DNA from: Bacteroidota bacterium
GTDB taxonomy: Bacteria; Bacteroidota; Bacteroidia; UBA8524
NCBI GenBank assembly: GCA_016124735.1
Contig: WGMZ01000031.1
Coordinates: forward strand, 121,992 to 185,991
Direction: 5' to 3'
Length of the DNA stretch: 64,000 nucleotides
Shown: piece by piece, positions 1-64,000 of the stretch
Numbering within the stretch: position 1 is the first letter of the stretch
Layout: each line of letters begins with the position of its first letter
Translations under genes and position numbers: made by a program
Notes under the pieces: generated by a model
Seen by the model: the letters and a program-made list of their open reading frames with translations, nothing else
Told to the model about the DNA's origin: nothing
The model's database searches: none

Positions 1-12
1 GTAAACTGTTGA

Positions 13-780
13 TTAAGCTTCTGCTGCTTCTTCTTTGCTGGAAGCGGCATCCTCGCCCTGCTTTTGGGCTTCCATCTCTTCTTTTTCCTTTTTTCTTTCG
101 TTCAAACCTTCAGAGATAGCATCAGTCAGTAAGCGGGTAACCACTGAGATTGACTTAGCCGCATCGTCGTTTGCCGGAATTGGGAAATCGATAGGAGTTG
201 GATCGGAGTTGGTATCGCAAATAGCGAATACCGGAATATTTAACTTCAAAGCTTCTTTAACTGCGATATGCTCACGCTTCACGTCTACGATAAATAGAGC
301 TGCTGGCAGACGATTTAAGTCAGCGATACCGCCAAGAACACGTTGAAGTTTAATTTTCTCACGCTCGAACTGAAGACGTTCACGCTTTGAGATATTTGAA
401 AAAGTACCATCAGAAGCAAGCTTGTCGATGTTTTGCATCTTTTTAATGGACTTACGAACGGTAGCGAAATTGGTCAACATACCGCCGAGCCATCTTTCAG
501 TTACGTAAGGCATTTTTACACGATCTGCTTCCGCTGCAACAAGCTCTTTCGCTTGTTTTTTGGTAGCTACGAACATGACTTTACGGCCTGATTTTACTAT
601 GTTTTTAATGGCTGACTGAGCTTCTTCGAGTTTAGATTTCGTTTTGTTCAGATCAATGATGTGGATTCCATTCTGCTCCATAAAGATGAATGGAGCCATT
701 TTAGGATGCCACTTTTGGGTAAGGTGTCCAAAGTGTACACCTGCATCCAACAATTCCTGAATATTGATGTTTGATGACAT
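13..780 (-). CDS. rpsB: 30S ribosomal protein S2
   Basis: 255-aa ORF. Strong full-length resemblance to the S2 family (HFGHLTQKWHPKM, TERWLGGMLTNF motifs) with an acidic C-terminal tail. Last gene of the rplM-rpsI-rpsB operon. Confidence 0.95.
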   Translation of the reverse strand: MSSNINIQELLDAGVHFGHLTQKWHPKMAPFIFMEQNGIHIIDLNKTKSKLEEAQSAIKNIVKSGRKVMFVATKKQAKELVAAEADRVKMPYVTERWLGGMLTNFATVRKSIKKMQNIDKLASDGTFSNISKRERLQFEREKIKLQRVLGGIADLNRLPAALFIVDVKREHIAVKEALKLNIPVFAICDTNSDPTPIDFPIPANDDAAKSISVVTRLLTDAISEGLNERKKEKEEMEAQKQGEDAASSKEEAAEA

Positions 781-798
781 GTTTTCTCTTTGTAAAAA

Positions 799-1185
799 TT
801 AACGTTTGCTGAATTGGAATCTTCTTCTGGCTTTTTTCTGTCCAGGTTTCTTTCTTTCAACCATGCGTGAGTCACGCGTGAGAAGACTGTCAGGTTTCAA
901 TGCTAAACGATGCTCGGGGTTAATCTCACAAAGAGCTTTAGCGATAGCCAGACGAATAGCTTGCGCTTGTCCGGTTATACCGCCACCATCAACATTCACT
1001 TTAACATCATACTTTCCGAGGGTTTCAGTCTTGTTGAAAGGAAGGGTTACCTCGTACTGAAGCAGTGGCGAAGGGAAAAAGCCTGCTAATTCCTTGCCGT
1101 TGATTTCAATCTTGCCTTCACCGGGAGTTAAATAAACCCGGGCGACAGCAGTTTTTCTTCTGCCTGATGTGTTGGTCACTTCCAT
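799..1185 (-). CDS. rpsI: 30S ribosomal protein S9
   Basis: 128-aa ORF with the basic C-terminus KKARRRFQFSKR typical of S9. Sits immediately downstream of rplM. Confidence 0.95.
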   Translation of the reverse strand: MEVTNTSGRRKTAVARVYLTPGEGKIEINGKELAGFFPSPLLQYEVTLPFNKTETLGKYDVKVNVDGGGITGQAQAIRLAIAKALCEINPEHRLALKPDSLLTRDSRMVERKKPGQKKARRRFQFSKR

Positions 1186-1195
1186 GTATAGTATA

Positions 1196-1639
1196 TTACA
1201 AGTTTATTTCTTTGGGTTGCTGAGCTGCATGCGGATGCTCGTTACCTTCGTAAACGAAAAGATTACCAAACACCTCACGACCCAAACGGTTTTTAGGCAG
1301 CATGCCTTTTACCGCGATCTCGATCAGAGAGACAGGTTTTCTTTTCAATTGATCTTTTGCCAAAGTCACTTTACGCCCTCCAGGATATCCTGAATAAGTC
1401 TGGTATTCTTTGGTTTCCATTTTGTCGCCGGTCAAACGAACCTTTTCTGCGTTGATGATAATAACGCAATCGCCACAATCCACGTGTGGAGTGAAGCTAG
1501 GTTTGTGTTTGCCACGAATGATTTTTGCCACTTCAGATGACAAACGACCCAAGGTCTTGTCTTCTGCGTTCACTACGAACCATTCTTTTTGAACGGTCTG
1601 TGCGTTGGCCGAAATTGTCTTATAACTAAGGGAATTCAC
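1196..1639 (-). CDS. rplM: 50S ribosomal protein L13
   Basis: 147-aa ORF. L13 family signature (KEWFVVNAEDKTLGRLSS...RGKHKP); conserved rplM-rpsI synteny. Confidence 0.95.
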   Translation of the reverse strand: MNSLSYKTISANAQTVQKEWFVVNAEDKTLGRLSSEVAKIIRGKHKPSFTPHVDCGDCVIIINAEKVRLTGDKMETKEYQTYSGYPGGRKVTLAKDQLKRKPVSLIEIAVKGMLPKNRLGREVFGNLFVYEGNEHPHAAQQPKEINL

Positions 1640-1778
1640 AGCTCTATGTTAATAATTGTTTCTTAAAAGGACGGCAAAGGTAAGACGATTGGAATTAATA
1701 TACAAGACGCCTTTTTAGTTTAGAACAGCGGGTACGAAGTTTATTCAATTTCATCCTTCCTGACCCGGCAGGCAATTT

Positions 1779-2237
1779 TTAATTTCCAATATACAGGACA
1801 TTCCCCTGCCTGGCCACATTATACGATTTCATTGCCGTATTGGCCGGCCCCTGAACCGGAAATCCGTCGGGCAATTGAAAACGGCTGTCGCAACATTTCA
1901 CGTATTCGTTGTTTGTGTACTGCCCACAAAACATATATATGTGTGTGGTGCTGTCCATCCAAAGAACTGAACAATCTTTTGTCGGCTCATAAGGACAGGC
2001 ACGGTCGTATGCATAATATTGGTCATCGTAGCCATGGTAAACGATGAGTCCATGGTATCCATCCGGAAAATACATCCAATTGCCCATAATCGTCAAGTCA
2101 AAATACCCGGGTAAGCTGAGGTTCACCTGCAGGCTAACCGGAACGTTGGGAATTGGCGTCTGATTCGTAGATGACCTTTTCTTGCAAGAGAAACTCATCC
2201 AGCTTAACAGGATAAAGATGCTAACTATCTTTTTCAT
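1779..2237 (-). CDS. Cys-rich putative lipoprotein (hypothetical)
   Basis: 152 aa. N-terminal signal peptide followed by a Cys (lipobox-like LLSWMSFSC). Seven further cysteines. No recognisable family. Confidence 0.45.
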   Translation of the reverse strand: MKKIVSIFILLSWMSFSCKKRSSTNQTPIPNVPVSLQVNLSLPGYFDLTIMGNWMYFPDGYHGLIVYHGYDDQYYAYDRACPYEPTKDCSVLWMDSTTHIYMFCGQYTNNEYVKCCDSRFQLPDGFPVQGPANTAMKSYNVARQGNVLYIGN

Positions 2238-2258
2238 CGTTTAATAAACGTTTGCCTG

Positions 2259-3104
2259 CTATGAATCGTATTTATAAAAGCCCTGTCCGGATTTCCTGCC
2301 GTGATGACCTGCATCTACTTTTTGTTGCTGGATGCGGCTTGGCCTAAACTTGGAATCCTGATGAAACAACTGATACATGCTGGAAGTCACGCTAAAATTG
2401 GTATCCACTCCTATTAGATCCATTAAACGGAAGGGTCCCATTTTAAATCCTATATTTTCAAGGAGACGATCAATCTGTGCATGGTCAGCGACTCCCTCCT
2501 CCAGCACTTTTAATCCCTCTACATAATAGTGACGCGCCACGCGATTCACAATAAAGCCCGGAGCATCTTTCGCCATTACCGGTGTTTTCCCAATGCCCTT
2601 AATCAAATCACGGGCCTTTTGAGCTATTTCATCATCGGTATGCGCTCCCGAGATTATTTCCACCAACTTCATGATATGGGCCGGGTTGAAAAAATGAACC
2701 CCCACCACCCGTTCCGGATGATCAACCTTGGCAGCTATTTGAGTGATTGGGATAGATGAAGTATTGGTAGCGAAAATGGTTTCGGCGTCATTTTGGGCGG
2801 CCAGTCGATTGAATAAGTCAATCTTCAAATCCAGTTTTTCTAAAATTGCTTCAATGATGAAATCAGCCTTCAAATCTGAAAATACCGTAGTAAATGAGAG
2901 TTTTTTCAGGGCCCTTGCCTTTCCTGATTCATCTAATTTGCCTATTTCAACCGCTTTACTAAGATGTTTAAGAATGGATTTCTCTGCCCGTTCGATCGCT
3001 TCAGTTTGCAAGTCGTAAACCATGGTTTCGTAACCCGCCATTGCAAAAACCTGGGCTATTCCGCTACCCATTGTTCCTGCACCTATGACCGCAATTTTCT
3101 TCAT
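2259..3104 (-). CDS. hbd: 3-hydroxybutyryl-CoA / 3-hydroxyacyl-CoA dehydrogenase
   Basis: 281 aa. N-terminal Rossmann motif IGAGTMGSGIA plus the 3HCDH C-terminal domain (GFIVNRV...GPFRLMDLIGVD). Confidence 0.85.
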   Translation of the reverse strand: MKKIAVIGAGTMGSGIAQVFAMAGYETMVYDLQTEAIERAEKSILKHLSKAVEIGKLDESGKARALKKLSFTTVFSDLKADFIIEAILEKLDLKIDLFNRLAAQNDAETIFATNTSSIPITQIAAKVDHPERVVGVHFFNPAHIMKLVEIISGAHTDDEIAQKARDLIKGIGKTPVMAKDAPGFIVNRVARHYYVEGLKVLEEGVADHAQIDRLLENIGFKMGPFRLMDLIGVDTNFSVTSSMYQLFHQDSKFRPSRIQQQKVDAGHHGRKSGQGFYKYDS

Positions 3105-3206
3105 GGAGCGAAGATAGATAAAGAGTACATAAGTACTAAGTACAAATGTACGAGAGACAAGAGACGAGAAACCTGCAACCTGTACCCATGACCATAGGCC
3201 ATAAAC

Positions 3207-3237
3207 TAAAAAACCCCGCCGGATTGCTCCAACGGGG
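3207..3237 (-). terminator. rho-independent terminator downstream of ald
   Basis: On the minus strand the sequence reads CCCCGTTGGAGCAATCCGGCGGGG followed by TTTTTT, a GC-rich 5-bp stem plus U-tract. It lies 24 nt after the ald stop. Confidence 0.6.
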
Positions 3238-3260
3238 ATCTTAAATATTCTAAGTATCGA

Positions 3261-4376
3261 TTAATTCAATACAGATTCAACCGGAGTGTAATCCAAATTG
3301 AAAGCTTCGGCAACACCGTGGTATACCACTTTTCCACCTACAACGTTCAAACCAAGTTTCAACTCATTGTTGTCGCTGCACGCTTTTTTCCATCCTTTTT
3401 CTGCCAATTGCAGGGCATAAGGAAGGGTAGCATTGGTCAATGCCAAGGTTGAAGTGTAAGGCACTGCTCCAGGCATATTTGCCACGCAATAGTGGATTAC
3501 ATCATCCACAGTATAAATTGGTTCTGCGTGTGTTGTTGGACGAGAAGTTTCAAAACATCCTCCCTGATCGATGGCTACGTCGCAAATTACCGCCCCTTTT
3601 TTCATAGTTGGAAGCATGTCGCGCGTAATTAATTTTGGCGCTTTCGCCCCCGGAATCAAGACACCCCCGATAACGAGGTCCGCATTTTTGATTTCCTCTC
3701 TGATATTGTACTCGTTGCTGTATTCTGTTTTGATATTCGCTGGCATGAGATCATCCAACTGACGCAAACGAGGAAGAGAAATATCCATAATGGTTACATC
3801 CGCTCCCAGTCCTGCAGCCATTTTTGCTGCCTGAGTACCTACGATACCGCCACCAAGAACAACCACTTTTGCCGGTTTCACCCCTGGTACGCCTCCTAAA
3901 AGGATTCCACGTCCACCCATAGGCTTCTCAAGGTATTTAGCTCCTTGCTGAACAGACATTCTACCAGCAACTTCAGACATTGGGATGAGGAGAGGAAGAG
4001 AACGATCGGTTTTTTCAACGGTTTCGTAAGCCAGACAAACAGCCCCTGATTTAATCATGGCATGTGTCAGAGGCTCATACGATGCAAAGTGGAAGTATGT
4101 GAAAACCAGCTGATCCTTTTTAATCAGAGGGTATTCCGATTCAATCGGCTCTTTCACCTTAATAATCATCTCTGCGATGGCGTATGTTTCCTCAATAGTT
4201 GGGAGCATGCTTGCACCCGCATTGATGTATTCTTCATCAGCAAATCCACTGCCCAGTCCGGCAGTCGATTGAACATACACTGTATGTCCGCGTTTTACGA
4301 ATTCGGTAACACCGGCAGGGGTCACACCTACCCGGTTTTCGTTATTCTTGATCTCTTTTGGAACTCCTATGATCAT
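3261..4376 (-). CDS. ald: alanine dehydrogenase
   Basis: 371 aa. Full-length AlaDH/PNT family (KEIKNNENRVGVTPAGV; NAD-binding VVVLGGGIVGTQAA; DVAIDQGGCFETS). Confidence 0.9.
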   Translation of the reverse strand: MIIGVPKEIKNNENRVGVTPAGVTEFVKRGHTVYVQSTAGLGSGFADEEYINAGASMLPTIEETYAIAEMIIKVKEPIESEYPLIKKDQLVFTYFHFASYEPLTHAMIKSGAVCLAYETVEKTDRSLPLLIPMSEVAGRMSVQQGAKYLEKPMGGRGILLGGVPGVKPAKVVVLGGGIVGTQAAKMAAGLGADVTIMDISLPRLRQLDDLMPANIKTEYSNEYNIREEIKNADLVIGGVLIPGAKAPKLITRDMLPTMKKGAVICDVAIDQGGCFETSRPTTHAEPIYTVDDVIHYCVANMPGAVPYTSTLALTNATLPYALQLAEKGWKKACSDNNELKLGLNVVGGKVVYHGVAEAFNLDYTPVESVLN

Positions 4377-4527
4377 GACACATTGTTAAAAGTGCGGCAA
4401 ATATATATTTTTTCCGCTTTCAGGAACGAGGTTTTGGAGATAGTTTTAGATTTGAGTTTATTGTTTATAGTTTATTGTTTATCAGGTTGTTAATTCCCTT
4501 GAAACTATAAACCATAGACGACTAAAC

Positions 4528-5025
4528 CTACTTCACGGCAATCACTGAAATCTCTACATTCACATTTTTTGGCAGTGTTTTCACTGCCACTGTTTCCCGT
4601 GCTGGAAAATCATTCTGAAAATAGGCCCCATATACCGCATTGACCTGCTGAAACAGGTTCATATCAGAAAGGAAGATGCTCGTTTTAACCACATGACTCA
4701 GATCCATATCCGCCGCTTTCAACACCTCCTGAATATTCTTCATCGCCTGAACAGTTTCCTGTTCTATGTTGTCCATTACCAACTCACCTGTTCCCGGATT
4801 GATGGCTATCTGGCCACTGCAATACAAAGTGCCATTCACCAAAACGGCCTGACTATAAGGTCCAATAGGAGCTGGGGCATTTAGGGAAGTAATGATTCTT
4901 TTTTCCATGGCTGTATGTTCTTCTTGTTTATTTTTGTGCTCAGAATCCTCCTCAGTCCCGCATGAATATAGCACTAACTGGCCCAACAAACAGGAAAGAA
5001 GAATGGAAGTCGAAAGTCGCATCAA
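4528..5025 (-). CDS. RidA family protein (YjgF/TdcF/L-PSP) with an N-terminal signal/lipoprotein-like extension
   Basis: 165 aa. Residues ~40-165 match the RidA fold (APIGPYSQAV...CSGQIA...ETVAVKTLPKNVNVEI). A ~40-aa N-terminal extension carries a hydrophobic segment and a Cys (LLSCLLGQLVLYSCG). Confidence 0.8.
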   Translation of the reverse strand: MMRLSTSILLSCLLGQLVLYSCGTEEDSEHKNKQEEHTAMEKRIITSLNAPAPIGPYSQAVLVNGTLYCSGQIAINPGTGELVMDNIEQETVQAMKNIQEVLKAADMDLSHVVKTSIFLSDMNLFQQVNAVYGAYFQNDFPARETVAVKTLPKNVNVEISVIAVK

Positions 5026-5618
5026 GCTGCAATATACTTGAATTTGACTTCGGAAAAGAAGTGCCTGCCCACGACGTTTTGGTTGATCTCAACTTCGACG
5101 ATCATCCCGAAAGAATCCTTGCCTATGCGCAGTTGGAAAGCCCATTAATCCTTTCATGCGTGAAAATTCAACTGCTGGGCGTGCTGGCTCATTTTGGAAT
5201 ACATCACAAAAAGAATGTTTTTGGAATCAATGCCATCCCTACCTTTATTCATCGCGAATTGAACGAGATGAGCATAGCTTTCGAAAGTGAAAGAAGCCTT
5301 GGCGATAAACTTTGCGAAGAAATTGGCATCAAGCCAGACTGGGTCCAAGACCGCGTGGGTTTGGTAACCGCTCGGGTCTTATTCATGATCATCAATGAAG
5401 CTTATTATACCGTGCAGGAAGGCACTGCCGGGAAATCAGATATCGATACCGGTATGAAGCTCGGCACTGCCTATCCCAATGGCCCTTTCGAATGGCTGGA
5501 AAAAATCGGCATCCGGGATGTTTACGAGGTACTGGACTCTCTCTATCAAGATACCCGTGAAGAACGATATAAAGTATGTTCTTTGCTTAAGACGGAGTAT
5601 TTGCAGTCAGTTTTGTAG
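4962..5618 (+). CDS. 3-hydroxyacyl-CoA dehydrogenase C-terminal-domain protein (no intact NAD-binding motif)
   Basis: The C-terminal ~100 aa match the 3HCDH_C domain (GLVTARVLFMIINEAYYTVQEG...GPFEWLEKIG). The N-terminal half has no GxGxxG motif. The annotated start overlaps the RidA gene by 64 nt, so the true start may lie further downstream. Confidence 0.55.
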   Translation: MNIALTGPTNRKEEWKSKVASSCNILEFDFGKEVPAHDVLVDLNFDDHPERILAYAQLESPLILSCVKIQLLGVLAHFGIHHKKNVFGINAIPTFIHRELNEMSIAFESERSLGDKLCEEIGIKPDWVQDRVGLVTARVLFMIINEAYYTVQEGTAGKSDIDTGMKLGTAYPNGPFEWLEKIGIRDVYEVLDSLYQDTREERYKVCSLLKTEYLQSVL

Positions 5619-5778
5619 TTAATAAATGCTAAATGGAAAATCGATGTTAGACATTCGATCCTCGACATGTAATATTCCTGGAAAGGGTGTTCAACACATG
5701 GCATGATTAATTTTGACTGGTATTAAATAATGTCTGATCAGCTTGGAATATAGATTGATTCGTTTCTGGTAAACGTCA

Positions 5779-6138
5779 ATGAATTCAATAAACAATTTCC
5801 GCAAGTTGGAAATCTACACCCGCAGTCTGAAATTAGCTTGCGAGATAATCCAAATTACAGATGATATTCGCCCCTTTCGATTGGGCGAGCAATTGGCTGG
5901 CTCATGTATCTCTGTTCCAAGTAATATTGCAGAAGGTTCTGTAAAATATTCAACGAGAGATTTTATTCGGTACTTAGAATACGCAAGCGGATCGATTGCC
6001 GAACTGCAGACTCAGTTATATATATTAAAAGCTAAAAACATTCTTGTTTCATCCAAAATAGAGGCATGGGTAAAAGAAGCCGAATCCATAGCATCCATGA
6101 TTCATATGCTGATTCAGCTTAAGAAGAAGTCCATTTAA
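5779..6138 (+). CDS. four-helix-bundle protein (23S rRNA intervening-sequence protein family)
   Basis: 119 aa. Typical family features: LEIY..S..LA..I...T..........L..QL.RS..SV..NIAEG, followed by EFI.FL..A.GS..EL.TQL. Confidence 0.75.
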   Translation: MNSINNFRKLEIYTRSLKLACEIIQITDDIRPFRLGEQLAGSCISVPSNIAEGSVKYSTRDFIRYLEYASGSIAELQTQLYILKAKNILVSSKIEAWVKEAESIASMIHMLIQLKKKSI

Positions 6139-6194
6139 CTTTTACAACGCCCTCAAAAGATTGAGGCGAATTTCGAGCGTCGAAAATCCAACGT

Positions 6195-7121
6195 CTAAGT
6201 TCTACTTAAAAAGTCCTCATACGCCAACCCAATTCCCTCTTCCAAAGAAGTCTTTGGCTTGAATCCCATTTTGTTTAAAGTGGAAACATCCATCAGTTTG
6301 CGCGGGGTACCATCCGGTTTATCCGTATTGAAGCGGAGCTCTCCTTCATAACCTATTACCTTCTTTATCAAAAGAGCCAGGTCTTTGATGCTTATATCTT
6401 CTCCTACCCCAACATTCACAAAAAGCTTCTCATTATACTTCTGCATAAGCAGGTAGCAGGCGTCGGCTAAATCATCTGCAAACATGAATTCACGCAATGG
6501 TGATCCGGTGCCCCAAATTTCAACTGATGCTGCCCCACTCTCTTTTGCTTCGTGGAACTTTCGAATGAGAGCCGGTAACACATGGCTGTTTTCGGGATGG
6601 TAATTGTCGTTGTATCCATAAAGATTGGTCGGCATCACCGCAACAAAATTATCTCCATACTGGTCGCGGTAAGATTCACATAATTTGATGCCTGCAATTT
6701 TCGCGATGGCATAAGGCTCGTTGGTTGGCTCCAATAATCCAGTTAGCAGATACTCCTCCTTCAAGGGCTGTGGCGCCAGTTTCGGATAAATGCAGGAAGA
6801 ACCAAAAAACATCAATTTCTTTACCCCAAATCGATGGCTTTGATGAATGATATTGCTTTCTATCATCAGGTTGTCATACAGAAATTCTGCTCGATAGGTA
6901 TTGTTGGCTACAATGCCTCCTACCTTGGCTGCGGCCAGAAAAACATATTCCGGACGTTCCATTTCAAAGAAGGCTTCAACAGCCAACTGATCACGAAGGT
7001 CAAGTTCTTTTGAGGTTCTGGTGATGATTTGGTCGTATCCTTCCTTCTCCAGCTTTCTCATCACAGCTGAACCCACCATACCCCGATGTCCGGCAATGTA
7101 AATTCTGGATGATTTCTCCAT
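6195..7121 (-). CDS. fcl: GDP-L-fucose synthase (GDP-4-keto-6-deoxymannose 3,5-epimerase/4-reductase)
   Basis: 308 aa. Full-length match to Fcl/WcaG ([13 protein letters not shown]...[19 protein letters not shown]). Stop codon directly abuts gmd. Confidence 0.9.
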
Positions 7122-8258
7122 CTATTCGAAATAATTCATCGTTTGAAATCCGCCCTCTTTCAGGAATTGATCTTTTTGCATCAGGTGCATGTCACTTTGC
7201 ATCATGTCTGCCACCAAAGCAGGCAAATCGTATTTTGGTTGCCAATTCAGAGCTTCCTTCGCTTTGCTTCCATCTCCAATCAATAATTCCACCTCTGTCG
7301 GACGGTAATATTTAGGGTCAACTTTCACTACTTCCTGTCCTATTTTAACAGCATCGGGTTTCACGCCAAATGCAAGCGCCTTTTTCTCTTCGATGGAAAT
7401 CACTTTGCCTGTTTCGCTTTCGGCAGAGCCCTTGAATTCCAACTCAATCCCAGCTTCCGCAAAACTCATTTTTACAAAATCCCGCACAGTCGTTGTAATT
7501 CCGGTTGCCACCACAAAATCATCTGCATGATCATGTTGCAAAATCTTCCACATGGCCTCCACATAATCTTTGGCATGACCCCAATCGCGCTGTGCATCCA
7601 GATTTCCGAGGTAAACGGACTCTTGGAGTCCCAACAGAATTCTCGATGTTGCCCTTGTAATTTTCCGGGTTACAAAGGTTTCCCCGCGAATGGGAGATTC
7701 ATGATTGAAGAGGATGCCGTTGCTGGCATAAATGCCGTATGCTTCCCGATAATTCACGGTGATCCAGTACCCGTACAATTTAGCCGCCGCATAGGGCGAA
7801 CGCGGGTAAAAAGGAGTCTTTTCATTTTGAGGTACTTCCTGAACCAAACCGTACAATTCAGAGGTGGACGCCTGGTAAAACCGCGTTTTCTTTTCCAGAC
7901 CCAAAATGCGAATGGCTTCAAGAATACGAAGCACGCCTATTCCATCTGCATTGGCTGTATATTCCGGAGTTTCAAATGAAACTTTTACATGCGATTGAGC
8001 CGCGAGGTTATAAATCTCATCCGGTTGCGTTTCCTGAATGATGCGAATGAGGTTTGTTGAATCCGTCATGTCTCCATAATGAAGATGAAACCGCAGGTTC
8101 TTCTCATGGGGATCCTGGTACAGGTGGTCGATCCGGTCGGTATTGAACAAGGAACTTCTCCTTTTGATACCATGCACCACGTAGCCTTTGTTCAAAAGAA
8201 ATTCAGCCAGGTATGCCCCGTCTTGTCCTGTTACTCCCGTAATCAGCGCAACTTTCAT
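7122..8258 (-). CDS. gmd: GDP-mannose 4,6-dehydratase
   Basis: 378 aa. Full-length Gmd ([19 protein letters not shown]...[20 protein letters not shown]). Confidence 0.92.
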
Positions 8259-8322
8259 GTTAATTTTACCTTAATTTGAAGAAATTTGGAATAACTGCGA
8301 AACTAAGGGATTTCGACCAGAC

Positions 8323-9648
8323 ATGATCACCATCTACTCAGAGAACAAAAGTCCGCGTTTGCTTTACACTTTGGAAGTGATCTTTAAAAGGTGTCTGGGG
8401 CTGGATTATAAACTAATCACCGATTGGGATAAGTTTAAGAAGATCGATCTTCCACGCATCAACTATTCGGAAAGAGATTATAAAAAGAGCCTTCGTATCG
8501 TGCCTCACAAGCTTCTATTTGAAGATGAAATTCGTGACATCAATCCGAAGGTAAAAGACTGGGATGGACTACCGGCGTTTTTTCAAACCTACAAAAAAGG
8601 CGATTGTCCCTTCGATCTGTTTGCCGCCACCTTTTATCTGGTGAGCCGATACGAAGAATACCTGGATTTCAAGCCAGACCAACACGGGCGCTTTCCTGCC
8701 ACGGAAAGTCTGGCCTATAAAGAAGAATTTCTGGAGCAACCCATAGTGAACGACTGGGCAGCACGCCTGGTTGCGCTGCTCGAAAAGGATTATCCGGACT
8801 ATGCGTTTCAACACAATGACTTTCAGTTTATCAGCACCATTGATGTCGATATGGCATTCAGCTACAAACACAAAGGAGTTTGGAGAAACCTGGGCGGATT
8901 CACTCGGGAACTTTTGAACCTCGATTTAAAAAAGCTTGACAAAAGAATCCGGGTACTGACAGACCAGGAAGAAGATCCTTTCGACAATTTCCGGTACCAG
9001 GAAAAACTGCATGACAGTCTGGGTGTCGAAGTGATTTATTTCATCCTGCTGGGCGATCATGGTAAATACGACAAGAATATTGACTGGGACAACGATGCGT
9101 TTGTCGACATCATTCAATCTCTGGCGGAAAAACATGAAGTGGGAATACATCCATCTTACTATTCCAACAAAGTGAAAAAGAAGGTCGGTGAAGAAATTGA
9201 ACGATTGCAATCAATTACTGTTAGTACCATTGAAAGCAGCCGTCAGCATTTCTTAAAACTCGACATCCGAGAAACCTACAAAGTACTGATGCAAAATGGA
9301 ATATTGAGGGACCATTCAATGGGCTATTCGGAGGTGACAGGATTCAGAGCGGGAATTTGCTCTTCCTATCCGTTTTTCGATTTAGTAAAAAATGAATCCC
9401 GGGAATTTATTTTATACCCTTTTGCAGTGATGGATGTCGCGCTCAATCATTTTATGAAACTTAGTCCCGAGGAGGCCATACAGAAAGTTCAGCTGCTTAT
9501 GGACCGGGTTAAAAAACATAAAGGGCTTTTTATCAGTGTCTTTCATAATGAATCGCTGAGCGATTTTGACAATTGGGAAGGATGGAGAACGGTTTACGAA
9601 GCTATCCTCCAAATGGCAACACATGAGCATTATTCAGTACCTGCGTAA
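8323..9648 (+). CDS. conserved hypothetical protein, possibly polysaccharide-deacetylase-like
   Basis: 441 aa. Weak NodB-like features (a TIDVDMAF Asp-pair and an HPSYY His motif). Overlaps the downstream GNAT gene. The family assignment is tentative. Confidence 0.4.
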   Translation: MITIYSENKSPRLLYTLEVIFKRCLGLDYKLITDWDKFKKIDLPRINYSERDYKKSLRIVPHKLLFEDEIRDINPKVKDWDGLPAFFQTYKKGDCPFDLFAATFYLVSRYEEYLDFKPDQHGRFPATESLAYKEEFLEQPIVNDWAARLVALLEKDYPDYAFQHNDFQFISTIDVDMAFSYKHKGVWRNLGGFTRELLNLDLKKLDKRIRVLTDQEEDPFDNFRYQEKLHDSLGVEVIYFILLGDHGKYDKNIDWDNDAFVDIIQSLAEKHEVGIHPSYYSNKVKKKVGEEIERLQSITVSTIESSRQHFLKLDIRETYKVLMQNGILRDHSMGYSEVTGFRAGICSSYPFFDLVKNESREFILYPFAVMDVALNHFMKLSPEEAIQKVQLLMDRVKKHKGLFISVFHNESLSDFDNWEGWRTVYEAILQMATHEHYSVPA

Positions 9649-10543
9649 TCTGGACATTTCCACAGAGAAATGGGATGCGTGTATACGCGATTCCGAACCA
9701 AGTCTGATCTATGCCTATTCCTGGTATCTGGATGAAGTATGCGATCAATGGGATGGGTTGGTATTAAACGACTACGAGGCAGTAATGCCATTACCATTCA
9801 CTAAATTCCTGGGCATTCGAATCGGACTCCAGCCGCTTTTCGCCCAACAACTGGGAATTTTTAGCCGGGAACTTATTGATCCTACCATCATCGACGCTTT
9901 TCTGAATTCAATCCCCGCAAAATTCAGATGGGTTCGATACCAGTTAAATTATCGAAATAAAGAAGTTCAATTTCCGACCCGAAGCAATTTTGTTCTGGAC
10001 CTAATTCAACCGTATGAACTGCTTCAAAAAAACTATTCGTCCAATCTAAAAAGAAATCTCAAAAAGTCTGTAAACTCATCCTGCGTGTTGCTGGAAGGCA
10101 TTGACTTTCCTTCCATGCTTGAGTTGATTGAATTTCATGCGCAACAAAAAAATACGGGGATCACAGGAAAATCAAAAAGCAAACTCAGCCAACTGATGAA
10201 TATTCTCACGAACAAAGGGGTATTGATGAGTGTTGGACTGTATTCTCCGATGAATCATTTATGTGCCACGGCGCTCTTTTTAAAAGACCGGGAACGAATC
10301 TATTACCTTGTTGGTGCCATGGATGATACGGGAAGAGACTATTATGGATTAGGACGGATAATGGATTATGTAATCGAAAAACATTCCGGGCAGGCCTATA
10401 CCCTCGATTTTGAAGGATCAGAAATTCCAGGTATTGCGCGTTTCATGCGTCAATTTGGACCACAGAACTCTCCATATCCCGTATATTTAAGAAAGGGATT
10501 TGGCCTTTTTAATTCTTTGATGACCCGAAAATTAGGTGACTGA
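9623..10543 (+). CDS. FemAB-like GNAT family acyltransferase (putative)
   Basis: Length and composition resemble FemAB-fold GNAT proteins that commonly pair with the preceding gene family. Start chosen at MSIIQYL, which gives a 26-nt overlap with the upstream gene; the ORF track begins at 9566. Confidence 0.5.
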   Translation: MSIIQYLRNLDISTEKWDACIRDSEPSLIYAYSWYLDEVCDQWDGLVLNDYEAVMPLPFTKFLGIRIGLQPLFAQQLGIFSRELIDPTIIDAFLNSIPAKFRWVRYQLNYRNKEVQFPTRSNFVLDLIQPYELLQKNYSSNLKRNLKKSVNSSCVLLEGIDFPSMLELIEFHAQQKNTGITGKSKSKLSQLMNILTNKGVLMSVGLYSPMNHLCATALFLKDRERIYYLVGAMDDTGRDYYGLGRIMDYVIEKHSGQAYTLDFEGSEIPGIARFMRQFGPQNSPYPVYLRKGFGLFNSLMTRKLGD

Positions 10544-10651
10544 AAAAGCCTGAATCGGGAAAATTTCGACAATCTCAATCCGGACCACCATTTTCCATCT
10601 TGTTTCCATCCAAAAAACCTTATTTTGCGGAACTTTTTGAAAAAGTGAATT

Positions 10652-12778
10652 ATGGCAGTTATTGAAAAAATCAGACAACGTAGTGGCCTTCTTATTGGAA
10701 TTATTGGTCTTGCGTTGCTCTCCTTTTTGATTTCCGACGCGATTAACAGCAACTCTAGCTTGTTCCGTGGACAAGATAATACCGTTGGAGTCATCGATGG
10801 AAACACGATTACGTATCAGGATTTCAGCGAGAAATCGCAACAGATTGCAGATAATCTGGAACAACAGGGTCAACCTGTGAACGAGTTTACCCAGAACATG
10901 ATTCGGGAACAACTTTGGAATGACTATTTCCAAAAACTTGTTGTCGATAAGCAGTACGAAGAACTGGGTTTGACCGTAAGCAATGTAGAATTGTTTAACG
11001 CGGTTACAAATCCTGTTGACATTCCTCAAATCAGAGATGCTCAGGCATTTAAAAATCCGGAAACACAGCAATTCGACCCAAACAAGGTCATCGAATACCT
11101 GAAAAACTTAGACAAGGACGAAACCGGCCAGGCGAAAAGACAATGGGTGGATTTCGAAGAAAAAAGTTTGAAGCCACTTCTTGTTCAGAAAAAATACAAT
11201 GCCCTGTTGAGTAAAGCGGTTTATCGTACCGCGCTTGAAACCAAGTTTGAAACTGAATCCAACCTGGTAAGTGCCGATGCAAAAGTGGTGGGATTTAATT
11301 TTAACAGCATTGTAGATGATTCGGTTTCAGTAAGCGATGACGAAATGCAAGCTTATCTGGATGCGCATCCGGATAAATACCAGCAAAAAGCAACTCGTCG
11401 CCTGGAATATGTAATGTTCGACATCTTTCCTTCCAAAGAAGACACATTAAAAACCCTGAATTGGGTTGAGAGTAAAAAAGAAGGATTCGAAACTGCAAGC
11501 AATGATACTACTTACATTAATAACTGGAGTGAGACCGGTTTCGACACTACCTTCAAACCTCGTGGTACCTTCCCGGAAACTGTGGATGAGCAAATCTTCT
11601 CTTCTCCGGAAGGTACAGTGATCGGACCAACCTACGAAGGAGGAAAATTCTCCATCTATAAAGTCCTCCATTTCAAAGAAGACACAGTTCCTTATATCCG
11701 TGCTCAGCAAATCCTGGTAAAACCAAGAGGAGGATACGAAAGAGAAGACTCATTGAAGGCATTGTCCAGAGCAAATGCAATGGCTGCAGCTTTGAGAAAT
11801 GGCGCCGACTTCACTCAAATGGCCAAAGACTCCAGTCAGGATTATCGTACTGCTTCCAAAGGCGGCGACCTTGGATGGATGAAAAAAGGAAGCGGAGCCT
11901 TGAAGCAAGAAGTTGAAAGACAATTGTATGAGACTCCATTGGGAGGAATCATTGTTGTTCGCAGTTCTACAGGTGTTCAGATCTTGAAGGTCACCGGCGC
12001 AAAAACCACTAAACTCGCCATGGTTGGCGAAATTGGACGTGTTGTAAACTACAGCAGCACCACAGAAAATGCCGTGTACGACAAAGCCTACCAATTCGCC
12101 GCCAACAGCCGCGATGGTAATGCATTCTCCGACAATGCAGAATCCGCAGGCTATATCAAACGCATCACGGAAGACCTTACTGAAGGCGACGCCACTATAC
12201 CCAATATTGAAAATTCCCGCGAGCTTGTTCGCTGGGCATTCAATCCAGATCGTGAATTAAACGACGTTTCTGATGTTATTACAGTCGATAATCGCTTTGT
12301 GGTTGCGCGATTGGTAGACATAAAAGAAGCAGGAATTGCGAAAATAGATGATGTACGCGAACGTTTGGAGAACGATACCCGCATACAGAAAAAAGCAAAA
12401 ATGCTGATGACCCGCATCAATGATGCAATGGCTCCGGATAAGTCCATTGAACAATTGGCTATCGACATGGGAGCGATTGTAAACAATGCCCCGAATACGG
12501 TATTCTCCAATCCGAACCTGCCATTTATTGGCAACGATCCGGCGCTGGTTGGAGCAATTATGGGTGCTGAAGTGAATAAAATGTACGGCCCTCTCGAAAC
12601 GACGAATGGGGTATATGCCTTCATTGTAACGAACCGTCAGGAAAATCCATTTCAGGGCGATTTGAAACAAGAGCAACTCAAAATGATCAACGAAACAGGC
12701 AATCAAATTACAGGTCGCGCTTTTGAAGCCCTGAAGAAGATGGCGGATATTAAAGATTACCGTTACAAATTTTTCTAA
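10652..12778 (+). CDS. periplasmic peptidyl-prolyl isomerase / chaperone (PpiD/SurA-like)
   Basis: 708 aa. N-terminal membrane anchor (LLIGIIGLALLSFLI), a SurA_N-like region, and a parvulin PPIase domain (QILVKPRGG...DFTQMAKDSSQDYRTASKGGDLGWMKKG). Confidence 0.8.
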   Translation: MAVIEKIRQRSGLLIGIIGLALLSFLISDAINSNSSLFRGQDNTVGVIDGNTITYQDFSEKSQQIADNLEQQGQPVNEFTQNMIREQLWNDYFQKLVVDKQYEELGLTVSNVELFNAVTNPVDIPQIRDAQAFKNPETQQFDPNKVIEYLKNLDKDETGQAKRQWVDFEEKSLKPLLVQKKYNALLSKAVYRTALETKFETESNLVSADAKVVGFNFNSIVDDSVSVSDDEMQAYLDAHPDKYQQKATRRLEYVMFDIFPSKEDTLKTLNWVESKKEGFETASNDTTYINNWSETGFDTTFKPRGTFPETVDEQIFSSPEGTVIGPTYEGGKFSIYKVLHFKEDTVPYIRAQQILVKPRGGYEREDSLKALSRANAMAAALRNGADFTQMAKDSSQDYRTASKGGDLGWMKKGSGALKQEVERQLYETPLGGIIVVRSSTGVQILKVTGAKTTKLAMVGEIGRVVNYSSTTENAVYDKAYQFAANSRDGNAFSDNAESAGYIKRITEDLTEGDATIPNIENSRELVRWAFNPDRELNDVSDVITVDNRFVVARLVDIKEAGIAKIDDVRERLENDTRIQKKAKMLMTRINDAMAPDKSIEQLAIDMGAIVNNAPNTVFSNPNLPFIGNDPALVGAIMGAEVNKMYGPLETTNGVYAFIVTNRQENPFQGDLKQEQLKMINETGNQITGRAFEALKKMADIKDYRYKFF

Positions 12779-12797
12779 GCCCTAAGATTTGCAGATA

Positions 12798-12826
12798 AAA
12801 GCCAGCATTCGTGCTGGCTTTTTTTA
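12798..12826 (+). terminator. rho-independent terminator after the ppiD-like gene
   Basis: AAAAGCCAGCA-TTCG-TGCTGGC followed by TTTTTTT. Perfect 7-bp GC-rich stem plus T-tract, 20 nt after the stop. Confidence 0.75.
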
Positions 12827-12838
12827 TTACTTTGTTTT

Positions 12839-13594
12839 ATGCTTCATTTCAGCGACCGTGGTAATGGACATACTTTGGTGATGCTTCATGGTTTTTGTGA
12901 AGATCATCGAATTTGGGAATCCTTCATCGCTCAATTTCCTGATAGCCTTCGAATTATTTGCATGGACCTTCCGGGTTTCGGAAAAAGCCAGAATGGACAG
13001 GAAGATTTAAATTCCTGGGCACAGTATTGTCTAGATACCTTAAAATCAGCCGGATTTGACAAATTTTCCCTTTGTGGCCATTCCCTCGGTGGTTATGTTG
13101 CACTGGCCATGCTGAATAAGGCTCCTGAAAGGATATTGCATTATATTTCTTTTCATTCCACCGCCGAACCCGACTCAATGGAGCGCGCCCAAAACAGACT
13201 TCGCCAGGTTCGCTTTCTCCAAAATTATGGGGTGGATCCTTATGTGAGGCAATTGGTGCCCGGATTATTCCGCCCGGGAACAGACGAAGTAATTATTCAA
13301 TATGCCCTGAATATTGCCTCGGAACAGAATGCCGAATGCCTGGCTTCCGCTTTAAGATCAATGCTTCAGCGGCCAGACCGGAATAAACTCCTGAAAAGTA
13401 TAAGCTGCCCTGTAATGTATATCAGTGGAGTTCATGATGCCATTTTAAGCATGGACACACAAACAACGCAGATTAATTCCTGCATAAAGGGGAAACATCT
13501 TGTCTTGAAAAATTCCGGACATATGGGAATGTTGGAAGAACCCGAAATATGTCGTGCCACACTTCTTGAATGGCTGAGTTTAACTCCTAGCTAA
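12839..13594 (+). CDS. alpha/beta hydrolase fold protein
   Basis: 251 aa. HGF oxyanion motif and nucleophile elbow GHSLGG; C-terminal His (SGHMGM). Confidence 0.8.
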   Translation: MLHFSDRGNGHTLVMLHGFCEDHRIWESFIAQFPDSLRIICMDLPGFGKSQNGQEDLNSWAQYCLDTLKSAGFDKFSLCGHSLGGYVALAMLNKAPERILHYISFHSTAEPDSMERAQNRLRQVRFLQNYGVDPYVRQLVPGLFRPGTDEVIIQYALNIASEQNAECLASALRSMLQRPDRNKLLKSISCPVMYISGVHDAILSMDTQTTQINSCIKGKHLVLKNSGHMGMLEEPEICRATLLEWLSLTPS

Positions 13595-14630
13595 GGTTCC
13601 AGGTGGCGCTGACAGATCGCCATTTGTCGAGACAAGATTGAAAATCATCCGGAAGTTCTGATTCGAAGTACATCTTTTCCTTTGTTTTCGGATGAATAAA
13701 TCCAAGTGACTTCGCATGGAGTGCCTGTCTGGGCAAGGTTTCAAACTGATTTTGAATGAACTGCCTGAATTTAGGCAATTGTATGCCCTTCAGAATTTTA
13801 TCCCCGCCATAGGTCCGGTCGTTGAAGATTGGATGACCAATGTACCGCATATGCGCGCGGATCTGATGGGTTCTTCCGGTTTCCAGCCTACATTCTATCA
13901 GGGTCGCATAATGAAAGCGCTCCAAAACTTTCCAGTGCGTGATTGCCGGTTTGCCTTTATCCGGGTCTTCAAAGACCATCATCTGCAAACGGTCCTTGGG
14001 ATTTCTGTCGAGGTTGCCCTCAATTGTGCCTTCGTCTTCCTCAAAATCGCCCCAAACCAAGGCCTGGTAACTTCTTTCAATGCTGTGGTCAAAGAATTGC
14101 TTCGCCAAATGGGTCATGGACAATTCGTTCTTGCTTATCACCAACAATCCGGAGGTGTCTTTGTCGATGCGGTGAACTAATCCCGGTCTTTGCTCGCCAT
14201 TTCTGGAAACCGGTAATTGATCGAAATGGTAAACCAAAGCATTGACCAGCGTCCCGGTATAATTATTAAATCCTGGATGGACTACCATTCCGGGTGCTTT
14301 ATTGACAATGAGCAAGTCATCGTCTTCAAAAAGAATATCCAATGGAATGTCTTCCGGGTACACCGTGGTATCTCTGGGCGGGTTAGGAAGAACCACGCTT
14401 ATTATGTCGAGCGGCTTTACCTTGTAGTTGGATTTAACCACGTGGTCATTAACCAAAATGCACCCTTCCTGCGCGGCATTCTGAATCTTGGTACGGCTGG
14501 CATTTTCAATGCGCAGCATCAGGAATTTATCGATGCGCAATAAACCCTGGCCTCTATCCACCTGAATTCGGAAGTGCTCATAGAGTTCCTGATCTTCATT
14601 ATCCTGATTGAATTCCTCTTCTTCGCGCAT
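13587..14630 (-). CDS. rluD: RluA-family 23S rRNA pseudouridine synthase (RluD-like)
   Basis: 347 aa. S4 domain followed by the catalytic motif HRIDKDTSGLLV and HQIRAHM. Confidence 0.85.
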   Translation of the reverse strand: MREEEEFNQDNEDQELYEHFRIQVDRGQGLLRIDKFLMLRIENASRTKIQNAAQEGCILVNDHVVKSNYKVKPLDIISVVLPNPPRDTTVYPEDIPLDILFEDDDLLIVNKAPGMVVHPGFNNYTGTLVNALVYHFDQLPVSRNGEQRPGLVHRIDKDTSGLLVISKNELSMTHLAKQFFDHSIERSYQALVWGDFEEDEGTIEGNLDRNPKDRLQMMVFEDPDKGKPAITHWKVLERFHYATLIECRLETGRTHQIRAHMRYIGHPIFNDRTYGGDKILKGIQLPKFRQFIQNQFETLPRQALHAKSLGFIHPKTKEKMYFESELPDDFQSCLDKWRSVSATWNLS

Positions 14631-14793
14631 GGTACAAAGATGCTCACATTTTGCCGATTGAATGGCCTACAAAAGAAAAAACCCTTTTGTGTGTGGGCAC
14701 AAAAGGGCATTCATGTGTTTTGGTTTGGTTTGGTTTGACAGTATAAAGCTTGATATCTTTACGAGTACTAAGTTAACAATAAAATAATCATAA

Positions 14794-16035
14794 ATGCGTT
14801 ATCCGGTCACTGTTTTTTTTTCGATTTTTTCATGGATTCTCTCAATACCCGCATCGGCGCAGGTTATCAGCCAAAATAAAAATATGCCCAATGAAGTTTC
14901 CATCGCGGTTAATCATCTTGATGAGTCCTATATCGTGGTCGGAAGTAACATTAACAACCTCTATTCCAGTGCAGATAGCGGACAAAGCTGGAAAGAGTTT
15001 TCGATTCAAAGCACATTCGGAATTGGAGGAGATCCCTGCCTGAACTCAGATGATTCGGGGATCTTCTATTATGCTCACCTGAGTCGCACTCCCGGAAAGA
15101 AAAGACCCGAGTGGTACGACCGCATGGTAGTGCACCGCTCACTAGATGGAGGACAAAGCTGGAACGAAGGCGTTGGGGTTGGATTCAACAATGGGAAGAT
15201 GCAAGACAAAGAATGGCTATGCAGCGACGGCAACTCCAGTAGTCCGTACAAAGGCAACCTCTATATCAGCTGGACTGAGTTCGACGAATACAATAGCAGC
15301 GATCCCGACAAACATAGTCGCATCCGTTTTGCGCGAAGTACAGACCGGGGATTAAGTTTTGAAGAACCGGTGGTGGTATCGGATATGGAAGGAAATTGCG
15401 AAGATGATGATCAAACAGTTGAAGGTGCCACCGTTGCCATCGGACCTTTTGGAGAAATCTACATTGTCTGGGCAGGAAATGGTAAACTTTGGATGGATGT
15501 ATCGCTCGATGGAGGAAAAACTTTTGGAGTAGATAAAGTGATTGCAGATTTGCATGAAGGATGGACCCTGGAGATTGACCATATTTACCGAAGCAATGGC
15601 ATGCCATTTATTGCGTGTAACCCGCAGACAGGAGAGATATGGGTTTGTTTTAGCGATCGCAAGGAGGGAGAAGTAGCCCGAATTAATTTGTTGAGAAGTC
15701 CCGGCGATTTAAGTGTTTGGACAACCTACAATGTGGGCAATCCGGATATGGGCGATGTATTCTTTCCAAATGTATGCCTGAATCCACGCACGGGCCAGGT
15801 CGGTGTAGTCTATTACCAATGTCGTGGAAAAAAGAAAATGCAGGTAGACCTGTACTTGCTAAGTGCCTTGCATGCGCCATCGCATCAAACCTTATCCAAA
15901 CCGTTTAAGAGGCCGGGAAAAAAAGTGTTTTTCGGCGACTACATTGATTTGGACTATATCGGCAAGAGTTTCATAGCTACCTGGACCAGTTTTGAAAAAA
16001 AGAAGCTGGTAGTCCGGGTAAAAAGAGCCGAATGA
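14794..16035 (+). CDS. BNR/Asp-box repeat protein (sialidase-like glycoside hydrolase fold), secreted
   Basis: 413 aa. Signal peptide. Four Asp-box motifs (SADSGQSW, SLDGGQSW, STDRGLSF, SLDGGKTF). Confidence 0.65.
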   Translation: MRYPVTVFFSIFSWILSIPASAQVISQNKNMPNEVSIAVNHLDESYIVVGSNINNLYSSADSGQSWKEFSIQSTFGIGGDPCLNSDDSGIFYYAHLSRTPGKKRPEWYDRMVVHRSLDGGQSWNEGVGVGFNNGKMQDKEWLCSDGNSSSPYKGNLYISWTEFDEYNSSDPDKHSRIRFARSTDRGLSFEEPVVVSDMEGNCEDDDQTVEGATVAIGPFGEIYIVWAGNGKLWMDVSLDGGKTFGVDKVIADLHEGWTLEIDHIYRSNGMPFIACNPQTGEIWVCFSDRKEGEVARINLLRSPGDLSVWTTYNVGNPDMGDVFFPNVCLNPRTGQVGVVYYQCRGKKKMQVDLYLLSALHAPSHQTLSKPFKRPGKKVFFGDYIDLDYIGKSFIATWTSFEKKKLVVRVKRAE

Positions 16036-16114
16036 AGTACAAGTAGTTGTGGAGGAGAAATAATACCGGAACATAAATTATTTATAATTTGAATTTCAGT
16101 AAATTACTTCTATC

Positions 16115-16429
16115 ATGCTAGGAAACAGACCCTGGACCGATTGGATAAATGAGTATTCGAAGAGCCACCAAAATCCGGCGAATCGTCTTTGCCATATTAT
16201 TGGAATCCCGTTGATTGTCCTATCTATTGTCATGCTACCATTGGCCCTATTTTTCAAGGGGATTTGGATGTATTCCCTGGCTTTCTTTCTGATAGGTTGG
16301 GCATTTCAGTTTATCGGACATGCCTTTGAAAGAAAAGCTCCGGAATTCTTTAAAGATTGGCGCTTTCTATTTGTAGGTGTTCGTTGGTGGATTCAAAAGG
16401 TGCTGCTTCGCAAGGATAAAAGCAGCTGA
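16115..16429 (+). CDS. DUF962 (Mpo1-like) membrane protein
   Basis: 104 aa. Two TM helices and a conserved HIIG...GHAFE pattern. Confidence 0.6.
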   Translation: MLGNRPWTDWINEYSKSHQNPANRLCHIIGIPLIVLSIVMLPLALFFKGIWMYSLAFFLIGWAFQFIGHAFERKAPEFFKDWRFLFVGVRWWIQKVLLRKDKSS

Positions 16430-16458
16430 AAGCCGGGAGCTTTTTTATATTTGTCGCA

Positions 16459-17208
16459 ATGAAACTGCTTGAAAATAAAGTTGCCCTGATTACTGGCGCC
16501 ACGCGCGGTATAGGTAAGGGAATCGCTGAACGTTTTGCTTCAGAAGGTGCAGATGTAGCCTTTTCTTTTGCCTCATCTGAGGAGAAAGCCCGAAGCCTGG
16601 AAAAGGAACTGGAAGCCAATTATGGAATCAAAGCCAAAGGCTATAAGTCCAACGCCGCCGTATTCAGTGAATCAGAAGAACTGGTCAATAATGTGTTGGC
16701 TGATTTTGGAAAAATCGATATTCTGGTAAACAATGCAGGAATCACACGAGATAATTTATTAATGCGCATGACGGAGGAGCAATGGGATGAGGTAATCAAT
16801 ACCAATTTGAAATCCTCTTTCAATCTCACAAAAGCCATCATGCGTCCTTTCCTGAAACAGAGATCCGGCTCCATCATTAACATGACTTCCGTGGTCGGCG
16901 TAATGGGAAATGCAGGACAAGCAAACTACGCGGCATCAAAGGCCGGGATGATTGGATTTACGAAATCGGTTGCCAAAGAACTGGGTTCACGTAATATTCG
17001 CTGTAATTCGATTGCGCCCGGATTCATCGCTACGGAAATGACCGATCAATTGGGAGAAGAAACGCTGAAATCATGGTCTGAAAGTATTCCGTTGAAACGA
17101 GGAGGAACACCGGAAGACGTGGCCAATGCCTGCGTGTTCCTCGGTTCTGATTTGTCTGCCTACATCACTGGTCAAACATTGCATGTAGACGGTGGTATGT
17201 TGATGTAG
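16459..17208 (+). CDS. fabG: 3-oxoacyl-[ACP] reductase
   Basis: 249 aa. TGATRGIGKGIA and NNAG motifs; YAASK catalytic motif; full-length SDR of FabG type. Confidence 0.88.
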   Translation: MKLLENKVALITGATRGIGKGIAERFASEGADVAFSFASSEEKARSLEKELEANYGIKAKGYKSNAAVFSESEELVNNVLADFGKIDILVNNAGITRDNLLMRMTEEQWDEVINTNLKSSFNLTKAIMRPFLKQRSGSIINMTSVVGVMGNAGQANYAASKAGMIGFTKSVAKELGSRNIRCNSIAPGFIATEMTDQLGEETLKSWSESIPLKRGGTPEDVANACVFLGSDLSAYITGQTLHVDGGMLM

Positions 17209-17301
17209 GTTATAGAGATTTTAGAGGATTTAGACTTTTTAGACGAATAAGAGATTATGTCCTTCATCCCTACCTTGGCTATATCAAATTAAAACAAACA
17301 A

Positions 17302-18813
17302 CTATTCTACAATTACTTTAGCAGAATAGGTATTCCCAAGATAATCCTGTATGCGGAGCAGATAGATGCCGTGAGCTAATTTCCGGGTATCCATCTCCTT
17401 TGCTGCAGGATTTATAGTTATACAGCGACCCTGCATATCGCAGAGCGTAATCGACTGCGCTTCCTTTTCATGGGGCAACTCCCAGTGCAGAATTCCACTT
17501 GTGGGGTTTGGGTAACATTTCAGCTGGCCCTGAATTTTAGGTCTTGCTAAACCAGAAATATTTTGCTTCCAATAATTCTGCACCTCATCCGCATGGATAT
17601 AATAATCGCAAATATTATCTAATACACTCTTTTGTTTTTGAGTGAAGATATAGGCAATATCCAACTTGATAATGTCTCCATGATTCAGTGAAACCGGTCC
17701 GGTGGTGCCAAGCATATTTCTTCGTCCCGGCACAATACCGGAACTTCCATATTCCGTCCATCCACTTCCTTTGCAGGGGTCGCCCTGAAAAAGAAATGAT
17801 TTTTGCGACGAATTGGGATCCGATATTTCACTTCCATCCTTCCACTTTGCTTTCATATACCCGTAGTATTCCTGGGGAGTTTCGGGCCAGCCCATATAAT
17901 TGTTTGTGTTCCAGTTGAATGAAATACTCTTATTCATGCGGGCATTTAAAAACTTGACGCCCATCACCGGTGGTTGATCGAGATAACCATTGGAATCATA
18001 AGGATAACCGTTGTAACAGAAATAACTGTTTCTCGCGCTATCGGTACTAATGTAATTATCACCATCAAAACCCAGCATAAAGTCGGTGTAGATTCCGGCA
18101 TACACTGAATCGTAGCGGGAGTAACTTCGATTTATTATCCGGTACTGAACAAAAACAACCTGCGGAAGTTCAGACATGGTGTATACCATTTGATAGACTT
18201 CCAAACCCATGGCTTGTGTGCCGCTCTGTTGATGATACGGACGCTTGTCGTTGTAAATCGAATAGGCCGCTTCCTGTCCTTTGAAATATGGTATTTCGCC
18301 GGAATCCGGCTCATAAATCATGTTTTGATTCAGGTCAATAAAGGGCGCCAATACCGGACTGTAATCTCCGGGCCGTGAATTCGATCCGGGCCAGTTTTCG
18401 ATCACCCAGGGTGCGGTATAGTTTGAGTTGTTGTAAGCTGATTTATGGATAGCCACTTGCGCGGAATCTACATGCCAAGTGAAATTCCAATAGGATGTAT
18501 CGTCTGCCTGTATTGTGCTCCGGTCTACTGGGCCTGGTTGAAAGTCTCTGCCGCTGCTGTCGTAACATGCAATGGCCAAACGAATTCCTCCGGAGCTGTC
18601 TTGCCCCCCTACCCACAGCCCGGAAGAGCGGATACCATATACTCCGGAACCTTTAGGCACTTCAAACCCAGGTTTTCCACGGTTTTCGAAATTAACCCCG
18701 GCATTTTGTACATAATAGCGTATTCCTCCCATTTGAAGCACTTCGATGCTTTGCTGGCCAAACAGAATGGTATTGAGAAAGATGAAAAAGAAAAACCCTG
18801 CCTTGCGTTTCAT
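17302..18813 (-). CDS. T9SS type-A C-terminal-sorting-domain protein (secreted, function unknown)
   Basis: 503 aa. Signal peptide. The C-terminal ~80 aa fit the T9SS CTD pattern (CYPNPTSGILHWEL...GIYLLRIQ...KVIVE). Confidence 0.7.
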   Translation of the reverse strand: MKRKAGFFFFIFLNTILFGQQSIEVLQMGGIRYYVQNAGVNFENRGKPGFEVPKGSGVYGIRSSGLWVGGQDSSGGIRLAIACYDSSGRDFQPGPVDRSTIQADDTSYWNFTWHVDSAQVAIHKSAYNNSNYTAPWVIENWPGSNSRPGDYSPVLAPFIDLNQNMIYEPDSGEIPYFKGQEAAYSIYNDKRPYHQQSGTQAMGLEVYQMVYTMSELPQVVFVQYRIINRSYSRYDSVYAGIYTDFMLGFDGDNYISTDSARNSYFCYNGYPYDSNGYLDQPPVMGVKFLNARMNKSISFNWNTNNYMGWPETPQEYYGYMKAKWKDGSEISDPNSSQKSFLFQGDPCKGSGWTEYGSSGIVPGRRNMLGTTGPVSLNHGDIIKLDIAYIFTQKQKSVLDNICDYYIHADEVQNYWKQNISGLARPKIQGQLKCYPNPTSGILHWELPHEKEAQSITLCDMQGRCITINPAAKEMDTRKLAHGIYLLRIQDYLGNTYSAKVIVE

Positions 18814-18864
18814 TTATTTCAAATTAAACCAAAGCAGGGTAAAGACTGAAAATTTTTCGTTGTA

Positions 18865-20319
18865 TTAGAAGTTATATCTCACTCCAGTGAACAAATTGTA
18901 GGAATTATACTTCTGAGTCATCCCGAAAGAGGAATTAGTTAATGATGTCACTCCGAAGCGCAAACCCGGTTCAAAGAGCAGGTCGAAATGCTTATCCAGT
19001 TTGTAACTGGCTGTCAGATTGAACATCACGTTCAGGCCTGCATACCCTTTGTATGGATTAGATGCCCCATTCAATTTGATTACATCGGTCACCGATGGGT
19101 TCACGATTTGACCTCTTTGACGGAATGCCAGGTTAAAGACCGGCCCGCCAGAAAGCCCCAGATCCCATTTATTCGTAGTATACATGTGGTAATTCAACAA
19201 GATTGGAATATCCAGGAAGGTATAGGAATTTGATGAGCGGAAAGTGGTAGTACTTCCCGGCATGGTATCCTTCACCTCGTAAGTAATCTTTTGAGGACCA
19301 TTGATTGGGTCGATGATATACCCTGTTTTTTGGTATACGTTGATTTGATCGGGGGAAGTATAATTGAAATTAAGGTTCTCATGAATCTGGCTAAAAGATA
19401 GGCCGGAACGAACACTTAAGATGCGGTTGAAACGGTATTCTGCTCTCATCTGGAAGGTGTAAGCAGCGCCAACTTTCTCGTATTTATTTCTTGCATTCCG
19501 ATAGGCTGGATTGCCTCCCTGAAAATGACGGTTTACAAAGTCGTAAGATCCAAGAATTTCTACCGACCAGGGTGAAGGAGTAATCGGAGGATTGACCACC
19601 GGCTGCTGCGCTTTTTCCGGTTGCGGATCGTTCGCTTCCTCAGATGATTTCACCAGAGGATCTTCTGTCACTTCCGGAATTTCCTCTCCTTGTACCTCTT
19701 CAACGATTTGCTCATTGTTTTCCATTTGCTCCGGAACGTCCACTTTTTCCTGCTCTTTTGGAGGAGTCACATTCGTTCCGTTTTGAGCCAGCTCCGTTTT
19801 AGAAGGCTCCTCCTGTGGCGCCATTTCCTGCGGTGTTTCTTCTGATGCCCGATTCTGAGGAGTAGCATTACTTGCCCGAGTTGGAAGTTCTGCTCTGAAT
19901 GGATTTGTTGTTGCCGGCAGTTGATTTGTTGACGCTTCAGATTGAAAAGATTGATTTTCTGCCTGCAAATCTGTGATAGAAGGAGCTTCTTCGCTTTTCC
20001 CTGCGCTTCCGGATGGAGCCTCTGGAGCAGGGGCTTCATTCACGGCCTGGGTTTGACTCAAGGCATGGTCATCTATCTTACCGTCTTTCAAGATCAGTAT
20101 AGCTGCTGAACTTATCAGGACAAGCCCCGCTGCCAGTGACATATACCAGCGGGCATTCTGTTTAAAGTTGTTAATCAACTTGTAAACAGGCGTACGTGTC
20201 TGATCAATCCTTTCCCATACATGCATGGGGGGTTCTACCGAATATTGGTCGAGCCCGTCACGGAACAGATCATCAATGGGATGCCTATTTTCGTTCATAT
20301 TCAATGTTTTGAGATTCAA
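18865..20319 (-). CDS. putative anti-sigma factor with a C-terminal outer-membrane beta-barrel-like domain
   Basis: 484 aa. Short cytoplasmic N-terminus, one TM helix (WYMSLAAGLVLISSAAILIL) and a ~170-aa Pro/Glu/Gln-rich linker. The C-terminal ~230 aa have alternating beta-strand pattern ending in the aromatic ...GVRYNF. Start overlaps the stop of the ECF sigma gene. Confidence 0.5.
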   Translation of the reverse strand: MNLKTLNMNENRHPIDDLFRDGLDQYSVEPPMHVWERIDQTRTPVYKLINNFKQNARWYMSLAAGLVLISSAAILILKDGKIDDHALSQTQAVNEAPAPEAPSGSAGKSEEAPSITDLQAENQSFQSEASTNQLPATTNPFRAELPTRASNATPQNRASEETPQEMAPQEEPSKTELAQNGTNVTPPKEQEKVDVPEQMENNEQIVEEVQGEEIPEVTEDPLVKSSEEANDPQPEKAQQPVVNPPITPSPWSVEILGSYDFVNRHFQGGNPAYRNARNKYEKVGAAYTFQMRAEYRFNRILSVRSGLSFSQIHENLNFNYTSPDQINVYQKTGYIIDPINGPQKITYEVKDTMPGSTTTFRSSNSYTFLDIPILLNYHMYTTNKWDLGLSGGPVFNLAFRQRGQIVNPSVTDVIKLNGASNPYKGYAGLNVMFNLTASYKLDKHFDLLFEPGLRFGVTSLTNSSFGMTQKYNSYNLFTGVRYNF

Positions 20320-20839
20320 TAACTTTCTTTTGTAACCATTTTCTGGCTTTGGCTAACTGAGAACGGGATGTGCCTTCATTCACGCCGAGGGTGTCTGCAA
20401 TTTCTGCATGACTGAATCCTTCAATGGCGTAAAGGTTAAACACTACTTTGTACCCTTCGGGTAAGTCCTGAACCATCCGCATGAGTTCCCCCTGCGATAG
20501 TTTGTCCAGCACCGTTGCTTCCTGAGGCATATCGTAATTGTCGTCAATCCCGATTACCTCATTCTTAAAGCTATTCTTGCGGTATAGCTTCAAAGCAGTG
20601 TTCACCATAATCCGGCGAATCCATCCTTCAAAAGAACCGTTGCCCCTGAACTTGGAGACATTATCAAACACTTTAATAAAGCCTTCCTGCAAAATATCCT
20701 CCGCCTCGAGATCAGTACGAGCATATCGGCGACATACTGCCAGCATTTTGCCGGAGTAGGTCTTGTAGAGCGCGTATTGACTTGCCCTATCCTCGCGGAT
20801 ACACCCGTTGATCAGTTCTTCTTCACGCATAAATTGCAA
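20285..20839 (-). CDS. ECF-subfamily RNA polymerase sigma-70 factor
   Basis: 184 aa. Region 2 (DILQEGFIKVF) and region 4 HTH (EGFSHAEIADTLGVNEGTSRSQLAKARKWL). Confidence 0.88.
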   Translation of the reverse strand: MQFMREEELINGCIREDRASQYALYKTYSGKMLAVCRRYARTDLEAEDILQEGFIKVFDNVSKFRGNGSFEGWIRRIMVNTALKLYRKNSFKNEVIGIDDNYDMPQEATVLDKLSQGELMRMVQDLPEGYKVVFNLYAIEGFSHAEIADTLGVNEGTSRSQLAKARKWLQKKVIESQNIEYERK

Positions 20840-20990
20840 ACAAGACTTGGTTTGGCACCTTGTTCAGTAAGCCTAAGAGGACTTAAGTTACAGAAATGTT
20901 GCCCGTCGGCGAAAGATTTTTGATAAAATTCCCGTTCCTTCCGGGCTATCCGTCTATTATGCTTGAAAGCGAAAGATAAAAGCATGACTT

Positions 20991-23108
20991 TTGTTCTCGA
21001 CCATATACATGCAAAGCTTTGATATCTTCTTCCATCTGCCTGCCTGGTATTTGCTGCTCTGTACTATTTTCGCAGCAGGCGGCGCGTGGCTATTGTACCG
21101 ATTTCCACTTTTTGGAGAAGAGGACCGTCTATGGGTCCGGCGCTTTCTGGGGGCGTTCCGCTTTGCCTTTCTTTTTATCCTGAGTGCACTATTACTGGAA
21201 CCTTTAATCCGGCATGAACGAACGGAAATAGAAAAACCCGTGGTGGCCCTTCTCGTAGATGACAGTGAATCCATTCGATTGCAGAAAGATTCGGCTGATA
21301 TCAAAGCGAAACTGGCCCAGGCAATTGAACAATTGCGCTCAGGGCTTGGAAGCACCCACCAAGTCCAGGTATTTTTAGCTGCCGATGGTATCAGCGAAGG
21401 CAAATCACCTGACTTAAATGCTCCGGCTACCAATCTATCGAAGGCACTGAAAGATCTTGACAATCAATTTGAAAACAGGAATCTGGGGGCAACCATTTTA
21501 TTCAGCGATGGATTGTATAATCAAGGGAGCAATCCGATTTATGTGATGCGCAAATCATCTGCACCGATCTATACCGTCGGGTTAGGCGATACAACTGAGC
21601 AAAGAGATCTTTGGATTGAAGAAGTACGACAAAACAGACTCGCATACCTGAGCAACCGCTTCCCATTATCCATCCGCTGCAAAGCCAATGATCTTAAAGG
21701 GCAGAATACCCGCCTACGCATCAAAAGTGGCGAACAATTGCTGCACGAGGAAACCCTTCAAATCAATGAAGAAGTTTGGTCGAAAACCCTGGATGTCAGT
21801 CTTAAAGCAGAGCATGCCGGGATGCAACGTTTTGATATTTCGCTCGAGGTTCTGCCTGGTGAGCACAGCCGCCTCAATAATCACAAAACCATCTACATGG
21901 AGGTGGTCGACGGGCGCAATAAAATTCTGATTTTAGCCGAAGCCCCGCACCCGGACTTAGCTGCCCTTAAAGAGGCCATAGAGAGCTACGACAAATACAA
22001 AGCAGAGGTCGTTTTAAGCTGGAATCTCGGGCCGGTGAATTGGAAAGATGTCAATCTTCTGATTCTCCATAGTTTGCCATCGCTGCGTTTCCCCATCGTC
22101 GATTATCTCGAAGATGCCGAAAAGAATAGTGTTCCCGTGCTTTATATTGTTGGTGAGTCGACTAATCTGAACCAAATCCGCACCTGGAGCCGGGGAATCT
22201 ATGTGCAAAGCAATCTAAGCGCCAGCAATGATGCCCTGGCTGCATTCAATCCAAATTTTCAGCTATTCACTTTGGAAGACGCAACGCTTTCGGCCCTGAA
22301 ACGCTTCCCTCCATTGTCCAGTCCGTTTGGGAATTATTCTCCCGTTCCCGACAACAGGGTGTTGTTCAAGCAAAAAATTGGAATGGTAGAATCAGGCGAT
22401 CCTCTTTTAGCCTTTTCAGATGATGCCGGACAAAAGACGGGTGTATTGTTTGGAGAAGGATATTGGCGCTGGCGATTGTACGATTACGAATTGAACGCTA
22501 ACCACAATGCCAGCGATGAAATAATCCAGAAAGTCGCCCAATATTTAGTAGCGAAGAAAGACAAACGGCCCTTTCGGGTGATTCCCGTTAAACAGCGTTT
22601 CGATGAAAACGAACGCCTTTTGTTCAGGGCCGAACTGTATAATGCCAGTTTTCAACTGGTCAATGAGCCTGACGTATTTTTAAAAGTACGGAACAGCCAG
22701 GGCAAGGAGTTTACCTATCAATTCACGCGAGATCAGGACGCCTATTCATTGGATGCTGGTTATCTTGAGCCTGGCGATTATACTTTTTCATCTACCACTC
22801 AATTTGACGGAAACCAGTACCATTCAGATGGATTGTTTTCTGTAAGTCCCCTTCAATTGGAAGCTCTCAATACACGGGCAGATTTTGATTTGCTCCGGCA
22901 ATTAGCCGACAAAAACGGTGGTCAGTTTTATACGGATGGCCAGCTTCAGAAGCTTATCAGTCAGATTGACGAGAACGAAGCCATTCACAGTATTTCTTAT
23001 ATGAAATCTAATCTGGAAGATATCATTCGTCTCCCCTGGCTTTTCTGGCTATTGGTTGTATTTATCAGCGTGGAGTGGTTTGTAAGGAAGTATTTTGGAG
23101 CCTACTAG
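20991..23108 (+). CDS. membrane-anchored VWA-domain protein
   Basis: 705 aa. Two N-terminal TM helices. MIDAS motif DxSxS (LVDDSESI) in a VWA-like domain. C-terminal TM helix (LFWLLVVFISV). Confidence 0.6.
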   Translation: MFSTIYMQSFDIFFHLPAWYLLLCTIFAAGGAWLLYRFPLFGEEDRLWVRRFLGAFRFAFLFILSALLLEPLIRHERTEIEKPVVALLVDDSESIRLQKDSADIKAKLAQAIEQLRSGLGSTHQVQVFLAADGISEGKSPDLNAPATNLSKALKDLDNQFENRNLGATILFSDGLYNQGSNPIYVMRKSSAPIYTVGLGDTTEQRDLWIEEVRQNRLAYLSNRFPLSIRCKANDLKGQNTRLRIKSGEQLLHEETLQINEEVWSKTLDVSLKAEHAGMQRFDISLEVLPGEHSRLNNHKTIYMEVVDGRNKILILAEAPHPDLAALKEAIESYDKYKAEVVLSWNLGPVNWKDVNLLILHSLPSLRFPIVDYLEDAEKNSVPVLYIVGESTNLNQIRTWSRGIYVQSNLSASNDALAAFNPNFQLFTLEDATLSALKRFPPLSSPFGNYSPVPDNRVLFKQKIGMVESGDPLLAFSDDAGQKTGVLFGEGYWRWRLYDYELNANHNASDEIIQKVAQYLVAKKDKRPFRVIPVKQRFDENERLLFRAELYNASFQLVNEPDVFLKVRNSQGKEFTYQFTRDQDAYSLDAGYLEPGDYTFSSTTQFDGNQYHSDGLFSVSPLQLEALNTRADFDLLRQLADKNGGQFYTDGQLQKLISQIDENEAIHSISYMKSNLEDIIRLPWLFWLLVVFISVEWFVRKYFGAY

Positions 23109-23177
23109 TTTAGGGTTGAGGGTGTAGTGTTGAGTTTTGTCTCTCAACCCTACACCCTCCGCTCTAAACCAAACAAG

Positions 23178-23738
23178 CTATCTCTTCTTCGGGAACTTCA
23201 TCCGGTAATCGGCATCCACTTTTCCTTTGCTTATATCGCTCAGTTTTTTGGTGAGGAGTCTGCGCCGGAAGGGGTTGATCAAATCAACAAATAGAATTCC
23301 ATCCGTATGATCGTGTTCATGTTGGATGACACGCGCCGCCAAACCATCAAAAGTTTCTTCCTTCAATTCGAAATTCTCATCCATGTATTCGATGGTGATT
23401 TTTTCATTGCGGCTTACTTTTTCTCGTATTCCGGGAATACTCAGGCAGCCTTCTTCAAATTCCCATTCGTCGCCTTCTTCATCTACGATATAGGCATTGA
23501 TAAACACCCGTTTAAATCCCTTAAGGTTCGGGTCATCTTCCTCAAATGGAGAAGCATCCACCACGAAAAGGCGTATGGGCAAACCCACTTGTGGGGCAGC
23601 CAGTCCTACTCCATGGCTGGCGTACATGGTTTCGAACATGTTGTCAATCAGTTCTTTGAGGTTCGGATATTCGGCGCTGATTTCATCTGCTTCTTTACGA
23701 AGCACAGAATCTCCGTATGCATGTATGGGAAGAATCAT
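23178..23738 (-). CDS. def: peptide deformylase
   Basis: 186 aa. GVGLAAPQVG, EGCLSIPG and HEHDHTDG motifs. Confidence 0.92.
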   Translation of the reverse strand: MILPIHAYGDSVLRKEADEISAEYPNLKELIDNMFETMYASHGVGLAAPQVGLPIRLFVVDASPFEEDDPNLKGFKRVFINAYIVDEEGDEWEFEEGCLSIPGIREKVSRNEKITIEYMDENFELKEETFDGLAARVIQHEHDHTDGILFVDLINPFRRRLLTKKLSDISKGKVDADYRMKFPKKR

Positions 23739-24145
23739 GTTTGTGCTAAAAAGTCCTGCAAAATTAACGTTGCGCTCACAGAATCCAAAAGCCGCTTATC
23801 TTTCCGGTCCTTTTTCTTGACTCCCGAGGCAATTAAACTTTGCTGAGAAATTTTAGAGGTGAAGGTTTCATCTATCCGATGAATAGGTTTCTCGGGAAAT
23901 TCGTTCCTAAGCTTGTCAATGAAAATTAAAATTTCCTTTTCAATATCCGAGGGCCTGCCATCGAGGCGAAAAGGTTGACCTACCACAAATGCTTCGACAA
24001 GCTCTTTTCGACAATATGTTTTGAGATATTCCATTAAAGAGGAAGTATCAACCGTTGTCAGAGCCGAAGCAATAATTTTAAGCGGATCCGTAACGGCCAG
24101 ACCCGTGCGCTTACCGCCATAATCGATAGAAAGTATTCTTCCCAA
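23735..24145 (-). CDS. ruvX: Holliday-junction resolvase-like protein RuvX/YqgF
   Basis: 136 aa. N-terminal ILSIDYGGKRTGLAV motif. 4-nt overlap with def. Confidence 0.88.
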   Translation of the reverse strand: MGRILSIDYGGKRTGLAVTDPLKIIASALTTVDTSSLMEYLKTYCRKELVEAFVVGQPFRLDGRPSDIEKEILIFIDKLRNEFPEKPIHRIDETFTSKISQQSLIASGVKKKDRKDKRLLDSVSATLILQDFLAQT

Positions 24146-24147
24146 AG

Positions 24148-24627
24148 CTATTTCTTATCAGGGTCGTCGCCGTCCAGTGTAAATATCACCGGCAATGTTT
24201 GTTTTACCCGAACGTGTTTCCCTCTTTGCATTCCGGGTTTCCAGTCGGGCATACCCTTTACAATTTTCACGGCGGCAGAATCCAAAAGCGGATGTGCTCC
24301 TCTAACCACCTGAACATTAGAAACTTTTCCATCCTTTTCTATCACAAAGCTTACATAGACTTTTCCAGAAATACCCTGTTCTTTCGCTTTCAAAGAATAT
24401 TCGGCGCGACTGGCAATGTATTTATACATGGCTTGCTGGCCTCCCGGGAATTCCGGCATTTGCTCCACAAATAGGAAGACTTCTCCGTCTTTTTCGGTAC
24501 TCTTCTCTTCTATCGGATTCTCTTTTGGCGGATCACTGTCGTCGCGATCTCCTGCGTTCTGTTGTGCAACCACTGATGTGGTTATAAGTGCCAATCCGAG
24601 TGCGAGGGTCAATTGTCTTATTTTCAT
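24148..24627 (-). CDS. secreted TonB C-terminal-domain protein
   Basis: 159 aa. Signal peptide. TonB_C-like segment (EQMPEFPGGQQAMYKYI...GKVYVSFVIEKDG...V). No proline-rich or TM region. Confidence 0.65.
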   Translation of the reverse strand: MKIRQLTLALGLALITTSVVAQQNAGDRDDSDPPKENPIEEKSTEKDGEVFLFVEQMPEFPGGQQAMYKYIASRAEYSLKAKEQGISGKVYVSFVIEKDGKVSNVQVVRGAHPLLDSAAVKIVKGMPDWKPGMQRGKHVRVKQTLPVIFTLDGDDPDKK

Positions 24628-24635
24628 GGTATCTG

Positions 24636-25052
24636 CTAAAAATTCAGTTTCTTCTTCTTGGGTTTCTCCGATACTCCCAGATAAAAACGAATGGGTAAGA
24701 CATACTGAACTTCAACGGCTATGCCTTTTTGCATGCCCGGATTCCATCCCGGCATATTTCTCACTTCGATATCAGTTACCTCGCCCTTCTCATCTACTCC
24801 AAATTGTGCCACTACCCTTCCTTGAATGTTATGTTCCCGCCCATCGGATAGGGACCATCGATTATCCGAAATATACTTGAACATGGCGGTTTCTCCTCCC
24901 GGGAATTCAGGTGTATCCTCCACTATCTTGTATATAATTCCTGTGTCCTTTGGCCTCAGATTCGAGTCAAAACTTTCCCCGTTTTCCTGTGCAAGTGCTG
25001 AATAAGCAGCTAAGCTCAGGGTGAAGGCAAGGACCAGGTTTCGGATGTTCAT
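24636..25052 (-). CDS. secreted TonB C-terminal-domain protein (tandem paralog)
   Basis: 138 aa. Signal peptide. EDTPEFPGGETAMFKYI...GRVVAQFGVDEKGEV. Paralog of the adjacent gene. Confidence 0.65.
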   Translation of the reverse strand: MNIRNLVLAFTLSLAAYSALAQENGESFDSNLRPKDTGIIYKIVEDTPEFPGGETAMFKYISDNRWSLSDGREHNIQGRVVAQFGVDEKGEVTDIEVRNMPGWNPGMQKGIAVEVQYVLPIRFYLGVSEKPKKKKLNF

Positions 25053-25081
25053 TTTTGGTGAAATAGGTACTACATGAATAC

Positions 25082-26263
25082 TTAGTTTTTTCTTAAGGTA
25101 ATTCGAAAGGTTGTTCCTTTTCCAGGAGTTGATTCCTTTACGAAAATCTTACCCCGGTGGTATTCCTCAATAATACGCTTGGCGAGAGAAAGTCCCAAAC
25201 CCCAGCCTCTTTTTTTCGTGGTAAAACCGGGCTTAAAAACATCCTTTGTTTTAGATGATGGAATACCCTTACCGGTATCCCGGATATCAATATGAATGAG
25301 GTTTTTTGTCTCTGTTAGATGAAAGCTTATCTCCCCCTGTCCTTCCATTGCATCGATGGCATTTTTGGTAATATTCTCCAAAACCCAGTCGAAGAGTTGA
25401 ACATTTACCCGGGCAAAGCAATTATGGAGTTCCTCGGCATGCACTTCAAATTTGACTTTGCTGGAAGCACGGGTACTCATATAGGCTACCGATTGGTCAA
25501 TCATGGCTTTGATATCCCGGTCTTCGAGTACAGGAGTAGAGCCAATTTTAGAAAAGCGCTCCGATACCAGCCGAAGTCTTTCTATGTCTTTTTCCATCTC
25601 TCTCAGCATTTCCTCCGTGGGAGGTCCATCTAAATCTTTAAAAAGGTCAATCCAGGCAATCAATGAGGAGATAGGTGTACCCAATTGATGGGCCGTTTCT
25701 TTGGCTAGCCCAACCCATACTCTGTTCTGCTCAGACCTTCTGGATGCACTAAATGCGAGATAAGAAACCAGTAGAAATAGCGAGATGATGCCAATCTGGT
25801 AATAGGGATAGTATTTTAACTGAGTAAGAAGGGTGGAATTGTGATAGTACACATAATTTTTCCGTCCTTCCAGGTATTCAATTACGATCGGCTCATTTTC
25901 CTTTTTCATTTCCTGCAGTTGTTCCTGCAGGTATTTCGGGTCATTGGCCCGAACGGTATCAAGGTTCTGATAGTTCAGAATGGTTCCCTGCTCATCGGTG
26001 AGGATAATGGGAATATTGTTGCTGCTGGTTCGCCTGACCTCCATGAGGAAGGTTACATCCTCATCGTCTGATTCGACGAGACGTTGCATGGCCGCAGTCC
26101 ATTGATTCACCCTGTTCTGCTCCTCCCTGGCCAATTTTTTCACCAATTGGTTGGTATAAAGCAGCGACATGATGGCAATATTCACTGCAAAAATGAGCAG
26201 TACGATTTTCCAAATCAGTTTCAGCTGAAAAGACATCCTGACGAAATTACCCAAAAAGCGCAC
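25082..26263 (-). CDS. sensor histidine kinase
   Basis: 393 aa. Two TM helices flank a periplasmic segment. HisKA H-box (AHQLGTPISSL) and HATPase_c N/G boxes. Confidence 0.8.
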   Translation of the reverse strand: MRFLGNFVRMSFQLKLIWKIVLLIFAVNIAIMSLLYTNQLVKKLAREEQNRVNQWTAAMQRLVESDDEDVTFLMEVRRTSSNNIPIILTDEQGTILNYQNLDTVRANDPKYLQEQLQEMKKENEPIVIEYLEGRKNYVYYHNSTLLTQLKYYPYYQIGIISLFLLVSYLAFSASRRSEQNRVWVGLAKETAHQLGTPISSLIAWIDLFKDLDGPPTEEMLREMEKDIERLRLVSERFSKIGSTPVLEDRDIKAMIDQSVAYMSTRASSKVKFEVHAEELHNCFARVNVQLFDWVLENITKNAIDAMEGQGEISFHLTETKNLIHIDIRDTGKGIPSSKTKDVFKPGFTTKKRGWGLGLSLAKRIIEEYHRGKIFVKESTPGKGTTFRITLRKN

Positions 26264-26282
26264 TATTCTTTAATTTGCTGCC

Positions 26283-27014
26283 GTGATTCTTGAAACAAAA
26301 CATGGCCGATTCGACCTGGATCAGGGTTTGGATCTGAGTATACCCGTTCGGCGGGGAGAAAATTCTGTGGAAGCATTCTATATCCCGCATGCCCGAATGG
26401 AGCCATTCTGTGCCGGCGGATTTGTTGGCTCTGTTACCGAAGGTGGCGCCTGCAATTGCGAAAACATTCACTTCAATGCACATGGAAACGGAACCCATAC
26501 CGAGTGTGTTGGACATGTAAGCCGCGAGGCCCATTACCTGCTCGATAGTCTTCACCGCCATTTTTTTGAAGCGCAAATTGTGAGCATCGCTCCCATAAAA
26601 CAAGAAGATGGAGATCATTTGGTTCTTCCTCATCAGATTCCCAACGAATTGCCCGAGGCACTCATTATCCGCACACTTCCCAATTCGAACGAAAAGAAGA
26701 CAAAAAAATATTCCGGAACCAACCCGGTTTATCTGCATCCGGATACTGCTACTAAAATCCGGGAAGCCGGTGTGAAACACTTATTGATTGATCAACCATC
26801 GGTTGACAAAGAAGAAGATGGAGGCGCCCTTGCAGCACATAAGAATTACTGGAATTATCCTACTCACCCACGACTCGATGCTACCATTACTGAATTGATC
26901 TATGTTTCAGAAAGCATTCCTGATGGATTTTACCTTTTGAACCTGATGACTCCCTCAATGGAGAGTGATGCAGTGCCGAGCAAGCCGATGATATTTGCAC
27001 CCATTGAAGAATAA
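26283..27014 (+). CDS. cyclase family protein (kynurenine-formamidase-like)
   Basis: 243 aa. HGNGTHTE motif characteristic of the cyclase/arylformamidase family. Confidence 0.6.
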   Translation: MILETKHGRFDLDQGLDLSIPVRRGENSVEAFYIPHARMEPFCAGGFVGSVTEGGACNCENIHFNAHGNGTHTECVGHVSREAHYLLDSLHRHFFEAQIVSIAPIKQEDGDHLVLPHQIPNELPEALIIRTLPNSNEKKTKKYSGTNPVYLHPDTATKIREAGVKHLLIDQPSVDKEEDGGALAAHKNYWNYPTHPRLDATITELIYVSESIPDGFYLLNLMTPSMESDAVPSKPMIFAPIEE

Positions 27015-27039
27015 AATATTCTCTTCGATAAATCGAGGT

Positions 27040-28161
27040 TTATTGGATCATCAACTTGGCTCTCTCTTTACGGCCACCTTCTGATTCCAACTCAAGAATA
27101 TAGGTGCCCGAAAGGATGCCGGAAATATCCAGCCAGTACTTTTCTCCCTGTGCTGATTTGTTTATCACAATTCTTCCGCTCAGGTCATAAAGTCGAACGG
27201 AAATTAGCCCTCCGGAAGTTCCAATCCAAACGCCACCGGAGGCAGGATTTGGGTATATGTTAAACTTCCCATCCACCTGTTTCAGTCCGTTGGTTTGCAC
27301 CTGAACCGACCATTCTGCGGTATCATGGCAACCGTAATCATTGATAGCCACAAGGCGGTATTGGGCATCTTCCCAAAGCTGAACCTGCAAGACATTGCTC
27401 TTTTCGGCTAACTCAATCGTTTGCCCGAAATAAAGATGATACCACTGGTAATCCAATGCCTTGCTATAGGATGAGGTTGCCTTAAGTTCATACATCCCCG
27501 CTGCCGGTAATTTCGTGTAGCCTACTCCGTCTATTTTCAGTTTGATCCCCTGTTTCACCCATATTGTGTCTTTGTAAGTATTCATTGCAGAAGCATCCCC
27601 AATTAAGGTGGTATAAACGTAATATTTCCCTTCTAACAAATGGGTCGTCCCGGAAAATGATCCTATTGATGCGACAAAGTTTTCCATACTGTCTCGCAGG
27701 GTAATTGAACCACCCAAGGTAGTCCAGTCATTGACTTCAGTATGGAATTCTACCCATCCACACCCAGATTCAATGGCAGAGTAGCTGATTCTTTCGGGCA
27801 TTCCATTTACCTGAATAAAAAAGGTATCTGTAGTCGAATTCATTCCATCGGATAAAGTTACATAAAACGGATAGGGTGTATGAGAGGAATCCGTTGCAAG
27901 TGGTGTCCAGCATAGTTGTGCTGAAGCATGTTTAACCATGCCATTATTGCATTGAAAAGTTGCTGTTTTCACTGGTGAATCCCAGGATATCCGGACGGTA
28001 TCGTTCGGGTCAATATCATCCGATTCAATTTGGAAACACGCTTGTTGTCCGGTAAGGACTGTAATCAATTTGAGACCTTGAACAAAAGTTGGAGGTGTAT
28101 TCTGTGCAAGAGCAGCAATGCAGAAAAATAATACCGGCAGTGTCAGGGAAATTCTTTTCAT
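27040..28161 (-). CDS. T9SS type-A C-terminal-sorting-domain protein (secreted, function unknown)
   Basis: 373 aa. Signal peptide. CTD pattern FNIYPNPASGGVWIG...VRLYDLSGRIV...GTYILELESEG...KLMIQ. Confidence 0.7.
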   Translation of the reverse strand: MKRISLTLPVLFFCIAALAQNTPPTFVQGLKLITVLTGQQACFQIESDDIDPNDTVRISWDSPVKTATFQCNNGMVKHASAQLCWTPLATDSSHTPYPFYVTLSDGMNSTTDTFFIQVNGMPERISYSAIESGCGWVEFHTEVNDWTTLGGSITLRDSMENFVASIGSFSGTTHLLEGKYYVYTTLIGDASAMNTYKDTIWVKQGIKLKIDGVGYTKLPAAGMYELKATSSYSKALDYQWYHLYFGQTIELAEKSNVLQVQLWEDAQYRLVAINDYGCHDTAEWSVQVQTNGLKQVDGKFNIYPNPASGGVWIGTSGGLISVRLYDLSGRIVINKSAQGEKYWLDISGILSGTYILELESEGGRKERAKLMIQ

Positions 28162-28213
28162 ATCTCAAAGAGAACGCATCTGACGCGAGTTTGTTGCCTG
28201 GCAATGCAGGTTT

Positions 28214-31200
28214 TTACCTAACCAGGCTAATTGTGCCGCTTAGGTTCTTCCTTCCTCCATCGTCCAAATCTACTTTTAGCTGATAGATATAGGCTCCTGT
28301 GGGAAGAAGTTCACCACTGCGTTGGTCGGTACCATCCCAATGGAAATTCGGATCGCTCGATTCGTAAATCAATGCTCCCCAACGGTCATAAATCTTGATA
28401 TGCAGGGCATAGATCCCTGTTCCTGTTACAAAGAATTCGTCGTTTAATTTGTCATCATTTGGCGTGAATCCGCTGGGCACATAGCAGCTGAAGATTTCTC
28501 TTACCTGGTAAACGGCTTCTGCGGTATCCTTGCAGCCAAACTCTGATTCAACAAAATACAAAACAGTGTAATGACCGGTATCCGCGTAGCGATGGAATGG
28601 AGCAAAGAGCTGAGAATTTGCACCGTCTCCAAAGTCCCAGTAGTTTTTATAGGCGTGGGACGTTTTATTTACGATATGCGCTGTTGGCTCTAATATGGTG
28701 CTACTCTCAGGCTTAAAACTAATTTGTGCTACTGGTTTCGGATGTACCACAATCGGCACGTATTCGGAAGTATCGGTACAACCATAAATGCTGGTCACTA
28801 CCAAACGTGTTTGGAATGTTCCCGGTGCATCATACAAATGTGCACCATAGGGGTCGCTCTTACTTTCATAAACATTGGTCTCATATTCCCAGAACCAATT
28901 GCAGTATCCGCCCAAGGCGAAATAGTCTGAAGAGAAAAGCACTTCCATCGGCTGACATCCCGTATCAAGATCAACTGAGAAATGGGTGTCTGGCAATGGA
29001 GCCAGTCGAACACTAACCGTATCATAGGATGGGAAGGAACAATTGTCTGTTAAAGTGACGACATAATCTTCTGCCGTGTAGGTAATGACTGCCTTCTTAT
29101 TGCCGTTCCCCAAACCGTGGCTCCAGGTATATTGGTAATTGGTTGGAACTCCACCACTGGCATAGGCTTTCATTACGATGGGCCGGTCGGGACATATTAA
29201 TGTATCGCCCGTTGCTACCACTTTTAATGGAGTCGAAATCTTCACTTTCACCTCTGCGGTATCCCAGGGACTGCATCCATCACTGATCATTACACGGAAT
29301 GTGGAATCAATCAAAGGTTGGACATGCTGAACCGCTCCATTCCCAACATATTCCCAATGGTAGGAATAATTTCCAAGAAGTCCGCCCTTGCCAACTGCCT
29401 GAACCGTTGCAATGGCACCGTGACAAATCGTGGTATCGCTTGGAGTTGCAGAAACTTCCAATGGGTCTCTCAAAGTCACCTTGATTGTAGAAGAGTCGTT
29501 GATTACTGTGCAGTTATCCTGCAATCTCACCGAATAAGTCGATGAAGCTGCCGGAGTTACGCTGTAAGGAATATTTGCCGGAAGGGTGGTTTCTGTGGTT
29601 CCATCGCTCCATACAAACTCATAAGTTGGACTATTTCCGCCTGTTCCGTATGCACGCAGCAAGGCGGTGTTGCTCACGCAAATCGTTGTATCGGGACTCG
29701 TACTAATGCTCAATGGGTTTCGGAGACTTACTTTGAACGAATCATCTGTTGATAACAAGGTACAGTTATCTGTGAGTGTGACCGTATACGTCGTTTCCTG
29801 ACTTGGGGTAATTTTAATGACATTTCCGGGGCCAATATTTTTCCAGTTGAATGTATAGTGTAGAGAGTCGCCTCCCGATCCGTCAACATGGAGGTACATA
29901 CTTTCGCCCCGACATATTAAGGTGTCTGACTGAACTTTGAGGTTCAAGGGGAATCTCAGGCTGATATTGATGGATGTCGTATCCGTAAAATTGGTACAGG
30001 CATCCGATAATTTCACTTTATAGGTAGTTACCTGTTGAGTTGGCACAACATATACCGAATCCCTGGATGGAAGGTTATGGTCCCAGGTGAAGGTATATCC
30101 TCCGGAAAAGCCGCCCGTTCCCCAAACATTCAGTAATATTCCCTGGCCGTTACAAATGGTGGTATCAGTACGCGAGAAAATGCGCAGTGAGTCACGCCGA
30201 AAAGCCGTAAAATAAGCGGAATCTTTTTCATCCGAACATCCTCCATCATCTACTACCAATTTAAAAGTAATTGATGTATCCTGACTTGGCCAGGTAAAGG
30301 CACTGTCCGTCTTTACCAGATTGGTATCGACATACCAATTATAATGGTATTGAGAATCCAATCCTCCGGAAGTGAGTGCATAAATATTAACCGATTCACC
30401 GATGCAAAGGGTGGTGTCTGAGCGTGGATTTGCCTTGAGGTGGCCCCTTACATTGATTGTAACGATTGCCGTATCCCTGAGTATGGAGCAACTATCGTAT
30501 AAAACCGCCTTATAAGGAGTGGTTAGGCGCGGATTGACCAATACAGAGTCTCCATAATCTACCACCGAATTATCCAGGCTGTTAATCCAGGTATAATGGT
30601 ATTGTTTCGGTTTACCCCCCGTTGCTGTGGTCGTTAACCAAACCGATTCTCCCTGACAAATTGTTGTGTCCTGGCGTGGAATCAAACGAGGCTGAGAAAT
30701 GACCCGCATAGTCATGGTGTCCAGAAAATAGCAGGATGTTGCCGAGTCTACACTTCGAAGAATAAACGAATGTGTTGAATCCGGATAAATGCTTGGATCT
30801 ACCAGGGATGAATCGTTCAGAAAAATATCTGAAAACCAGGCGAAATCTATTCCGCCACTTGCATGCAGGGTTATTGTATCGCCGTAACACATGGAGTCAT
30901 CACTCCCCGCGTTGGTTGGAGGAACCCCTTTTATGGTCAAATTTGTCTCGAATGGATAACCTCTTACAGCAGGCGCTGTTCCACTTACCCTCAAACGATA
31001 GCCAGTTCCTTCCGGCGAAGTGAGTGGTAGGACCCCGGATAAAACCCCCGAGCCCGTATCCTTTATGGAGCCAATATTAACAGCATCAAAGAAAACACCT
31101 GTCCGGTTTGACAATTCGATATAAAACATATTCGTTGTGTCAAATACTTCATGTTTGGTATACCAAACCCTGATAGAGTCACCAGGGCAGGCTGTTTTTG

Positions 31201-32824
31201 GCGCAAACGAATCAATCTCAATATAATTCTCACGAATAGCCCATATAACCGGAGTATTGTATCCAAGGCCCGTCTCCCACGCAATCACATTGGTGTCGTT
31301 ATTAAAGTACAAGCCGATGGTATCACCTTCAACCGAAGTACCCCAGCTTTTGCTGTCTTTCCAATAAGTTGCTCCGGCATTATCCGTTGCCACCCCACCC
31401 CCATTGGTTTTTTCATTCCAATAGTACACGGTTCCGGTATGCAAACGGGTACCCGAACGGGCATTCCAGTCGCAGGAGCCATTCTTAGATATTTTTAACA
31501 GGAAAGCATCCGTTTGATAATAGCCGCCTCCCCAGGCTGTCGCCGAAAAAGGAGGCACATAAAACTGACAAATACTCGTCGAATCCGTTGTTCGGTCGAT
31601 CGTGCCGGATACAAATATTTTACCCGAATAATCGACATCCATGGAAGCGATGTTGATGCGTTGATTCAACCACCACCAGCCTGAAGGATTGCTGGTCGTT
31701 GTATTGTCACCAAAGCGTTTGACCCAATCTATAGTTCCATTGTTATTCAATCTGGAAACATATAAATCATCGAATCCAAGTCCTCCATTATTGGTGAACT
31801 TGGCGTTACCAAAACTATCTGCCCCTGACGATGATTGCATTTTACCTCCAACATAAATATACCCTTGCTCATCTACTGCCAAAGCAGAAGCGGTCGATCC
31901 CATTTGGGTCGCCCAAACCGGAGTACCATTGTTTGGAAATACCCTCATCACAAAGCCATTTTGATCGCTTTGTGTCGATCCGGCATAGAGCTTACCGCTC
32001 CCGGATTGAATGGTATTTGTAAAAGATCCCGAAACATACACGCGCCCGGTACGGTCAACTTTCACGTCTCCTCCCGCCGATTGCCAGGCTGATTGACCAT
32101 CTGCCGTAGCAATTCGCTTGCAGTAATAAGCGCTGCCATCTGTTGCTAACTTGAGTAAGAAAACACTCCAGCCCTGGCTGCTGCCAGAGATACCAGTATT
32201 TCCATATTGGAAATAGCCCTGAAACAATCCAGTAATATAAATATCGCCATTGGCGCTGCAAGTAATTCCGGTCGGGTAATCATTTGCATTTCCTCCAACA
32301 GTCATCGCCCAGTCCACGACGCCATCAGGTTTGATTTTCACCAGCCAAATATCTCCTTGCCCATAACTTCCAACTGTTTGACCCGCAATAGAAGTAACTC
32401 CATTGTAGGTCGATCCGATGATATAAGAATTCCCTGCTGTATCAATTGCAAGGGAAGTAGTCCACAGATACCCCGTCGCATCTATTGAAGTAGCCCATTG
32501 AGCAACTCCCTTTCGGTTGTACTTGGCCATGTATGGCGTAGCATATTGATTCGACCCTGCCTGGGCATAAACACTGTCTCCAAAATCAAGAGCCCCTGTT
32601 CCATAACCGGCATAACTGTACTGACTTCCTATTGAATAGACATTTCCGTACTCATCGCAAACCATATCACGAGAACCAGAGCCCCAGGTAGCTGTGCTCC
32701 AATAATGCGCGCCCTGTCCATCTACTTTGCTCCAATCGTATTTTTGGCCACTAACAGAGGCAACAGAAAATAGAAATAAAACAAGAACCGTTAATAACGA
32801 TTTCGAGTTTTGGTTTTGTCTCAT
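28214..32824 (-). CDS. large cell-surface adhesin-like protein with beta-propeller repeats, ~8 tandem SprB-type repeats, a PKD-like region and a T9SS type-B (gliding-motility-associated) CTD
   Basis: 1536 aa. Signal peptide. N-terminal repeated G..Y..G / DG..W motifs consistent with SBBP beta-propeller repeats. Eight ~85-aa repeats carry DTTIC.GES..L...GTGG...Y.Y.W. C-terminus matches the type-B CTD (FTPNDDKLNDEF...IYDRWGALIY...WDG...GAYIYQL). Confidence 0.75.
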   Translation of the reverse strand: MRQNQNSKSLLTVLVLFLFSVASVSGQKYDWSKVDGQGAHYWSTATWGSGSRDMVCDEYGNVYSIGSQYSYAGYGTGALDFGDSVYAQAGSNQYATPYMAKYNRKGVAQWATSIDATGYLWTTSLAIDTAGNSYIIGSTYNGVTSIAGQTVGSYGQGDIWLVKIKPDGVVDWAMTVGGNANDYPTGITCSANGDIYITGLFQGYFQYGNTGISGSSQGWSVFLLKLATDGSAYYCKRIATADGQSAWQSAGGDVKVDRTGRVYVSGSFTNTIQSGSGKLYAGSTQSDQNGFVMRVFPNNGTPVWATQMGSTASALAVDEQGYIYVGGKMQSSSGADSFGNAKFTNNGGLGFDDLYVSRLNNNGTIDWVKRFGDNTTTSNPSGWWWLNQRINIASMDVDYSGKIFVSGTIDRTTDSTSICQFYVPPFSATAWGGGYYQTDAFLLKISKNGSCDWNARSGTRLHTGTVYYWNEKTNGGGVATDNAGATYWKDSKSWGTSVEGDTIGLYFNNDTNVIAWETGLGYNTPVIWAIRENYIEIDSFAPKTACPGDSIRVWYTKHEVFDTTNMFYIELSNRTGVFFDAVNIGSIKDTGSGVLSGVLPLTSPEGTGYRLRVSGTAPAVRGYPFETNLTIKGVPPTNAGSDDSMCYGDTITLHASGGIDFAWFSDIFLNDSSLVDPSIYPDSTHSFILRSVDSATSCYFLDTMTMRVISQPRLIPRQDTTICQGESVWLTTTATGGKPKQYHYTWINSLDNSVVDYGDSVLVNPRLTTPYKAVLYDSCSILRDTAIVTINVRGHLKANPRSDTTLCIGESVNIYALTSGGLDSQYHYNWYVDTNLVKTDSAFTWPSQDTSITFKLVVDDGGCSDEKDSAYFTAFRRDSLRIFSRTDTTICNGQGILLNVWGTGGFSGGYTFTWDHNLPSRDSVYVVPTQQVTTYKVKLSDACTNFTDTTSINISLRFPLNLKVQSDTLICRGESMYLHVDGSGGDSLHYTFNWKNIGPGNVIKITPSQETTYTVTLTDNCTLLSTDDSFKVSLRNPLSISTSPDTTICVSNTALLRAYGTGGNSPTYEFVWSDGTTETTLPANIPYSVTPAASSTYSVRLQDNCTVINDSSTIKVTLRDPLEVSATPSDTTICHGAIATVQAVGKGGLLGNYSYHWEYVGNGAVQHVQPLIDSTFRVMISDGCSPWDTAEVKVKISTPLKVVATGDTLICPDRPIVMKAYASGGVPTNYQYTWSHGLGNGNKKAVITYTAEDYVVTLTDNCSFPSYDTVSVRLAPLPDTHFSVDLDTGCQPMEVLFSSDYFALGGYCNWFWEYETNVYESKSDPYGAHLYDAPGTFQTRLVVTSIYGCTDTSEYVPIVVHPKPVAQISFKPESSTILEPTAHIVNKTSHAYKNYWDFGDGANSQLFAPFHRYADTGHYTVLYFVESEFGCKDTAEAVYQVREIFSCYVPSGFTPNDDKLNDEFFVTGTGIYALHIKIYDRWGALIYESSDPNFHWDGTDQRSGELLPTGAYIYQLKVDLDDGGRKNLSGTISLVR

Positions 32825-32988
32825 GATATCTCAAAATTACTTTAATCGTTACAAATCAGGGAGATTTTCACAGATTTAATCGACTAAAATAGAGCTTGGT
32901 TTGAAGGAAAGATGTGTTTAGTTAACGAAACGTTGCCTACTGTTTAGGCATTTATCGAAACCCGAATGAATTTTACTATTTTCGACCA

Positions 32989-33438
32989 ATGAAGTATGCA
33001 ATTCTTTTGATGTCAACTTTGTTCATTAGTTCCTGCGCATTGCTTAAAAAAAAGCAGTGCACCGAAATTAATCTGGGTACCCCAAACGTTTTTATGACTC
33101 AGGTAACCCCTGATGCCGGGATGTATATTTTTAAAATCACAGAAGGAGAATTAAACCAAACTGAATTGCACTTAAATATTCAGATTGAAACGGGTGATAA
33201 AGATGCATTTATCATCAAAATGGGAGAAGAACCCAAAAGTAAAATGATCCATAAAGAGGCCTGGGTATGGAAACAGAAGGTGAACGAAGAAAAGATGGAG
33301 GTAAGTGCAACAGGACAGATTCAATTGGATTATGCAGGAAAAGTTTATTGCTTCAATCTAACTTATGAAGGCAGCTCTATGAAAATGCCCATGCCGGAAG
33401 GCGCGCCGCCAGAAGCACCTCGTGAGATGCCTCATTAA
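32989..33438 (+). CDS. hypothetical lipoprotein
   Basis: 149 aa. Lipobox LFISSC. No recognisable family. Confidence 0.45.
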   Translation: MKYAILLMSTLFISSCALLKKKQCTEINLGTPNVFMTQVTPDAGMYIFKITEGELNQTELHLNIQIETGDKDAFIIKMGEEPKSKMIHKEAWVWKQKVNEEKMEVSATGQIQLDYAGKVYCFNLTYEGSSMKMPMPEGAPPEAPREMPH

Positions 33439-34055
33439 TGCCTGAAGTAATCAAAAAGCAGATACGCAGCAATTCCGATAAAAACCATTCCAGTGATGCG
33501 GTTAACCCAAACCAGAATGGAATCATTGAGAAATTTTTTAATCCGGTGTGCAAGGAATGAGATCAACACTTCTGCCCCGAATATAGCAATCAGGCATCCG
33601 GCGAAAAAAATGACCAGATGCGATGTATCATAACCCCAGGTTCCTCTTGCCATGGCCGCAATGCCTGCCCAAAACAAAAAATTCACCGGATTCAGAATAT
33701 TTAAAAGGAAGCCATTACTCACGAATGAAAATAGAAACATGGCTTTTCCTAACTTACTTTCCGGGTAGCTTAATTGCTTCTGCTTTCCAAATAGTAAATT
33801 TAAACCCAGCGCAGTGAGCAGAATGACAGCCCCGGCATATATCCAGATATTTTTCTCTTCCGGATCCATGAAGGAAACCCCCAGTATGGCCAAACAAATG
33901 AAGATAAAGTCGGAAAAGACGACACCCGATGCAATCAACATCCCTTTTTTCCAACCGTGGGTAATGCTGTTTTGGATCAGCGAAAAAAAGACGGTACCGA
34001 GCATAAAACTCATCCCAAAACCAAATACCAGTCCTTTCCCCAGGGCATATATCAT
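33435..34055 (-). CDS. LysE/RhtB family amino-acid exporter
   Basis: 206 aa. Six predicted TM helices. Pattern typical of LysE-type translocators. Confidence 0.7.
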   Translation of the reverse strand: MIYALGKGLVFGFGMSFMLGTVFFSLIQNSITHGWKKGMLIASGVVFSDFIFICLAILGVSFMDPEEKNIWIYAGAVILLTALGLNLLFGKQKQLSYPESKLGKAMFLFSFVSNGFLLNILNPVNFLFWAGIAAMARGTWGYDTSHLVIFFAGCLIAIFGAEVLISFLAHRIKKFLNDSILVWVNRITGMVFIGIAAYLLFDYFRH

Positions 34056-34091
34056 GCGGCAAAATAAATCATTTTTACCTTTGGCCCATCT

Positions 34092-35447
34092 ATGACAGCT
34101 GTTTGGGTTGTAAGTGCATATCTGCTTTTACTTCTGGCAGGAAGTTTTCAGCATCGAAAGGGCAATGTCGACGCCGATTCATTCTTGCTCGCAGGAAGAC
34201 GGTTGACCCTTTTCCCCTTTGTTGCCACCATGGTGACCACCGCCTACGGATGGATCTTTGGGATTGGTGAGTTATATTACCAATATGGTATTAGCGCCTG
34301 GCTATTCTTAAGCCTCCCCTACACTATTTTCGCTGGAATCATGGCATTTTTTCTCTCCGGAAAAATCCGGAAAGAGCAAATTCACTCGGTACCCGAACTG
34401 CTCGAAAAATACTACGGGAAAGGCTTCGCAAAACTTGGATCTCTGGCGGTTTTGATCACCATTTCTCCTGCCATGTACGCCTTGATGTGTGCACAACTGC
34501 TCAGTTCCATTTTCCCGATCCCAATATGGATTTCCATCATGCTCGCCTTGTTCTTTTCTTCGGTCTATTTATACAATGGAGGATTGGCCGCATTGGCAAA
34601 AAAAGATGGATGGAAATTCATCCTGATGTTCGGAGGTTTTGCAGTTGCTTTAGGATATTTATTTATTCAATATGGACCATTGCCCTTAAAAGGAATGCCA
34701 GCCGGAAGTCTGAAATTCTCACTGCACGCTCACTTTTGGGAGGTGCTATCCTGGTTTATTCTGGCTAGTTTACTCTTTGCAGATCCGGGCTTCCATCAAC
34801 GGATTTATTCTACCCATAATGCAAGAACGGCGCAAGTCGGTCTCTTCATTTCCATTTTGTGCTGGACCTTTTTTGACTTCCTTGCCGGTTCTGTCGCTTT
34901 GTACGCACTGGGATTGATGCCCGAATTGGAGAATAGTGCATTTGTCTATTTAGCTCTTGCCACTTCCCAGTTACCGGAATGGATTGCAGCTCTGTTTATA
35001 CTGGGCTTACTCGCCACCATTATGTCAACCCTCGATAGCTTCCTGTTTCTTTCGGCACAAACTCTGATGTTGGATTTATTCAATAAGAAAACGGAAACGA
35101 AAAAGGAAATGCGAAAAGGACTTCTTTTAAGCAGTGTATTGACATTTCTCATACTTATTCCATACCAGCAAGAAAGCGCCGTGCGTATTTTCTACGACTT
35201 TACTCCGTATATCGTATGCATACTGGTGCCTCCGGTCTTGTCCATCTTTATTCCCTCAATCAAAATCCAATCCCGTCAGCTATGGGTGCAGGTGCTTGTT
35301 TCTATCCTTGTTTGTCTTATCTGGAATTGGGCATACAGCAACAATGACGAAGCGTTGAGTGCCGTTGTACCTGCCATTCTAGCAAGCATTGGTATACAGG
35401 CCTTCTTTTTGCTATATAATAAAAGCATGTCAGGAATGCAGAATTAG
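34092..35447 (+). CDS. sodium:solute symporter family transporter
   Basis: 451 aa polytopic membrane protein with an SSS-like N-terminal region (LLAGR.L..FPFVATMVTTAYGW). Confidence 0.65.
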   Translation: MTAVWVVSAYLLLLLAGSFQHRKGNVDADSFLLAGRRLTLFPFVATMVTTAYGWIFGIGELYYQYGISAWLFLSLPYTIFAGIMAFFLSGKIRKEQIHSVPELLEKYYGKGFAKLGSLAVLITISPAMYALMCAQLLSSIFPIPIWISIMLALFFSSVYLYNGGLAALAKKDGWKFILMFGGFAVALGYLFIQYGPLPLKGMPAGSLKFSLHAHFWEVLSWFILASLLFADPGFHQRIYSTHNARTAQVGLFISILCWTFFDFLAGSVALYALGLMPELENSAFVYLALATSQLPEWIAALFILGLLATIMSTLDSFLFLSAQTLMLDLFNKKTETKKEMRKGLLLSSVLTFLILIPYQQESAVRIFYDFTPYIVCILVPPVLSIFIPSIKIQSRQLWVQVLVSILVCLIWNWAYSNNDEALSAVVPAILASIGIQAFFLLYNKSMSGMQN

Positions 35448-35462
35448 TTTGATATTTGCACT

Positions 35463-35828
35463 GTGGATTCAAAACGACAGGAAAAATTTGCCCGATTAAT
35501 TCAAAAGGATCTGGGCGAGATCTTCCAGATGGTTTCCCATCGCTATTTCAATGGAGCCTTTATCACCATCAGAGAAGTAAAGGTGACTCCAGACCTCGGT
35601 CTGGCCAGGGTTTACCTCAGCTTCTTTCAGGTAGATGATAAAGAAGACATGCTGGAAAAGGTAGACATGCATGCTAAAGAAATCCGGCACGAATTGGCAC
35701 AACGCATTCGCCACCAGGTACGCAAAATTCCGGCCTTGGAATTTTTTGTGGATGATACACTCGATTACGCCCAGCACATGGAAGATGTTTTCAAAAAGCT
35801 TCGCGAAGAGGAGGGAAGCAAAGATTAA
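35463..35828 (+). CDS. rbfA: ribosome-binding factor A
   Basis: 121 aa. KH-like RbfA signature (RLIQKDLGEIF...TIREVKVTPDLGLARVYLS). Confidence 0.85.
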   Translation: MDSKRQEKFARLIQKDLGEIFQMVSHRYFNGAFITIREVKVTPDLGLARVYLSFFQVDDKEDMLEKVDMHAKEIRHELAQRIRHQVRKIPALEFFVDDTLDYAQHMEDVFKKLREEEGSKD

Positions 35829-35830
35829 TC

Positions 35831-36637
35831 ATGTTTTACGATCCGGTCAAAGATATGTTGGGCGGGATGTTTACCCGTCACCCTTTCCTGCGCAGAGTAT
35901 TTTATCGATTGCTTGACGCTTTGCTTTTGCGGTCCTGGCATATGCACCGCGAAATAAAAATCTGGTCGAAAGAGCATAAAAAAGCGACTCATATTCTTGA
36001 TGCCGGCTGCGGCTTCGGGCAGTACAGTTATTTCCTGCATAAGCTAAACCCTCGATACAGTATCCTGGGCCTCGATATCAAAGGCGATCTGGTTTGCCGA
36101 TGCAATTCCTTTTACCGGGAACGCAAAATCAGCAATGTGTATTTCAAAACCGGCGATATCAATCAATATAGGCAGGAATCCGCTTTCGATCTGGTTGTTT
36201 GTGCGGATGTTTTGGAATATGTGGAAGATGAAAACAAAGTCTTTAAAAATGTCTACGAAAGTCTGAAGGAAAACGGCATTTTCCTGATGTCGGTTCCAAC
36301 AGATGGAAAGACAATGATTAATATCCATCAATTTCGTTTTCGCGAAGAAGGAAATCAGTTGCACGATGGATACAATATGAGCGACTTAAAAATTCGTCTC
36401 AAAAAGGTGGGCTTTAAAAAAGTAAGAGCGCGCTATACTTACGGAAAGCCGGGACAAATATCCTGGATGCTTTCCACCAAGTGGCCGGTGGAACTCCTCC
36501 GGCTCTGGAAAGGCATGGTAGTCCTTCTCCCAATTTATTTTCTTCTTATCTTTCCGGTCTGTCTGATTTTAAATTTTATGGACACCCATATGGGCCATTT
36601 AACCGGAGCCGGATTGATTCTGAAAGGATATAAATGA
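35831..36637 (+). CDS. class I SAM-dependent methyltransferase
   Basis: 268 aa. Motif I ILDAGCGFGQYS and a post-I acidic residue. C-terminal TM segment. Confidence 0.7.
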   Translation: MFYDPVKDMLGGMFTRHPFLRRVFYRLLDALLLRSWHMHREIKIWSKEHKKATHILDAGCGFGQYSYFLHKLNPRYSILGLDIKGDLVCRCNSFYRERKISNVYFKTGDINQYRQESAFDLVVCADVLEYVEDENKVFKNVYESLKENGIFLMSVPTDGKTMINIHQFRFREEGNQLHDGYNMSDLKIRLKKVGFKKVRARYTYGKPGQISWMLSTKWPVELLRLWKGMVVLLPIYFLLIFPVCLILNFMDTHMGHLTGAGLILKGYK

Positions 36638-37860
36638 TATTAAGTCGTTTTATTGCCAGACGCTACCTGTTTTCAAAAAACAACCCAAATGCCATCAATA
36701 TCATCAGTGGCATTTCTGTTTTGGGCTTCACTGTTGGTGCCATGGCGCTGGTCACGGTTATGTCGGTATTCAATGGATTCGAATCGCTTGTCCATTCGCT
36801 TTACTCTGCCTTCGACCCTTCGATTAAAGTAGAAGCTAAATACGGCAAAGTTTTTCATGTAGACTCCATCCCTTTTTATCAAATTAAAAACCTTGATGGT
36901 GTGGATGAAGTAGCCCGGGTTTTAGAGGAAAACGTGGTGCTGCGCTATGATGAAAGGCAGGCAATTGCCACCATGAAAGGGGTAAGCAGGGAATTCGTGG
37001 ATGTAACCAGGCTCGACAGCATGATTTTCGAAGGACAACTTCTTCTTGAAAGCGGAACGCAGAATTTCGCCGTTGCCGGCATTGGCATTGCAACCCGCCT
37101 GGGTCTGTCGACCTACAATGACTTCACCCAATTGGCTATTTACATTCCCCGACGTGATGCAGGAATCACCATGAATCCGGAGAAAGCATTGAATCAGGCG
37201 TTTTTGCGCCCCAGCGGAGTTTTTAGCATCGACGACGATATCAATAATAAATACGTGATTGTTCCATTGCGTTTGGCGCAGGATTTACTCAGCTATGGAG
37301 ATGAAGTCAGCGCCCTGGAGATCAAAGTGAAAGATGGATATCGGGTAGACGAAGTGCAGGAAGAATTAAAACATTTACTGGGCGACGACTTCTACGTTAA
37401 AAATCAAGAAGAACAGGAGGCGAATCTTTATAAAGTGTTCCGATATGAAAAATGGGCGACCGCTCTTATCATGGTATTCATTCTAATATTGCTCACGTTC
37501 ACGGTTGTATCCTCTCTTAGCATGCTCGTGATGGAAAAAAGAAAAGACATTGCGGTGCTCCGTTCCATGGGAGCCAGAGATCGATTTATTCGCGCAATTT
37601 TTATTCGCGAAGGACTGATGATTGCACTCAGCGGAGGAGTTATTGGACTCCTACTCGGGTTCGCCATTTGCTACTTGCAACAAACGTATGGAATCATTGG
37701 TTTCGGCGGACTCGGTACTTTTATCGTGAACGCTTATCCAGTTCAATTGAATCCCTGGGACTTTTTGGTGACCTTTCTCTTTATTCTGCTTCTTGGATTC
37801 GCTACTTCCTTTTTCCCTGCAAGAAAAGCGGCACGCCTGGATTCACGTATGGAGTATTGA
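36634..37860 (+). CDS. FtsX-like ABC transporter permease (LolE/DUF214 type)
   Basis: 408 aa. An N-terminal TM helix, a large periplasmic domain and three C-terminal TM helices. Conserved rbfA-linked synteny in Bacteroidota. Confidence 0.8.
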   Translation: MILSRFIARRYLFSKNNPNAINIISGISVLGFTVGAMALVTVMSVFNGFESLVHSLYSAFDPSIKVEAKYGKVFHVDSIPFYQIKNLDGVDEVARVLEENVVLRYDERQAIATMKGVSREFVDVTRLDSMIFEGQLLLESGTQNFAVAGIGIATRLGLSTYNDFTQLAIYIPRRDAGITMNPEKALNQAFLRPSGVFSIDDDINNKYVIVPLRLAQDLLSYGDEVSALEIKVKDGYRVDEVQEELKHLLGDDFYVKNQEEQEANLYKVFRYEKWATALIMVFILILLTFTVVSSLSMLVMEKRKDIAVLRSMGARDRFIRAIFIREGLMIALSGGVIGLLLGFAICYLQQTYGIIGFGGLGTFIVNAYPVQLNPWDFLVTFLFILLLGFATSFFPARKAARLDSRMEY

Positions 37861-38017
37861 GAAGAAAATCCGGTTCTTGCATCCACCTGCTCAAACTGAC
37901 TACTGCTCTTGAACGTTAACAAAAGTGAGAGATTGGGCCATTAGATGAGTGACTATATGAATTCTTTGGTCTATCGTCCATGAACAATCTACTGTCGGAG
38001 GTCGACCAAACAAAGGA

Positions 38018-38698
38018 CTAATCTTTTTCCCAGACCCGGCAATCTGATCCGGCTTTCTTCCAGATCATCCAATGCTTTTTATGAGCCAGATGAATCATTC
38101 TTTTCCTTAAAAGCTTCGGGTAGAAAATTCTGCACCAGGTTCCCCGACGCGAAAAGGGTTCAAGCACTCCAATCTCTGCAAGTATATCGTAGCTTGCCGC
38201 GGCGCAGCGCATTCCTAAAAAGGCATAATCGTAGGGGCAGTTTTCAGGGTATCGCTTCACAATACTATCCAATCTGTGACTTTGAGCTGAATCGAGCGGA
38301 ACCAGAATGGTCATGACTTTAAGTGAAGCGGAATCCGACTGTTTAAAGGTATGCCAGAACGCTTTCATGCTCCTTAAGGAATATGCACTATGCGGACATC
38401 TTTGCCTTTCGATGTAATGAAACTTCCCTTTTGGCGCAAAATCGATCACCTTCCCGGTATCGTATTCAATTCCCACATGTCCGCCATGAATCCCGCCAAA
38501 CCACTTTGGTTCTTGTTTGCATCCATTTTTTGGTCTTGATCCATAAATGAAATGCACCTTAATCCAGGAGGTGTCCTGAGCTAAAGAACCCGTATGCGAG
38601 ATTAATAGGAAGAAAGATACATAAGCCACTAATTTCCGAAAGGAAAGACGCGTCAATCCGTGGATAGTCTTGGCAAAACTCGGTTGTGGTCGTATCAT
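38018..38698 (-). CDS. hypothetical secreted protein
   Basis: 226 aa. N-terminal hydrophobic signal-like segment. Several Cys/His residues. No family recognised. Confidence 0.4.
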   Translation of the reverse strand: MIRPQPSFAKTIHGLTRLSFRKLVAYVSFFLLISHTGSLAQDTSWIKVHFIYGSRPKNGCKQEPKWFGGIHGGHVGIEYDTGKVIDFAPKGKFHYIERQRCPHSAYSLRSMKAFWHTFKQSDSASLKVMTILVPLDSAQSHRLDSIVKRYPENCPYDYAFLGMRCAAASYDILAEIGVLEPFSRRGTWCRIFYPKLLRKRMIHLAHKKHWMIWKKAGSDCRVWEKD

Positions 38699-38824
38699 GT
38701 ATGCTTGAGAGTGAATGTTTTACACGGTATAATAACTGAACAAATCGCATGCCGCTGTCGAACACATTCTACACGACAATTCTAACCCACGCATGAATTC
38801 GGAATGATTATTTTTGTCCGCATG

Positions 38825-39379
38825 AAATACCTGATTGCCGGTCTGGGAAATATAGGAGCAGAATATGCCAACACCCGTCATAATATCGGATTTAATGTGG
38901 TGGACGAATTGGCTCGCCGCATGGGTGTGCAATTTGAAGTTGGACGCCATGCATACATTGCTGAAGGTAAATTTAAAGGAAGGACTCTGGTATTAATCAA
39001 GCCCACCACTTACATGAACCTGAGCGGTAAGGCAGTGAATTACTGGATGAAAGAAGCGAAAATAAAAGATGAAAATCTATTGGTCATTACCGACGATCTT
39101 GCCCTGCCCTATGGAAAGTTGCGAATGAAGGGCAAAGGCAGTGATGGCGGGCATAACGGACTCAAGGACATCAATTTGGTTCTTGGACATAACCACTATC
39201 CACGACTCCGCTTCGGCATCGATGCTCGTTTTCATAAAGGACATCAGGTGGATTATGTGCTGGGCAAATGGAATGCGGAAGAAGAAAAGTTTCTGGACGA
39301 CTATGTCCAAAAAGCCGCAGATGCTGCTGAAGCATTCTGCAGTATCGGACTCGAAAGAGCCATGAATTTCTTCAATTAG
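38825..39379 (+). CDS. pth: peptidyl-tRNA hydrolase
   Basis: Start chosen at MKYLIAGLGNIG. Conserved HN(I/L)GF and GGHNGLKD motifs. Confidence 0.9.
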   Translation, partial: KYLIAGLGNIGAEYANTRHNIGFNVVDELARRMGVQFEVGRHAYIAEGKFKGRTLVLIKPTTYMNLSGKAVNYWMKEAKIKDENLLVITDDLALPYGKLRMKGKGSDGGHNGLKDINLVLGHNHYPRLRFGIDARFHKGHQVDYVLGKWNAEEEKFLDDYVQKAADAAEAFCSIGLERAMNFFN

Positions 39380-39434
39380 GAATATTTTCTTTCTTAAATG
39401 AATATATATTCATCTATTTTGCTTATCTTTTATT

Positions 39435-40019
39435 ATGGCAAGAGTTAAAGATAAGAATAAGCTTCATGCCATTCATGAGGCAGCATTGCATCTGGTAGTA
39501 AAAACAGGATTCACCAGCTTGAAGATGGCAGAGGTAGCACGTGAAGCAGGCATTGCCACAGGAACTCTGTATATTTACTATCCATCCAAAGAAGATTTGG
39601 TCAATATGCTTTACAGAAATATCAAATCAGAAATGGTGGAGCTTTTCGACGCAATAGTCATCGATGAGAACAATTACAAGCTCACTTTCCGGGAAATCTG
39701 GATGCGGTACTTTCGTTTTTGCATGGAAAATCCAGACAAAATGCTCTTTGTCGAACAATTCCATTATAGCGGCATTATTGAAGATGAGATTATTAAAAGC
39801 ACCAATAAAGCCATGGCTAAGATTGAAGATTTTCTGGCCTATGGCCAGCAAAGCGGCTGGATTGTCAAGGGCGGCCTTCACCTCCAAAAAGCATTTTTGC
39901 ACGGCGCCATTCATGAATGGGTTAAAAGCTTTGTAGCTAAACGGGTTAAACCCGGCGAAGAAACAGTTGAAAATTGCTTCAACATGACGTGGAATGGCCT
40001 GCATGTTGCACACCTTTAA
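39435..40019 (+). CDS. TetR/AcrR family transcriptional regulator
   Basis: 194 aa. N-terminal HTH (GFTSLKMAEVAREAGIATGTLYIYYPSKEDL). Confidence 0.8.
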   Translation: MARVKDKNKLHAIHEAALHLVVKTGFTSLKMAEVAREAGIATGTLYIYYPSKEDLVNMLYRNIKSEMVELFDAIVIDENNYKLTFREIWMRYFRFCMENPDKMLFVEQFHYSGIIEDEIIKSTNKAMAKIEDFLAYGQQSGWIVKGGLHLQKAFLHGAIHEWVKSFVAKRVKPGEETVENCFNMTWNGLHVAHL

Positions 40020-40055
40020 TTGGTCCTGAATTCCTGACTCACCTAATTCGTAACT

Positions 40056-40820
40056 ATGTATCCTTTAAAAAGTAAAAAATATAAAACCGGTATCGCCCTC
40101 GGTGGTGGTGGAGCCAGAGGTTACGCGCATTTGGGCGTATTGCAGGCATTGAAAGAAAAGGGAATTGAGGGAGATATATTCGCAGGAACCAGCTCTGGGG
40201 CGATCGCCGGTGCATTCATGGCCTCTGGCATGGATCCCCTCGAAGTATTTAAAATCATGAAACGGAATTCCATCTTCGACTTTGCCAAGATGACCATTCC
40301 TTCACTTGGCTTGATGAGACTGGGTCATCTGGGAAAATACCTGGGAGCACATATTCAATATGAAAATCTGGAAGACTTGCCCAAACCACTGATAATAGCC
40401 GTTTCCGATCTTTTCGAGGGAAAAGTCTGCTATCTAAAAGAAGGCCCTTTGATTCCTTTGGTGCAGGCCTCTGCTTCCATTCCGGTATTATTCTCACCAG
40501 TCGAATTAAACAAGACACTTTATGCCGATGGCGGCATCTTTGATAACCTTCCTTATATGGCAATTCAGGATCAGTGTCGCTATGTTTATGCCATCCATAT
40601 TAGCCCGGTTCGTCCGGTGAATCATCTAAAAAACCTTGCTCAAATTGCTACCCGCACCTTCGAATTGAGCGTGAATGGACATATTGAAGAAACACGTGGC
40701 AAGAAGCTCACGATCATTGCTCCCAAAGGAGTAGAGAATTATGATATTCTCGACGCCAAACATGCCGATCGTTTATTCGAAATCGGTTATGAACATACCA
40801 TCAAAATGAATCTGGACTGA
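40056..40820 (+). CDS. patatin-like phospholipase
   Basis: 254 aa. GGGARG oxyanion motif, GTSSG nucleophile, and a DGG catalytic Asp motif. Confidence 0.85.
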   Translation: MYPLKSKKYKTGIALGGGGARGYAHLGVLQALKEKGIEGDIFAGTSSGAIAGAFMASGMDPLEVFKIMKRNSIFDFAKMTIPSLGLMRLGHLGKYLGAHIQYENLEDLPKPLIIAVSDLFEGKVCYLKEGPLIPLVQASASIPVLFSPVELNKTLYADGGIFDNLPYMAIQDQCRYVYAIHISPVRPVNHLKNLAQIATRTFELSVNGHIEETRGKKLTIIAPKGVENYDILDAKHADRLFEIGYEHTIKMNLD

Positions 40821-40875
40821 CTCAAGTCATTTTTTGGCCTTGCCGAATTCCTTATCTTTATAAAAACCATAGATT

Positions 40876-41163
40876 ATGAACAGAGAAGAATTTCACGCCT
40901 ATGCAGACAAGAAAATAGATGAGATCTATGACCGTCTGGATGAATTAGAGAAAAAACGTGATTCCGCCACAGCCGCGGCAAAAGAAAAGTATTCCGATCA
41001 GATTGAAGCAGCCAAGAAAAAACGCGATGAACTAAAAGCAGATTTGCAAAAGCTAAAAGGCGCCAGTGGCGAGTCCTGGGAAGAATTGAAACTTGCATTT
41101 AATGAAAGCGCCGAATCCTTCAAGGTTCATCTTTCCAATATAAAGGCCCGCTTTAACGAGTAA
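40876..41163 (+). CDS. hypothetical coiled-coil protein
   Basis: 95 aa, Lys/Glu-rich with heptad-like periodicity. Overlaps the menF-like gene tail by 11 nt. Confidence 0.4.
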   Translation: MNREEFHAYADKKIDEIYDRLDELEKKRDSATAAAKEKYSDQIEAAKKKRDELKADLQKLKGASGESWEELKLAFNESAESFKVHLSNIKARFNE

Positions 41164-42151
41164 GGACCACTTTCGCCTTCTCGACCGTTTCCAGCCATTC
41201 CTGTTCAGGATTTGACTTCGCGGTAATTCCTGCCCCTACATACTGGTATGATTTACCATGTAACTGATGCAGGCAGCGCAGATTAACAAACAAGCGGCTT
41301 TCGGATGCGGATATTGTACCCATAAATCCGCTGTAATATGAACGAGACATTCCTTCGTGTTCCCGGATGAACTGCATCGCTTCCCCTTTCGGAATTCCTG
41401 CCACGGCAGGTGTTGGGGAAAGTCTTTGCAAGGCTTTCATGTCGCCGGGGTAATGCTCGTTTAATGAGGCTTCGATGCGGGTTTTAAGATGCAAAAGATG
41501 ACCGCTTTGGGAATATTCTTTGTCCTTTTGCTCCACATTCGAACTCCAGTCAGACACGCAGAACTTAATGTATTGCGTAACCAGATCCTGTTCTTCTTCC
41601 TCTTTGTATCCGAATGATGTATCCGGGCGCTGTGTTCCAGCCAAAGCCATGGTTTCTAGTGAATTTCCATTGCGATGTAAAAGCAGCTCCGGACTCGCTC
41701 CCATCCATAATCCTGTTGAGGGGCTAAACCAGAGGTAGCAAAATGCATCTTGATTTTTTAGACAAAGGCCATGGAAGTGATCCAAAGGATCTGCGTAATC
41801 ATGCCCCAGGAAAATGGCTCGTGCTGCCACAATCTTTTTGTAGCCTCCATTCCGAATCGCTTCAACGGAAGCATTTACATAATTGATGTAATCTGACTTA
41901 CCCCCGCAGTTTGGTGCCTCGATATGGATGGGGCTTTCCACCCCACTCACCCCTATACCATAAATGGGCAATTCATCTGTATCAAACGGGGCAAAGATAA
42001 ATCCAGGTTTGTCGGGCATTATTCCATCCCAGGCTTTTTCCAATGCAGGACCAAGATGATGCAGGGAGGGCTCATTCGGAAATCTCCAAATCACCCAGCT
42101 CATCCCATTTCTTATGGCCGAGTCAAGCTGTTCTTTATAATCGGAGCCCAT
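41153..42151 (-). CDS. menF: isochorismate synthase-like chorismate-binding enzyme
   Basis: 332 aa. Chorismate-binding C-terminal domain motifs (AGIPKGEAM, SRSYYSGFMG, GAGITAKSNPEQEW). Confidence 0.65.
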   Translation of the reverse strand: MGSDYKEQLDSAIRNGMSWVIWRFPNEPSLHHLGPALEKAWDGIMPDKPGFIFAPFDTDELPIYGIGVSGVESPIHIEAPNCGGKSDYINYVNASVEAIRNGGYKKIVAARAIFLGHDYADPLDHFHGLCLKNQDAFCYLWFSPSTGLWMGASPELLLHRNGNSLETMALAGTQRPDTSFGYKEEEEQDLVTQYIKFCVSDWSSNVEQKDKEYSQSGHLLHLKTRIEASLNEHYPGDMKALQRLSPTPAVAGIPKGEAMQFIREHEGMSRSYYSGFMGTISASESRLFVNLRCLHQLHGKSYQYVGAGITAKSNPEQEWLETVEKAKVVLTR

Positions 42152-42587
42152 CGTCCTTTATTTCAACTACGGTCATCGTAAGCCTGCTTACACATACCCG
42201 ATCTCCCACTTCATCCCGGATATCAATGTCCCACACCTGAGACGACTTGCCCACATGATAGGGACGGGCTGTTCCGTAAACATAGCCCTCCTTCGCCGGT
42301 TTGAGATGGTTGGCATTGATTTCCATTCCAAATGCCACGTATTTGTTTCGATCGATTAAAAGATTGGCTGCCATGCTTCCGAGAGTTTCCGAAAGTGCGA
42401 GAGAAGCGCCGCCATTCAGCATTTTTAACGGCTGAAAAGTTCTTTCATCTACCGGCATCCGGGCTTTAAGAAAATCTTCATGAATCTCAATGTATTCAAT
42501 TCCAATTAATTCGGCCATGGTGCCCTTCATCCGCTCATTTAATTGCTGGAGCGGTATATTTGTGTCAATTTTTGGTAACTGTCTCAT
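42135..42587 (-). CDS. hotdog-fold thioesterase (PaaI/DHNA-CoA hydrolase type)
   Basis: 150 aa. LNGGASLALSE...G motif of PaaI-family thioesterases. Overlaps the menF-like gene by 17 nt. Confidence 0.7.
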   Translation of the reverse strand: MRQLPKIDTNIPLQQLNERMKGTMAELIGIEYIEIHEDFLKARMPVDERTFQPLKMLNGGASLALSETLGSMAANLLIDRNKYVAFGMEINANHLKPAKEGYVYGTARPYHVGKSSQVWDIDIRDEVGDRVCVSRLTMTVVEIKDDGLRL

Positions 42588-42589
42588 CT

Positions 42590-43231
42590 ATGAACGGAGT
42601 GTTGCAAAGTTCCTCTAAGCCACAGAAAAAAACAATTTACCTTATCCGTCATGGAGAAACGGAATTCAATCGATTGGGCATTGTCCAGGGAAGCGGCGTC
42701 GATAGTGACCTGAACGGAACAGGTCTTCATCAGGCAGAGCGCTTCTTTTTGAGTTATCGGAGTCATCCATTTGATCGGATTTACACTTCGGCCCTGCGAA
42801 GAACACAACAATCTGTTCAATCTTTTTTAAGTTCAGGCATCCCTCATACCATACTTCCAGAATTGAATGAGATCAGTTGGGGAGATTACGAAGGGAAAGA
42901 AAGTAAAGCATTCTGGAAACAGGATTATTTGGATATGATTGAGGCCTGGAAGAACGGAAATCTGGAATACCGCATTCCCGGCGGTGAAAATCCTTTGGAA
43001 TTGCAAACAAGACAAAAAATAGCCCTGCAACATATCCTTTCCCGTCCGAACGAAGAACAGGTTTTGGTTTGCATGCACGGACGTGCCATGAAGAGTTTCC
43101 TTTGTCTGATGCTGGACCTGCCTTTGAATCGAATGGATGAGTTCGAACATCAAAATCTCTGTTTGTATTTACTGGAACACGAGAATGGTCGTTTCAAATT
43201 ATTGGAAGCCAACAATACCCGGCACCTTTAA
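42590..43231 (+). CDS. histidine phosphatase family protein (phosphoglycerate-mutase-like)
   Basis: IYLIRHGETEFN catalytic RHG motif. Start chosen at MNGVLQ; the ORF track starts at 42560. Confidence 0.75.
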   Translation: MNGVLQSSSKPQKKTIYLIRHGETEFNRLGIVQGSGVDSDLNGTGLHQAERFFLSYRSHPFDRIYTSALRRTQQSVQSFLSSGIPHTILPELNEISWGDYEGKESKAFWKQDYLDMIEAWKNGNLEYRIPGGENPLELQTRQKIALQHILSRPNEEQVLVCMHGRAMKSFLCLMLDLPLNRMDEFEHQNLCLYLLEHENGRFKLLEANNTRHL

Positions 43232-43299
43232 GGATCGAAACAGCCCGTTTTTAATGTTATTCATACTAACCTATATTTGCAGCACTTTTTAAAACCGAT

Positions 43300-44439
43300 A
43301 TGAATTTTGAACTGAGTGAAGAACACCTGATGATCCAACAAGCAGCGCGCGATTTTGCGAATGCTGAATTGTTGCCAGGCGTATGCGAACGCGACGAGAA
43401 GGGCATTTTCCCAATGGAACAAATCCGTAAAATGGGTGAGCTCGGCTTTATGGGGATGATGGTTAGCCCTGAATACGGCGGTGGAGGAATGGATACCATT
43501 TCTTATGTGTTGGCAATGGAAGAAATTTCCAAAGTAGATGCATCTGCATCGGTGGTTATGTCGGTAAATAATTCTCTTGTTTGCTGGGGACTCGAAACCT
43601 ACGGAAACGAAGAACAAAAACAAAAATACCTTGTACCGATGGCGAGCGGAAAAGTGCACGGCGCATTTCTCCTGTCGGAGCCTGAAGCGGGATCAGACGC
43701 AACATCACAGCGCACTACCGCATTCGATCAGGGCGATTATTACCTGTTAAATGGTACAAAAAACTGGATCACCAACGGAAGCACCGCCGACTACTATTTG
43801 GTAATCGCTCAGTCTGACGTGGAAGCCGGCCACCGTGGTATCAACGCATTCATCGTTGAAAAAGCATGGGACGGTGTAACAGTGGGTAAGAAAGAAGATA
43901 AAATGGGAATTCGTGGATCCGATACCCATTCCATTATGTTCCAGGACGTAAAAGTTCCAAAAGAAAATCGCATCGGAGAAAATGGATTCGGATTTAAATT
44001 CGCCATGAAAACATTGGCGGGTGGCCGTATTGGTATCGCTTCCCAAGCTTTGGGTATTGCTTCTGGGGCCTACGAAAGAGCACTGGCTTATTCCAAAGAA
44101 CGTAAAGCGTTCGGAAAAGAAATCATGAACCATCAGGCCATTCAATTTAAACTGGCAGACATGGCCACTGAGATTGAAGCCGCACGCTTGCTTTGTTTGA
44201 GAGCGGCCTGGTTAAAAGACCAAAAGCAAGATTATGGTTTGGCCTCTTCCATGGCTAAAGTATTTGCTTCTGAAACGGCCATGAAAACAACAACCGAAGC
44301 CGTTCAGGTTCACGGAGGTTATGGTTACGTTCGCGAATATCATGTAGAAAGAATGATGCGTGATGCAAAAATCACCCAGATTTACGAAGGCACTTCTGAA
44401 GTAAACCGCATTGTGATTTCCAGAGCAATTTTGAAGTAA
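43300..44439 (+). CDS. acyl-CoA dehydrogenase (short/medium-chain type)
   Basis: 379 aa. Full-length ACAD with the catalytic C-terminal YEGTSEV motif. Confidence 0.9.
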   Translation: MNFELSEEHLMIQQAARDFANAELLPGVCERDEKGIFPMEQIRKMGELGFMGMMVSPEYGGGGMDTISYVLAMEEISKVDASASVVMSVNNSLVCWGLETYGNEEQKQKYLVPMASGKVHGAFLLSEPEAGSDATSQRTTAFDQGDYYLLNGTKNWITNGSTADYYLVIAQSDVEAGHRGINAFIVEKAWDGVTVGKKEDKMGIRGSDTHSIMFQDVKVPKENRIGENGFGFKFAMKTLAGGRIGIASQALGIASGAYERALAYSKERKAFGKEIMNHQAIQFKLADMATEIEAARLLCLRAAWLKDQKQDYGLASSMAKVFASETAMKTTTEAVQVHGGYGYVREYHVERMMRDAKITQIYEGTSEVNRIVISRAILK

Positions 44440-44471
44440 TATTCAATCTGCAGATGGACCAAAATATTTAA

Positions 44472-44500
44472 AACCCGGCAAACGTCGGGTTTTTTGTTTT
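44472..44500 (+). terminator. rho-independent terminator after the acyl-CoA dehydrogenase gene
   Basis: AACCCGGC-AAAC-GTCGGGTTTTTTGTTTT. A 6-bp GC stem plus T-tract, 35 nt after the stop. Confidence 0.7.
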
Positions 44501-44514
44501 TCGGGAAAACTCAG

Positions 44515-44735
44515 CGAAATATTGTCACTCAGGCCCTCCGGGCCGAGTGACCTGCGATTTCTTTGCTCCGCTTAAGAGCGCTCCGGACTTTCCGGATCGA
44601 GCGCTTCAGGTTTCCGGAAAAAATCAACAGCTTAACATTCCTGCCAAATATTGTCACTCGGCCCGGAGGACCTGAGTGACCTGCGATTTCTTTGCTCCGC
44701 TTAATAGCGCTCCGGCCTTCCGGGCCGAGCGCTCC
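44515..44735. repeat. REP-like palindromic repeat doublet (two ~120-bp units, each with two GC-rich hairpins)
   Basis: Unit 1 (44515-44640) and unit 2 (44645-44735) share ATATTGTCACTC-[GGCCC..GGGCC]-GAGTGACCTGCGATTTCTTTGCTCCGCTTAA-AGCGCTCCGG...CCGG..GAGCGCT. Hairpin A is a 12-bp stem; hairpin B is built on the AGCGCT palindrome. Confidence 0.8.
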
Positions 44736-44810
44736 CAATCCTCTGAGTATTTTGACATTCCCTGGACTTTTGGACTCGTGATGTGTTCGAATCAGCTATA
44801 AATTGTCTGT

Positions 44811-45281
44811 ATGCAAACTTTCTTTTTTACTTGTGTCGCCACCTCCAGAAAGCCCATCTTTGATCGCCAAAACCTCGATTTCATTAATGCAATCATTCAA
44901 TGTTGCGAGTACTTTTCCTTACGCCCGAGTTTCTTGCTTCACGCTTTAAGCATAATGCCTAATCATATTCATTTCTTATATTCAGAAATAGACTGTAAAA
45001 CAGATTTTAATACCCGCTTTCTTCGATTCACAACCAAACAAATACTTTCTACAAATAATCTTAGGTTAAAACATGAAAGAGTATCCTTTACATCCAATTA
45101 TAATGACAGAAAAACTCAAGTTTGGAGACCAAGAAGCAAGCTAATCCTGGTACATAATAAGCAACAATATTTTGCAGTGAAGAGGTATATCCATTCAAAT
45201 CACCTCAAGGAATTTTGGAAAGGTGCCGCTTTCAATCAAAAATTCCCCAGTCTGACTTTTTCGCCAAGATTCTGGGATTGA
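44811..45281 (+). CDS. IS200/IS605-like HuH (Y1) transposase, REP-associated tyrosine transposase (RAYT) candidate
   Basis: 156 aa. N-terminal FHxTxxTxxRKPIF-like segment, an HIH (HuH) motif in MPNHIHFLY, and a C-terminal RYIHSN resembling the IS200 catalytic Tyr motif YIxNQ. Flanked on both sides by the same palindromic repeat. The stop codon lies 1 nt from the downstream repeat. Confidence 0.65.
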   Translation: MQTFFFTCVATSRKPIFDRQNLDFINAIIQCCEYFSLRPSFLLHALSIMPNHIHFLYSEIDCKTDFNTRFLRFTTKQILSTNNLRLKHERVSFTSNYNDRKTQVWRPRSKLILVHNKQQYFAVKRYIHSNHLKEFWKGAAFNQKFPSLTFSPRFWD

Positions 45282-45495
45282 TTGTCACTCGGCCCGGAGG
45301 GCCTGAGTGACCTGCGATTTCTTTGCTCCGCTTAATAGCGCTCCGGCCTTTCCGGATCGAGCGCTTCAGGTTTCCGGAAAAAATCAACAGATTAACATTC
45401 CAGCGAAATATTGTCACTCCGCCCGGAGGGCCTGAGTGACCTGCGATTTCTTTGCTCCGCTTAATAGCGCTCCGGCCTTCCGAGCTCAGAGCTCC
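45282..45495. repeat. REP-like palindromic repeat doublet (copies 3 and 4)
   Basis: Units at 45282-45401 and 45405-45495 are about 90% identical to units 1-2 and in the same orientation. Spurious ORFs 44529..44738 and 45232..45417 lie inside these repeats. Confidence 0.8.
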
Positions 45496-45517
45496 CTACA
45501 TTTTCTGGTAATTGTCT

Positions 45518-46246
45518 TTATAAAAGAATCCGAATACCAAAATTGGCGGAATATTGGACACTGGCATATTTAGTCTCATTCAACCAATTATTAAGAATCG
45601 TCTGATGTGGCCCATATAAGCCTTTTAATTCCTGTTTCCAGGCCAAACCTGTCCTGTCATTAAATGGGACCAGGATTCCAAGCTCACCAAAAACTTGAAA
45701 ATCGCAGCACTTCCAACTCATCAGAGAATAATTGTAGCCCATACGGAAAAACGAATAGATATTCCAGGTTGATCCTTTCCCTGTAAAAGTCCTATAAGCC
45801 AAATTACCAGAGGAATCACGCAAAGATGAATAACCCTCCAATCGAAAGGTATACGTTTGCCAACTCAATCCAAAATCAAGGTAAATCGAATTTTTCTTCT
45901 CTTTTCCAAATTTTCTCTGAAGTCCTGCAGATACCATACTACGCGATTGTTGTTCACTCCCTGTAAGAAAAAACATCGCATTTGTTGTCTGACTGAATGT
46001 TTGAGGATAATAGTATTGACCCGACTGAAAAAAATCCAACATTGTTCGAAGTTGCCAAAGGGAATCGAGTTTCCAATACTTACCAATTCCTGAGCCTATA
46101 TCATAATGTCCGGTTTTTATCGCATGCTTTTGTCCTGGCATAGTGGCAAAATAAAATCCTTCTTGTAAACTGAAGACTGTTTGACCATTTACATTGTTCG
46201 CCAGGAAAAAAGTTAAAATTAATACTACTATTCCTCCTTGTTTCAT
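45518..46246 (-). CDS. hypothetical outer-membrane beta-barrel-like protein
   Basis: 242 aa. Signal peptide (LILTFFLANNVNGQ). Alternating aromatic/polar pattern. Confidence 0.4.
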   Translation of the reverse strand: MKQGGIVVLILTFFLANNVNGQTVFSLQEGFYFATMPGQKHAIKTGHYDIGSGIGKYWKLDSLWQLRTMLDFFQSGQYYYPQTFSQTTNAMFFLTGSEQQSRSMVSAGLQRKFGKEKKNSIYLDFGLSWQTYTFRLEGYSSLRDSSGNLAYRTFTGKGSTWNIYSFFRMGYNYSLMSWKCCDFQVFGELGILVPFNDRTGLAWKQELKGLYGPHQTILNNWLNETKYASVQYSANFGIRILL

Positions 46247-47064
46247 TATTTCAGTTTGAATGGAATGCTTACCGAACCCACCGTCAGTGTTGCATCATTG
46301 TCGCAAGTACCGTTACCGTAATCGATTATTCTTGGAGTAATACCTGTTTTACTGATTTGAAGAACCCCTTTATCAATATATGCACATGCCAATGCTCTAT
46401 GTAGATTGCTTTGTATATCCAGATTGTATACGGCATTGGAGGAAGTAGTCAAGGTTGCTGAACCTTCCATCTCCCAGGCATCGTCGGTCCAGTTAGCTGG
46501 CGTTCCGCTTCCGGCAACCCAATGCATAATCCTGTTACAAATCCAGCCTACAGTTCCACCATTCAATGGTTTTATTACAGTGCCATTCACATCTACCTGC
46601 CAATGTGGATTACTGTTCGCATCCAACCCAAGATTGGTTACCATTTTGGTACCATTTAATCCATAGTCGTTCACATAATAATTGGAAGGAGTGATAGTAA
46701 TCACATTCCCGCTATCCCAATAGGTTTTGGTATAGGTAATGTCGAGGACTCCCCTTCTGAATCGATTGTCTTTACACAAACAGTTGCTGGAGCCAAAATC
46801 AACTTTAATTTTTTTGTTCGATTGATCCAGTGTTACCGTAGCACAGCCCGCACTTTTAAATGATGAAAGGCTGCCAGATTCCGCTTCATCTGCAATGGAT
46901 TTTAAATCTCCAAAATACTGTTCGGAGATAACCAGTTCCTGCCCCATAAGCAGGTCACCCGAGTTTTCAGGTTGCGAAGTAGTTGTTTTGTCTTTTTTAC
47001 AGCTCGCAAAAATGAGCACAGAGAGAACGGCGGAAAGTATTCCGCAATTTTTGGATATAGTCAT
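46246..47064 (-). CDS. hypothetical lipoprotein
   Basis: 272 aa. Lipobox IFASC. Ser/Thr/Asn-rich. Translationally coupled to the downstream OM protein gene (1-nt overlap). Confidence 0.45.
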   Translation of the reverse strand: MTISKNCGILSAVLSVLIFASCKKDKTTTSQPENSGDLLMGQELVISEQYFGDLKSIADEAESGSLSSFKSAGCATVTLDQSNKKIKVDFGSSNCLCKDNRFRRGVLDITYTKTYWDSGNVITITPSNYYVNDYGLNGTKMVTNLGLDANSNPHWQVDVNGTVIKPLNGGTVGWICNRIMHWVAGSGTPANWTDDAWEMEGSATLTTSSNAVYNLDIQSNLHRALACAYIDKGVLQISKTGITPRIIDYGNGTCDNDATLTVGSVSIPFKLK

Positions 47065-47080
47065 AGTTGATTCGTTTTTA

Positions 47081-48307
47081 CTACAAATGGGCGCCGACCA
47101 GAAGATCGATATCCTTGTATTTCAAGTTGAACCGCTCCCCGATATGGCGTTTAACCAGATTTCCTTTATAAATATACACTCCATTACGGATAATCATATT
47201 CTCCCAGAAATAGTTTTTAAACCCTCCGCTATCGGCAATATCCAGTAGGATTGGTGTAAAAATATTGCTCAAAGCATAGCTGGCTGTTCTGGCCACACGC
47301 GACGGAATATTTGGCACTCCGTAATGAATGACATCATGTTTCAGTACCGTAGGATTGGTATGGGTAGTTACTTCGGAGGTTTCAAAACATCCCCCCTGAT
47401 CAATACTAACATCCACAATGACCGCTCCGGGTTTCATCTTACTGACCATTTCTTCGCTTACCACATTCGGGCTTCTACCTTCGTCACTTCGTAAAGCCCC
47501 AATAGCCAAATCGCATGTAAGAAGTGCCTTACCTAAAATATTGGGCTGAATAATGGAGGTGAAAACAGGAATACCGATATGATTTTGCAAACGACGCAGC
47601 TTCGCTAAGGAGTTGTCAAAAACCTTGACACTCGCTCCCAATGCAACCGCAGTTCTGGCCGCGTATTCTCCCACTGTGCCTGCACCGATAATCACCACTT
47701 CGGACGGAGGGATTCCAGATATTCCGCCCAGCAATTCGCCCTTGCCGCCACGAGGGTTGCCGAGGTATTCAGCACCAATCAGCACAGCCGATCTTCCCGC
47801 AATCTCGCTCATGCTCCGAATGATGGACAATGTGTCTTCCTGATCTTTCAGAAACTCGTAGGCAATGGCGGTAATCTTTTTATTGATGAGCTGCTTGATA
47901 TAGGAATCCGTGAGGTTGGTCATCTGAATAGCCGAAAACAAATAATGTCCCGGCGTCATCATATCAATCTCCTCTTTGGTGGGAGGATCAATCTTTAAGA
48001 TGATATCCGATTTATATACTTCCTCTTTGCCGTATACAATCTTGGCACCCGCTTCACTGTACTGGCGGTCTTGGAAATTGGCGTTTTTTCCCGCTCCGGA
48101 TTCAATGGTTATTTCATGTCCGGAATTTACCAGCAAGGCAACAGATGAAGGGGTAAGTGGAACGCGGTTTTCCTGATAGGTAATCTCCTTCGGTATACCA
48201 ACAGAGAGCCGCAATTCGTTTTTTCTGATCTCCAACAATTGTTCTTGTGGCTGCAGAGACGCCTGCTTTGCCAACTCCTGAAAAGGCGATTTGGGGGTTT
48301 CTTTCAT
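47081..48307 (-). CDS. alanine dehydrogenase/PNT-family NAD(P)-binding protein (second Ald paralog)
   Basis: 408 aa. AlaDH/PNT N- and C-domains (VGIPKEITYQENRVPLTP; VIIGAGTVGEYAA; VSIDQGGCFETSE) with a ~35-aa N-terminal extension. Confidence 0.75.
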   Translation of the reverse strand: MKETPKSPFQELAKQASLQPQEQLLEIRKNELRLSVGIPKEITYQENRVPLTPSSVALLVNSGHEITIESGAGKNANFQDRQYSEAGAKIVYGKEEVYKSDIILKIDPPTKEEIDMMTPGHYLFSAIQMTNLTDSYIKQLINKKITAIAYEFLKDQEDTLSIIRSMSEIAGRSAVLIGAEYLGNPRGGKGELLGGISGIPPSEVVIIGAGTVGEYAARTAVALGASVKVFDNSLAKLRRLQNHIGIPVFTSIIQPNILGKALLTCDLAIGALRSDEGRSPNVVSEEMVSKMKPGAVIVDVSIDQGGCFETSEVTTHTNPTVLKHDVIHYGVPNIPSRVARTASYALSNIFTPILLDIADSGGFKNYFWENMIIRNGVYIYKGNLVKRHIGERFNLKYKDIDLLVGAHL

Positions 48308-48349
48308 GAAAGCCGAATAGGTCTTTTAAAGGTACGAATATTCCCCGAA

Positions 48350-49060
48350 TTAGCGATAATAACTACGGTCGCGGTAAGGGAATTTTTTCGAACATCGCCG
48401 ATTCGCAATATTTATAGCATCATTTGCTTTCGTGTTGTAGTTAATATTCAATCTCAGCGGGACATTCCACAACATGCTTCCGTCGGCGCCATTCATCAAT
48501 TGACAATTCAGTTTGATCTCGTATGTCTTACTCGCATTAGAACTTACGTATGGCAAGGCAGTCGCTCCTGGAACCTGCATATTTCTAAGCACCTGTCCTG
48601 CGGCTATAATCCCAAAAGATTCCAGATCCGACAGGAATTTTTCCTTTTCCACCCGGGTGCATATCACCGATTGAACACCAAGAATACCCGCCAATCTTTC
48701 CGGCGATTCCTTCCATGCATCTGTAAGTACAACGCCACTATCCAATAGCAGGCGATTGGTAGTGGACGGGTTTTGAATTTCAATCTTGATTTTATGCCTG
48801 CCTGTTCCCGACCTTCTCAACAATTGGTTGTATAAGCTCAGTTGGAAGGCCTGAGATTCTGTTTCATTGATTTTCTGAAGGTCAGCAGGAGAAAGCTCTT
48901 TGATGAGTTTTCCAGTATAAACCATCTGATAAGGAATGATGGCCACCGATTGATGGTCTTGCGTTTTTTGTGTGAATTGTGGATTGGTGTACACATGGGC
49001 ACAGGAGGCCAGCATTAACAGGATTGGGGCCAGCAGAGGCAGTAGGTAATTTTTTCTCAT
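48350..49060 (-). CDS. hypothetical lipoprotein
   Basis: 236 aa. Lipobox LMLASC. No family recognised. Confidence 0.45.
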   Translation of the reverse strand: MRKNYLLPLLAPILLMLASCAHVYTNPQFTQKTQDHQSVAIIPYQMVYTGKLIKELSPADLQKINETESQAFQLSLYNQLLRRSGTGRHKIKIEIQNPSTTNRLLLDSGVVLTDAWKESPERLAGILGVQSVICTRVEKEKFLSDLESFGIIAAGQVLRNMQVPGATALPYVSSNASKTYEIKLNCQLMNGADGSMLWNVPLRLNINYNTKANDAINIANRRCSKKFPYRDRSYYR

Positions 49061-49096
49061 GGTTTCAGGACGAAGCGGTTAATCCTTCACTTCACT

Positions 49097-49507
49097 CTAC
49101 CAGCTAATACTTCTTTTTCCATCTTCCTCATGATTCAGGCTCACCCGAATTCCCTCTTCCGGCAATAAATCCAGCACCACTTCGGGCCATTCAATCAGAC
49201 AAATTGAACCTGAATCCAGGTATTCCAAAAATCCGATATCGAGTGCCTCATCCAGGCTGTTCATACGGTATAAATCGAAATGAAAAATGTGTTCGTCTGA
49301 ATTTTGATATTCATTAACCAGGCCAAAACTTGGGCTCGACACAAAATCACTTACTCCTAATGCTTTGCATATTTCCTGAATAGTAGTGGTTTTTCCCGTT
49401 CCCAAATTTCCGGAAAAGGTCATTATTCTTGATTCCTTTACCAGGTTTGCCAATGTTTTAGCCACCTCCCGTGTATTTTCTATGCTGGAAAGCAGATACT
49501 TTGGCAT
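49097..49507 (-). CDS. tsaE: tRNA threonylcarbamoyladenosine biosynthesis protein TsaE
   Basis: 136 aa. Walker A GNLGTGKTT typical of YjeE/TsaE. Confidence 0.85.
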   Translation of the reverse strand: MPKYLLSSIENTREVAKTLANLVKESRIMTFSGNLGTGKTTTIQEICKALGVSDFVSSPSFGLVNEYQNSDEHIFHFDLYRMNSLDEALDIGFLEYLDSGSICLIEWPEVVLDLLPEEGIRVSLNHEEDGKRSISW

Positions 49508-51060
49508 TATCCTTTTCCTTTGAGTGAGACAATCGGTATCATCATCTCTTCCATAGAAATACCTCCATGCTGAAAGGTATCCCGATAATATTTCACGTAG
49601 TAATTGTAGTTATTCGGATACGCGAAAAATCCTTGTTCCTCTGCAAAGACATAGGCCGAGCTCACGTGCAGGCGGGGTAAAAATCCTTCTGCCGGATTCT
49701 TGATCTCAAAAACTTCCTTTCGGTCGTAGCTCAGATTCTTGCCTTGCTTATAACGCAAATTGGTATTGGTATTTTTATCGCCCACAATTTTAATTGGATC
49801 TTTGACCCGGACGGATCCGTGGTCTGTTGAAATAATCAATTTCACCTTTTTATCGCTGATGCGTTTAAGTGCTTCCAACAAAGGCGAATGCTCAAACCAA
49901 CTTAAAGTCACAGAGCGGTAGGCTGCCTCATCTTCCGACAACTCACGCATCAATGACACATCAGTACGGGCATGTGACAATGCATCCACGAAATTGTAAA
50001 CTATCACACTCAGGTCAAAATTCAGCATGTTCGGGATCTGGTCTACCAGGCTCTTACCTCCGTCCAGATTGGTTATTTTGGTATAGCTGAACTTTGTGCC
50101 TTTTCGGGTTCTGTTTAATTGATCTGCGAGAAAATCTTCTTCAAAATTGTTCTTCCCTCCCTCGTCTTCGTCGTTGCTCCACATCTTCGGAAACCGCTTT
50201 TCAATTTCTGAAGGCAGGAGGCCGGAAAAAATCGAATTCCGGCAGTATTGGGTGGTAGTTGGGAGAATACTCATATAAAGGTCTTCCTCCTCCACCGTAA
50301 AATATTCACTCAGCACCGGTTGTATCACTTTCCATTGATCAAAGCGCAGATTGTCAATCAAGAGAAAAACCACCGGGGTTTCACCGTCCACATGAGGAAG
50401 GATTTTACGGCGCATCAACTCATGACTCATCATCGGCGCTTTCGGATCCCGGTTATTGACGAAGTTAAGGTAGTTTTTCCGAACAAAATCCGACCAGTTA
50501 TGATTGGCCTCGGCCTTTTGCGTATTCAACACTTCATCCATCCCGGAATCTTTCGATGCACGAAGCTCCAGGTCCCAATACACCAACTTCCGGTACATTC
50601 CTTTCCACGCCTCGAAATCCAAATCATCCATAAAAGCCATGGAGATATTGCGGAAATCCTGCTGGTATCCCTGGGCCGTCTTTTCGGAGATGAGACGTTT
50701 GTTATCGACTATCTTTTTAATGGTCAGCAAAATCTGATTCGGATTCACCGGTTTGATCAGGTAATCGGCAATTTTAGAACCGATGGCCTCCTCCATGATG
50801 TATTCCTCTTCACTTTTGGTAATCATCACCACGGGCACGTCGTTCATGGCTTCTTTGATTCGACTCAGTGTTTCCAGTCCGCTTAAGCCCGGCATGTTCT
50901 CATCTAAAAAGATGACATCGAAGCGCTTTTTCTGAACTTCATCCACCGCATCAAGACCACTGTTTACGGTGGTTAAATCGTATCCTTTTCCTTGCAGAAA
51001 GAGAATATGGGGTTTCAATAAATCGATTTCGTCGTCAGCCCAGAGTATTTTAATTGCCAT
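49507..51060 (-). CDS. porX: response regulator with C-terminal PglZ (alkaline-phosphatase-like) domain, PorX-like
   Basis: 517 aa. N-terminal CheY receiver (ILWADDE...D at FLDENMPG) and a ~380-aa C-terminal PglZ-type domain. Length and architecture match the T9SS regulator PorX. 1-nt overlap with tsaE. Confidence 0.65.
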   Translation of the reverse strand: MAIKILWADDEIDLLKPHILFLQGKGYDLTTVNSGLDAVDEVQKKRFDVIFLDENMPGLSGLETLSRIKEAMNDVPVVMITKSEEEYIMEEAIGSKIADYLIKPVNPNQILLTIKKIVDNKRLISEKTAQGYQQDFRNISMAFMDDLDFEAWKGMYRKLVYWDLELRASKDSGMDEVLNTQKAEANHNWSDFVRKNYLNFVNNRDPKAPMMSHELMRRKILPHVDGETPVVFLLIDNLRFDQWKVIQPVLSEYFTVEEEDLYMSILPTTTQYCRNSIFSGLLPSEIEKRFPKMWSNDEDEGGKNNFEEDFLADQLNRTRKGTKFSYTKITNLDGGKSLVDQIPNMLNFDLSVIVYNFVDALSHARTDVSLMRELSEDEAAYRSVTLSWFEHSPLLEALKRISDKKVKLIISTDHGSVRVKDPIKIVGDKNTNTNLRYKQGKNLSYDRKEVFEIKNPAEGFLPRLHVSSAYVFAEEQGFFAYPNNYNYYVKYYRDTFQHGGISMEEMMIPIVSLKGKG

Positions 51061-51240
51061 AGTTAGTGTAACGCATGAATCCCGTTTTCCTTACGCAAAG
51101 GTGGGAAAATATAATGGAAGACCATAGACCATGGTAGATGTTCCATAGCTCAATTGGCTCAAATCACTTATTCCGTAATTATTTCATGATTCTCCACTTT
51201 ATCTGCATTTTGCCCAAGATGGGGATCATCCTATTTCTTT

Positions 51241-51314
51241 TTATTGTATGTTCATTTTGTCTTGATGTTTCGACTTGGCTCAGCATAAATTCCAAATGAA
51301 AGAAAAAATCAATT
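51241..51314. repeat. ~70-bp hairpin-bounded interspersed repeat, copy 1
   Basis: TTATTGTATGTTCATTTTGTCTTGATGTTTCGACTTGGCTCAGCATAAATTCCAAATGAAAGAAAAAATCAA. About 90% identical to 60961-61032. Terminal inverted repeat GTTCATTT...AAATGAA. Confidence 0.6.
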
Positions 51315-51497
51315 TCTTAAAGACTGTGATGTGATCTTTAGCTGGCGCAAGTATTAGGGGCCTGGCTTCCGTCCAGAAATCTATCGGGAGGGCACACCTG
51401 CGGTCTGACGGAGCATTGCAAGCCTGCCAGCATCCGGTTCATTGGAGGAATTGTTTCTCTCAGATAAACCCAATTTGCCGTAAATTCGCTGCCTGCT

Positions 51498-52715
51498 TTG
51501 AATAAAAGAAAAAACATCAACGACCCGCTTTACGGATTTCTCACCCTTCCCTACGACATCCTTTTCGATCTGATTGAACATCCCTACTTTCAGCGATTGC
51601 GGCGGATTCGTCAGATGGGAATGAGCCACCTGGTTTTTCCCGGAGCCAACCATACCCGTTTTCACCATGCGCTGGGTGCCCTATTCCTGATGAACGAAGC
51701 GTTGAAAAACCTGCGCGATAAAGATGTGGAAATAACCGATGACGAAGCCGAAGGGGCCTGTATCGCGATCTTATTGCATGATATAGGTCATGGACCATTT
51801 TCGCATACCCTGGAAAGAACCATCGTGAGCGGTGTGCACCACGAAGACATCTCGCTGGCCATGATGGAGCAGATGAATGTGGATTTCAAGGGGCGACTGG
51901 ATACGGCCATTGCCATATTCACCGACAAATACCCGAAGCATTTTTTACATCAATTGGTCAGCTCACAACTAGACATGGATCGCCTGGATTACCTACTCCG
52001 CGATAGTTTTTACTCGGGTGTTTCTGAAGGGGTGGTTAGCTCCGACCGCATTATCAAAATGCTGTATGTAGTGAATGATGAGTTGGTGGTGGAAGAGAAA
52101 GGGATTTATTCCATCGAGAAATTCATCATTGCCAGAAGATTGATGTATTGGCAGGTCTATCTCCATAAAACAGTTGTGGCTGCCGAAGAATTACTCCTGA
52201 AGATTCTGGAGCGGGCCAAAGAACTGGCCTCCAAAGGGGAAGAGTTATTCTGCACTCCCGATTTTCATTACTTCCTGTACGATCACAGTGAAAAAGAAGA
52301 TTTCGTGCATCGACGGGATTTACTGAATCGTTTTTCATTGTTAGATGATAATGATGTGATGAGTTCCATCAAAGTTTGGATGAGCCATTCCGACAAAGTG
52401 CTGAGTATTCTATGCGAAAACCTGATCAATCGTCATCTGCCTAAAATAAGGGTGGAACGCAGTACGATTCCCAGAGAGGAGATTCAGAAACATCGCGAAA
52501 AGATGATGAAAAGGTTAAATCTCAGCGAATCGGAATCGCGCTATTTTGTCTATTCCGGAAAACTGGAAAACAAGGCCTACGATACGCAAAGCCGCGGAAT
52601 CTCTCTTTTGATGAAGAGTGGTGAGGTAGTGGATATCGCTGAAGCTTCCGATAATTACAACTTGAAGGCCCTGAAAGGCAGTGTACTCAAGCACTTTCTT
52701 TGTTATTACAAATAG
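51498..52715 (+). CDS. HD-domain phosphohydrolase (dGTPase-like HD superfamily)
   Basis: 405 aa with an apparent TTG start. HD motif H...HD (RFHHALG...LLHDIGHGPFSH). Confidence 0.8.
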   Translation: MNKRKNINDPLYGFLTLPYDILFDLIEHPYFQRLRRIRQMGMSHLVFPGANHTRFHHALGALFLMNEALKNLRDKDVEITDDEAEGACIAILLHDIGHGPFSHTLERTIVSGVHHEDISLAMMEQMNVDFKGRLDTAIAIFTDKYPKHFLHQLVSSQLDMDRLDYLLRDSFYSGVSEGVVSSDRIIKMLYVVNDELVVEEKGIYSIEKFIIARRLMYWQVYLHKTVVAAEELLLKILERAKELASKGEELFCTPDFHYFLYDHSEKEDFVHRRDLLNRFSLLDDNDVMSSIKVWMSHSDKVLSILCENLINRHLPKIRVERSTIPREEIQKHREKMMKRLNLSESESRYFVYSGKLENKAYDTQSRGISLLMKSGEVVDIAEASDNYNLKALKGSVLKHFLCYYK

Positions 52716-52736
52716 CTAACTTGCACACGATTTTCT

Positions 52737-53789
52737 ATGCAAATTACTGCCGAAGCATTATGCCAACTCCTGAACGGCACCCTGGAAGGGGATGCCCGGG
52801 CCGTAGTGGATTCTGTAGCCAAGATTGAAGAAGGCCATTCACACTCGCTCTCCTTTCTTGCCAATCCAAAATACGAAGAGTTTCTCTATACCACCGAGTC
52901 AGGAATCGTTTTGGTTTCCAAGGATTTTAAACCCAGCAAACCCGTTCGCACCACCCTTGTTCGTGTAGATGACCCTTATGTAGCATTCACTGCCATCTTA
53001 AGCGAATACGTTGCGCAAATCAACAATAAATCAGGTATTGAAGAACCTTCCTTTATCGGAGAGAATAGCGAAGTAGGAGAAGGGATCTATCTTGGCGCAT
53101 TTGCCTATATCGGCAAAAACTGCCGCATCGGGAAAAACGTAAAAATCTATCCGAATTGTGTGATTGGCGATAATGTGGAAATTGGCGACAATACGATCCT
53201 TTATCCCAATGTAACCGTCTATCTGCACTGTAAAATCGGCGCTAACTGCATCCTTCATTCCGGGGTGGTGGTTGGATCAGATGGATTTGGTTTTGCACCC
53301 CAAACGGATGGAAGCTATGCCAAGATACCGCAAACCGGAAATGTAGTAATAGAAGATGAGGTGGAAATTGGTGCCAATACCTGCCTCGACCGGGCAACCA
53401 TGGGCAGCACCATTGTCCGCAAAGGAGCGAAGCTTGATAACCTGGTCCAGATTGCCCACAATGTAGAGGTGGGGGAGAATACGGTCATCGCAGGCGCCAC
53501 GGCCGTAGCCGGAAGCACCAAACTCGGTAAGAACATGGTTGTAGGCGGACAAGTAGGTATTGCCGGTCATATTCAGTTGGCCGACGGGACTAAAATTGCT
53601 GCTCAATCGGGAATACTCAGCACCATCAAAGAACCCGGAAAAAACATGATGGGCTCTCCCGCGTTTGAATTCAAACAATATTTTAAATCGCAGGCAGTTT
53701 TCCGAAATTTGCCGGAGTTAGATAAACGTGTTCATGATCTGCAACAGGAGCTCGATGCGCTTAAAGTAGCAATGAACGAAAATAAATAG
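52737..53789 (+). CDS. lpxD: UDP-3-O-(3-hydroxyacyl)glucosamine N-acyltransferase
   Basis: 350 aa. LpxD N-terminal domain, hexapeptide left-handed beta-helix repeats and a C-terminal coiled-coil. Confidence 0.9.
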   Translation: MQITAEALCQLLNGTLEGDARAVVDSVAKIEEGHSHSLSFLANPKYEEFLYTTESGIVLVSKDFKPSKPVRTTLVRVDDPYVAFTAILSEYVAQINNKSGIEEPSFIGENSEVGEGIYLGAFAYIGKNCRIGKNVKIYPNCVIGDNVEIGDNTILYPNVTVYLHCKIGANCILHSGVVVGSDGFGFAPQTDGSYAKIPQTGNVVIEDEVEIGANTCLDRATMGSTIVRKGAKLDNLVQIAHNVEVGENTVIAGATAVAGSTKLGKNMVVGGQVGIAGHIQLADGTKIAAQSGILSTIKEPGKNMMGSPAFEFKQYFKSQAVFRNLPELDKRVHDLQQELDALKVAMNENK

Positions 53790-53792
53790 ACT

Positions 53793-55214
53793 GTGAAACA
53801 GACAACACTCAAAGAACCCATTGAATTTCGTGGGGTGGGGCTCCATACCGGAGCAGAGAATGTGATGACGGTTTTGCCGGCACCCGAAAATCATGGCTAT
53901 AAATTCCAGCGTATGGACGCAGAAGGCCAGCCGATAATCGAAGCCGATTGTGATTTGGTAGTGGATACATCCCGCGGAACCACGCTCGAAAAGCACGGTG
54001 CCCGTGTTTATACCGTAGAACATATCCTGGCTGCTCTGGCAGGATCAGAAATCGACAATGCCCTGATTCAACTCACAGGTCCGGAAATTCCAATCATGGA
54101 TGGAAGTTCGGAAATATTCATCAGAGAAATAATGCGTGTGGGAACGGTTGAACAAGATGCGGACAGGGAATATTTTGCTATTCCTCAAAACATCCGTTAT
54201 ACCGAAGAAGAAAGAGGTGTTGATATGGTCGCCATGCAGCTGGATGATTATCGTCTGACAGTAATGGTTGATTATAATTCTCCCGTATTGGGTAGCCAAC
54301 ACGCTTCCATTACCAGTCTGAAAGAATTTAAAGATGAAGTAGCACCAAGCCGCACCTTCTGCTTCCTGCATGAGTTGGAACAGCTTCTGGAAGCCAACCT
54401 CATCAAAGGAGGCGACTTGAACAATGCAATAGTTATAGTGGATCGAGTGGTAGAACCCGGAGAGCTGGCACATCTCGCTTCCCTCTTTAATAAACCCACG
54501 GTCGAAGTTCGGAAAGAAGGCATCCTGAACAATGTTGACCTTCGTTTCCAGAACGAGCCGGCACGGCATAAATTGCTCGACCTCATTGGCGATCTGGCTC
54601 TAATCGGAATGCCAATCAAAGCACAAATCATGGCTGCGCGTCCAGGGCATGCCGCCAACGTGGCGTTTGCTAAAAAGATCAAAGCCATGATCAAAAAGAG
54701 GAAAGCCAAGGCCAATGTTCCTCACTATGATCCGAACAAAAAACCTGTTCTCGATCACGTTGCCATTTCAAACCTCCTGCCCCATAAGTTTCCATTCTTG
54801 TTGGTAGACAAGGTAATTGAGCTGAGTAGCAACCATGTGGTGGCTGTAAAAAATGTCACTGCCGATCAGTATTTCTTTCCAGGCCACTTTCCAAATAACC
54901 CAATCATGCCTGGAGTTCTCATGGTAGAAACCATGGCGCAGGCAGGCGGTGTATTGGTTTTAAGTGATGTGCCAGATCCCGAAAATTACAGCACCTATTT
55001 TATGAAAATAGATAATGTACGGTTCAAAGACAAAGTTGTTCCGGGCGACACCCTGGTTTTAAGATTGGAACTAACCGCTCCTATTCGCAGAGGTGTGTGT
55101 ATGATGAAAGGAATCGGATATGTCGGAGATAAAGCTGTAATTGAAGCAGAAATGATGGCACAAGTAATACGCGACAGAGCACCGGCAGACGAACCAGGAA
55201 CTCCATCCGCTTGA
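53793..55214 (+). CDS. lpxC/fabZ: bifunctional UDP-3-O-acyl-GlcNAc deacetylase / 3-hydroxyacyl-ACP dehydratase (LpxC-FabZ fusion)
   Basis: 473 aa. N-terminal LpxC (HTG...TVEHILAAL), C-terminal FabZ hotdog ([19 protein letters not shown]). GTG start. The fusion is characteristic of Bacteroidota. Confidence 0.9.
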
Positions 55215-55237
55215 TATAAACCAAAAAGAAAAGGAAA

Positions 55238-56029
55238 ATGATTCAACCCCTTGCTTACGTAGATCCACAGGCAAAGATTGCCGACAATGTGGTGATTGAG
55301 CCCTTTGTGACGATACATAAGAATGTACAGATCGGCGAAGGCACCTGGATTGGTTCCAATGTAACCATTTTTGAAGGTGCCCGCATTGGAAAAAACTGCA
55401 AAATTTTTCCAGGAGCCGTCATATCTGCCGCACCACAGGATCTGAAATACAAAGGAGAAGAAACAACCCTGGAAATAGGCGATAATACGGTTATACGTGA
55501 GTGCGTAACCCTCAACAAAGGAACAGCTCTGGACAAAAATAAAACCGTCATTGGCTCCAATTGCCTTATCATGGCTTATGTCCACGTGGGGCACGATTGT
55601 ATCATTGGAGACAATGTTATTATTGCGAACAGTGTGCAATTGGCGGGACATATCGAAGTGCAGGATTTTGTTTACATCGCCGGAACCACAGCTGTTCATC
55701 AGTTTGTGAAAATCGGAGCCCATTCCATGGTAGCAGGTGGTTCTCTTGTTAGAAAAGACGTTCCTCCCTACACCAAGGCCGGACGCGAGCCAATTTCTTA
55801 TGAAGGCGTAAACTCCATCGGTCTGCGCCGAAGAGGGTTTAGCCCGGAGAAGATTTCCGAAATACAGGAGATTTACCGAATTCTCTATTTACGCGGACAC
55901 AACAACTCCAAAGCCATGGGCATCATTGAAAAAGAGATGGAACCCACCAAAGAACGTGACGAAATTCTGAGCTTTATCAAGGAATCCGACCGGGGAGTAA
56001 TGAAAGGTTATATCTCCCGAAGGGATTAA
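55238..56029 (+). CDS. lpxA: acyl-ACP--UDP-N-acetylglucosamine O-acyltransferase
   Basis: 263 aa. Hexapeptide repeats and a C-terminal LpxA helical domain. Confidence 0.9.
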   Translation: MIQPLAYVDPQAKIADNVVIEPFVTIHKNVQIGEGTWIGSNVTIFEGARIGKNCKIFPGAVISAAPQDLKYKGEETTLEIGDNTVIRECVTLNKGTALDKNKTVIGSNCLIMAYVHVGHDCIIGDNVIIANSVQLAGHIEVQDFVYIAGTTAVHQFVKIGAHSMVAGGSLVRKDVPPYTKAGREPISYEGVNSIGLRRRGFSPEKISEIQEIYRILYLRGHNNSKAMGIIEKEMEPTKERDEILSFIKESDRGVMKGYISRRD

Positions 56030-56032
56030 AAA

Positions 56033-56659
56033 ATGGAAGCCTTTGAAATTCGTGTCGAAGGCGCAGGGAAAAAATTCGGACGCGACTGGATTTTCAAGGC
56101 CGTGAATGCCCAATTTTCCCTTGGCGAAAAAGTAGCCATTCTTGGACATAACGGTTCGGGGAAGAGCACTTTTCTTATGTCTCTTTCTGGCTTTTATGCC
56201 CTATCAAAAGGAAATATCTGTTGGTTTCAAACTGAAAAAAATATTGAAGATTTGAATTGGTACCAGCACTATGCTCTGATCTCTCCGCTGCTTGAACTTC
56301 CGGAAGATTTTACCATCGACGAATTCCTCGATCTCCATTTTCATCTGAAAAAGATGAAAGCCGGTTGGACCAAACAAAAAATGCTGGAACGTACAGGTTT
56401 AGAAAATGCCCGGCATAAGTATCTAAAGCACTTGTCTTCTGGCATGCGTCAGCGTCTTAAACTGCTTGCTGCATTTGTGCCGGACCTACCTGTCATCTTT
56501 CTGGATGAACCCTGCACCAACCTCGACGAGCATGGTATTTCCCTGTACAAGGAACTTATCACCGAATCCAAAGACCAGTTGATTCTGGTGGCGTCGAACA
56601 TGAAAGTGGAATACGAATTCTGCGAGCGGGTGATCGAGATGGAGGCGCTTCGGGCTTAG
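56033..56659 (+). CDS. ABC transporter ATP-binding protein (orphan, no permease adjacent)
   Basis: 208 aa. Walker A GHNGSGKST, signature LSSGMRQRL, Walker B IFLDEP. Confidence 0.8.
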   Translation: MEAFEIRVEGAGKKFGRDWIFKAVNAQFSLGEKVAILGHNGSGKSTFLMSLSGFYALSKGNICWFQTEKNIEDLNWYQHYALISPLLELPEDFTIDEFLDLHFHLKKMKAGWTKQKMLERTGLENARHKYLKHLSSGMRQRLKLLAAFVPDLPVIFLDEPCTNLDEHGISLYKELITESKDQLILVASNMKVEYEFCERVIEMEALRA

Positions 56660-56675
56660 TTTGCTTTTCGAGATT

Positions 56676-57040
56676 TTTAACGCAGGACGCAAAAAGGGAA
56701 TGCTGGCGCACAACGGAGACGCGGTTGTGTTTGACACTGATTGCAAATTCTTTGAAAAAAAATGAACGCAGAGGACGCAAAATGGGAATGCTGGCGCACA
56801 ACGGAGACGCAGTTGATTTTGCTCGCTCAAATTTAGACGCGGGGACGCAAAAGGTTAAGCTTGCGCCAGACGGAGACGCGGTTTTGATTGCCGATGAATA
56901 TTTCATCCCAATAAATATTCGACGCGGAGACGCGGTTGTGCTTGACTCTGATTAATTCTTCATTGAAATAAATTTTGACGTGGGGACGCAATAATTTAAA
57001 CGCCTGCGCCTGAAGAAGACGTAGTTGTGTTAATGCGTTC
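56676..57040 (+). repeat. array of ~5 degenerate 57-86-bp repeats (family 2, forward orientation)
   Basis: Units begin at 56680, 56766, 56836, 56921 and 56978. Core: GACGC.GGGACGCAAAA...GCTGGCGCACAACGGAGACGCGGTTGTG. The array starts 17 nt after the ABC ATPase stop. Confidence 0.7.
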
Positions 57041-57119
57041 CTTGTCAAAGTATGGTCAAAACAGTGTCATATTCAATCCGATGCATTGACCATTAGTTGA
57101 AACATATGGAAATTCCAGT

Positions 57120-57518
57120 ATGAATCAGTTGGATAAAGCTAAAATTGAAAACCGAATAGCTACCAAAATTATTGAAGCAGCATTCGAGGTTTATGATCAA
57201 CTTGGGCCAGGGTTAATGGAAAGTGCCTATTCTTATTGCTTGATGTTGGAATTTAAAGAAAAAGGTTTGGCCTTTAAATCTGAACTGGCGTTACCCATTG
57301 AATATAAAAGCCACAAGCTAAACCATCATTACCGACTAGATTTTCTGGTCGAGGACAAAGTCGTAATCGAATTGAAAGCAACAGAATCGATTCATGAAGT
57401 GCATTATGCGCAACTGTTAACCTATTTGAAATTAAGTCGGCGTAAACTAGGACTATTGATCAACTTCCATTCTTCCTTCTTTAAATCAGGAATAAAACGA
57501 GTCGTCAACGGATTATAA
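57120..57518 (+). CDS. GxxExxY protein (PD-(D/E)XK-like small protein family)
   Basis: 132 aa. Family-defining G..ES.Y (MESAYSYCL) plus conserved D...E.K (DFLVEDKVVIELKA). Confidence 0.8.
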   Translation: MNQLDKAKIENRIATKIIEAAFEVYDQLGPGLMESAYSYCLMLEFKEKGLAFKSELALPIEYKSHKLNHHYRLDFLVEDKVVIELKATESIHEVHYAQLLTYLKLSRRKLGLLINFHSSFFKSGIKRVVNGL

Positions 57519-57548
57519 ATGACCCATCGAAAGAGAGAACTGCGCCTC

Positions 57549-57828
57549 CGTTGCGCGACAGCTTAATTCTCCTGCGTCTCCGTTAAAAATTCAAGCGATC
57601 ATGAATTTATCCGGGAAATAACTCTTTCTCACTATCAAAAAAACTGCGCCTCCGTCGTGCGACAGCCCAAATTATCCTGCGACTCCGCATTAACAATTCA
57701 AGCGAGCATAAATTTATCCGGGAAATAACTCTTTCTCACTATCAAAAAAACTGCGCCTCCGTCGGGCGTCAGCCTATAAACTTCTGCGACTCCGCGTCAA
57801 AAATTAGAGCGAGTAAAGAAAATGAAGC
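57549..57828 (-). repeat. array of 3 ~105-bp repeats (family 2, inverted orientation)
   Basis: Units at 57549, 57654 and 57760. The reverse complement aligns to the 56.7-kb array (…TTAAGCTGTCGCGCAACGGAGGCGCAG vs …TTAAGCTTGCGCCAGACGGAGACGCGG). R1 and R2 share an identical 40-bp tail. The array ends 2 nt before the stop of the M20 peptidase gene. Confidence 0.75.
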
Positions 57829-57830
57829 GC

Positions 57831-59012
57831 TCAGTTACCGAGCTCCCGTAACGCCAGCCAGGCCATTAATCCAGCTCCAACAGGCAAGGCGTCTTCGTCG
57901 ATATCGAAGTTAGGGGTATGCACAGAAGCAGTGATTCCTTTCGCCTCGTTTCTCACTCCGAGCCGGTAGAAGGTAGCCGGCATTTCCTGGGAGTAATAGC
58001 TGAAATCTTCGGCAGCCATCCAGATATCGAGATCTTTTACATTCTCTTCTCCGAGGTATTCCTGCGCCCATTTTTTCGCATCCTGACTCAGACGGATATC
58101 GTTTTTGAGAAATGGATAACCGTGCTCAATTTTTACTTCGCAGGCACCGCCCATGGATTCGGCGATACCACTGGCCATTTTTTCAATCTTCTGCAGGGCC
58201 TCCGCTCTCCATGTTTCATCCAGTGTGCGGAAGGTTCCTTCCAACTTCACTTCGTTGGGGATGACATTGGTCGCGCCATTGGCAATCACTTTTCCGAAAG
58301 ATAAAACAGAAGGAACAATTGGAGCGGCATTTCTGCTCACGATCTGCTGAAGTCCGGTGATGATATTCGCGGCAATCAAAACCGGATCGATATTGAATTG
58401 GGGCATGGCACCATGTCCGCCTTTGCCTTTCACCGTCATGTAGATTTCATCGCAGCTGGCCATATAGAGGCCAGAGCGGAAACCAACAGTGCCCACGGGC
58501 AACAGTGGCATCACATGCTGACCGATGATGGTATCTACGTCTTCAATGGCTCCGTCCTGAATCATAAGAGAAGCGCCTCCCGGCATTTTTTCCTCACCGG
58601 GTTGGAAGATGAGTTTCACGGTTCCGTTCCACTCCTCTTTTGTTTCGTTTAAAATTTTTGCTGCCCCTAAGAGAGAGGTTGAATGTACATCATGACCGCA
58701 AGCGTGCATCACGCCGTTGTTCTTAGAACCATAACTCCGTCCATCTACCTCCTGAATAGGGAGTGCGTCCATATCGGCGCGTAAAGCTGTTGTCTTTCCG
58801 TTCTCTTTGCCCCGGATATAGGCCACAATTCCGGTATTGGCCGCATGTTCCAATTCGGTGATGCCCATTTCCCGCAATTGCTTTTCGATAAAGCGTTGGG
58901 TTTCGTATTCCTGAAAGGATAATTCCGGGTTTTGATGAATATGATGACGAATCGCACGGATTTCCTCGTGGATTTGCGCTGCGCGTTGTTTAATTTTGTC
59001 CTTCAAGCTCAT
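57831..59012 (-). CDS. M20/M25/M40 family amidohydrolase (N-acyl-amino acid amidohydrolase type)
   Basis: 393 aa. Metal-binding MHACGHD motif and dimerisation domain. Confidence 0.8.
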   Translation of the reverse strand: MSLKDKIKQRAAQIHEEIRAIRHHIHQNPELSFQEYETQRFIEKQLREMGITELEHAANTGIVAYIRGKENGKTTALRADMDALPIQEVDGRSYGSKNNGVMHACGHDVHSTSLLGAAKILNETKEEWNGTVKLIFQPGEEKMPGGASLMIQDGAIEDVDTIIGQHVMPLLPVGTVGFRSGLYMASCDEIYMTVKGKGGHGAMPQFNIDPVLIAANIITGLQQIVSRNAAPIVPSVLSFGKVIANGATNVIPNEVKLEGTFRTLDETWRAEALQKIEKMASGIAESMGGACEVKIEHGYPFLKNDIRLSQDAKKWAQEYLGEENVKDLDIWMAAEDFSYYSQEMPATFYRLGVRNEAKGITASVHTPNFDIDEDALPVGAGLMAWLALRELGN

Positions 59013-59039
59013 GCAAAAACAAAGCTAAGGCTTTCTTTT

Positions 59040-60953
59040 ATGATCCCTAAACACATCGTCGACGAAATCATGGCCACCGCCCGTATTGAGGAGGTAATCG
59101 GCGATTTTGTGGCGTTGAAAAAATCGGGATCCGACCTCAAAGCATTGAGTCCGTTTAGTCAGGAGAAGACGCCTTCTTTCTACGTCTCCCCTAACAAGCA
59201 AATCTTTAAGGACTTTAGTTCGGGCAAGGGAGGCAACGTGGTGACCTTCCTGATGGAGCACGAGCAAATCAACTATCCGGAGGCGCTACGTTTTCTGGCC
59301 AAAAAATACGGCATCACCATTCCGGAAGAAAAGGAAGTTACCCCGGAGGAGATACAGGAAGCCAACGAAAAGGAAAGTCTGTATATCGTGTTGCAATATG
59401 CGCACGACTTCTACCGCGACCAATTGGAAAATACCGAAGAAGGAAAAGCCATCGGCAAAAGCTATTTTCTCGAACGCGGTTTCCGGAATGAAACAATAGA
59501 GAAATTTGGATTAGGATTCTCTCAAGCCCAATGGGATGCGTTCAGCGCCGATGCGCTGGCAAAAGGCTTCAAGTCTGAATTTCTGGAGATTGCCGGTCTC
59601 AGCAAAGTGAATGAAGCGGGTAAGCGTTACGATATGTTCCGTAACCGTGTCATCTTCCCCATCCACAACCTGGTGGGCAAGGTGGTGGCTTTTGCCGGAA
59701 GACAATTAAGCAAGGAAGACAAGGGCCCCAAATACCTGAACTCACCGGAAACGCCGGTTTACCATAAAAGCGATATCCTGTATGGAATGTTCTTCGCCAA
59801 GAACATGATCCGGATGAAGGACAAATGTTTTCTGGTGGAAGGCTATACCGACGTCATCACCCTGAATCAATCGGGAATTGAAAATGTGGTGGCTTCATCC
59901 GGCACCTCATTGACGGAAGGCCAAATCCGACAGATACGCCGATTTACGCCGAACATCACTGTTTTGTATGATGGAGACCCTGCCGGATTAAAAGCGTCTC
60001 AACGCGGTATCGACCTGATTCTGGCCCAGGGTATGAATGTACGTCTGGTCATCTTCCCGGATGGAGAAGATCCGGATTCTTATTGTCAGAAAGTAGGCGG
60101 ACAGGAGTTCGAAGCCTATATCGAAGAGCACGAACAGGATTTCATCCTCTTCAAATCCCAATTACTCTTTGGAGAAAGTGGCAAAGACCCGCTAAAAAAG
60201 GCCGAAGCCATAAAAAGTATTGTGGCCAGTATTGCGCTCATCCCCGACCCGGTTACCCGAACAGTTTTTGCGCAGGAATGTGCGAAAATCATGGAGGTCC
60301 CAGAGCAGGTCATTGCCGCCGAACTGGGAAAATCCCGTCGAAAAGAACTGGATGAAAGCACGCGGAAGAATCTGGAAGCGGCGCAAATAGCCGAACAAAT
60401 TGCTGCGGAGGAAGAGGTGGTATCGCACCTTACCGAAACGGATAAACAAGAACAGCAGATTCTCAAACTCCTGATCCGGCATGCCAGCGATGCCTACGAC
60501 GAAGAGCGATCCGTTGCCCGCTTTGTCTTGGATGAAATTGATGAAGGCATGGATTTTCGCAATCCCCTGTATCAGCGTATCCTTGCCGAAGCACGTGAAG
60601 TCATCGATAAGGGAGAAGCCCTTGATGCGAGCTATTTTGTGCAACATCCTGACCCACAGGTAAACGGTTTCGCGGCCGATGTGCTGCAGGACCGCTACCG
60701 TGCGAGCGATCGCTGGAGAGAGATTCATGAAATCAGTCTGATACATGAGGATGAAAATTTTAAGCCGGATGTTTTTAGTGCGATTCTTCATTATAAAATT
60801 CGTCGGGTAGAAACGGCCATCGAAGCCAACCAGGAAGAGCTGAAAGACGCTTCGGAAGATGAAGCCATCGATCTGCTGATGCAGAAACAACTCTACCTGA
60901 TTGGATTGCGCAAGGCGCTTTCTGAGTTGATTGGGGCGACGATAATTAAGTAG
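59040..60953 (+). CDS. dnaG: DNA primase
   Basis: Start chosen at MIPKHIVDEI, 27 bp from the divergent M20 gene start. Zinc-finger region, TOPRIM (EGYTDVI...DGDPAG) and a C-terminal helical domain. Confidence 0.9.
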   Translation: MIPKHIVDEIMATARIEEVIGDFVALKKSGSDLKALSPFSQEKTPSFYVSPNKQIFKDFSSGKGGNVVTFLMEHEQINYPEALRFLAKKYGITIPEEKEVTPEEIQEANEKESLYIVLQYAHDFYRDQLENTEEGKAIGKSYFLERGFRNETIEKFGLGFSQAQWDAFSADALAKGFKSEFLEIAGLSKVNEAGKRYDMFRNRVIFPIHNLVGKVVAFAGRQLSKEDKGPKYLNSPETPVYHKSDILYGMFFAKNMIRMKDKCFLVEGYTDVITLNQSGIENVVASSGTSLTEGQIRQIRRFTPNITVLYDGDPAGLKASQRGIDLILAQGMNVRLVIFPDGEDPDSYCQKVGGQEFEAYIEEHEQDFILFKSQLLFGESGKDPLKKAEAIKSIVASIALIPDPVTRTVFAQECAKIMEVPEQVIAAELGKSRRKELDESTRKNLEAAQIAEQIAAEEEVVSHLTETDKQEQQILKLLIRHASDAYDEERSVARFVLDEIDEGMDFRNPLYQRILAEAREVIDKGEALDASYFVQHPDPQVNGFAADVLQDRYRASDRWREIHEISLIHEDENFKPDVFSAILHYKIRRVETAIEANQEELKDASEDEAIDLLMQKQLYLIGLRKALSELIGATIIK

Positions 60954-60960
60954 TTATTGT

Positions 60961-61032
60961 TTGGTTGTGTTCATTTTGCCTTGATGCTTCGACCTCGCTC
61001 AGCATAAATTCCAAATGAACCAAAAAATCAAG
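60961..61032. repeat. ~70-bp hairpin-bounded interspersed repeat, copy 2
   Basis: TTGGTTGTGTTCATTTTGCCTTGATGCTTCGACCTCGCTCAGCATAAATTCCAAATGAACCAAAAAATCAA. Lies 8 nt after the dnaG stop. Confidence 0.6.
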
Positions 61033-61194
61033 GCCAAAATATGCTTCCCCGCGCGCGATTTTTTTCTTTCCTTTTTTCTAAAAAAAATATGGAAAGAGAA
61101 TATGAACATCCGGAGTTTTCCAATTAAGAATTACCCGAAGGCATCCAATGGACAAAAAAATTAAATTGATCCCATTTAATATTCAGACTTCCAA

Positions 61195-61680
61195 CTACCC
61201 TTTGACAGGCACTTCGCAGTGATGCCCTTCTTCCCTTAAGGTCTTTTCAATCACTTCGCCGTCGATTAAGGCCCAATGCTCGGCAATCTTTCCATCGGCC
61301 AATCGGAACATCCTGAAACCGGGGCTTACCAGTTCCTTTTCACTGGCCGGAATTCCCCGCCACTCGCCGATATGGCGCAGGTTCATCTTTAATTTGACTA
61401 CAACTTTGTCTTCCTCACAGACCATGTCTTCGATGTGGGTTTCATGTTCGAAGGCTTTCCCTGTTGCCCGAACCCAGACTTTGAGTCCGTCGGCATCATT
61501 GCGCATGGCCGGAGGTAAGGAATGATCGATAAAATCGGGACAAACAAAGTGATCGAGACGATCGAGGTTTTGCTGATTCCATATTTCCTGAATGAAATCG
61601 GCGACGAATTGTTTTGTGTTCATTTCTTTATGATTAATGGCACAAAGGTCTTGCAGTCCATTCAGGCGGACCTGCGTCAA
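61195..61680 (-). CDS. SnoaL-like / ester cyclase (NTF2-like superfamily) protein
   Basis: 161 aa. The NTF2-like pattern is preserved. Alternative start at MNTKQF (61623). Confidence 0.55.
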   Translation of the reverse strand: MTQVRLNGLQDLCAINHKEMNTKQFVADFIQEIWNQQNLDRLDHFVCPDFIDHSLPPAMRNDADGLKVWVRATGKAFEHETHIEDMVCEEDKVVVKLKMNLRHIGEWRGIPASEKELVSPGFRMFRLADGKIAEHWALIDGEVIEKTLREEGHHCEVPVKG

Positions 61681-61691
61681 AAGTCACAAAA

Positions 61692-62261
61692 TCATTTCGC
61701 CCGGATTCGGCTCAGTGTTTCCCTGCTAATGCCCAGGTAGGAAGCCAGTTGGGTCAGTGAAACCCGTTGAAGCAAAGCCGGTTCCCTCTGTAAAAGTTTT
61801 TCATAGCGTTCTGTGGGACTCAATACCCGAAGATCAGTAGCACGCTGCTCTTGTTCGCTCAGGAGCTTCTGGAGAAATTTTCTGCCAAAGGCCTCAATCT
61901 CATGCGAACTTGAATAGGCCTGAAGTAAATCCACCTTTGGAATCCGGATGGCAATGCCTTTTTCGATGGCTATCAACGAATAGTCCGAAGGACTGCTGCG
62001 ACTCAAACTGGCAACATGGGTAAAGAAATCTCCTTCGAAGAAAAAGTCGAGATTGAATTCTTTGCCTTCTTTGTCCAGACTCGCTTTGCAACACCCTGCA
62101 TTCAGAAACCAGATATGCTCACAAACCGCCTCCTCTTTGAGCAGATAGTCGCCTTTTTGAAAAGTTAGCTCTTCACAAATCGAGGCAAGAATTTCCCAGG
62201 CTGAATCCGATAAGGGAGAGATTCCTTCGATGATTTGCCGGAGTTGATTGAAAGGAGGCAT
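61692..62261 (-). CDS. Crp/Fnr family transcriptional regulator
   Basis: 189 aa. cNMP-binding-like beta-roll and C-terminal HTH (SLTQLASYLGISRETLSRIR). Confidence 0.8.
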   Translation of the reverse strand: MPPFNQLRQIIEGISPLSDSAWEILASICEELTFQKGDYLLKEEAVCEHIWFLNAGCCKASLDKEGKEFNLDFFFEGDFFTHVASLSRSSPSDYSLIAIEKGIAIRIPKVDLLQAYSSSHEIEAFGRKFLQKLLSEQEQRATDLRVLSPTERYEKLLQREPALLQRVSLTQLASYLGISRETLSRIRAK

Positions 62262-62369
62262 TGGTGCAAAAATAGGGAAGGTGAGGTTATTGAATCGCCT
62301 CTCTTGAAAACCGTATTTTGAGCTTAGGTACGAGAAGAACTTTTAAGCAGTTATGATAAATGCATTGCT

Positions 62370-62789
62370 CTAAAAGAGCGAATCCAATTCCAAATATTTT
62401 TCTTTCATCTGACTTAAGGCAAAGGCAGCTGCAGAGGCAGCAAAGACTGAGAAATCCAAAGGTGCCTTTATCCCGGTGGAAAATGCCATCGACAATCCGA
62501 AGAGCAATAAAAGAAAGCCACTCAATCGAGCAACCCATTCTGTTTTAAAGCCAAAGATGAGGAAAATGGCCAAAAGCACTTCAGCTGCTGTCGCAAGAAT
62601 TCCTGCAATCGAAATTAAAGATTCAGGCAGCCATGGATTGATGAGTTGGGTATAGGCCAGAAAATTTTCCCAATTACCCCATACCGAAACTTCCGTGCTC
62701 CACATTCCAAACCGATCGGCTACTGCGGATAAAAATCCAGCTGATAGTGCCAGCCGCAAAAAGAGTTTGATCAGGTGTTGTGCCTTCAT
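62370..62789 (-). CDS. DoxX family membrane protein
   Basis: 139 aa. Four TM helices. DoxX-like. Confidence 0.7.
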   Translation of the reverse strand: MKAQHLIKLFLRLALSAGFLSAVADRFGMWSTEVSVWGNWENFLAYTQLINPWLPESLISIAGILATAAEVLLAIFLIFGFKTEWVARLSGFLLLLFGLSMAFSTGIKAPLDFSVFAASAAAFALSQMKEKYLELDSLF

Positions 62790-62949
62790 CTTGGTCGCTG
62801 TTAGCGTTCAAAGAAAGGTATAGTCAAAAAGAGAGACAAGGGTTTTAGGTTTATTCACTCTTTCTCCTCTCTATTTCTGTTTATTGCACTCACGTACGTC
62901 TGAATCGCGGATTATTCAGCTTACGCCGATTTGTATTCGGAAACAGATT

Positions 62950-63032
62950 CTAACTATTCGCAAATAAAACCGCGACTCCGTTTGGCGCCAGCCAAAGCAA
63001 TTGCGACTCCGCGTTAAAAAATTTGAGCGAGC
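62950..63032 (-). repeat. solo copy of the family-2 repeat
   Basis: …GCGACTCCGTTTGGCGCCAGCCAAAGCAATTGCGACTCCGCGTTAAAAAATTTGAGCGAGCAG aligns with the 57.5-kb units. Lies 5 nt after the prfC stop. Confidence 0.55.
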
Positions 63033-63037
63033 AGATA

Positions 63038-64000
63038 CTAACGAACCGCGTAAATATCCACCGCCGTATCTTCCCGGTATTCTGAGGTGAAGTGGAACTT
63101 GATATCCGGAAATGCTTCGCCGGCCATCTTGAGTGCCCAGGCAGATTCGGCAAGGAAGACGGGGTTTTCGTCTTTGTCGCGGGCGATATTGCTGCCTTTT
63201 CTGAGGATGAATTCATCCAGCTTCTTTCTGTCGTCGCAGGAAATCCAGCAGGCTTTGTAGAGGTTCATGAACATAAAATCAGCTTTGGCGCCGTATTCGT
63301 GTTCGAGACGAAACTTGATGACGTCGAACTGCAGTTCGCCCACCGTTCCAATGATTTTTCTGTTCCCTGGTTGTTGTATAAACAACTGGGCTACGCCCTC
63401 TTCAGAAAGCTGTTGCACGCCCTTGTCGAGCTGTTTGGCTTTGAACGGATCCTTGTTGATGATCTCGCGGAAAATCTCCGGAGAGAAACTTGGGATTCCT
63501 TTGAAGTGCAGGTCCTCGCCCTCGGTAAGTACGTCGCCAATCTTGAAGTTGCCGCTATCGTATAAACCGATTACATCGCCCGGGTAAGCTTCTTCCAACA
63601 AGTTCTTCTCGTTGGCCATAAAGCTGGTTGGGTTCGCAAAACGCAGCTTCTTGTTTTGGCGAACATGGTGGTAAAAGGTATTACGTTCGAACTTACCTGA
63701 GCACACCCGCATAAAAGCGATGCGATCGCGGTGGTTCGGGTCGAGGTTGGCGTGGATCTTAAAAACAAAGCCGGAGAATTTGGGCTCGTTGGCCTTGATT
63801 TCTCTTTCTACCGCTTCCCTTTCCGTTGGTGCCGGAGCAATCTCAATAAAGGTATCCAGCATTTCCTGCACCCCGAAATTGTTGATGGCCGAACCAAAGA
63901 ATACCGGAGCCAGCAATCCATCCAAATAGGTAGATGACTCAAAGGGTTCGTAGACGCCTTCAATCAGTTCCACGTTCTCGCGGAGCTCATTGGCAAAGCG
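63038..64000 (-). CDS. prfC: peptide chain release factor 3 (partial, N-terminus beyond the window)
   Basis: The C-terminal ~320 aa of RF3, including the EF-G-like domains. The reading frame stays open to the window edge. Confidence 0.88.

What the first reader, a model, noticed from the sequence alone, without database searches (positions are those of the whole stretch)
18865..23108. ECF sigma factor, then a membrane-spanning anti-sigma candidate fused to an OM beta-barrel-like domain, divergent from a large membrane VWA protein
The gene overlapping the 3' end of the ECF sigma gene encodes a 484-aa protein. It has a short cytoplasmic N-terminus, one TM helix and a ~170-aa Pro/Glu/Gln-rich spacer long enough to cross the periplasm. 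Its C-terminal ~230 aa have the alternating pattern and aromatic terminus (…GVRYNF) of outer-membrane beta-barrels. A single polypeptide anchored in the inner membrane and inserted in the outer membrane would be an envelope-spanning signalling device. It differs from canonical FecR-type anti-sigma factors. The divergently transcribed 705-aa VWA protein (MIDAS motif DDSES, three TM helices) may belong to the same envelope-stress or adhesion module.
Basis: inference. Interest (0 to 1): 0.55.

Follow-up and report, generated by a model that had tools for sequence, protein, structure and literature searches.

The report
Dma-type envelope-spanning anti-sigma factor pair
This locus encodes an ECF21-type sigma factor and a partner protein that most likely reaches from the cytoplasm to the outer membrane, a kind of signalling device first described in gut Bacteroides in 2024, so it is a new environmental member of a known family and not a new invention.

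Summary
A 181/184-aa ECF sigma gene overlaps by 14 nt a 477-aa gene (484 aa from an upstream TTG). That protein has a conserved 48-aa N-terminus, one TM helix, a 169-aa disordered E/P/A/Q-rich linker and a C-terminal OMP_b-brl_2 beta-barrel.

Membership tests made here:
- The sigma is 41% identical to Das1, and its best matches among ECF01-34 representatives are the two ECF21 members.
- A family HMM matches Dma1 colinearly (E=8e-25), including the sigma-binding N-terminus.
- The upstream promoter, GGCAAC-N17-CCTCT, is close to the published ECF21 promoter (GGCAAC-N17-CGTCT).
- Sigma and partner are adjacent in all 40 related loci examined.

The VWA-like neighbour is not part of the module. Elsewhere it pairs with a fabG-like SDR gene, and in this lineage the sigma cassette sits between the two.

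One new lead emerged. A T9SS-cargo gene follows the pair here and in four other lineage groups. A second ECF21-type promoter precedes another T9SS cargo gene 10 kb away.

The parts
20876..20903 (-). ECF21-type promoter upstream of the sigma gene: GGCAAC (-35), 17-nt spacer, CCTCT (-10 region). Presumed to be autoregulatory.
   Evidence: The motif G[GC]C[AC][AG]C-N15-18-N[GCA]TC[TA] occurs in 28 of 34 sigma-upstream regions across Bacteroidota loci. Shuffled controls gave a mean of 3.1 and a maximum of 8. It resembles the published ECF21 promoter Pecf21_up4014, AGGCAAC-N17-CGTCTAT. Sequence read.
20285..20839 (-). ECF21-family sigma factor gene, the Das1/EcfO counterpart. It encodes 184 aa from TTG 20839, or 181 aa from ATG 20830.
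   Evidence: Sigma70_r2 and Sigma70_r4_2 domains. 41% identity to B. thetaiotaomicron BT_4720/Das1 over 177 aa, E=6e-46. Among 38 representatives of ECF01-34, the best hits are the two ECF21 members at 139 and 136 bits; the next is ECF29 at 93.6 bits.
20155..20298 (-). Cytoplasmic N-terminal region of the Dma-type anti-sigma factor (aa 1-48, MNENRHPIDDLFRDGL..PPMHVWERIDQ). Presumed sigma-binding module.
   Evidence: It is the most conserved part of the protein: 64% mean identity, against 41% for the barrel and 13% for the linker. The motif is present in 165 of 179 family members. An N-terminus-only HMM scores Dma1 residues 12-35 at 17.1 bits, and 0 of 3000 shuffles reach that score. Dma1(1-40) binds Das1 in vitro (PMC10927553). 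The same motif plus a TM helix, without a barrel, still sits next to the sigma gene in Roseivirga and Owenweeksia.
20083..20154 (-). Single inner-membrane transmembrane helix (aa 49-72).
   Evidence: This is the only 19-residue window in the protein with Kyte-Doolittle hydrophobicity above 1.6. AF2 predicts helix 49-72 with pLDDT about 85. A TM-like segment occurs in 169 of 179 family members, with median start at residue 51.
19576..20082 (-). Intrinsically disordered periplasmic tether (aa 73-241), rich in E, P, A and Q.
   Evidence: pLDDT is below 50 over residues 73-224. Mean identity to homologues is 13%. Composition and net charge of -23. The approximate linker length across the family has a median of 180 aa and a range of 105-266.
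18865..19575 (-). C-terminal outer-membrane beta-barrel domain (aa 242-477, plus the stop codon). It includes a conserved hairpin, TGYIIDPINGPQKITYEVKDT (aa 325-345, nt 19264-19326).
   Evidence: PF13568 at E=1.3e-10. AF2 pLDDT above 90, with 10 long DSSP strands. Foldseek best matches are 8-stranded barrels: OmpA TM domain at TM-score 0.68 normalised to target length, OmpW 0.67 and NspA 0.65. hhalign against the Dma1 barrel gives probability 96%, E=4.6e-9.
17302..18813 (-). Gene for a 503-aa secreted protein with a T9SS type-A sorting domain, 51 nt downstream of the anti-sigma gene. Probable third gene of the operon in this lineage.
   Evidence: Por_Secre_tail at E=7.8e-10 and TIGR04183 at E=2.7e-9. 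No terminator-like site lies in the gap. The gene is conserved at this position in all close relatives. Unrelated Por_Secre_tail proteins occupy the same position in four other lineage groups.
20991..23108 (+). 705-aa membrane protein with a VWA-like domain (invariant D90 and S94 of DxSxS). It is a neighbour only, and I judge it NOT to belong to the module.
   Evidence: The adjacency is restricted to the close syntenic lineage. Homologues in Mucilaginibacter, a Vicingaceae MAG and a 4.4-Mb genome lie directly after a fabG-like SDR gene, with no sigma/Dma pair. In the window that SDR gene is at 16459-17208(+), so the three-gene cassette lies between the SDR gene and this one.
32910..32937 (-). 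Second ECF21-type promoter-like site, GGCAACGTTTCGTTAACTAAACACATCT. It lies 86 nt upstream of the 1536-aa T9SS type-B cargo gene 28214..32824(-). Tentative regulon member.
   Evidence: It is the only other motif match in the 64-kb window. The count of two matches is itself no more than chance. TAGGCAACG followed by CATC about 16 nt downstream are the conserved blocks of an otherwise diverged intergenic region in orthologous loci whose proteins are 70% identical. CHU_C at E=1.6e-16 and TIGR04131.

Best explanation
The locus is an ECF21 sigma factor / Dma-type anti-sigma factor pair, the environmental counterpart of Das1-Dma1 (EcfO-Reo) of gut Bacteroidales.

The two genes are translationally coupled by a 14-nt overlap. 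They are transcribed from an ECF21-type promoter (GGCAAC-N17-CCTCT), which the sigma factor itself presumably recognises.

Proposed mechanism:
1. The partner protein inserts into the inner membrane as an N-in signal anchor.
2. Its 48-residue cytoplasmic N-terminus holds the sigma factor inactive at the membrane.
3. The 169-residue disordered acidic tether crosses the periplasm.
4. The C-terminal small beta-barrel is assembled into the outer membrane.
5. Damage to, or a ligand at, the outer membrane or cell surface is sensed through the barrel.
6. This leads to proteolysis of the tether or anchor, release of the sigma factor, and transcription of its own operon and regulon.

Shown here: the domain architecture, homology to Das1 and Dma1, the promoter type, and strict gene linkage.

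Inferred from work on Dma1/Reo: sigma binding by the N-terminus, dual-membrane topology, proteolytic activation and outer-membrane stress as the signal.
For: Architecture:
- One TM helix, a disordered linker and a high-confidence barrel.
- All top structural matches are outer-membrane barrels.

Sigma factor:
- 41% identical to Das1, E=6e-46.
- Closest to the two ECF21 representatives among ECF01-34.

Partner protein:
- An HMM of 179 family members hits B. thetaiotaomicron Dma1 (BT_4721) at 73.7 bits, E=8e-25. The alignment is colinear from the N-terminal motif through the TM helix to the barrel.
- The N-terminus alone scores 17.1 bits, with 0 of 3000 shuffles reaching that score.
- hhalign probability 96%.

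Promoter:
- The conserved motif occurs in 28 of 34 loci, against 3.1 in shuffles.
- It resembles the published ECF21 promoter.

Linkage:
- 40 of 40 related loci from Saprospiraceae, Chitinophagaceae, Flavobacteriales, Bacteroidales, Cytophagales-like and other lineages have the sigma orthologue (40-93% identity, or both sigma domains) directly upstream on the same strand.
- The N-terminus is the best-conserved region.
- The N-terminus stays paired with the sigma gene even where the barrel is absent.

Family size: 1701 clusters at E<=1e-30, and nearly all of the top 150 are full-length matches.

Published experiments on Dma1: Dma1(1-40) pulls down Das1. [quoted passage not shown]
Against: - Nothing about this particular protein has been tested experimentally.
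- Pairwise BLASTP against Dma1 is not significant (E=0.11). Homology is visible only with profiles.
- The Dma1 sequence available to me was cut at 399 aa.
- The N-terminus matches no Pfam or NCBIfam anti-sigma domain.
- The AF2 model shows 10 long strands, whereas Dma1 is reported to have 8. I could not inspect coordinates to decide between a 10-stranded barrel and an 8-stranded barrel with an extra hairpin.
- The signal, the protease and the regulon are unknown here.
- No nigD-type gene, the known regulon in Bacteroidales, was seen next to the pair.
Confidence: 0.85

Rival explanations
1. The 477-aa protein is simply an outer-membrane protein that the sigma factor transcribes. It would be a regulon member, not a regulator. 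Its N-terminus plus hydrophobic segment would be an unusually long, cleaved signal sequence, so the mature protein would never bridge the two membranes.
For: NCBI annotates it only as an 'outer membrane beta-barrel protein'. No known anti-sigma domain is detected. In B. thetaiotaomicron, OMVs contain only C-terminal fragments of Dma1, so processed forms do exist.
Against: The 48 residues before the hydrophobic segment are the best-conserved part of the protein (64% identity), which is not expected of a signal-peptide n-region. They are homologous to the Dma1 segment that binds Das1 (PMC10927553). The same N-terminus plus TM helix remains next to the sigma gene in proteins with no barrel at all (Roseivirga, Owenweeksia). 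Full-length Dma1 carrying both tags was detected in membranes.
Confidence: 0.07
2. The divergent 705-aa VWA-like membrane protein would work with the sigma/anti-sigma pair as one envelope-stress or adhesion unit, sharing the 151-nt divergent control region.
For: The genes are divergent, with a 151-nt intergenic region. The arrangement is kept in all close relatives down to 37% partner identity. The DxSxS motif has D90 and S94 invariant.
Against: All 31 related sigma-partner loci outside the close lineage lack the gene. Its homologues in three other lineages lie immediately downstream of a fabG-like SDR gene on the same strand, without a sigma/Dma pair. In the window the same SDR gene lies on the other side of the cassette. 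The adjacency is therefore best explained by insertion of the cassette between the SDR gene and the 705-aa gene.
Confidence: 0.05
3. The pair is a paralogous Dma-like system (as Dma2 is to Dma1), with a different input and regulon from EcfO-Reo. It would be dedicated to T9SS-secreted surface proteins and not to the general outer-membrane stress / NigD / vesiculation response.
For: A T9SS-cargo gene follows the pair here and in four other lineage groups, in one of them as tandem sigma-Dma-cargo modules. An ECF21-type promoter precedes a second T9SS cargo gene. This subfamily carries a conserved extra hairpin in the barrel.
Against: Only 64 kb of the genome was seen, so I cannot say whether another, more Dma1-like pair exists in it. 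The promoter count in the window is at chance level. Other lineages have MsrA, SLT or unknown genes in the downstream position.
Confidence: 0.3

Closest known systems
Dma1/Das1 (BT_4721/BT_4720) of Bacteroides thetaiotaomicron, and its orthologue Reo/EcfO of B. fragilis and Phocaeicola vulgatus
   Same: An ECF21 sigma gene followed in the same operon by a protein with a short sigma-binding N-terminus, one TM helix, a long disordered tether and a C-terminal OMP_b-brl_2 barrel. Restricted to Bacteroidota. The sigma is 41% identical to Das1. The partner is homologous by profile, including the N-terminus. The promoter is of the same type.
   Different: Partner identity is too low for BLASTP. The barrel here is longer, at about 236 aa with 10 DSSP strands and a conserved DPINGP hairpin. 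No nigD gene is adjacent. A T9SS-cargo gene follows instead. Whether Bacteroides has a T9SS was not tested here; from my own knowledge it does not.
Dma2/Das2 (BT_1558/BT_1559) and Dma3 (BT_2778) of B. thetaiotaomicron
   Same: Same architecture class. [quoted passage not shown]
   Different: Dma2 is reported only in the genus Bacteroides. Dma3 has the sigma domain fused to the same polypeptide, whereas here sigma and partner are separate, overlapping genes.
FecI/FecR/FecA-type cell-surface signalling
   Same: An outer-membrane event is relayed to an ECF sigma factor through a single-pass inner-membrane anti-sigma factor.
   Different: In Fec systems the outer-membrane component is a separate TonB-dependent transducer that contacts the periplasmic domain of FecR. 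Here one polypeptide provides both the inner-membrane anchor and the outer-membrane barrel. No FecR or DUF4974 domain was detected.
RseA/RpoE envelope-stress system of Proteobacteria
   Same: An ECF sigma factor is sequestered by a single-pass anti-sigma factor, with autoregulated operon logic and probable activation by regulated proteolysis.
   Different: RseA has a soluble periplasmic domain and senses unfolded OMPs through DegS. There is no outer-membrane-integrated domain. RpoE (ECF02) is only 29% identical to this sigma (69.7 bits).
PorA-PorXY-SigP signalling of the Porphyromonas gingivalis T9SS
   Same: It is a precedent for a T9SS cargo (CTD) protein acting as a signalling ligand that feeds into an ECF sigma factor (PMC7712824, PMC12152298). 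This is relevant to the T9SS-cargo gene that follows the pair here.
   Different: That pathway runs through a two-component system and an orphan sigma factor, not through a Dma-type anti-sigma factor. No homology was tested or is claimed.

Membership tests
[quoted passage not shown] | N-terminal cytoplasmic sigma-binding region related to Dma1(1-40)/Reo | tested here: met
   An N-terminus-only HMM built from 179 family members aligns Dma1 residues 12-35 (KEKLGDYSEPLPASGWEQLEKEL) at 17.1 bits. None of 3000 shuffles reach that score; the highest is 8.7. Binding itself was not tested.
[quoted passage not shown] | Single alpha-helical transmembrane segment directly after the N-terminal region | tested here: met
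   There is one hydrophobic window, residues 58-80 of the 484-aa form. AF2 predicts helix 49-72 of the 477-aa form with pLDDT about 85.
[quoted passage not shown] | Long intrinsically disordered tether between the TM helix and the barrel | tested here: met
   169 aa with pLDDT below 50 and no predicted secondary structure. Mean identity among homologues is 13%. The composition is rich in E, P, A and Q.
[quoted passage not shown] | C-terminal outer-membrane beta-barrel (OMP_b-brl_2; eight strands in Dma1) | tested here: met
   PF13568 at 42.1 bits, above the cut-off of 27. AF2 pLDDT above 90. The best Foldseek hits are 8-stranded OmpA, OmpW and NspA at TM-score 0.65-0.68 normalised to target length. 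hhalign to the Dma1 barrel gives probability 96%. The strand number, 8 plus a hairpin or 10, is not resolved.
[quoted passage not shown] | Encoded immediately downstream of, and in an operon with, an ECF21 sigma factor gene | tested here: met
   The genes overlap by 14 nt. The same adjacency holds in 40 of 40 related loci.
[quoted passage not shown] | Overall sequence homology to Dma1 (BT_4721) | tested here: met
   The family HMM scores Dma1 (399 aa available) at 73.7 bits, E=8e-25, colinear over hmm positions 13-457. Pairwise BLASTP alone is not significant.
[quoted passage not shown] | One polypeptide physically present in both the inner and the outer membrane; anti-sigma activity | not testable with these tools
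   Requires fractionation, tagging and genetics, as done for Dma1 (PMC10927553).
[quoted passage not shown] | Restricted to Bacteroidota | tested here: met
   All named relatives are Bacteroidota. One record is titled 'uncultured Burkholderiales' (L017), but its gene content is that of the same Bacteroidota lineage.
ECF21 sigma factors | Closest in sequence to ECF21 members and not to other ECF groups | tested here: met
   BLASTP against 38 representatives of ECF01-34 (Rhodius 2013, Table S1) gives ECF21_2825 at 139 bits and ECF21_1280/Das1 at 136 bits. The next best is ECF29 at 93.6 bits. Groups ECF35-43 and the ECF Hub HMMs were not tested.
ECF21 sigma factors | ECF21-type target promoter upstream of its own operon | tested here: met
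   The window has GGCAAC-N17-CCTCT at 20903-20876. The published Pecf21_up4014 is GGCAAC-N17-CGTCT. The motif is conserved in 28 of 34 loci. Use of this promoter by this sigma factor was not tested.
FecR-type anti-sigma factors | FecR / DUF4974 periplasmic domains and an associated TonB-dependent transducer | tested here: not met
   No such Pfam or NCBIfam hit at E<=1. No TonB-dependent receptor gene lies next to the pair.
von Willebrand factor type A domain (the 705-aa neighbour) | Significant match to a VWA profile and a MIDAS motif | tested here: inconclusive
   The Pfam VWA and VWA_2 hits are sub-threshold (E=0.057 and 0.26), and NCBIfam gives nothing. In the DxSxS motif, D90 and S94 are invariant and S92 nearly so in 41 homologues. 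AF2 shows an alpha/beta domain at residues 71-200. The whole-model Foldseek search was dominated by beta-sandwich domains and was uninformative.

The most novel reading that the evidence does not exclude
In Bacteroidota that have a type IX secretion system, this branch of the Dma/ECF21 family may form a three-gene unit: sigma, envelope-spanning anti-sigma factor, and T9SS-secreted surface protein.

In that reading the cargo protein is either the main output or a surface co-sensor for the barrel, analogous to PorA signalling to PorXY-SigP.

The evidence:
- Unrelated Por_Secre_tail proteins sit directly downstream of the pair in five lineage groups whose partner proteins share only about 20-25% identity.
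- In one group, sigma-Dma-cargo modules are tandemly repeated.
- A second ECF21-type promoter, conserved in orthologous loci, precedes a 1536-aa T9SS type-B cargo gene 10 kb away.

I found no mention of such a link in the Dma papers I read.
Probability: 0.3. Interest if true: 0.5.

Novelty: new member of a known kind. Interest (0 to 1): 0.3.

Why it matters
The Dma family is recent, and so far it has been studied only in gut Bacteroidales, where it controls vesiculation, NigD lipoproteins and gut fitness.

This locus shows that the same device is present in an uncultured environmental Bacteroidota lineage, with a recognisable ECF21 sigma factor and promoter. The public annotation calls the partner only an 'outer membrane beta-barrel protein', so the finding gives it a better functional label.

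The survey made here also gives the field four practical things:
- A sequence signature for the sigma-binding N-terminus.
- A promoter motif conserved across the phylum, usable for regulon prediction.
- Natural barrel-less and repeat-containing variants that separate the sigma-binding module from the barrel.
- A recurrent link to T9SS cargo genes, which suggests outputs other than vesiculation.

None of this changes the concept. It extends a known one.

Tried and rejected
- A sequence search of the partner protein against PDB found nothing.
- The broad alignment A2 was too divergent for the locus search. I used A1 instead. It returned no Bacteroides locus.
- The Dma paper and the ECF reclassification paper have no supplements held as text. 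The EcfO/Reo paper PMC3536166 is not held. The Das1, Dma1 and ECF21 promoter sequences were finally found in the Rhodius 2013 supplement.
- The sigma-70 promoter and terminator scan of the locus gave nothing above chance.
- A whole-model Foldseek search of the 705-aa protein hit only generic beta-sandwich multidomain proteins at TM-score about 0.12 and was uninformative.
- I considered and rejected three readings: a FecR-type system (no such domains), a PorT/SprT assignment (NCBIfam 15.5 bits against a cut-off of 125), and the VWA gene as a module member.
- The relaxed promoter regular expression gives many false positives in GC-rich loci, so I did not use it to call regulon members there.
- No second sigma/Dma pair exists in the window.

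Full report
**Observation**

The sigma ORF at 20285..20839(-) has Sigma70_r2 and Sigma70_r4_2 and matches the general ECF model TIGR02937.

The partner ORF at 18865..20319(-) is 484 aa from a TTG. Every homologue and the NCBI protein start at the ATG at 20298 (MNENRHPIDD..., 477 aa). That ATG lies inside the last codons of the sigma gene, giving a 14-nt overlap.

The protein has these parts, in order:
- One hydrophobic segment.
- A 168-169-aa acidic linker rich in E, P, A and Q.
- A C-terminal domain that passes the Pfam gathering threshold for OMP_b-brl_2 (PF13568, E=1.3e-10) and ends in an aromatic residue.

AlphaFold2 on a 36-sequence alignment gives:
- Three short helices at residues 7-47, with pLDDT 60-69.
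- A TM helix at 49-72, with pLDDT about 85.
- A disordered stretch at 73-224, with pLDDT below 50.
- A beta domain at 244-476, with pLDDT above 90.

All top Foldseek matches in the PDB are outer-membrane barrels. The best overlap, normalised to target length, is with the 8-stranded OmpA (0.68), OmpW (0.67) and NspA (0.65).

**What it is**

[quoted passage not shown] Pardue et al. (PNAS 2024, PMC10927553) described Dma1 (BT_4721) of B. thetaiotaomicron as follows:
- It is an OMP_b-brl_2 protein with an N-terminal region whose first 40 residues pull down the ECF21 sigma factor Das1 (BT_4720).
- It has one TM helix, a long disordered region and a C-terminal 8-stranded barrel.
- The full-length, doubly tagged protein is in membranes, and only C-terminal fragments are in OMVs.

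Later work defines the family by the same four parts and states that ECF21 sigma factors are encoded next to Dma members (PMC13088901). It describes the orthologue Reo/EcfO as a probable outer-membrane stress sensor (PMC13114119).

**Membership tests**

The Das1, Dma1 and ECF21 promoter sequences are printed in the supplement of Rhodius et al. 2013 (PMC3817407).

- Sigma factor. The window sigma is 41% identical to Das1 over 177 residues (E=6e-46). Among 38 representatives of ECF01-34, its two best hits are the two ECF21 proteins at 139 and 136 bits. The next group scores 93.6 bits.
- Partner, pairwise. The partner is too diverged from Dma1 for BLASTP.
- Partner, by profile. A profile of its relatives aligns to the Dma1 barrel with 96% probability. 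An HMM of 179 family members scores Dma1 at 73.7 bits (E=8e-25), colinearly from the N-terminal motif through the TM helix to the barrel.
- N-terminus alone. The cytoplasmic N-terminus scores 17.1 bits, with none of 3000 shuffles above 8.7.

**Family and linkage**

An exhaustive profile search found 1701 clusters (at 50% identity) at E<=1e-30. Nearly all of the top 150 match end to end at 420-570 aa.

Of 179 members of at least 400 aa:
- 165 carry the N-terminal motif, roughly [HN]-[IP]-D-x-L-F-[RK]..L......P...VW..I.
- 169 have a TM-like segment, starting near residue 51.
- 160 end in F or L.

The N-terminus is the most conserved region: 64% identity, against 41% for the barrel and 13% for the linker.

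In 40 of 40 related loci, an orthologous sigma gene (40-93% identity, or both sigma domains) lies directly upstream on the same strand. These loci come from Saprospiraceae, Chitinophagaceae, Flavobacteriales, Bacteroidales, Roseivirga, Draconibacterium, Owenweeksia and unclassified MAGs.

In Roseivirga and Owenweeksia the partner is only 237-253 aa. It has the motif and the TM helix but no barrel. That argues the N-terminus, not the barrel, is what is tied to the sigma factor.

**Promoter**

Upstream of the sigma gene in 28 of 34 loci there is a motif of the form GGCA[AG]C, 17-18 nt, C[GA]TCT. Shuffled controls gave a mean of 3.1 and a maximum of 8. The window copy is GGCAAC-N17-CCTCT at 20903..20876(-). 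The ECF21 promoter used by Rhodius et al. is AGGCAAC-N17-CGTCTAT. This supports the classification and the usual autoregulatory logic.

**The VWA-like neighbour**

The 705-aa protein is widely conserved in Bacteroidota (206 hits). D90 and S94 of its DxSxS motif are invariant. Its Pfam VWA hits are only sub-threshold. The AF2 model is multidomain, and its fold search was uninformative.

The gene lies beside the sigma gene only in the close syntenic lineage. In Mucilaginibacter, a Vicingaceae MAG and a 4.4-Mb genome it follows a fabG-like SDR gene on the same strand, with no sigma/Dma pair. In the window that SDR gene is at 16459-17208(+). The minus-strand cassette (sigma, Dma-type gene, T9SS-cargo gene) therefore sits between the SDR gene and the 705-aa gene. 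The divergent arrangement is an accident of insertion and not a module.

**A lead beyond the known**

The gene 51 nt downstream of the partner (17302..18813, -) encodes a 503-aa protein with a T9SS type-A sorting domain. No terminator-like site lies between them.

Unrelated Por_Secre_tail proteins, mostly with PKD domains, occupy the same position in four other groups:
- Flavobacteriales MAGs (L029, L031).
- L032.
- Draconibacterium and a Bacteroidales MAG (L034, L041).
- L047-L049, where two sigma-Dma-cargo modules stand in tandem.

Other lineages have different genes there: MsrA (Lewinella sp. W8 and L025), an SLT transglycosylase (Bacteroidales L028 and L040), or unknown genes.

The only other promoter-motif match in the window is at 32937..32910(-). 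It lies 86 nt upstream of a 1536-aa T9SS type-B cargo gene. In orthologous metagenome loci whose proteins are 70% identical, TAGGCAACG followed by CATC about 16 nt downstream are the conserved blocks of a diverged intergenic region. The match count in the window is at chance level, so this is a lead and not a result.

**Verdict**

The system is a member of the known Dma/ECF21 family. The VWA link is not supported. Interest is modest. What is new is the environmental member, the phylum-wide motif and promoter signatures, the natural barrel-less variants, and the possible T9SS-cargo connection.

Noticed in passing
window 32910-32937 (-) and gene 28214-32824 (-); L044, L045 and L046 around position 1381-1420: A second ECF21-type promoter-like site (GGCAACGTTTCGTTAACTAAACACATCT) lies 86 nt upstream of a 1536-aa T9SS type-B (CHU_C) cargo gene with PKD and SBBP repeats. 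The -35 block TAGGCAACG and a CATC about 16 nt downstream are the conserved parts of the intergenic region in orthologous loci whose proteins are 70% identical.
   Followed up: partly
window 17302-18813 (-); L029:5602-6792, L031:5644-6789, L032:4689-5972, L034:4587-7106, L041:4700-7222, L047:6239-7855, L048:3166-4776, L049:6327-7928: A T9SS type-A sorting-domain protein is encoded directly downstream of the sigma/Dma pair in five lineage groups. The cargo proteins are otherwise unrelated. In L047-L049 two sigma-Dma-cargo modules are in tandem.
   Followed up: partly
L038:3998-4723, L039:3998-4711 (Roseivirga); L043:4001-4762 (Owenweeksia): The partners of the orthologous sigma factor are only 237-253 aa. 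They keep the conserved N-terminal motif and the TM helix but have no beta-barrel domain. These are natural barrel-less variants.
   Followed up: partly
L019:4004-5440 (Lewinella sp. W8), L026:4022-5596 (Neolewinella persica), L037:2510-4090: The N-terminal motif (IDDLF...P..MW.RI) is repeated two or three times before the TM helix, which starts at about residue 73-118 instead of about 50.
   Followed up: no
L019:5539-6267 and L025:2165-2893; L028:5529-6584 and L040:5401-6339: In other lineages the gene after the pair is a methionine sulfoxide reductase (PMSR, E about 1e-57 to 1e-59) or an SLT lytic transglycosylase. The MsrA case fits the oxidative-stress role first reported for EcfO.
   Followed up: no
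window 19264-19326 (-), aa 325-345 of the 477-aa protein: A strongly conserved segment, TGYIxDPINGPxxITYTVRDT, forms an extra beta-hairpin (DSSP strands 318-330 and 334-346) within the barrel domain of this subfamily. Its location, surface or periplasmic side, could not be determined without coordinates.
   Followed up: no
window 16459-17208 (+) and 20991-23108 (+); L006, L007, L008: The fabG-like SDR gene and the 705-aa VWA-like membrane protein gene are immediate same-strand neighbours in three other Bacteroidota lineages. This suggests the two are functionally linked to each other. In the window lineage they are split by the inserted three-gene cassette.
   Followed up: partly
L017 (CAZUIT010000034.1): The record is titled 'uncultured Burkholderiales bacterium', yet it carries the same five-gene neighbourhood as the window, with sigma 93%, SDR 86% and the other three genes 50-56% identical. 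It is probably a mis-binned or mislabelled Bacteroidota contig.
   Followed up: no
window 24148-25052 (-); L001:1-1262: There are two small tandem genes for secreted proteins (159 and 138 aa). Their syntenic counterparts in L001, where three stand in a row, carry TonB_C domains. They lie next to ruvX and the peptide deformylase gene. Not examined further.
   Followed up: no

What the first reader, a model, noticed from the sequence alone, without database searches (positions are those of the whole stretch)
27040..32824. SprB-repeat adhesin with a type-B T9SS CTD but no adjacent PorP/SprF-family gene; its neighbour is a type-A CTD cargo protein
The 1536-aa protein combines N-terminal beta-propeller-like repeats, eight SprB-type repeats (DTTIC.GES..L...GTGG...Y.Y.W) and a C-terminus matching the gliding-motility-associated (type-B) CTD. 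In characterised systems type-B CTD cargo, such as SprB, needs a cognate PorP/SprF-like outer-membrane partner encoded immediately downstream. Here the downstream gene (27040..28161) is an unrelated secreted protein with a type-A CTD. The upstream gene is a small lipoprotein. Either the partner is encoded in trans or this cargo uses a different attachment route. A third type-A CTD protein lies 9 kb away at 17302..18813.
Basis: partly seen in the sequence, partly recalled or inferred. Interest (0 to 1): 0.55.

Follow-up and report, generated by a model that had tools for sequence, protein, structure and literature searches.

The report
Orphan type-B T9SS surface protein
This is a large secreted surface protein of an uncultured Bacteroidota bacterium whose type-B secretion tag has no carrier (PorP/SprF) gene next to it, an arrangement that is already described and turns out to be the common case, so the finding is ordinary.

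Summary
The gene at 28214-32824 (-) encodes a 1536-aa protein with a signal peptide, an SBBP beta-propeller, 7+1 Ig-like repeats of about 80 aa, two PKD domains and a genuine type-B T9SS C-terminal domain (CTD) (TIGR04131 49.5 bits, cut-off 35). No PorP/SprF gene lies next to it, in the 64-kb window, in 10 kb beyond its left edge, or within 10 kb of four orthologues in other genomes.

Two points fail. The repeats are not SprB repeats (PF13573 8.5 bits against a cut-off of 28). The premise that type-B cargo needs an adjacent PorP/SprF gene is too strong. Three of the 12 F. johnsoniae type-B substrates are published "orphans", served in trans by the SprF-like shuttle Fjoh_1677. In my sample of 94 type-B genes from reference genomes, 76 (81%) had no PorP/SprF gene downstream.

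The best reading is an orphan type-B cargo collected and anchored by a PorP/SprF-family carrier encoded elsewhere. A PorX regulator in the window shows that a T9SS is present. GenBank already annotates the protein as "T9SS type B sorting domain-containing protein". It is a new member of a known kind, of low interest.

The parts
28214..32824 (-). Gene for the 1536-aa type-B T9SS cargo protein (GenBank MBI1222841.1, 'T9SS type B sorting domain-containing protein', Bacteroidota MAG)
   Evidence: ORF. Family matches. Exact match to P0001. Ten full-length orthologues at 48-71% identity.
32747..32824 (-). Sec-type signal peptide, aa 1-26 (MRQNQNSKSLLTVLVLFLFSVASVSG)
   Evidence: Read directly from the translation. 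No signal-peptide predictor was available.
31235..32746 (-). SBBP-type beta-propeller region, about aa 27-530
   Evidence: PF06739 35.5 bits in 3 stretches. PDB CylK propeller E 1.7e-11 over aa 117-373. 52-73% identical among orthologues.
29000..30904 (-). Eight Ig-like repeats of about 80 aa (one degenerate at aa 641-708, seven clear at aa 716-1275), each with the motif DTTIC..(13 aa)..GG....Y.Y.W and a second conserved Cys
   Evidence: Self-HMM gave 8 domains, seven at 83-106 bits. PF19081 Ig_7 25.2 bits and PF13573 SprB only 8.5 bits.
28502..28999 (-). Two PKD domains, about aa 1276-1441
   Evidence: PF18911 48.4 bits. In the AlphaFold model, the last PKD domain superposes on collagenase and PrtV PKD domains at 1.4-1.8 A rmsd.
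28217..28501 (-). Type-B T9SS C-terminal sorting domain, aa 1442-1536
   Evidence: TIGR04131 49.5 bits (cut-off 35) and PF13585 60.6 bits (cut-off 27). It keeps all nine columns invariant across 27 diverse type-B CTDs. 47-75% identical among orthologues. A profile of the CTD hits the C-terminus of GhpA, PDB 9flp, at E 4e-11.
27040..28161 (-). Downstream gene, 52 bp after the stop codon on the same strand: a 373-aa secreted protein with a type-A CTD (aa 302-373, window 27043-27258)
   Evidence: TIGR04183 50.0 bits (cut-off 23) and PF18962 42.7 bits. Signal peptide MKRISLTLPVLFFCIAALAQ. Orthologues sit directly downstream in L002, L003 and L005, and are separated by an inserted gene in L004.
32989..33438 (+). 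Divergently transcribed 149-aa lipoprotein-like ORF restricted to this lineage
   Evidence: A lipobox-like signal is conserved in all five copies. Only 5 database hits, at least four of them (by their contig lengths) on contigs that also carry the big protein's orthologues. The AlphaFold model is all-beta with pLDDT 80.5 and has no PDB match at E<=0.001.
17302..18813 (-). Third cargo gene: a 503-aa protein with a type-A CTD (aa 434-502)
   Evidence: TIGR04183 36.9 bits (cut-off 23) and PF18962 39.3 bits.
49507..51060 (-). PorX, the T9SS response regulator (context showing the organism has a T9SS)
   Evidence: NF052313 T9SS_RR_PorX 823 bits (cut-off 300). Response_reg + PglZ domains.

Best explanation
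[quoted passage not shown] The proposed path is as follows. The protein is exported by Sec through its N-terminal signal peptide and passes the outer membrane through the T9SS translocon. Its uncleaved type-B CTD is then collected by a PorP/SprF-family outer-membrane carrier encoded elsewhere in the genome. That carrier could be the general PorP or an orphan SprF-like shuttle shared by several cargos. The protein stays non-covalently anchored to the carrier and displays its propeller, Ig-like and PKD domains on the cell surface. The 373-aa neighbour is a separate cargo that takes the type-A route (PorV shuttle, then PorU cleavage with attachment or release). What is shown here: the domain identities, the absence of a linked PorP/SprF gene, conservation of the gene and its CTD, and the presence of a T9SS regulator. 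What is inferred from published systems: the trans carrier, CTD retention and surface anchoring.
For: - The type-B CTD scores above curated cut-offs and no type-A model matches it. All invariant CTD residues are kept. The CTD is as conserved among 10 orthologues (47-75%) as the rest of the protein, so it is under selection.
- No PorP/SprF gene was found in the window in any frame, in 10 kb beyond the window's left edge, or within +-10 kb of the four orthologous loci in other genomes, L002-L005 (L001 is the same sequence as the window).
- PorX is encoded 17 kb away and there are two type-A cargos in the window, so a T9SS is present.
- Published precedent: only 9 of 12 F. johnsoniae type-B genes are adjacent to a sprF-like gene. 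The three orphans (Fjoh_1123, Fjoh_1720, Fjoh_4934) are secreted through the unlinked shuttle Fjoh_1677, and cross-talk between shuttles occurs (PMC12618676). P. gingivalis PG1035 binds PorP itself (PMC9143113).
- Base rate: among 94 type-B genes in 72 loci from GTDB species representatives, 15 had PorP/SprF immediately downstream, 3 had it further along a tandem array, and 76 had none. Only 15 of the 72 loci held any PorP/SprF gene within +-10 kb.
Against: - The trans-encoded carrier was not found, because only about 74 kb of this genome could be read. Its existence is inferred.
- The base-rate sample was selected by CTD similarity to this protein and used mechanical ORF calls, so 81% may overstate the phylum-wide orphan fraction.
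- The window CTD's nearest neighbours are mixed (10 orphan and 5 PorP-linked among the top 15 at 40-45% identity), so the sequence does not say which kind of carrier serves it.
- No experiment exists for this lineage.
Confidence: 0.8

Rival explanations
1. The cargo uses an attachment route that does not involve PorP/SprF. It would be held on the surface by a lineage-specific partner encoded next to it: either the small divergently transcribed lipoprotein (32989-33438) or the co-directional type-A CTD protein (27040-28161).
For: The lipoprotein gene abuts the 5' end of the big gene in the window and in all four orthologous loci, even where another gene has been inserted on its far side (L003, L005). 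The type-A gene follows within 52-70 bp in the window and in 3 of the 4 orthologous loci. Neither partner has an assigned function.
Against: The whole neighbourhood is syntenic housekeeping DNA (LysE, SSF, RbfA, FtsX / cyclase, kinase, TonB, RuvX, Def), so retained adjacency is expected without any functional link. In L004 a 634-aa opposite-strand gene separates the type-B and type-A genes. The lipoprotein has homologues only in this lineage, so no independent co-occurrence could be tested. A type-A gene behind a type-B gene occurs in 4 of 94 unrelated cases, as expected from cargo-gene clustering. All characterised type-B cargos use PorP/SprF proteins.
Confidence: 0.07
2. The CTD is a vestige and the protein is no longer a T9SS substrate, being periplasmic or decaying, which would explain the missing partner.
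For: Only that no partner gene was found nearby.
Against: The ORF is intact at 1536 aa, and ten orthologues of 1522-1547 aa were found. The CTD keeps every invariant residue of the family and is among the better-conserved regions. The signal peptide is intact.
Confidence: 0.03
3. A PorP/SprF gene is in fact adjacent but was missed by gene calling or is too divergent to recognise.
For: None found.
Against: The interval 26283-34055 is filled by the cyclase, type-A, type-B, lipoprotein and LysE genes, with gaps of 164 bp or less. A six-frame stop-to-stop scan with a two-round PorP/SprF HMM gave no window hit at E<=10 with filters off. True hits scored 1e-39 or better and the next-best hits were at E>0.8, so separation was clean. 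Pfam PF11751 did not match any neighbour.
Confidence: 0.01

Closest known systems
Orphan type-B T9SS substrates of Flavobacterium johnsoniae (Fjoh_1123, Fjoh_1720, Fjoh_4934) with their unlinked SprF-like shuttle Fjoh_1677 (PMC12618676)
   Same: A type-B CTD cargo gene with no porP/sprF-like gene genetically linked to it, in an organism with a T9SS. This is the same organisation seen here.
   Different: The passenger domains were not compared and orthology was not tested. The shuttle in this genome is unidentified. The lineage is an uncultured Bacteroidota MAG, not Flavobacterium.
SprB-SprF gliding adhesin and carrier pair of F. johnsoniae
   Same: A large, repeat-rich, signal-peptide-bearing surface protein ending in a type-B CTD. 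Short motif resemblance (GG....Y.Y.W) within the repeats.
   Different: The SprB repeat model PF13573 is not matched (8.5 bits against a cut-off of 28). There is no sprF downstream and no other gliding genes alongside. From my own knowledge, SprB is about four times longer than this 1536-aa protein.
Porphyromonas gingivalis PG1035-PorP-PorE complex (PMC9143113)
   Same: A type-B cargo anchored by binding a PorP-family barrel, with the CTD left uncleaved. It is a model for a general PorP serving a cargo.
   Different: PG1035 is small (about 50 kDa) and is the only type-B protein of its genome. No PorP or PorE gene could be located here.
CHU_C / 'gliding motility-associated C-terminal domain' giant proteins with Ig_7 (PF19081), PKD and SBBP modules in Cytophagia, Chitinophagia and Saprospiria; includes GhpA grappling-hook protein of Aureispira (PDB 9flp)
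   Same: The same modular build: propeller or Ig-like/PKD arrays followed by a PF13585 CTD. The CTD profile hits GhpA residues 5814-5888 at E 4e-11. Many database relatives share PF13585 + PF18911 +/- PF19081.
   Different: Only 23-36% identity outside the 10 orthologues. The Ig-like repeats fall just under the PF19081 threshold. Nothing suggests a grappling-hook assembly.

Membership tests
T9SS type-B CTD cargo (TIGR04131 / PF13585 CHU_C) | A C-terminal domain matching the family model above the curated cut-off, located at the extreme C-terminus | tested here: met
   TIGR04131 49.5 bits (cut-off 35) over aa 1449-1536 of 1536. PF13585 60.6 bits (cut-off 27).
T9SS type-B CTD cargo (TIGR04131 / PF13585 CHU_C) | Conserved CTD motif residues | tested here: met
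   All nine columns invariant in an alignment of 27 diverse type-B CTDs (F12 P14 N20 R40 W41 G42 W55 G57 G89) are present.
T9SS type-B CTD cargo (TIGR04131 / PF13585 CHU_C) | An N-terminal Sec signal peptide | tested here: met
   MRQNQNSKSLLTVLVLFLFSVASVSG-QK, read from the translation. By inspection only; no predictor was run.
T9SS type-B CTD cargo (TIGR04131 / PF13585 CHU_C) | The host encodes a T9SS | tested here: inconclusive
   PorX equivalog at 823 bits and two type-A cargos are in the window. The core genes (sprA/sov, gldKLMN/porKLMN, porV, porU) lie outside the readable sequence.
T9SS type-B CTD cargo (TIGR04131 / PF13585 CHU_C) | Secretion depends on a PorP/SprF-family carrier and not on PorV | not testable with these tools
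   This needs genetics or co-immunoprecipitation.
Cognate type-B cargo / PorP-SprF gene pair (SprB-SprF type organisation) | A porP/sprF-like gene (PF11751 / TIGR03519) directly downstream of the cargo gene | tested here: not met
   The downstream gene is a type-A CTD protein. No PF11751 or custom-HMM hit anywhere in the window or in L001-L005.
Orphan type-B substrate (sensu PMC12618676) | A type-B CTD gene not genetically linked to a sprF-like gene | tested here: met
   No PorP/SprF gene within at least 28 kb on either side. The same holds within +-10 kb in the four orthologous loci from other genomes.
Orphan type-B substrate (sensu PMC12618676) | Served by an unlinked (orphan) SprF-like shuttle | not testable with these tools
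   The rest of the genome could not be scanned.
SprB repeat proteins (PF13573) | Repeats matching PF13573 above its gathering score | tested here: not met
   8.5 bits, E 2.1, against a cut-off of 28, on the isolated repeat region. No precomputed PF13573 hit in any of the 10 orthologues.
Ig-like domain, CHU_C associated (PF19081 Ig_7) | Repeats matching PF19081 above its gathering score | tested here: inconclusive
   25.2 bits in 3 stretches against a cut-off of 27.3. One orthologue, P0005, carries a precomputed PF19081 hit.
T9SS type-A CTD cargo (TIGR04183 / PF18962), for the neighbours 27040-28161 and 17302-18813 | A C-terminal domain above the curated cut-off plus a signal peptide | tested here: met
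   50.0 and 36.9 bits (cut-off 23). PF18962 42.7 and 39.3 bits (cut-off 27). Signal peptides visible.

The most novel reading that the evidence does not exclude
In this uncultured lineage, the conserved trio (small all-beta lipoprotein with no relatives or fold match in the searches run here | type-B giant protein | 373-aa type-A cargo) could be a functional unit. The lipoprotein or the LPS-anchored type-A protein, rather than a PorP/SprF barrel, would tether or chaperone the type-B cargo. That would be a PorP-independent anchoring route for type-B substrates.
Probability: 0.05. Interest if true: 0.55.

Novelty: new member of a known kind. Interest (0 to 1): 0.12.

Why it matters
It matters little as a discovery. 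The protein is already annotated as a type-B T9SS cargo, and orphan type-B cargos have a published mechanism. The useful by-product is a rough base rate. Among 94 type-B genes sampled from reference genomes across Bacteroidota, only about one in five had a PorP/SprF gene behind it. The 'cognate pair encoded side by side' rule drawn from F. johnsoniae should therefore not be used to flag exceptions in genome scans. How a few carriers serve many cargos remains the real open question.

Tried and rejected
- Organism identity. A search with the LpxC/FabZ protein and a cluster look-up gave only 'Bacteroidetes/Bacteroidota bacterium' MAG labels. The taxonomy below phylum remains unknown.
- A broad 27-sequence CTD alignment (A1) was too diverse for the locus finder, so I used the 8-orthologue alignment A2 instead.
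- Classifying the CTD as 'orphan-type' or 'PorP-linked-type'. Nearest-neighbour status was concordant in 82 of 94 cases against about 69% expected. That may only reflect orthology, and the window CTD's own neighbours were mixed. Uninformative.
- The small upstream lipoprotein. A profile search found only 5 proteins, with no homologues outside this lineage. The AlphaFold model (pLDDT 80.5) had no PDB match at E<=0.001. No function can be assigned.
- A structure model of the last PKD domain plus the CTD returned only generic PKD and beta-sandwich matches. The type-B CTD of GhpA matches by sequence, but no fold-search hit covered GhpA's C-terminal CTD.
- Promoter and terminator scans around the gene pair were at background level.
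- Reading further along the genome. 10 kb beyond the left edge holds no PorP/SprF gene. The right-edge look-up returned only a 3.9-kb contig.
- ORF 26247-26780 (-) was rejected as a gene. It is the antisense shadow of the cyclase gene.
- Rfam and tRNA scans of the window found nothing.
Full report
**What is there**

The ORF at 28214-32824 on the minus strand encodes 1536 aa. It starts with a typical Sec signal peptide, MRQNQNSKSLLTVLVLFLFSVASVSG. The domain order is:
- An SBBP-type beta-propeller region, about aa 27-530. PF06739 scored 35.5 bits in three stretches. The region resembles the CylK propeller in the PDB at E 1.7e-11.
- An unassigned segment of about 110 aa.
- Eight tandem Ig-like repeats. 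A self-derived HMM finds seven clear copies at aa 716-1275 (83-106 bits, period 77-85 aa) and one degenerate copy at aa 641-708.
- PKD domains. PF18911 scored 48.4 bits. In an AlphaFold model of the last 180 aa (pLDDT 80.8), the last PKD domain superposes on solved PKD domains at 1.4-1.8 A.
- A C-terminal domain at aa 1449-1536 that matches the type-B T9SS sorting domain. TIGR04131 scored 49.5 bits (cut-off 35) and PF13585 scored 60.6 bits (cut-off 27). No type-A model matched at E<=0.01.

The CTD keeps all nine columns that are invariant in an alignment of 27 diverse type-B CTDs. A profile of it hits the C-terminus of the Aureispira grappling-hook protein GhpA (PDB 9flp) at E 4e-11.

The exact protein is in GenBank as MBI1222841.1, 'T9SS type B sorting domain-containing protein', from a Bacteroidota MAG.

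**The neighbours**

- Downstream, 52 bp after the stop codon and on the same strand, 27040-28161 encodes a 373-aa protein with a signal peptide and a type-A CTD (TIGR04183 50.0 bits, cut-off 23).
- The gene at 17302-18813 also ends in a type-A CTD (36.9 bits).
- Upstream and divergent, 32989-33438 encodes a 149-aa protein with a lipoprotein-like signal.
- ORF 26247-26780 is only the antisense shadow of the cyclase gene.

**What is not confirmed**

The repeats are not SprB repeats. On the isolated repeat region, PF13573 scores 8.5 bits (E 2.1) against a gathering score of 28. The best model is PF19081, 'Ig-like domain CHU_C associated', at 25.2 bits against 27.3. None of the ten orthologues has a precomputed PF13573 hit, and one has PF19081. 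The resemblance is limited to a short GG....Y.Y.W motif.

**Is a PorP/SprF gene really absent?**

- The ORFs of 249 aa or more that I scanned with Pfam, which cover the plausible PorP/SprF candidates, gave no PF11751 match.
- I built a PorP/SprF HMM from 15 ORFs found downstream of type-B genes in other genomes. Three of them were checked as PF11751 at 128-157 bits.
- I ran that HMM against every stop-to-stop reading frame of 60 aa or more. The window and all five loci carrying this gene or its orthologues gave no hit even at E<=10 with filters off. Real hits scored 1e-39 or better.
- The interval around the gene is completely filled by other genes, so revised gene calls cannot produce one.
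- Ten further kilobases beyond the left window edge also lack it.

**Conservation**

Ten full-length orthologues (1522-1547 aa, 48-71% identity) exist in metagenome assemblies. I inspected four orthologous loci from other genomes, plus a second assembly of this one. The order is always small lipoprotein (divergent), type-B gene, then type-A gene. In one locus (L004) a 634-aa opposite-strand gene has been inserted between the two cargo genes. None has a PorP/SprF gene within 10 kb.

The surrounding genes are housekeeping and equally syntenic: LysE, a sodium:solute symporter, RbfA, a methyltransferase and FtsX on one side; a cyclase, a histidine kinase, TonB, RuvX and Def on the other. The retained adjacency therefore does not by itself argue for a functional unit.

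The CTD is as conserved (47-75%) as the propeller and the Ig-like repeats, and more conserved than the PKD pair. This argues that it is functional.

**Is the arrangement unusual?**

It is not, on two grounds.

Literature:
- Reviews state that type-B genes and PorP/SprF genes are 'usually clustered' (PMC10202324).
- In F. johnsoniae, however, only 9 of 12 type-B genes are adjacent to a sprF-like gene.
- The three 'orphans' are secreted through the unlinked SprF-like shuttle Fjoh_1677, and shuttles show cross-talk (PMC12618676).
- P. gingivalis PG1035 is anchored by PorP itself (PMC9143113).

My own count:
- A scan of one genome per GTDB species with the CTD profile returned 80 loci from many orders of Bacteroidota.
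- These loci held 101 C-terminal type-B CTD ORFs, of which 94 had at least 1.5 kb of sequence downstream.
- Of those 94, 15 had a PorP/SprF gene within 300 bp downstream, 3 had one further along a same-strand array, and 76 (81%) had none.
- Only 15 of the 72 eligible loci contained any PorP/SprF gene within +-10 kb on either strand.
- Seven non-PorP downstream ORFs checked against Pfam were unrelated enzymes or, in one case, a type-A cargo.
- Four of the 94 type-B genes are followed directly by a type-A CTD gene, so that pairing recurs too.

**Mechanism**

The best-supported explanation has confidence of about 0.8. The protein is an orphan type-B cargo. It would be exported by Sec and pass through the T9SS translocon. 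A PorP/SprF-family carrier encoded elsewhere would collect it by its uncleaved CTD and anchor it non-covalently on the surface. The neighbouring 373-aa protein follows the separate type-A route through PorV and PorU.

A T9SS is present in the organism. A PorX equivalog (823 bits, cut-off 300) lies at 49507-51060.

Shown here: the domain identities, the absence of a linked carrier, conservation, and the T9SS regulator. Inferred: the trans carrier, CTD retention and surface display. 'Adhesin' is an architectural inference only.

**Rivals**

- A PorP-independent route using the lineage-specific lipoprotein or the type-A neighbour (0.07). It cannot be excluded, but it rests only on adjacency within a fully syntenic region. 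The lipoprotein has no homologues outside this lineage and no structural relative at E<=0.001.
- A vestigial CTD (0.03). The conservation argues against it.
- A missed adjacent gene (0.01). This was tested and rejected.

**Comparison and verdict**

The protein works like, and meets the definition of, an orphan type-B substrate in the sense of PMC12618676. It is not a SprB-repeat protein and not a member of the cognate-pair organisation. It belongs to the large class of modular CHU_C-tailed surface proteins. It is a new, uncharacterised member of a known kind, already correctly annotated. Interest is low (0.12).

The decisive missing step is a whole-genome scan of the MAG for PorP/SprF paralogues, followed by AF3 pairing with this CTD.

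Noticed in passing
window 49507-51060 (-): A 517-aa Response_reg + PglZ protein is a full-length equivalog of PorX, the T9SS response regulator (NF052313, 823 bits against a cut-off of 300). It lies 17 kb from the type-B gene.
   Followed up: partly
window 17302-20839 (-): An ECF sigma factor (20285-20839), a 484-aa protein with an OMP_b-brl_2 domain (18865-20319) and the 503-aa type-A CTD cargo (17302-18813) form a co-directional run. This may be a sigma-regulated cargo unit. The same order appears in L001.
   Followed up: no
window 32989-33438 (+); L002-L005 about 9380-9960 (-): A small lipoprotein-like ORF (mature part about 125-135 aa, all-beta model with 8 strands, pLDDT 80.5) always abuts the 5' end of the type-B gene. 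It has only 5 database relatives and no PDB fold match at E<=0.001. Function unknown.
   Followed up: yes
window 27040-28161 (-) versus L001 14886-15785: The public (Logan) gene call for the type-A neighbour is 299 aa. The 373-aa ORF from the ATG at 28161 has a clean signal peptide, and orthologues are 368-381 aa, so the longer call is the right one.
   Followed up: yes
window 26247-26780 (-): This 177-aa ORF is an antisense shadow of the cyclase gene 26283-27014 (+). Its apparent conservation in L002-L005 tracks the cyclase gene.
   Followed up: yes
window 20991-23108 (+); L001 19717-21816, L002 22031-24130, L004 22755-24629: A protein of about 700 aa with no Pfam or NCBIfam match occupies the same position in the window's genome (L001) and in L002 and L004.
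   Followed up: no
L031 14-15665, L046 1346-15438; L051, L053, L065: There are tandem arrays of two to four type-B CTD genes. Some end in a single PorP/SprF gene (L031, L046), which suggests one carrier for several cargos. Others have no carrier gene in the locus (L051, L053, L065).
   Followed up: partly
L006-L085 (94 type-B CTDs): CTDs with a linked PorP/SprF gene tend to have a PorP-linked CTD as their nearest sequence neighbour from another locus (15 of 18). Overall concordance was 82 of 94 against about 69% expected. This may reflect CTD classes matched to carriers, or simply orthology.
   Followed up: partly
L011 (CAYHBE010000185.1): A 4.1-kb contig carrying a type-B CTD gene (42% identical to the window CTD) is binned in a MAG labelled 'uncultured Dehalococcoidales'. 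It is probably a mis-binned Bacteroidota contig.
   Followed up: no
window 1-64000: No tRNA gene and no Rfam family at gathering score was found in the whole 64-kb window.
   Followed up: yes

What the first reader, a model, noticed from the sequence alone, without database searches (positions are those of the whole stretch)
44515..45495. REPtron-like unit: a HuH/Y1 transposase-like gene bracketed by doublets of a two-hairpin palindromic repeat
Four copies of a ~120-bp unit (two upstream, two downstream of ORF 44811..45281) are ~90% identical. Each contains a 12-bp GC-rich hairpin (GTCACTC-GGCCC-gga-GGGCC-GAGTGAC) and a second hairpin built on AGCGCT…AGCGCT. The enclosed 156-aa ORF has HuH (HIH) and Tyr (RYIHSN) motifs of IS200/IS605 TnpA and RAYT proteins. 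The combination of palindromic repeats with a Y1 transposase is the defining architecture of REP/RAYT systems. Those are documented mostly in Proteobacteria, so a Bacteroidota example would be worth characterising. Two details stand out. The flanking doublets are in direct rather than inverted orientation. In copy 1 hairpin A is flipped (AGGCCC-tcc-GGGCC versus GGCCC-gga-GGGCC in copies 2-4) while its flanks keep their orientation. That flip is expected of a hairpin recognised as a structure rather than a sequence.
Basis: partly seen in the sequence, partly recalled or inferred. Interest (0 to 1): 0.7.

Follow-up and report, generated by a model that had tools for sequence, protein, structure and literature searches.

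The report
Divergent Bacteroidota REPtron (RAYT plus hairpins)
A small single-copy gene for a domesticated single-strand-DNA transposase (RAYT) sits between four copies of its own palindromic repeat; this arrangement was already described for Bacteroidetes in 2017-2018, so this is a divergent new example, not a new kind of system.

Summary
Four copies of a ~93-nt core (period 129 nt) form two 240-nt direct doublets around ORF 44811..45281, and copy 1's 28-nt hairpin is the exact reverse complement of copy 3's. The ORF is a genuine but divergent Y1/HUH enzyme. HUH (NHIH) and Tyr (YIHSN) are invariant among relatives, and the AlphaFold model (pLDDT 88) best matches E. coli TnpA_REP (4ER8). It scores below the curated Pfam and NCBIfam cut-offs. 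All five close homologues (35-48% identical to it) are also bracketed by lineage-specific two-hairpin arrays, as are 47 of 52 distant relatives (controls 2/52 and 0/43). Three close lineages share synteny. So this is a REPtron. Two refinements follow. Hairpin B is a diverged inverted paralogue of hairpin A, so each unit is a BIME/REPIN-like inverted REP pair. The flip does not support orientation-independent, structure-only recognition, because characterised RAYTs are strand-specific. Bacteroidetes RAYTs with atypical flanking hairpins are already published (Quentin 2018 subclass 2.6, Bertels 2017 group 5). No copy of the repeat lies elsewhere in the 64 kb, and genome-wide dispersal could not be tested. 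Verdict: new member of a known kind, modest interest.

The parts
44517..44610 (+). Repeat copy c1 (A-type core). Hairpin A is at 44524-44551 in flipped orientation (loop TCC, bulged A on the 5' side). Hairpin B is at 44577-44605.
   Evidence: (I1)
44611..44645 (+). Spacer between c1 and c2. It is homologous to the c3-c4 spacer at 45371-45405.
   Evidence: c1 vs c3: 93% over 122 nt
44646..44738 (+). Repeat copy c2 (B-type core). Hairpin A is at 44653-44680 (loop GGA, bulged T on the 3' side). Hairpin B is at 44706-44733 and is the best-preserved inverted paralogue of hairpin A.
   Evidence: (I2, I5)
44811..45281 (+). Y1/HUH tyrosine transposase-like gene (RAYT / TnpA_REP-like, 156 aa). HUH is at H52/H54 and the catalytic Tyr at Y126. 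The stop codon lies 3 nt before hairpin A of c3.
45277..45370 (+). Repeat copy c3 (A-type core). Hairpin A is at 45284-45311 and hairpin B at 45337-45365. The doublet homology begins at 45257, inside the last 25 nt of the ORF.
   Evidence: (D1)
45371..45405 (+). Spacer between c3 and c4.
45406..45498 (+). Repeat copy c4 (B-type core). Hairpin A is at 45413-45440. Hairpin B at 45466-45493 is degenerate.

Best explanation
This is a REPtron. It consists of a single-copy, domesticated Y1/HUH tyrosine transposase (RAYT / TnpA_REP) of the Bacteroidetes-dominated lineage (Quentin subclass 2.6, Bertels group 5, or a short-tailed offshoot of it) together with its cognate REP sequences.

Each ~93-nt unit is a pair of diverged REP hairpins, A and B, in opposite orientation (BIME/REPIN-like). 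Two such pairs lie head to tail on each side of the gene.

The mechanism is inferred from E. coli TnpA_REP and IS608/ISDra2 TnpA. The enzyme binds one strand-specific form of the folded hairpin in single-stranded DNA. It cleaves next to the hairpin through Y126, with metal held by H52/H54, forms a 5'-phosphotyrosine intermediate, and rejoins strands. That activity, together with slippage and recombination between copies, amplifies and homogenises the REP pairs next to the gene.

Shown here: the protein fold and motifs, the repeat anatomy, conservation of the architecture, and co-divergence of gene and repeats in relatives. Inferred: enzymatic activity on these hairpins, which strand is the substrate, and any spread beyond this locus.
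For: Protein:
- HUH and Tyr motifs are invariant across relatives (66-sequence alignment).
- NCBIfam REP_Tyr_transpos is the only credible hit (6e-14); the one other match at E<=1 was 0.08. All 15 aligned relatives hit that model, the best at 1.5e-42.
- The family profile's best solved match is E. coli TnpA_REP 4ER8 (1.4e-9), ahead of IS200-type transposases.
- The AF2 model has pLDDT 88.3. Its best Foldseek hit is 4er8_A (E 9e-7, TM 0.59, rmsd 3.1), followed by ISDra2 and IS608 TnpA.

Architecture:
- All five close homologues are bracketed by lineage-specific two-hairpin direct arrays on the gene strand: P0056, P0057, P0003, P0004 and P0005, 35-48% identical by pairwise alignment.
- 47 of 52 distant relatives share significant repeats between their two flanks. 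Controls: 2 of 52 for mismatched pairs and 0 of 43 for far flanks.

Domestication:
- AIRS...Y1...RmuC synteny holds across three lineages whose proteins are only 42-67% identical.
- There is one Y1 gene in the window and one contig in the database.

REP pairs:
- Hairpin B matches hairpin A at 20 of 24 positions when A is read in copy 1's orientation, and the outer-stem changes are compensatory.
- Searches (I4, I5; the minus-strand minimum-energy fold pairs A with B) agree.

Literature:
- Subclass 2.6 motifs, host phylum and REP examples are in PMC6006769.
Against: - The ORF is below both curated cut-offs: Pfam Y1_Tnp 19.1 vs 23 bits, and NF047646 52.1 vs 80 bits.
- It lacks the subclass 2.6 SS tail and has YIHSNH instead of YIH[QN]NP.
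- No repeat copy lies outside the gene's flanks in 64 kb.
- None is found in representative genomes or JGI metagenomes (chance hits only).
- In the close relatives the repeats are likewise confined to the flanks within 6-10 kb.
- Genome-wide dispersal, the property that gives REPs their name, is therefore not shown.
- There is no GT[AG]G foot.
- There is no biochemical evidence for any subclass 2.6 enzyme.
Confidence: 0.78

Rival explanations
1. Relic or idle REPtron. The gene is a RAYT descendant, but the flanking arrays are now maintained only by replication slippage, unequal recombination and gene conversion. They act, if at all, as terminators, mRNA stabilisers or regulators of the gene, and the enzyme no longer mobilises them.
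For: The copies are confined to the gene's flanks in the window and in all close relatives. The array size differs between near-identical loci L059 and L060, as slippage would produce. The downstream array starts 3-61 nt after the stop codon in every member. The C-terminal tail is shortened.
Against: The catalytic residues and a confident fold are retained over 35-67% protein divergence, which argues for continued selection on the enzyme. Repeat sequences co-diverge with the protein. There is a published precedent of active REPtrons whose REPs cluster near the gene (Marinomonas Ma and Mb, PMC8266576).
Confidence: 0.15
2. An autonomous IS200/IS605-type insertion sequence. The direct, same-strand hairpins are its left and right ends, and the whole unit transposes.
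For: The hairpins lie on the same strand at both ends, as in IS608. The profile has weak hits to IS200 models (3 of 15 relatives). The identical protein P0057 is found with two different downstream contexts.
Against: The best sequence and fold matches are to TnpA_REP, not IS200 TnpA. The Tyr motif is YIHSNH, with no Q at the IS200 Y---Q position. The gene is single-copy. The two 'ends' are the same 240-nt doublet at 88-93% identity, not distinct LE and RE. The locus is syntenic across divergent lineages. The L059/L060 difference is explained by an IS91 fragment abutting the array.
Confidence: 0.05
3. Chance segmental duplication or assembly artefact, unrelated to the enclosed gene.
For: Short-read MAG assemblies can mis-join repeats, and the Logan contigs break at the repeats.
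Against: The outer junctions are identical in two assemblies. The same architecture recurs in every close homologue from independent samples and in 47 of 52 distant ones, against 2 of 52 controls.
Confidence: 0.02

Closest known systems
TnpA_Y1 subclass 2.6 REPtrons of Bacteroidetes (Quentin et al. 2018, PMC6006769), equivalent to RAYT group 5 (Bertels et al. 2017, PMC5581495)
   Same: The host phylum and the NH[LIV]H HuH motif match. The Tyr motif is of the YIHxN type, and the HuH-to-Tyr spacing is extended. The gene is flanked by G/C hairpins with TCC-type loops and no GT[AG]G foot. The gene is at low copy number.
   Different: The protein is shorter (156 vs a mean of 179 aa). The C-terminal SS motif is missing. 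The Tyr motif reads NH instead of NP. The ORF and its five nearest relatives form a small, deeply separated clade: bit scores fall from 181 to 104 after them. The REPs are embedded in long composite units (84-197 nt periods) arrayed head to tail on both sides. No dispersed copies were seen here.
E. coli REPtron / TnpA_REP with BIMEs (Ton-Hoang 2012; Messing 2012, PDB 4ER8; Corneloup 2021, PMC8266576)
   Same: It is the closest solved structure. It is a single domesticated Y1 gene flanked by pairs of related REP variants in inverted orientation, and the pairs can be arrayed in tandem.
   Different: Protein identity is only 25%. There is no GTAG foot. The stem and loop sequences are different. 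E. coli REPs are dispersed in hundreds of copies, whereas here there are four, all local.
Marinomonas sp. MWYL1 REPtrons Ma and Mb (PMC8266576)
   Same: The REPs are concentrated next to the tnpA_REP gene and are not spread genome-wide.
   Different: These belong to groups 2 and 3 in Proteobacteria and have GTAG-tagged REPs.
IS200/IS605 insertion sequences (IS608, ISDra2)
   Same: Same HUH/Y1 catalytic fold. The enzyme recognises folded hairpins in single-stranded DNA. The hairpins lie on the same strand on both sides of the gene.
   Different: Those elements are multi-copy and mobile, have distinct left and right ends, and carry a Y---Q motif. None of this is seen here.

Membership tests
REPtron (RAYT / TnpA_REP plus cognate REPs) | Y1 HUH protein with an HuH metal-binding motif and a single catalytic Tyr on the IS200-like fold | tested here: met
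   MPNHIH and YIHSN are invariant in the alignments. The AF2 model has pLDDT 88, and its best Foldseek hit is 4er8_A at E 9e-7.
REPtron (RAYT / TnpA_REP plus cognate REPs) | Protein reaches the curated family thresholds (NCBIfam NF047646 at 80 bits; Pfam PF01797 at 23 bits) | tested here: not met
   The ORF scores 52.1 and 19.1 bits. All 15 aligned relatives hit NF047646 at E<=0.001 (best 1.5e-42) and 13 of 15 hit PF01797 at E<=0.01. The ORF is therefore a divergent member.
REPtron (RAYT / TnpA_REP plus cognate REPs) | Gene immediately flanked by copies of a palindromic repeat specific to that gene lineage | tested here: met
   There are four copies here. All five close homologues are flanked in the same way, as are 47 of 52 distant relatives against 2 of 52 controls.
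REPtron (RAYT / TnpA_REP plus cognate REPs) | The same REPs dispersed in extragenic space across the genome | tested here: inconclusive
   There are zero copies outside the flanks in 64 kb. The rest of the 200-kb contig and of the MAG could not be reached. The genome and metagenome scans were negative or gave chance hits. In distant relatives, 9 of 43 loci show a copy more than 1.5 kb away.
REPtron (RAYT / TnpA_REP plus cognate REPs) | Single-copy, vertically inherited (domesticated) gene | tested here: met
   There is one Y1 gene in the window and one contig in the database. AIRS...Y1...RmuC synteny holds across lineages at 42-67% protein identity. The copy number in the whole genome was not checked.
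REPtron (RAYT / TnpA_REP plus cognate REPs) | Conserved 5' GT[AG]G foot on the REP | tested here: not met
   The hairpin A flanks are AAATATT on one side and CTGCGA (GCAG on the minus strand) on the other. The foot is also absent from published subclass 2.6 REPs.
REPtron (RAYT / TnpA_REP plus cognate REPs) | Strand-specific cleavage and rejoining of single-stranded REP DNA by the protein | not testable with these tools
   This needs biochemistry, such as the CST assay of PMC8266576.
TnpA_Y1 subclass 2.6 / RAYT group 5 | HuH motif NH[LIV]H | tested here: met
   NHIH at residues 51-54.
TnpA_Y1 subclass 2.6 / RAYT group 5 | Tyr motif YIH[QN]NP | tested here: not met
   The ORF has YIHSNH. Relatives have YIHxNP.
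TnpA_Y1 subclass 2.6 / RAYT group 5 | Insertion between helix C and strand 4, giving a long HuH-to-Tyr distance (median 82 aa) | tested here: inconclusive
   H52 to Y126 is 74 aa. This is longer than the 58-67 typical of other subclasses and shorter than the 2.6 median. The ORF aligns without a gap to the 170-180-aa relatives across this region.
TnpA_Y1 subclass 2.6 / RAYT group 5 | C-terminal extension of about 29 aa with a conserved SS motif | tested here: not met
   No SS motif is present. Residues 144-156 have pLDDT below 50. The tail is also missing in P0002, P0003 and P0005 and present in P0004, and missing in P0056 and P0057 (sequences).
TnpA_Y1 subclass 2.6 / RAYT group 5 | Bacteroidetes host and atypical flanking hairpins | tested here: met
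   The source record is named 'MAG: Bacteroidetes bacterium'. Relatives are mostly from Chitinophagales, Sphingobacteriales and Cytophagales. The hairpins resemble the Table S1 REPs.
TnpA_Y1 subclass 2.6 / RAYT group 5 | Assignment by the authors' subclass HMM profiles or phylogeny | not testable with these tools
IS200/IS605 insertion sequence | Multiple near-identical copies, distinct LE and RE ends, and a Y---Q Tyr motif | tested here: not met
   The gene is single-copy. Both flanks are the same 240-nt doublet. The motif is YIHSNH. IS200-type structures match less well than 4ER8.

The most novel reading that the evidence does not exclude
The ORF and its handful of relatives (P0002-P0005, P0056, P0057) may form a distinct short-tailed RAYT lineage. 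In it, the REP pairs would be amplified only in cis, as head-to-tail arrays abutting both ends of the gene, with the stop codon within a few to about 60 nt of the first downstream hairpin, and would never disperse. That would make it either a captured early or arrested stage of REP proliferation, or a self-contained locus in which the enzyme works on its own flanks, for example in copy-number control or regulation through local single-stranded DNA processing.
Probability: 0.15. Interest if true: 0.5.

Novelty: new member of a known kind. Interest (0 to 1): 0.3.

Why it matters
No enzyme of the Bacteroidetes RAYT lineage (subclass 2.6 / group 5) has been studied biochemically, and its REPs were found only by manual inspection. 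This locus and its relatives provide clean gene-and-hairpin sets that co-diverge. They could be used to ask how a RAYT without a GTAG foot recognises its substrate, and whether REP pairs first multiply next to their gene before spreading. The locus also shows that NCBI's annotation left this divergent RAYT as 'hypothetical protein'. Beyond that, it confirms published knowledge and does not change it.

Tried and rejected
- An exact 27-nt scan of the repeat in 185,579 representative genomes gave 0 hits.
- A degenerate hairpin scan of JGI metagenomes gave 12 hits. All are chance: only the arms match.
- Looking up the ORF in the assembly index found nothing on record.
- The indexed homology search with the ORF alone returned only the ORF itself. 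The exhaustive HMMER search was needed to find relatives.
- A presence/absence comparison in related strains failed, because the 242-aa downstream neighbour has no homologue in 5.8 billion proteins.
- Rfam gave no credible RNA family for the repeat region.
- PHROGs and PADLOC gave only noise for the ORF.
- GC skew over 64 kb was too noisy to assign leading and lagging strands.
- The idea that P0057's two genomic contexts show the whole unit moving was rejected. The loci are colinear through the gene and inner arrays, and L059's array ends at a truncated IS91 transposase.
- The idea that the repeat is a CRISPR-like or coding element was rejected. There are no unique spacers, and the 41-69-aa ORFs inside the repeats are just repeat translations.
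Full report

Yes. The region holds four + strand copies of a repeat. The conserved cores lie at 44517-44610, 44646-44738, 45277-45370 and 45406-45498. Within each pair the start-to-start spacing is 129 nt.

The pairs form 240-nt direct doublets at 44497-44736 and 45257-45496. These are 88% identical ungapped and 92.6% identical over 217 nt by blastn. ORF 44811..45281 (156 aa) lies between them.

The hairpin motif GTCACTC-N14-GAGTGAC occurs 4 times in the window against 0.11 expected. The 24-nt linker CTGCGATTTCTTTGCTCCGCTTAA occurs 4 times against 0 expected. Hairpin A folds as a 7+5 bp stem with one bulged base (dG -11.7 kcal/mol, z = -4.9). Hairpin B folds at -9.5 to -13 kcal/mol.

Copy 1's 28-nt hairpin is the exact reverse complement of copy 3's (pair I1), while both of its flanks stay in direct register. 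Read in direct register, the two hairpins differ at 8 of 28 positions, so this is one inversion event and not a set of point changes.

An independent Logan assembly of run SRR10063242 carries the same upstream and downstream genes. Its contigs end inside copy 1 and copy 4. The outer junctions are therefore reproducible, and the assembly graph branches at the repeats.

The units are not all equivalent. c1 and c3 share a 35-nt spacer, and c2 and c4 do not.

**2. The protein**

On its own the ORF is a weak match. Pfam Y1_Tnp gives 19.1 bits against a cut-off of 23. NCBIfam REP_Tyr_transpos (NF047646) gives 52.1 bits and E 6e-14 against a cut-off of 80. NCBI left it as 'hypothetical protein GC180_09665' from a Bacteroidetes MAG.

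An exhaustive HMMER scan of 1.84 billion cluster representatives found only 55 relatives at E <= 1e-3, and one besides the ORF itself below 1e-30. In alignments, M49, H52, H54 (MPNHIH), W105, Y126 and N130 (YIHxN) are invariant.

All 15 aligned relatives hit REP_Tyr_transpos, the best at 1.5e-42. Thirteen hit Y1_Tnp. The family profile's best solved relative is E. coli TnpA_REP (4ER8, 1.4e-9), ahead of IS200-type transposases.

An AlphaFold model built on 66 sequences is confident (pLDDT 88.3, pTM 0.83), except for residues 144-156. Foldseek ranks 4er8_A first (E 9e-7, TM 0.59, rmsd 3.1 A, 25% identity), followed by ISDra2 and IS608 TnpA. The window holds no second Y1 gene.

**3. Are the flanking repeats tied to the gene?**

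This was tested in relatives. The close clade is tiny: P0056, P0057, P0003, P0004 and P0005 (P0002 is known only from the exhaustive search). Bit scores then drop from 181 to 104.

All five close homologues whose loci could be fetched sit in long intergenic gaps. All are bracketed on both sides by head-to-tail arrays of a two-hairpin unit on the gene's strand. Examples are 10 copies with periods of 109 and 197 nt in L060, 6 copies with periods of 84-86 nt in L064, a 260-nt doublet at 96% identity in L057, and periods of 154-158 nt in L063. The repeat sequences differ between lineages. They are similar between the two most similar proteins, P0057 and P0003 at 67% identity, so gene and repeats co-diverge.

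Among 52 distant relatives from representative genomes, 47 share significant repeats between their own upstream and downstream flanks. The controls are 2 of 52 for mismatched pairs and 0 of 43 for distant flanks of the same locus.

The gene also behaves as a resident and not as a mobile element. AIRS...Y1...RmuC/AMP-ligase synteny holds across three lineages whose proteins are only 42-67% identical. The one apparent exception is identical P0057 with two different downstream contexts. It is explained by a truncated IS91 transposase (Zn_Tnp_IS91, 1.3e-30) abutting the end of the array in L059.

**4. What the two-hairpin unit is**

Hairpin B is not an unrelated second hairpin. In c2 it matches hairpin A at 20 of 24 positions when A is read in copy 1's orientation, which is the reverse complement of A in c2-c4. 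The three outer-stem differences are compensatory pairs: G-C to A-T, T-A to G-C, and A-T to G-C.

The repeat finder had already listed these as inverted pairs I4 and I5. On the minus strand, the minimum-energy fold of c2 pairs A with B in one long stem. B also has the same layout as copy 1's A: a 7-bp outer stem, a bulged base on the 5' side, and an inner stem.

So each unit is a pair of diverged REPs in opposite orientation, and the pairs are repeated head to tail. This is the logic of BIME clusters and REPINs. The relatives show the same pattern most clearly in L063 (GGCGTCCCCGCC and GGCGGGGACGCC within one unit) and L068 (inverted copies 18 nt apart).

**5. The flip**

In copy 1, hairpins A and B are in the same orientation. 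In c2-c4 they are inverted relative to each other.

Published work on TnpA_REP points the other way. The enzymes are strand-specific, the inverted form (iREP) is neither bound nor cleaved, and loop and bulge features matter (PMC8266576). My inference, from general knowledge of palindrome mutagenesis, is that the flip is a mutational event typical of near-perfect palindromes: template switching within the hairpin, or conversion from an inverted copy. It is expected to move the substrate form of that hairpin to the other strand. It is a curiosity and does not support a structure-only reading.

**6. Comparison with what is known**

Quentin et al. 2018 (PMC6006769) classify TnpA_Y1 proteins and define subclass 2.6, to which all 40 of Bertels's group 5 sequences were assigned. 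Its features are:
- mostly Bacteroidetes hosts;
- mean length 179 aa;
- HuH motif NH[LIV]H and Tyr motif YIH[QN]NP;
- a 21-aa insertion between helix C and strand 4;
- a 29-aa tail with an SS motif;

Their Table S1 lists REPs such as GCTAG-CGCGAGCG-TCC-CGCTCGTG and GCTG-TCGCTTGGC-TCT-GCCGAGTGAC. Compare hairpin A on the minus strand of c2-c4, GCAG-GTCACTCAGGCCC-TCC-GGGCCGAGTGAC. Compare also GCTG-GTTGGCG-TCC... in L064 and GCTAG-CGGGTTGGTG-TCC-... in L057.

Bertels et al. 2017 report that group 5 genes are flanked by 16-mers with about 31 replicon-wide occurrences (PMC5581495). A Bacteroidota REPtron is therefore published knowledge.

The consensus of the wider family found here fits subclass 2.6 (MPNHIHLIW, YIHNNP, SSAxFY). 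The window's ORF fits only in part. NHIH is met. YIHSNH is not the consensus. The SS tail is absent. The HuH-to-Tyr spacing is 74 aa, between the usual 58-67 and the 2.6 median of 82. The ORF and most of its close clade look like a short-tailed offshoot. I could not run the authors' profiles, so formal assignment remains open.

**7. What is missing**

Dispersal has not been shown. No copy of the repeat, even a diverged one, lies outside the gene's flanks in the 64 kb (nhmmer and blastn). The scan of representative genomes found nothing, and the metagenome scan found only chance matches. In the close relatives every copy lies in the flanks within 6-10 kb.

A 64-kb window cannot settle this. There is a published precedent for REPs concentrated beside their gene: Marinomonas REPtrons Ma and Mb, interpreted as recent local multiplication. 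In the wider family here, 9 of 43 loci show a flank repeat recurring more than 1.5 kb away.

The ORF is not in the contig index, and its neighbour has no homologues, so no related strain could be compared.

**8. Mechanism**

Best supported is a domesticated RAYT acting on single-stranded, folded REP DNA. H52 and H54 hold the metal. Y126 makes the 5'-phosphotyrosine link. Cleavage and rejoining occur next to one strand-specific form of the hairpin. Local amplification and homogenisation of REP pairs follow.

The protein fold, the motifs, the repeat anatomy and the gene-repeat co-divergence are shown. Everything enzymatic is inferred from E. coli TnpA_REP and IS608/ISDra2.

The rivals are:
- an idle REPtron whose arrays persist by slippage and serve as terminators or stabilisers (0.15);
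- an autonomous IS200/IS605 element (0.05), contradicted by single copy, synteny, identical flanks and the Tyr motif;
- an artefact or chance duplication (0.02).

**9. Verdict**

The finding is real and correctly recognised as REPtron-like. It belongs to a kind already described in Bacteroidetes. Its particular features are a short divergent enzyme below annotation thresholds, REP pairs in long composite units, arrays abutting the stop codon, and no dispersal seen. These make it a useful new member, and possibly a distinct sub-lineage. Interest is 0.3.

Noticed in passing
window 56673-57025 (- strand copies), 57538-57817 and 62968-63035 (+ strand copies); gene 57120-57518 (+): A second, unrelated-looking repeat family (~70-nt core, two small hairpins). 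About 5 minus-strand copies lie upstream and 3 plus-strand tandem copies (period 107) lie downstream of a PD-(D/E)XK nuclease gene (Pfam PDDEXK_3, 1.3e-41). A lone copy lies 5 kb away. This gives a REPtron-like inverted bracket around a non-HUH nuclease gene. No paper linking PDDEXK_3/GxxExxY genes to flanking repeats was found.
   Followed up: partly
window 44552-44575 vs 57570-57590 and 63003-63020: The linker of the main unit (CCTGCGA...CTCCGCTTAA) shares the ordered motifs CCTGCGA and CTCCGC(G)TTAA with the second repeat family. nhmmer sees this only weakly (E 1.3). It may indicate distant common ancestry of the two families, or it may be coincidence.
   Followed up: no
window 51249-51312 and 60968-61031: A 64-nt direct repeat pair at 90.6% identity, 9.7 kb apart. 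It was not examined.
   Followed up: no
L081 (ends at window ~44574), L082 (ends at window ~45453): Logan contigs of run SRR10063242 stop inside repeat copies c1 and c4. The 11.4-kb contig that carries the downstream genes should end near 56.8 kb, where the second repeat family starts. So both repeat families appear to break short-read assemblies.
   Followed up: partly
L059 6100-6402: A truncated IS91-family transposase (Zn_Tnp_IS91, 1.3e-30) directly abuts the end of the REP array downstream of the P0057 gene. It replaces the RmuC context seen in L060. This looks like an IS insertion or rearrangement at a REP array.
   Followed up: yes
window 45257-45283 vs 44497-44523; L059, L063, L064, L068 gene ends: The doublet homology starts inside the last 25 nt of the ORF. 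In every close relative the first downstream hairpin begins 3-61 nt after the stop codon. Most of the close clade ends in a conserved R-x-W or N-W motif instead of the SS tail. This suggests that the gene's 3' end and the first repeat are coupled.
   Followed up: partly
window 45518-47064 (-): The two genes downstream of the REPtron (242 and 272 aa) have no Pfam family. The 242-aa protein has no homologue other than itself in 5.8 billion proteins. This lineage is very poorly sampled.
   Followed up: partly
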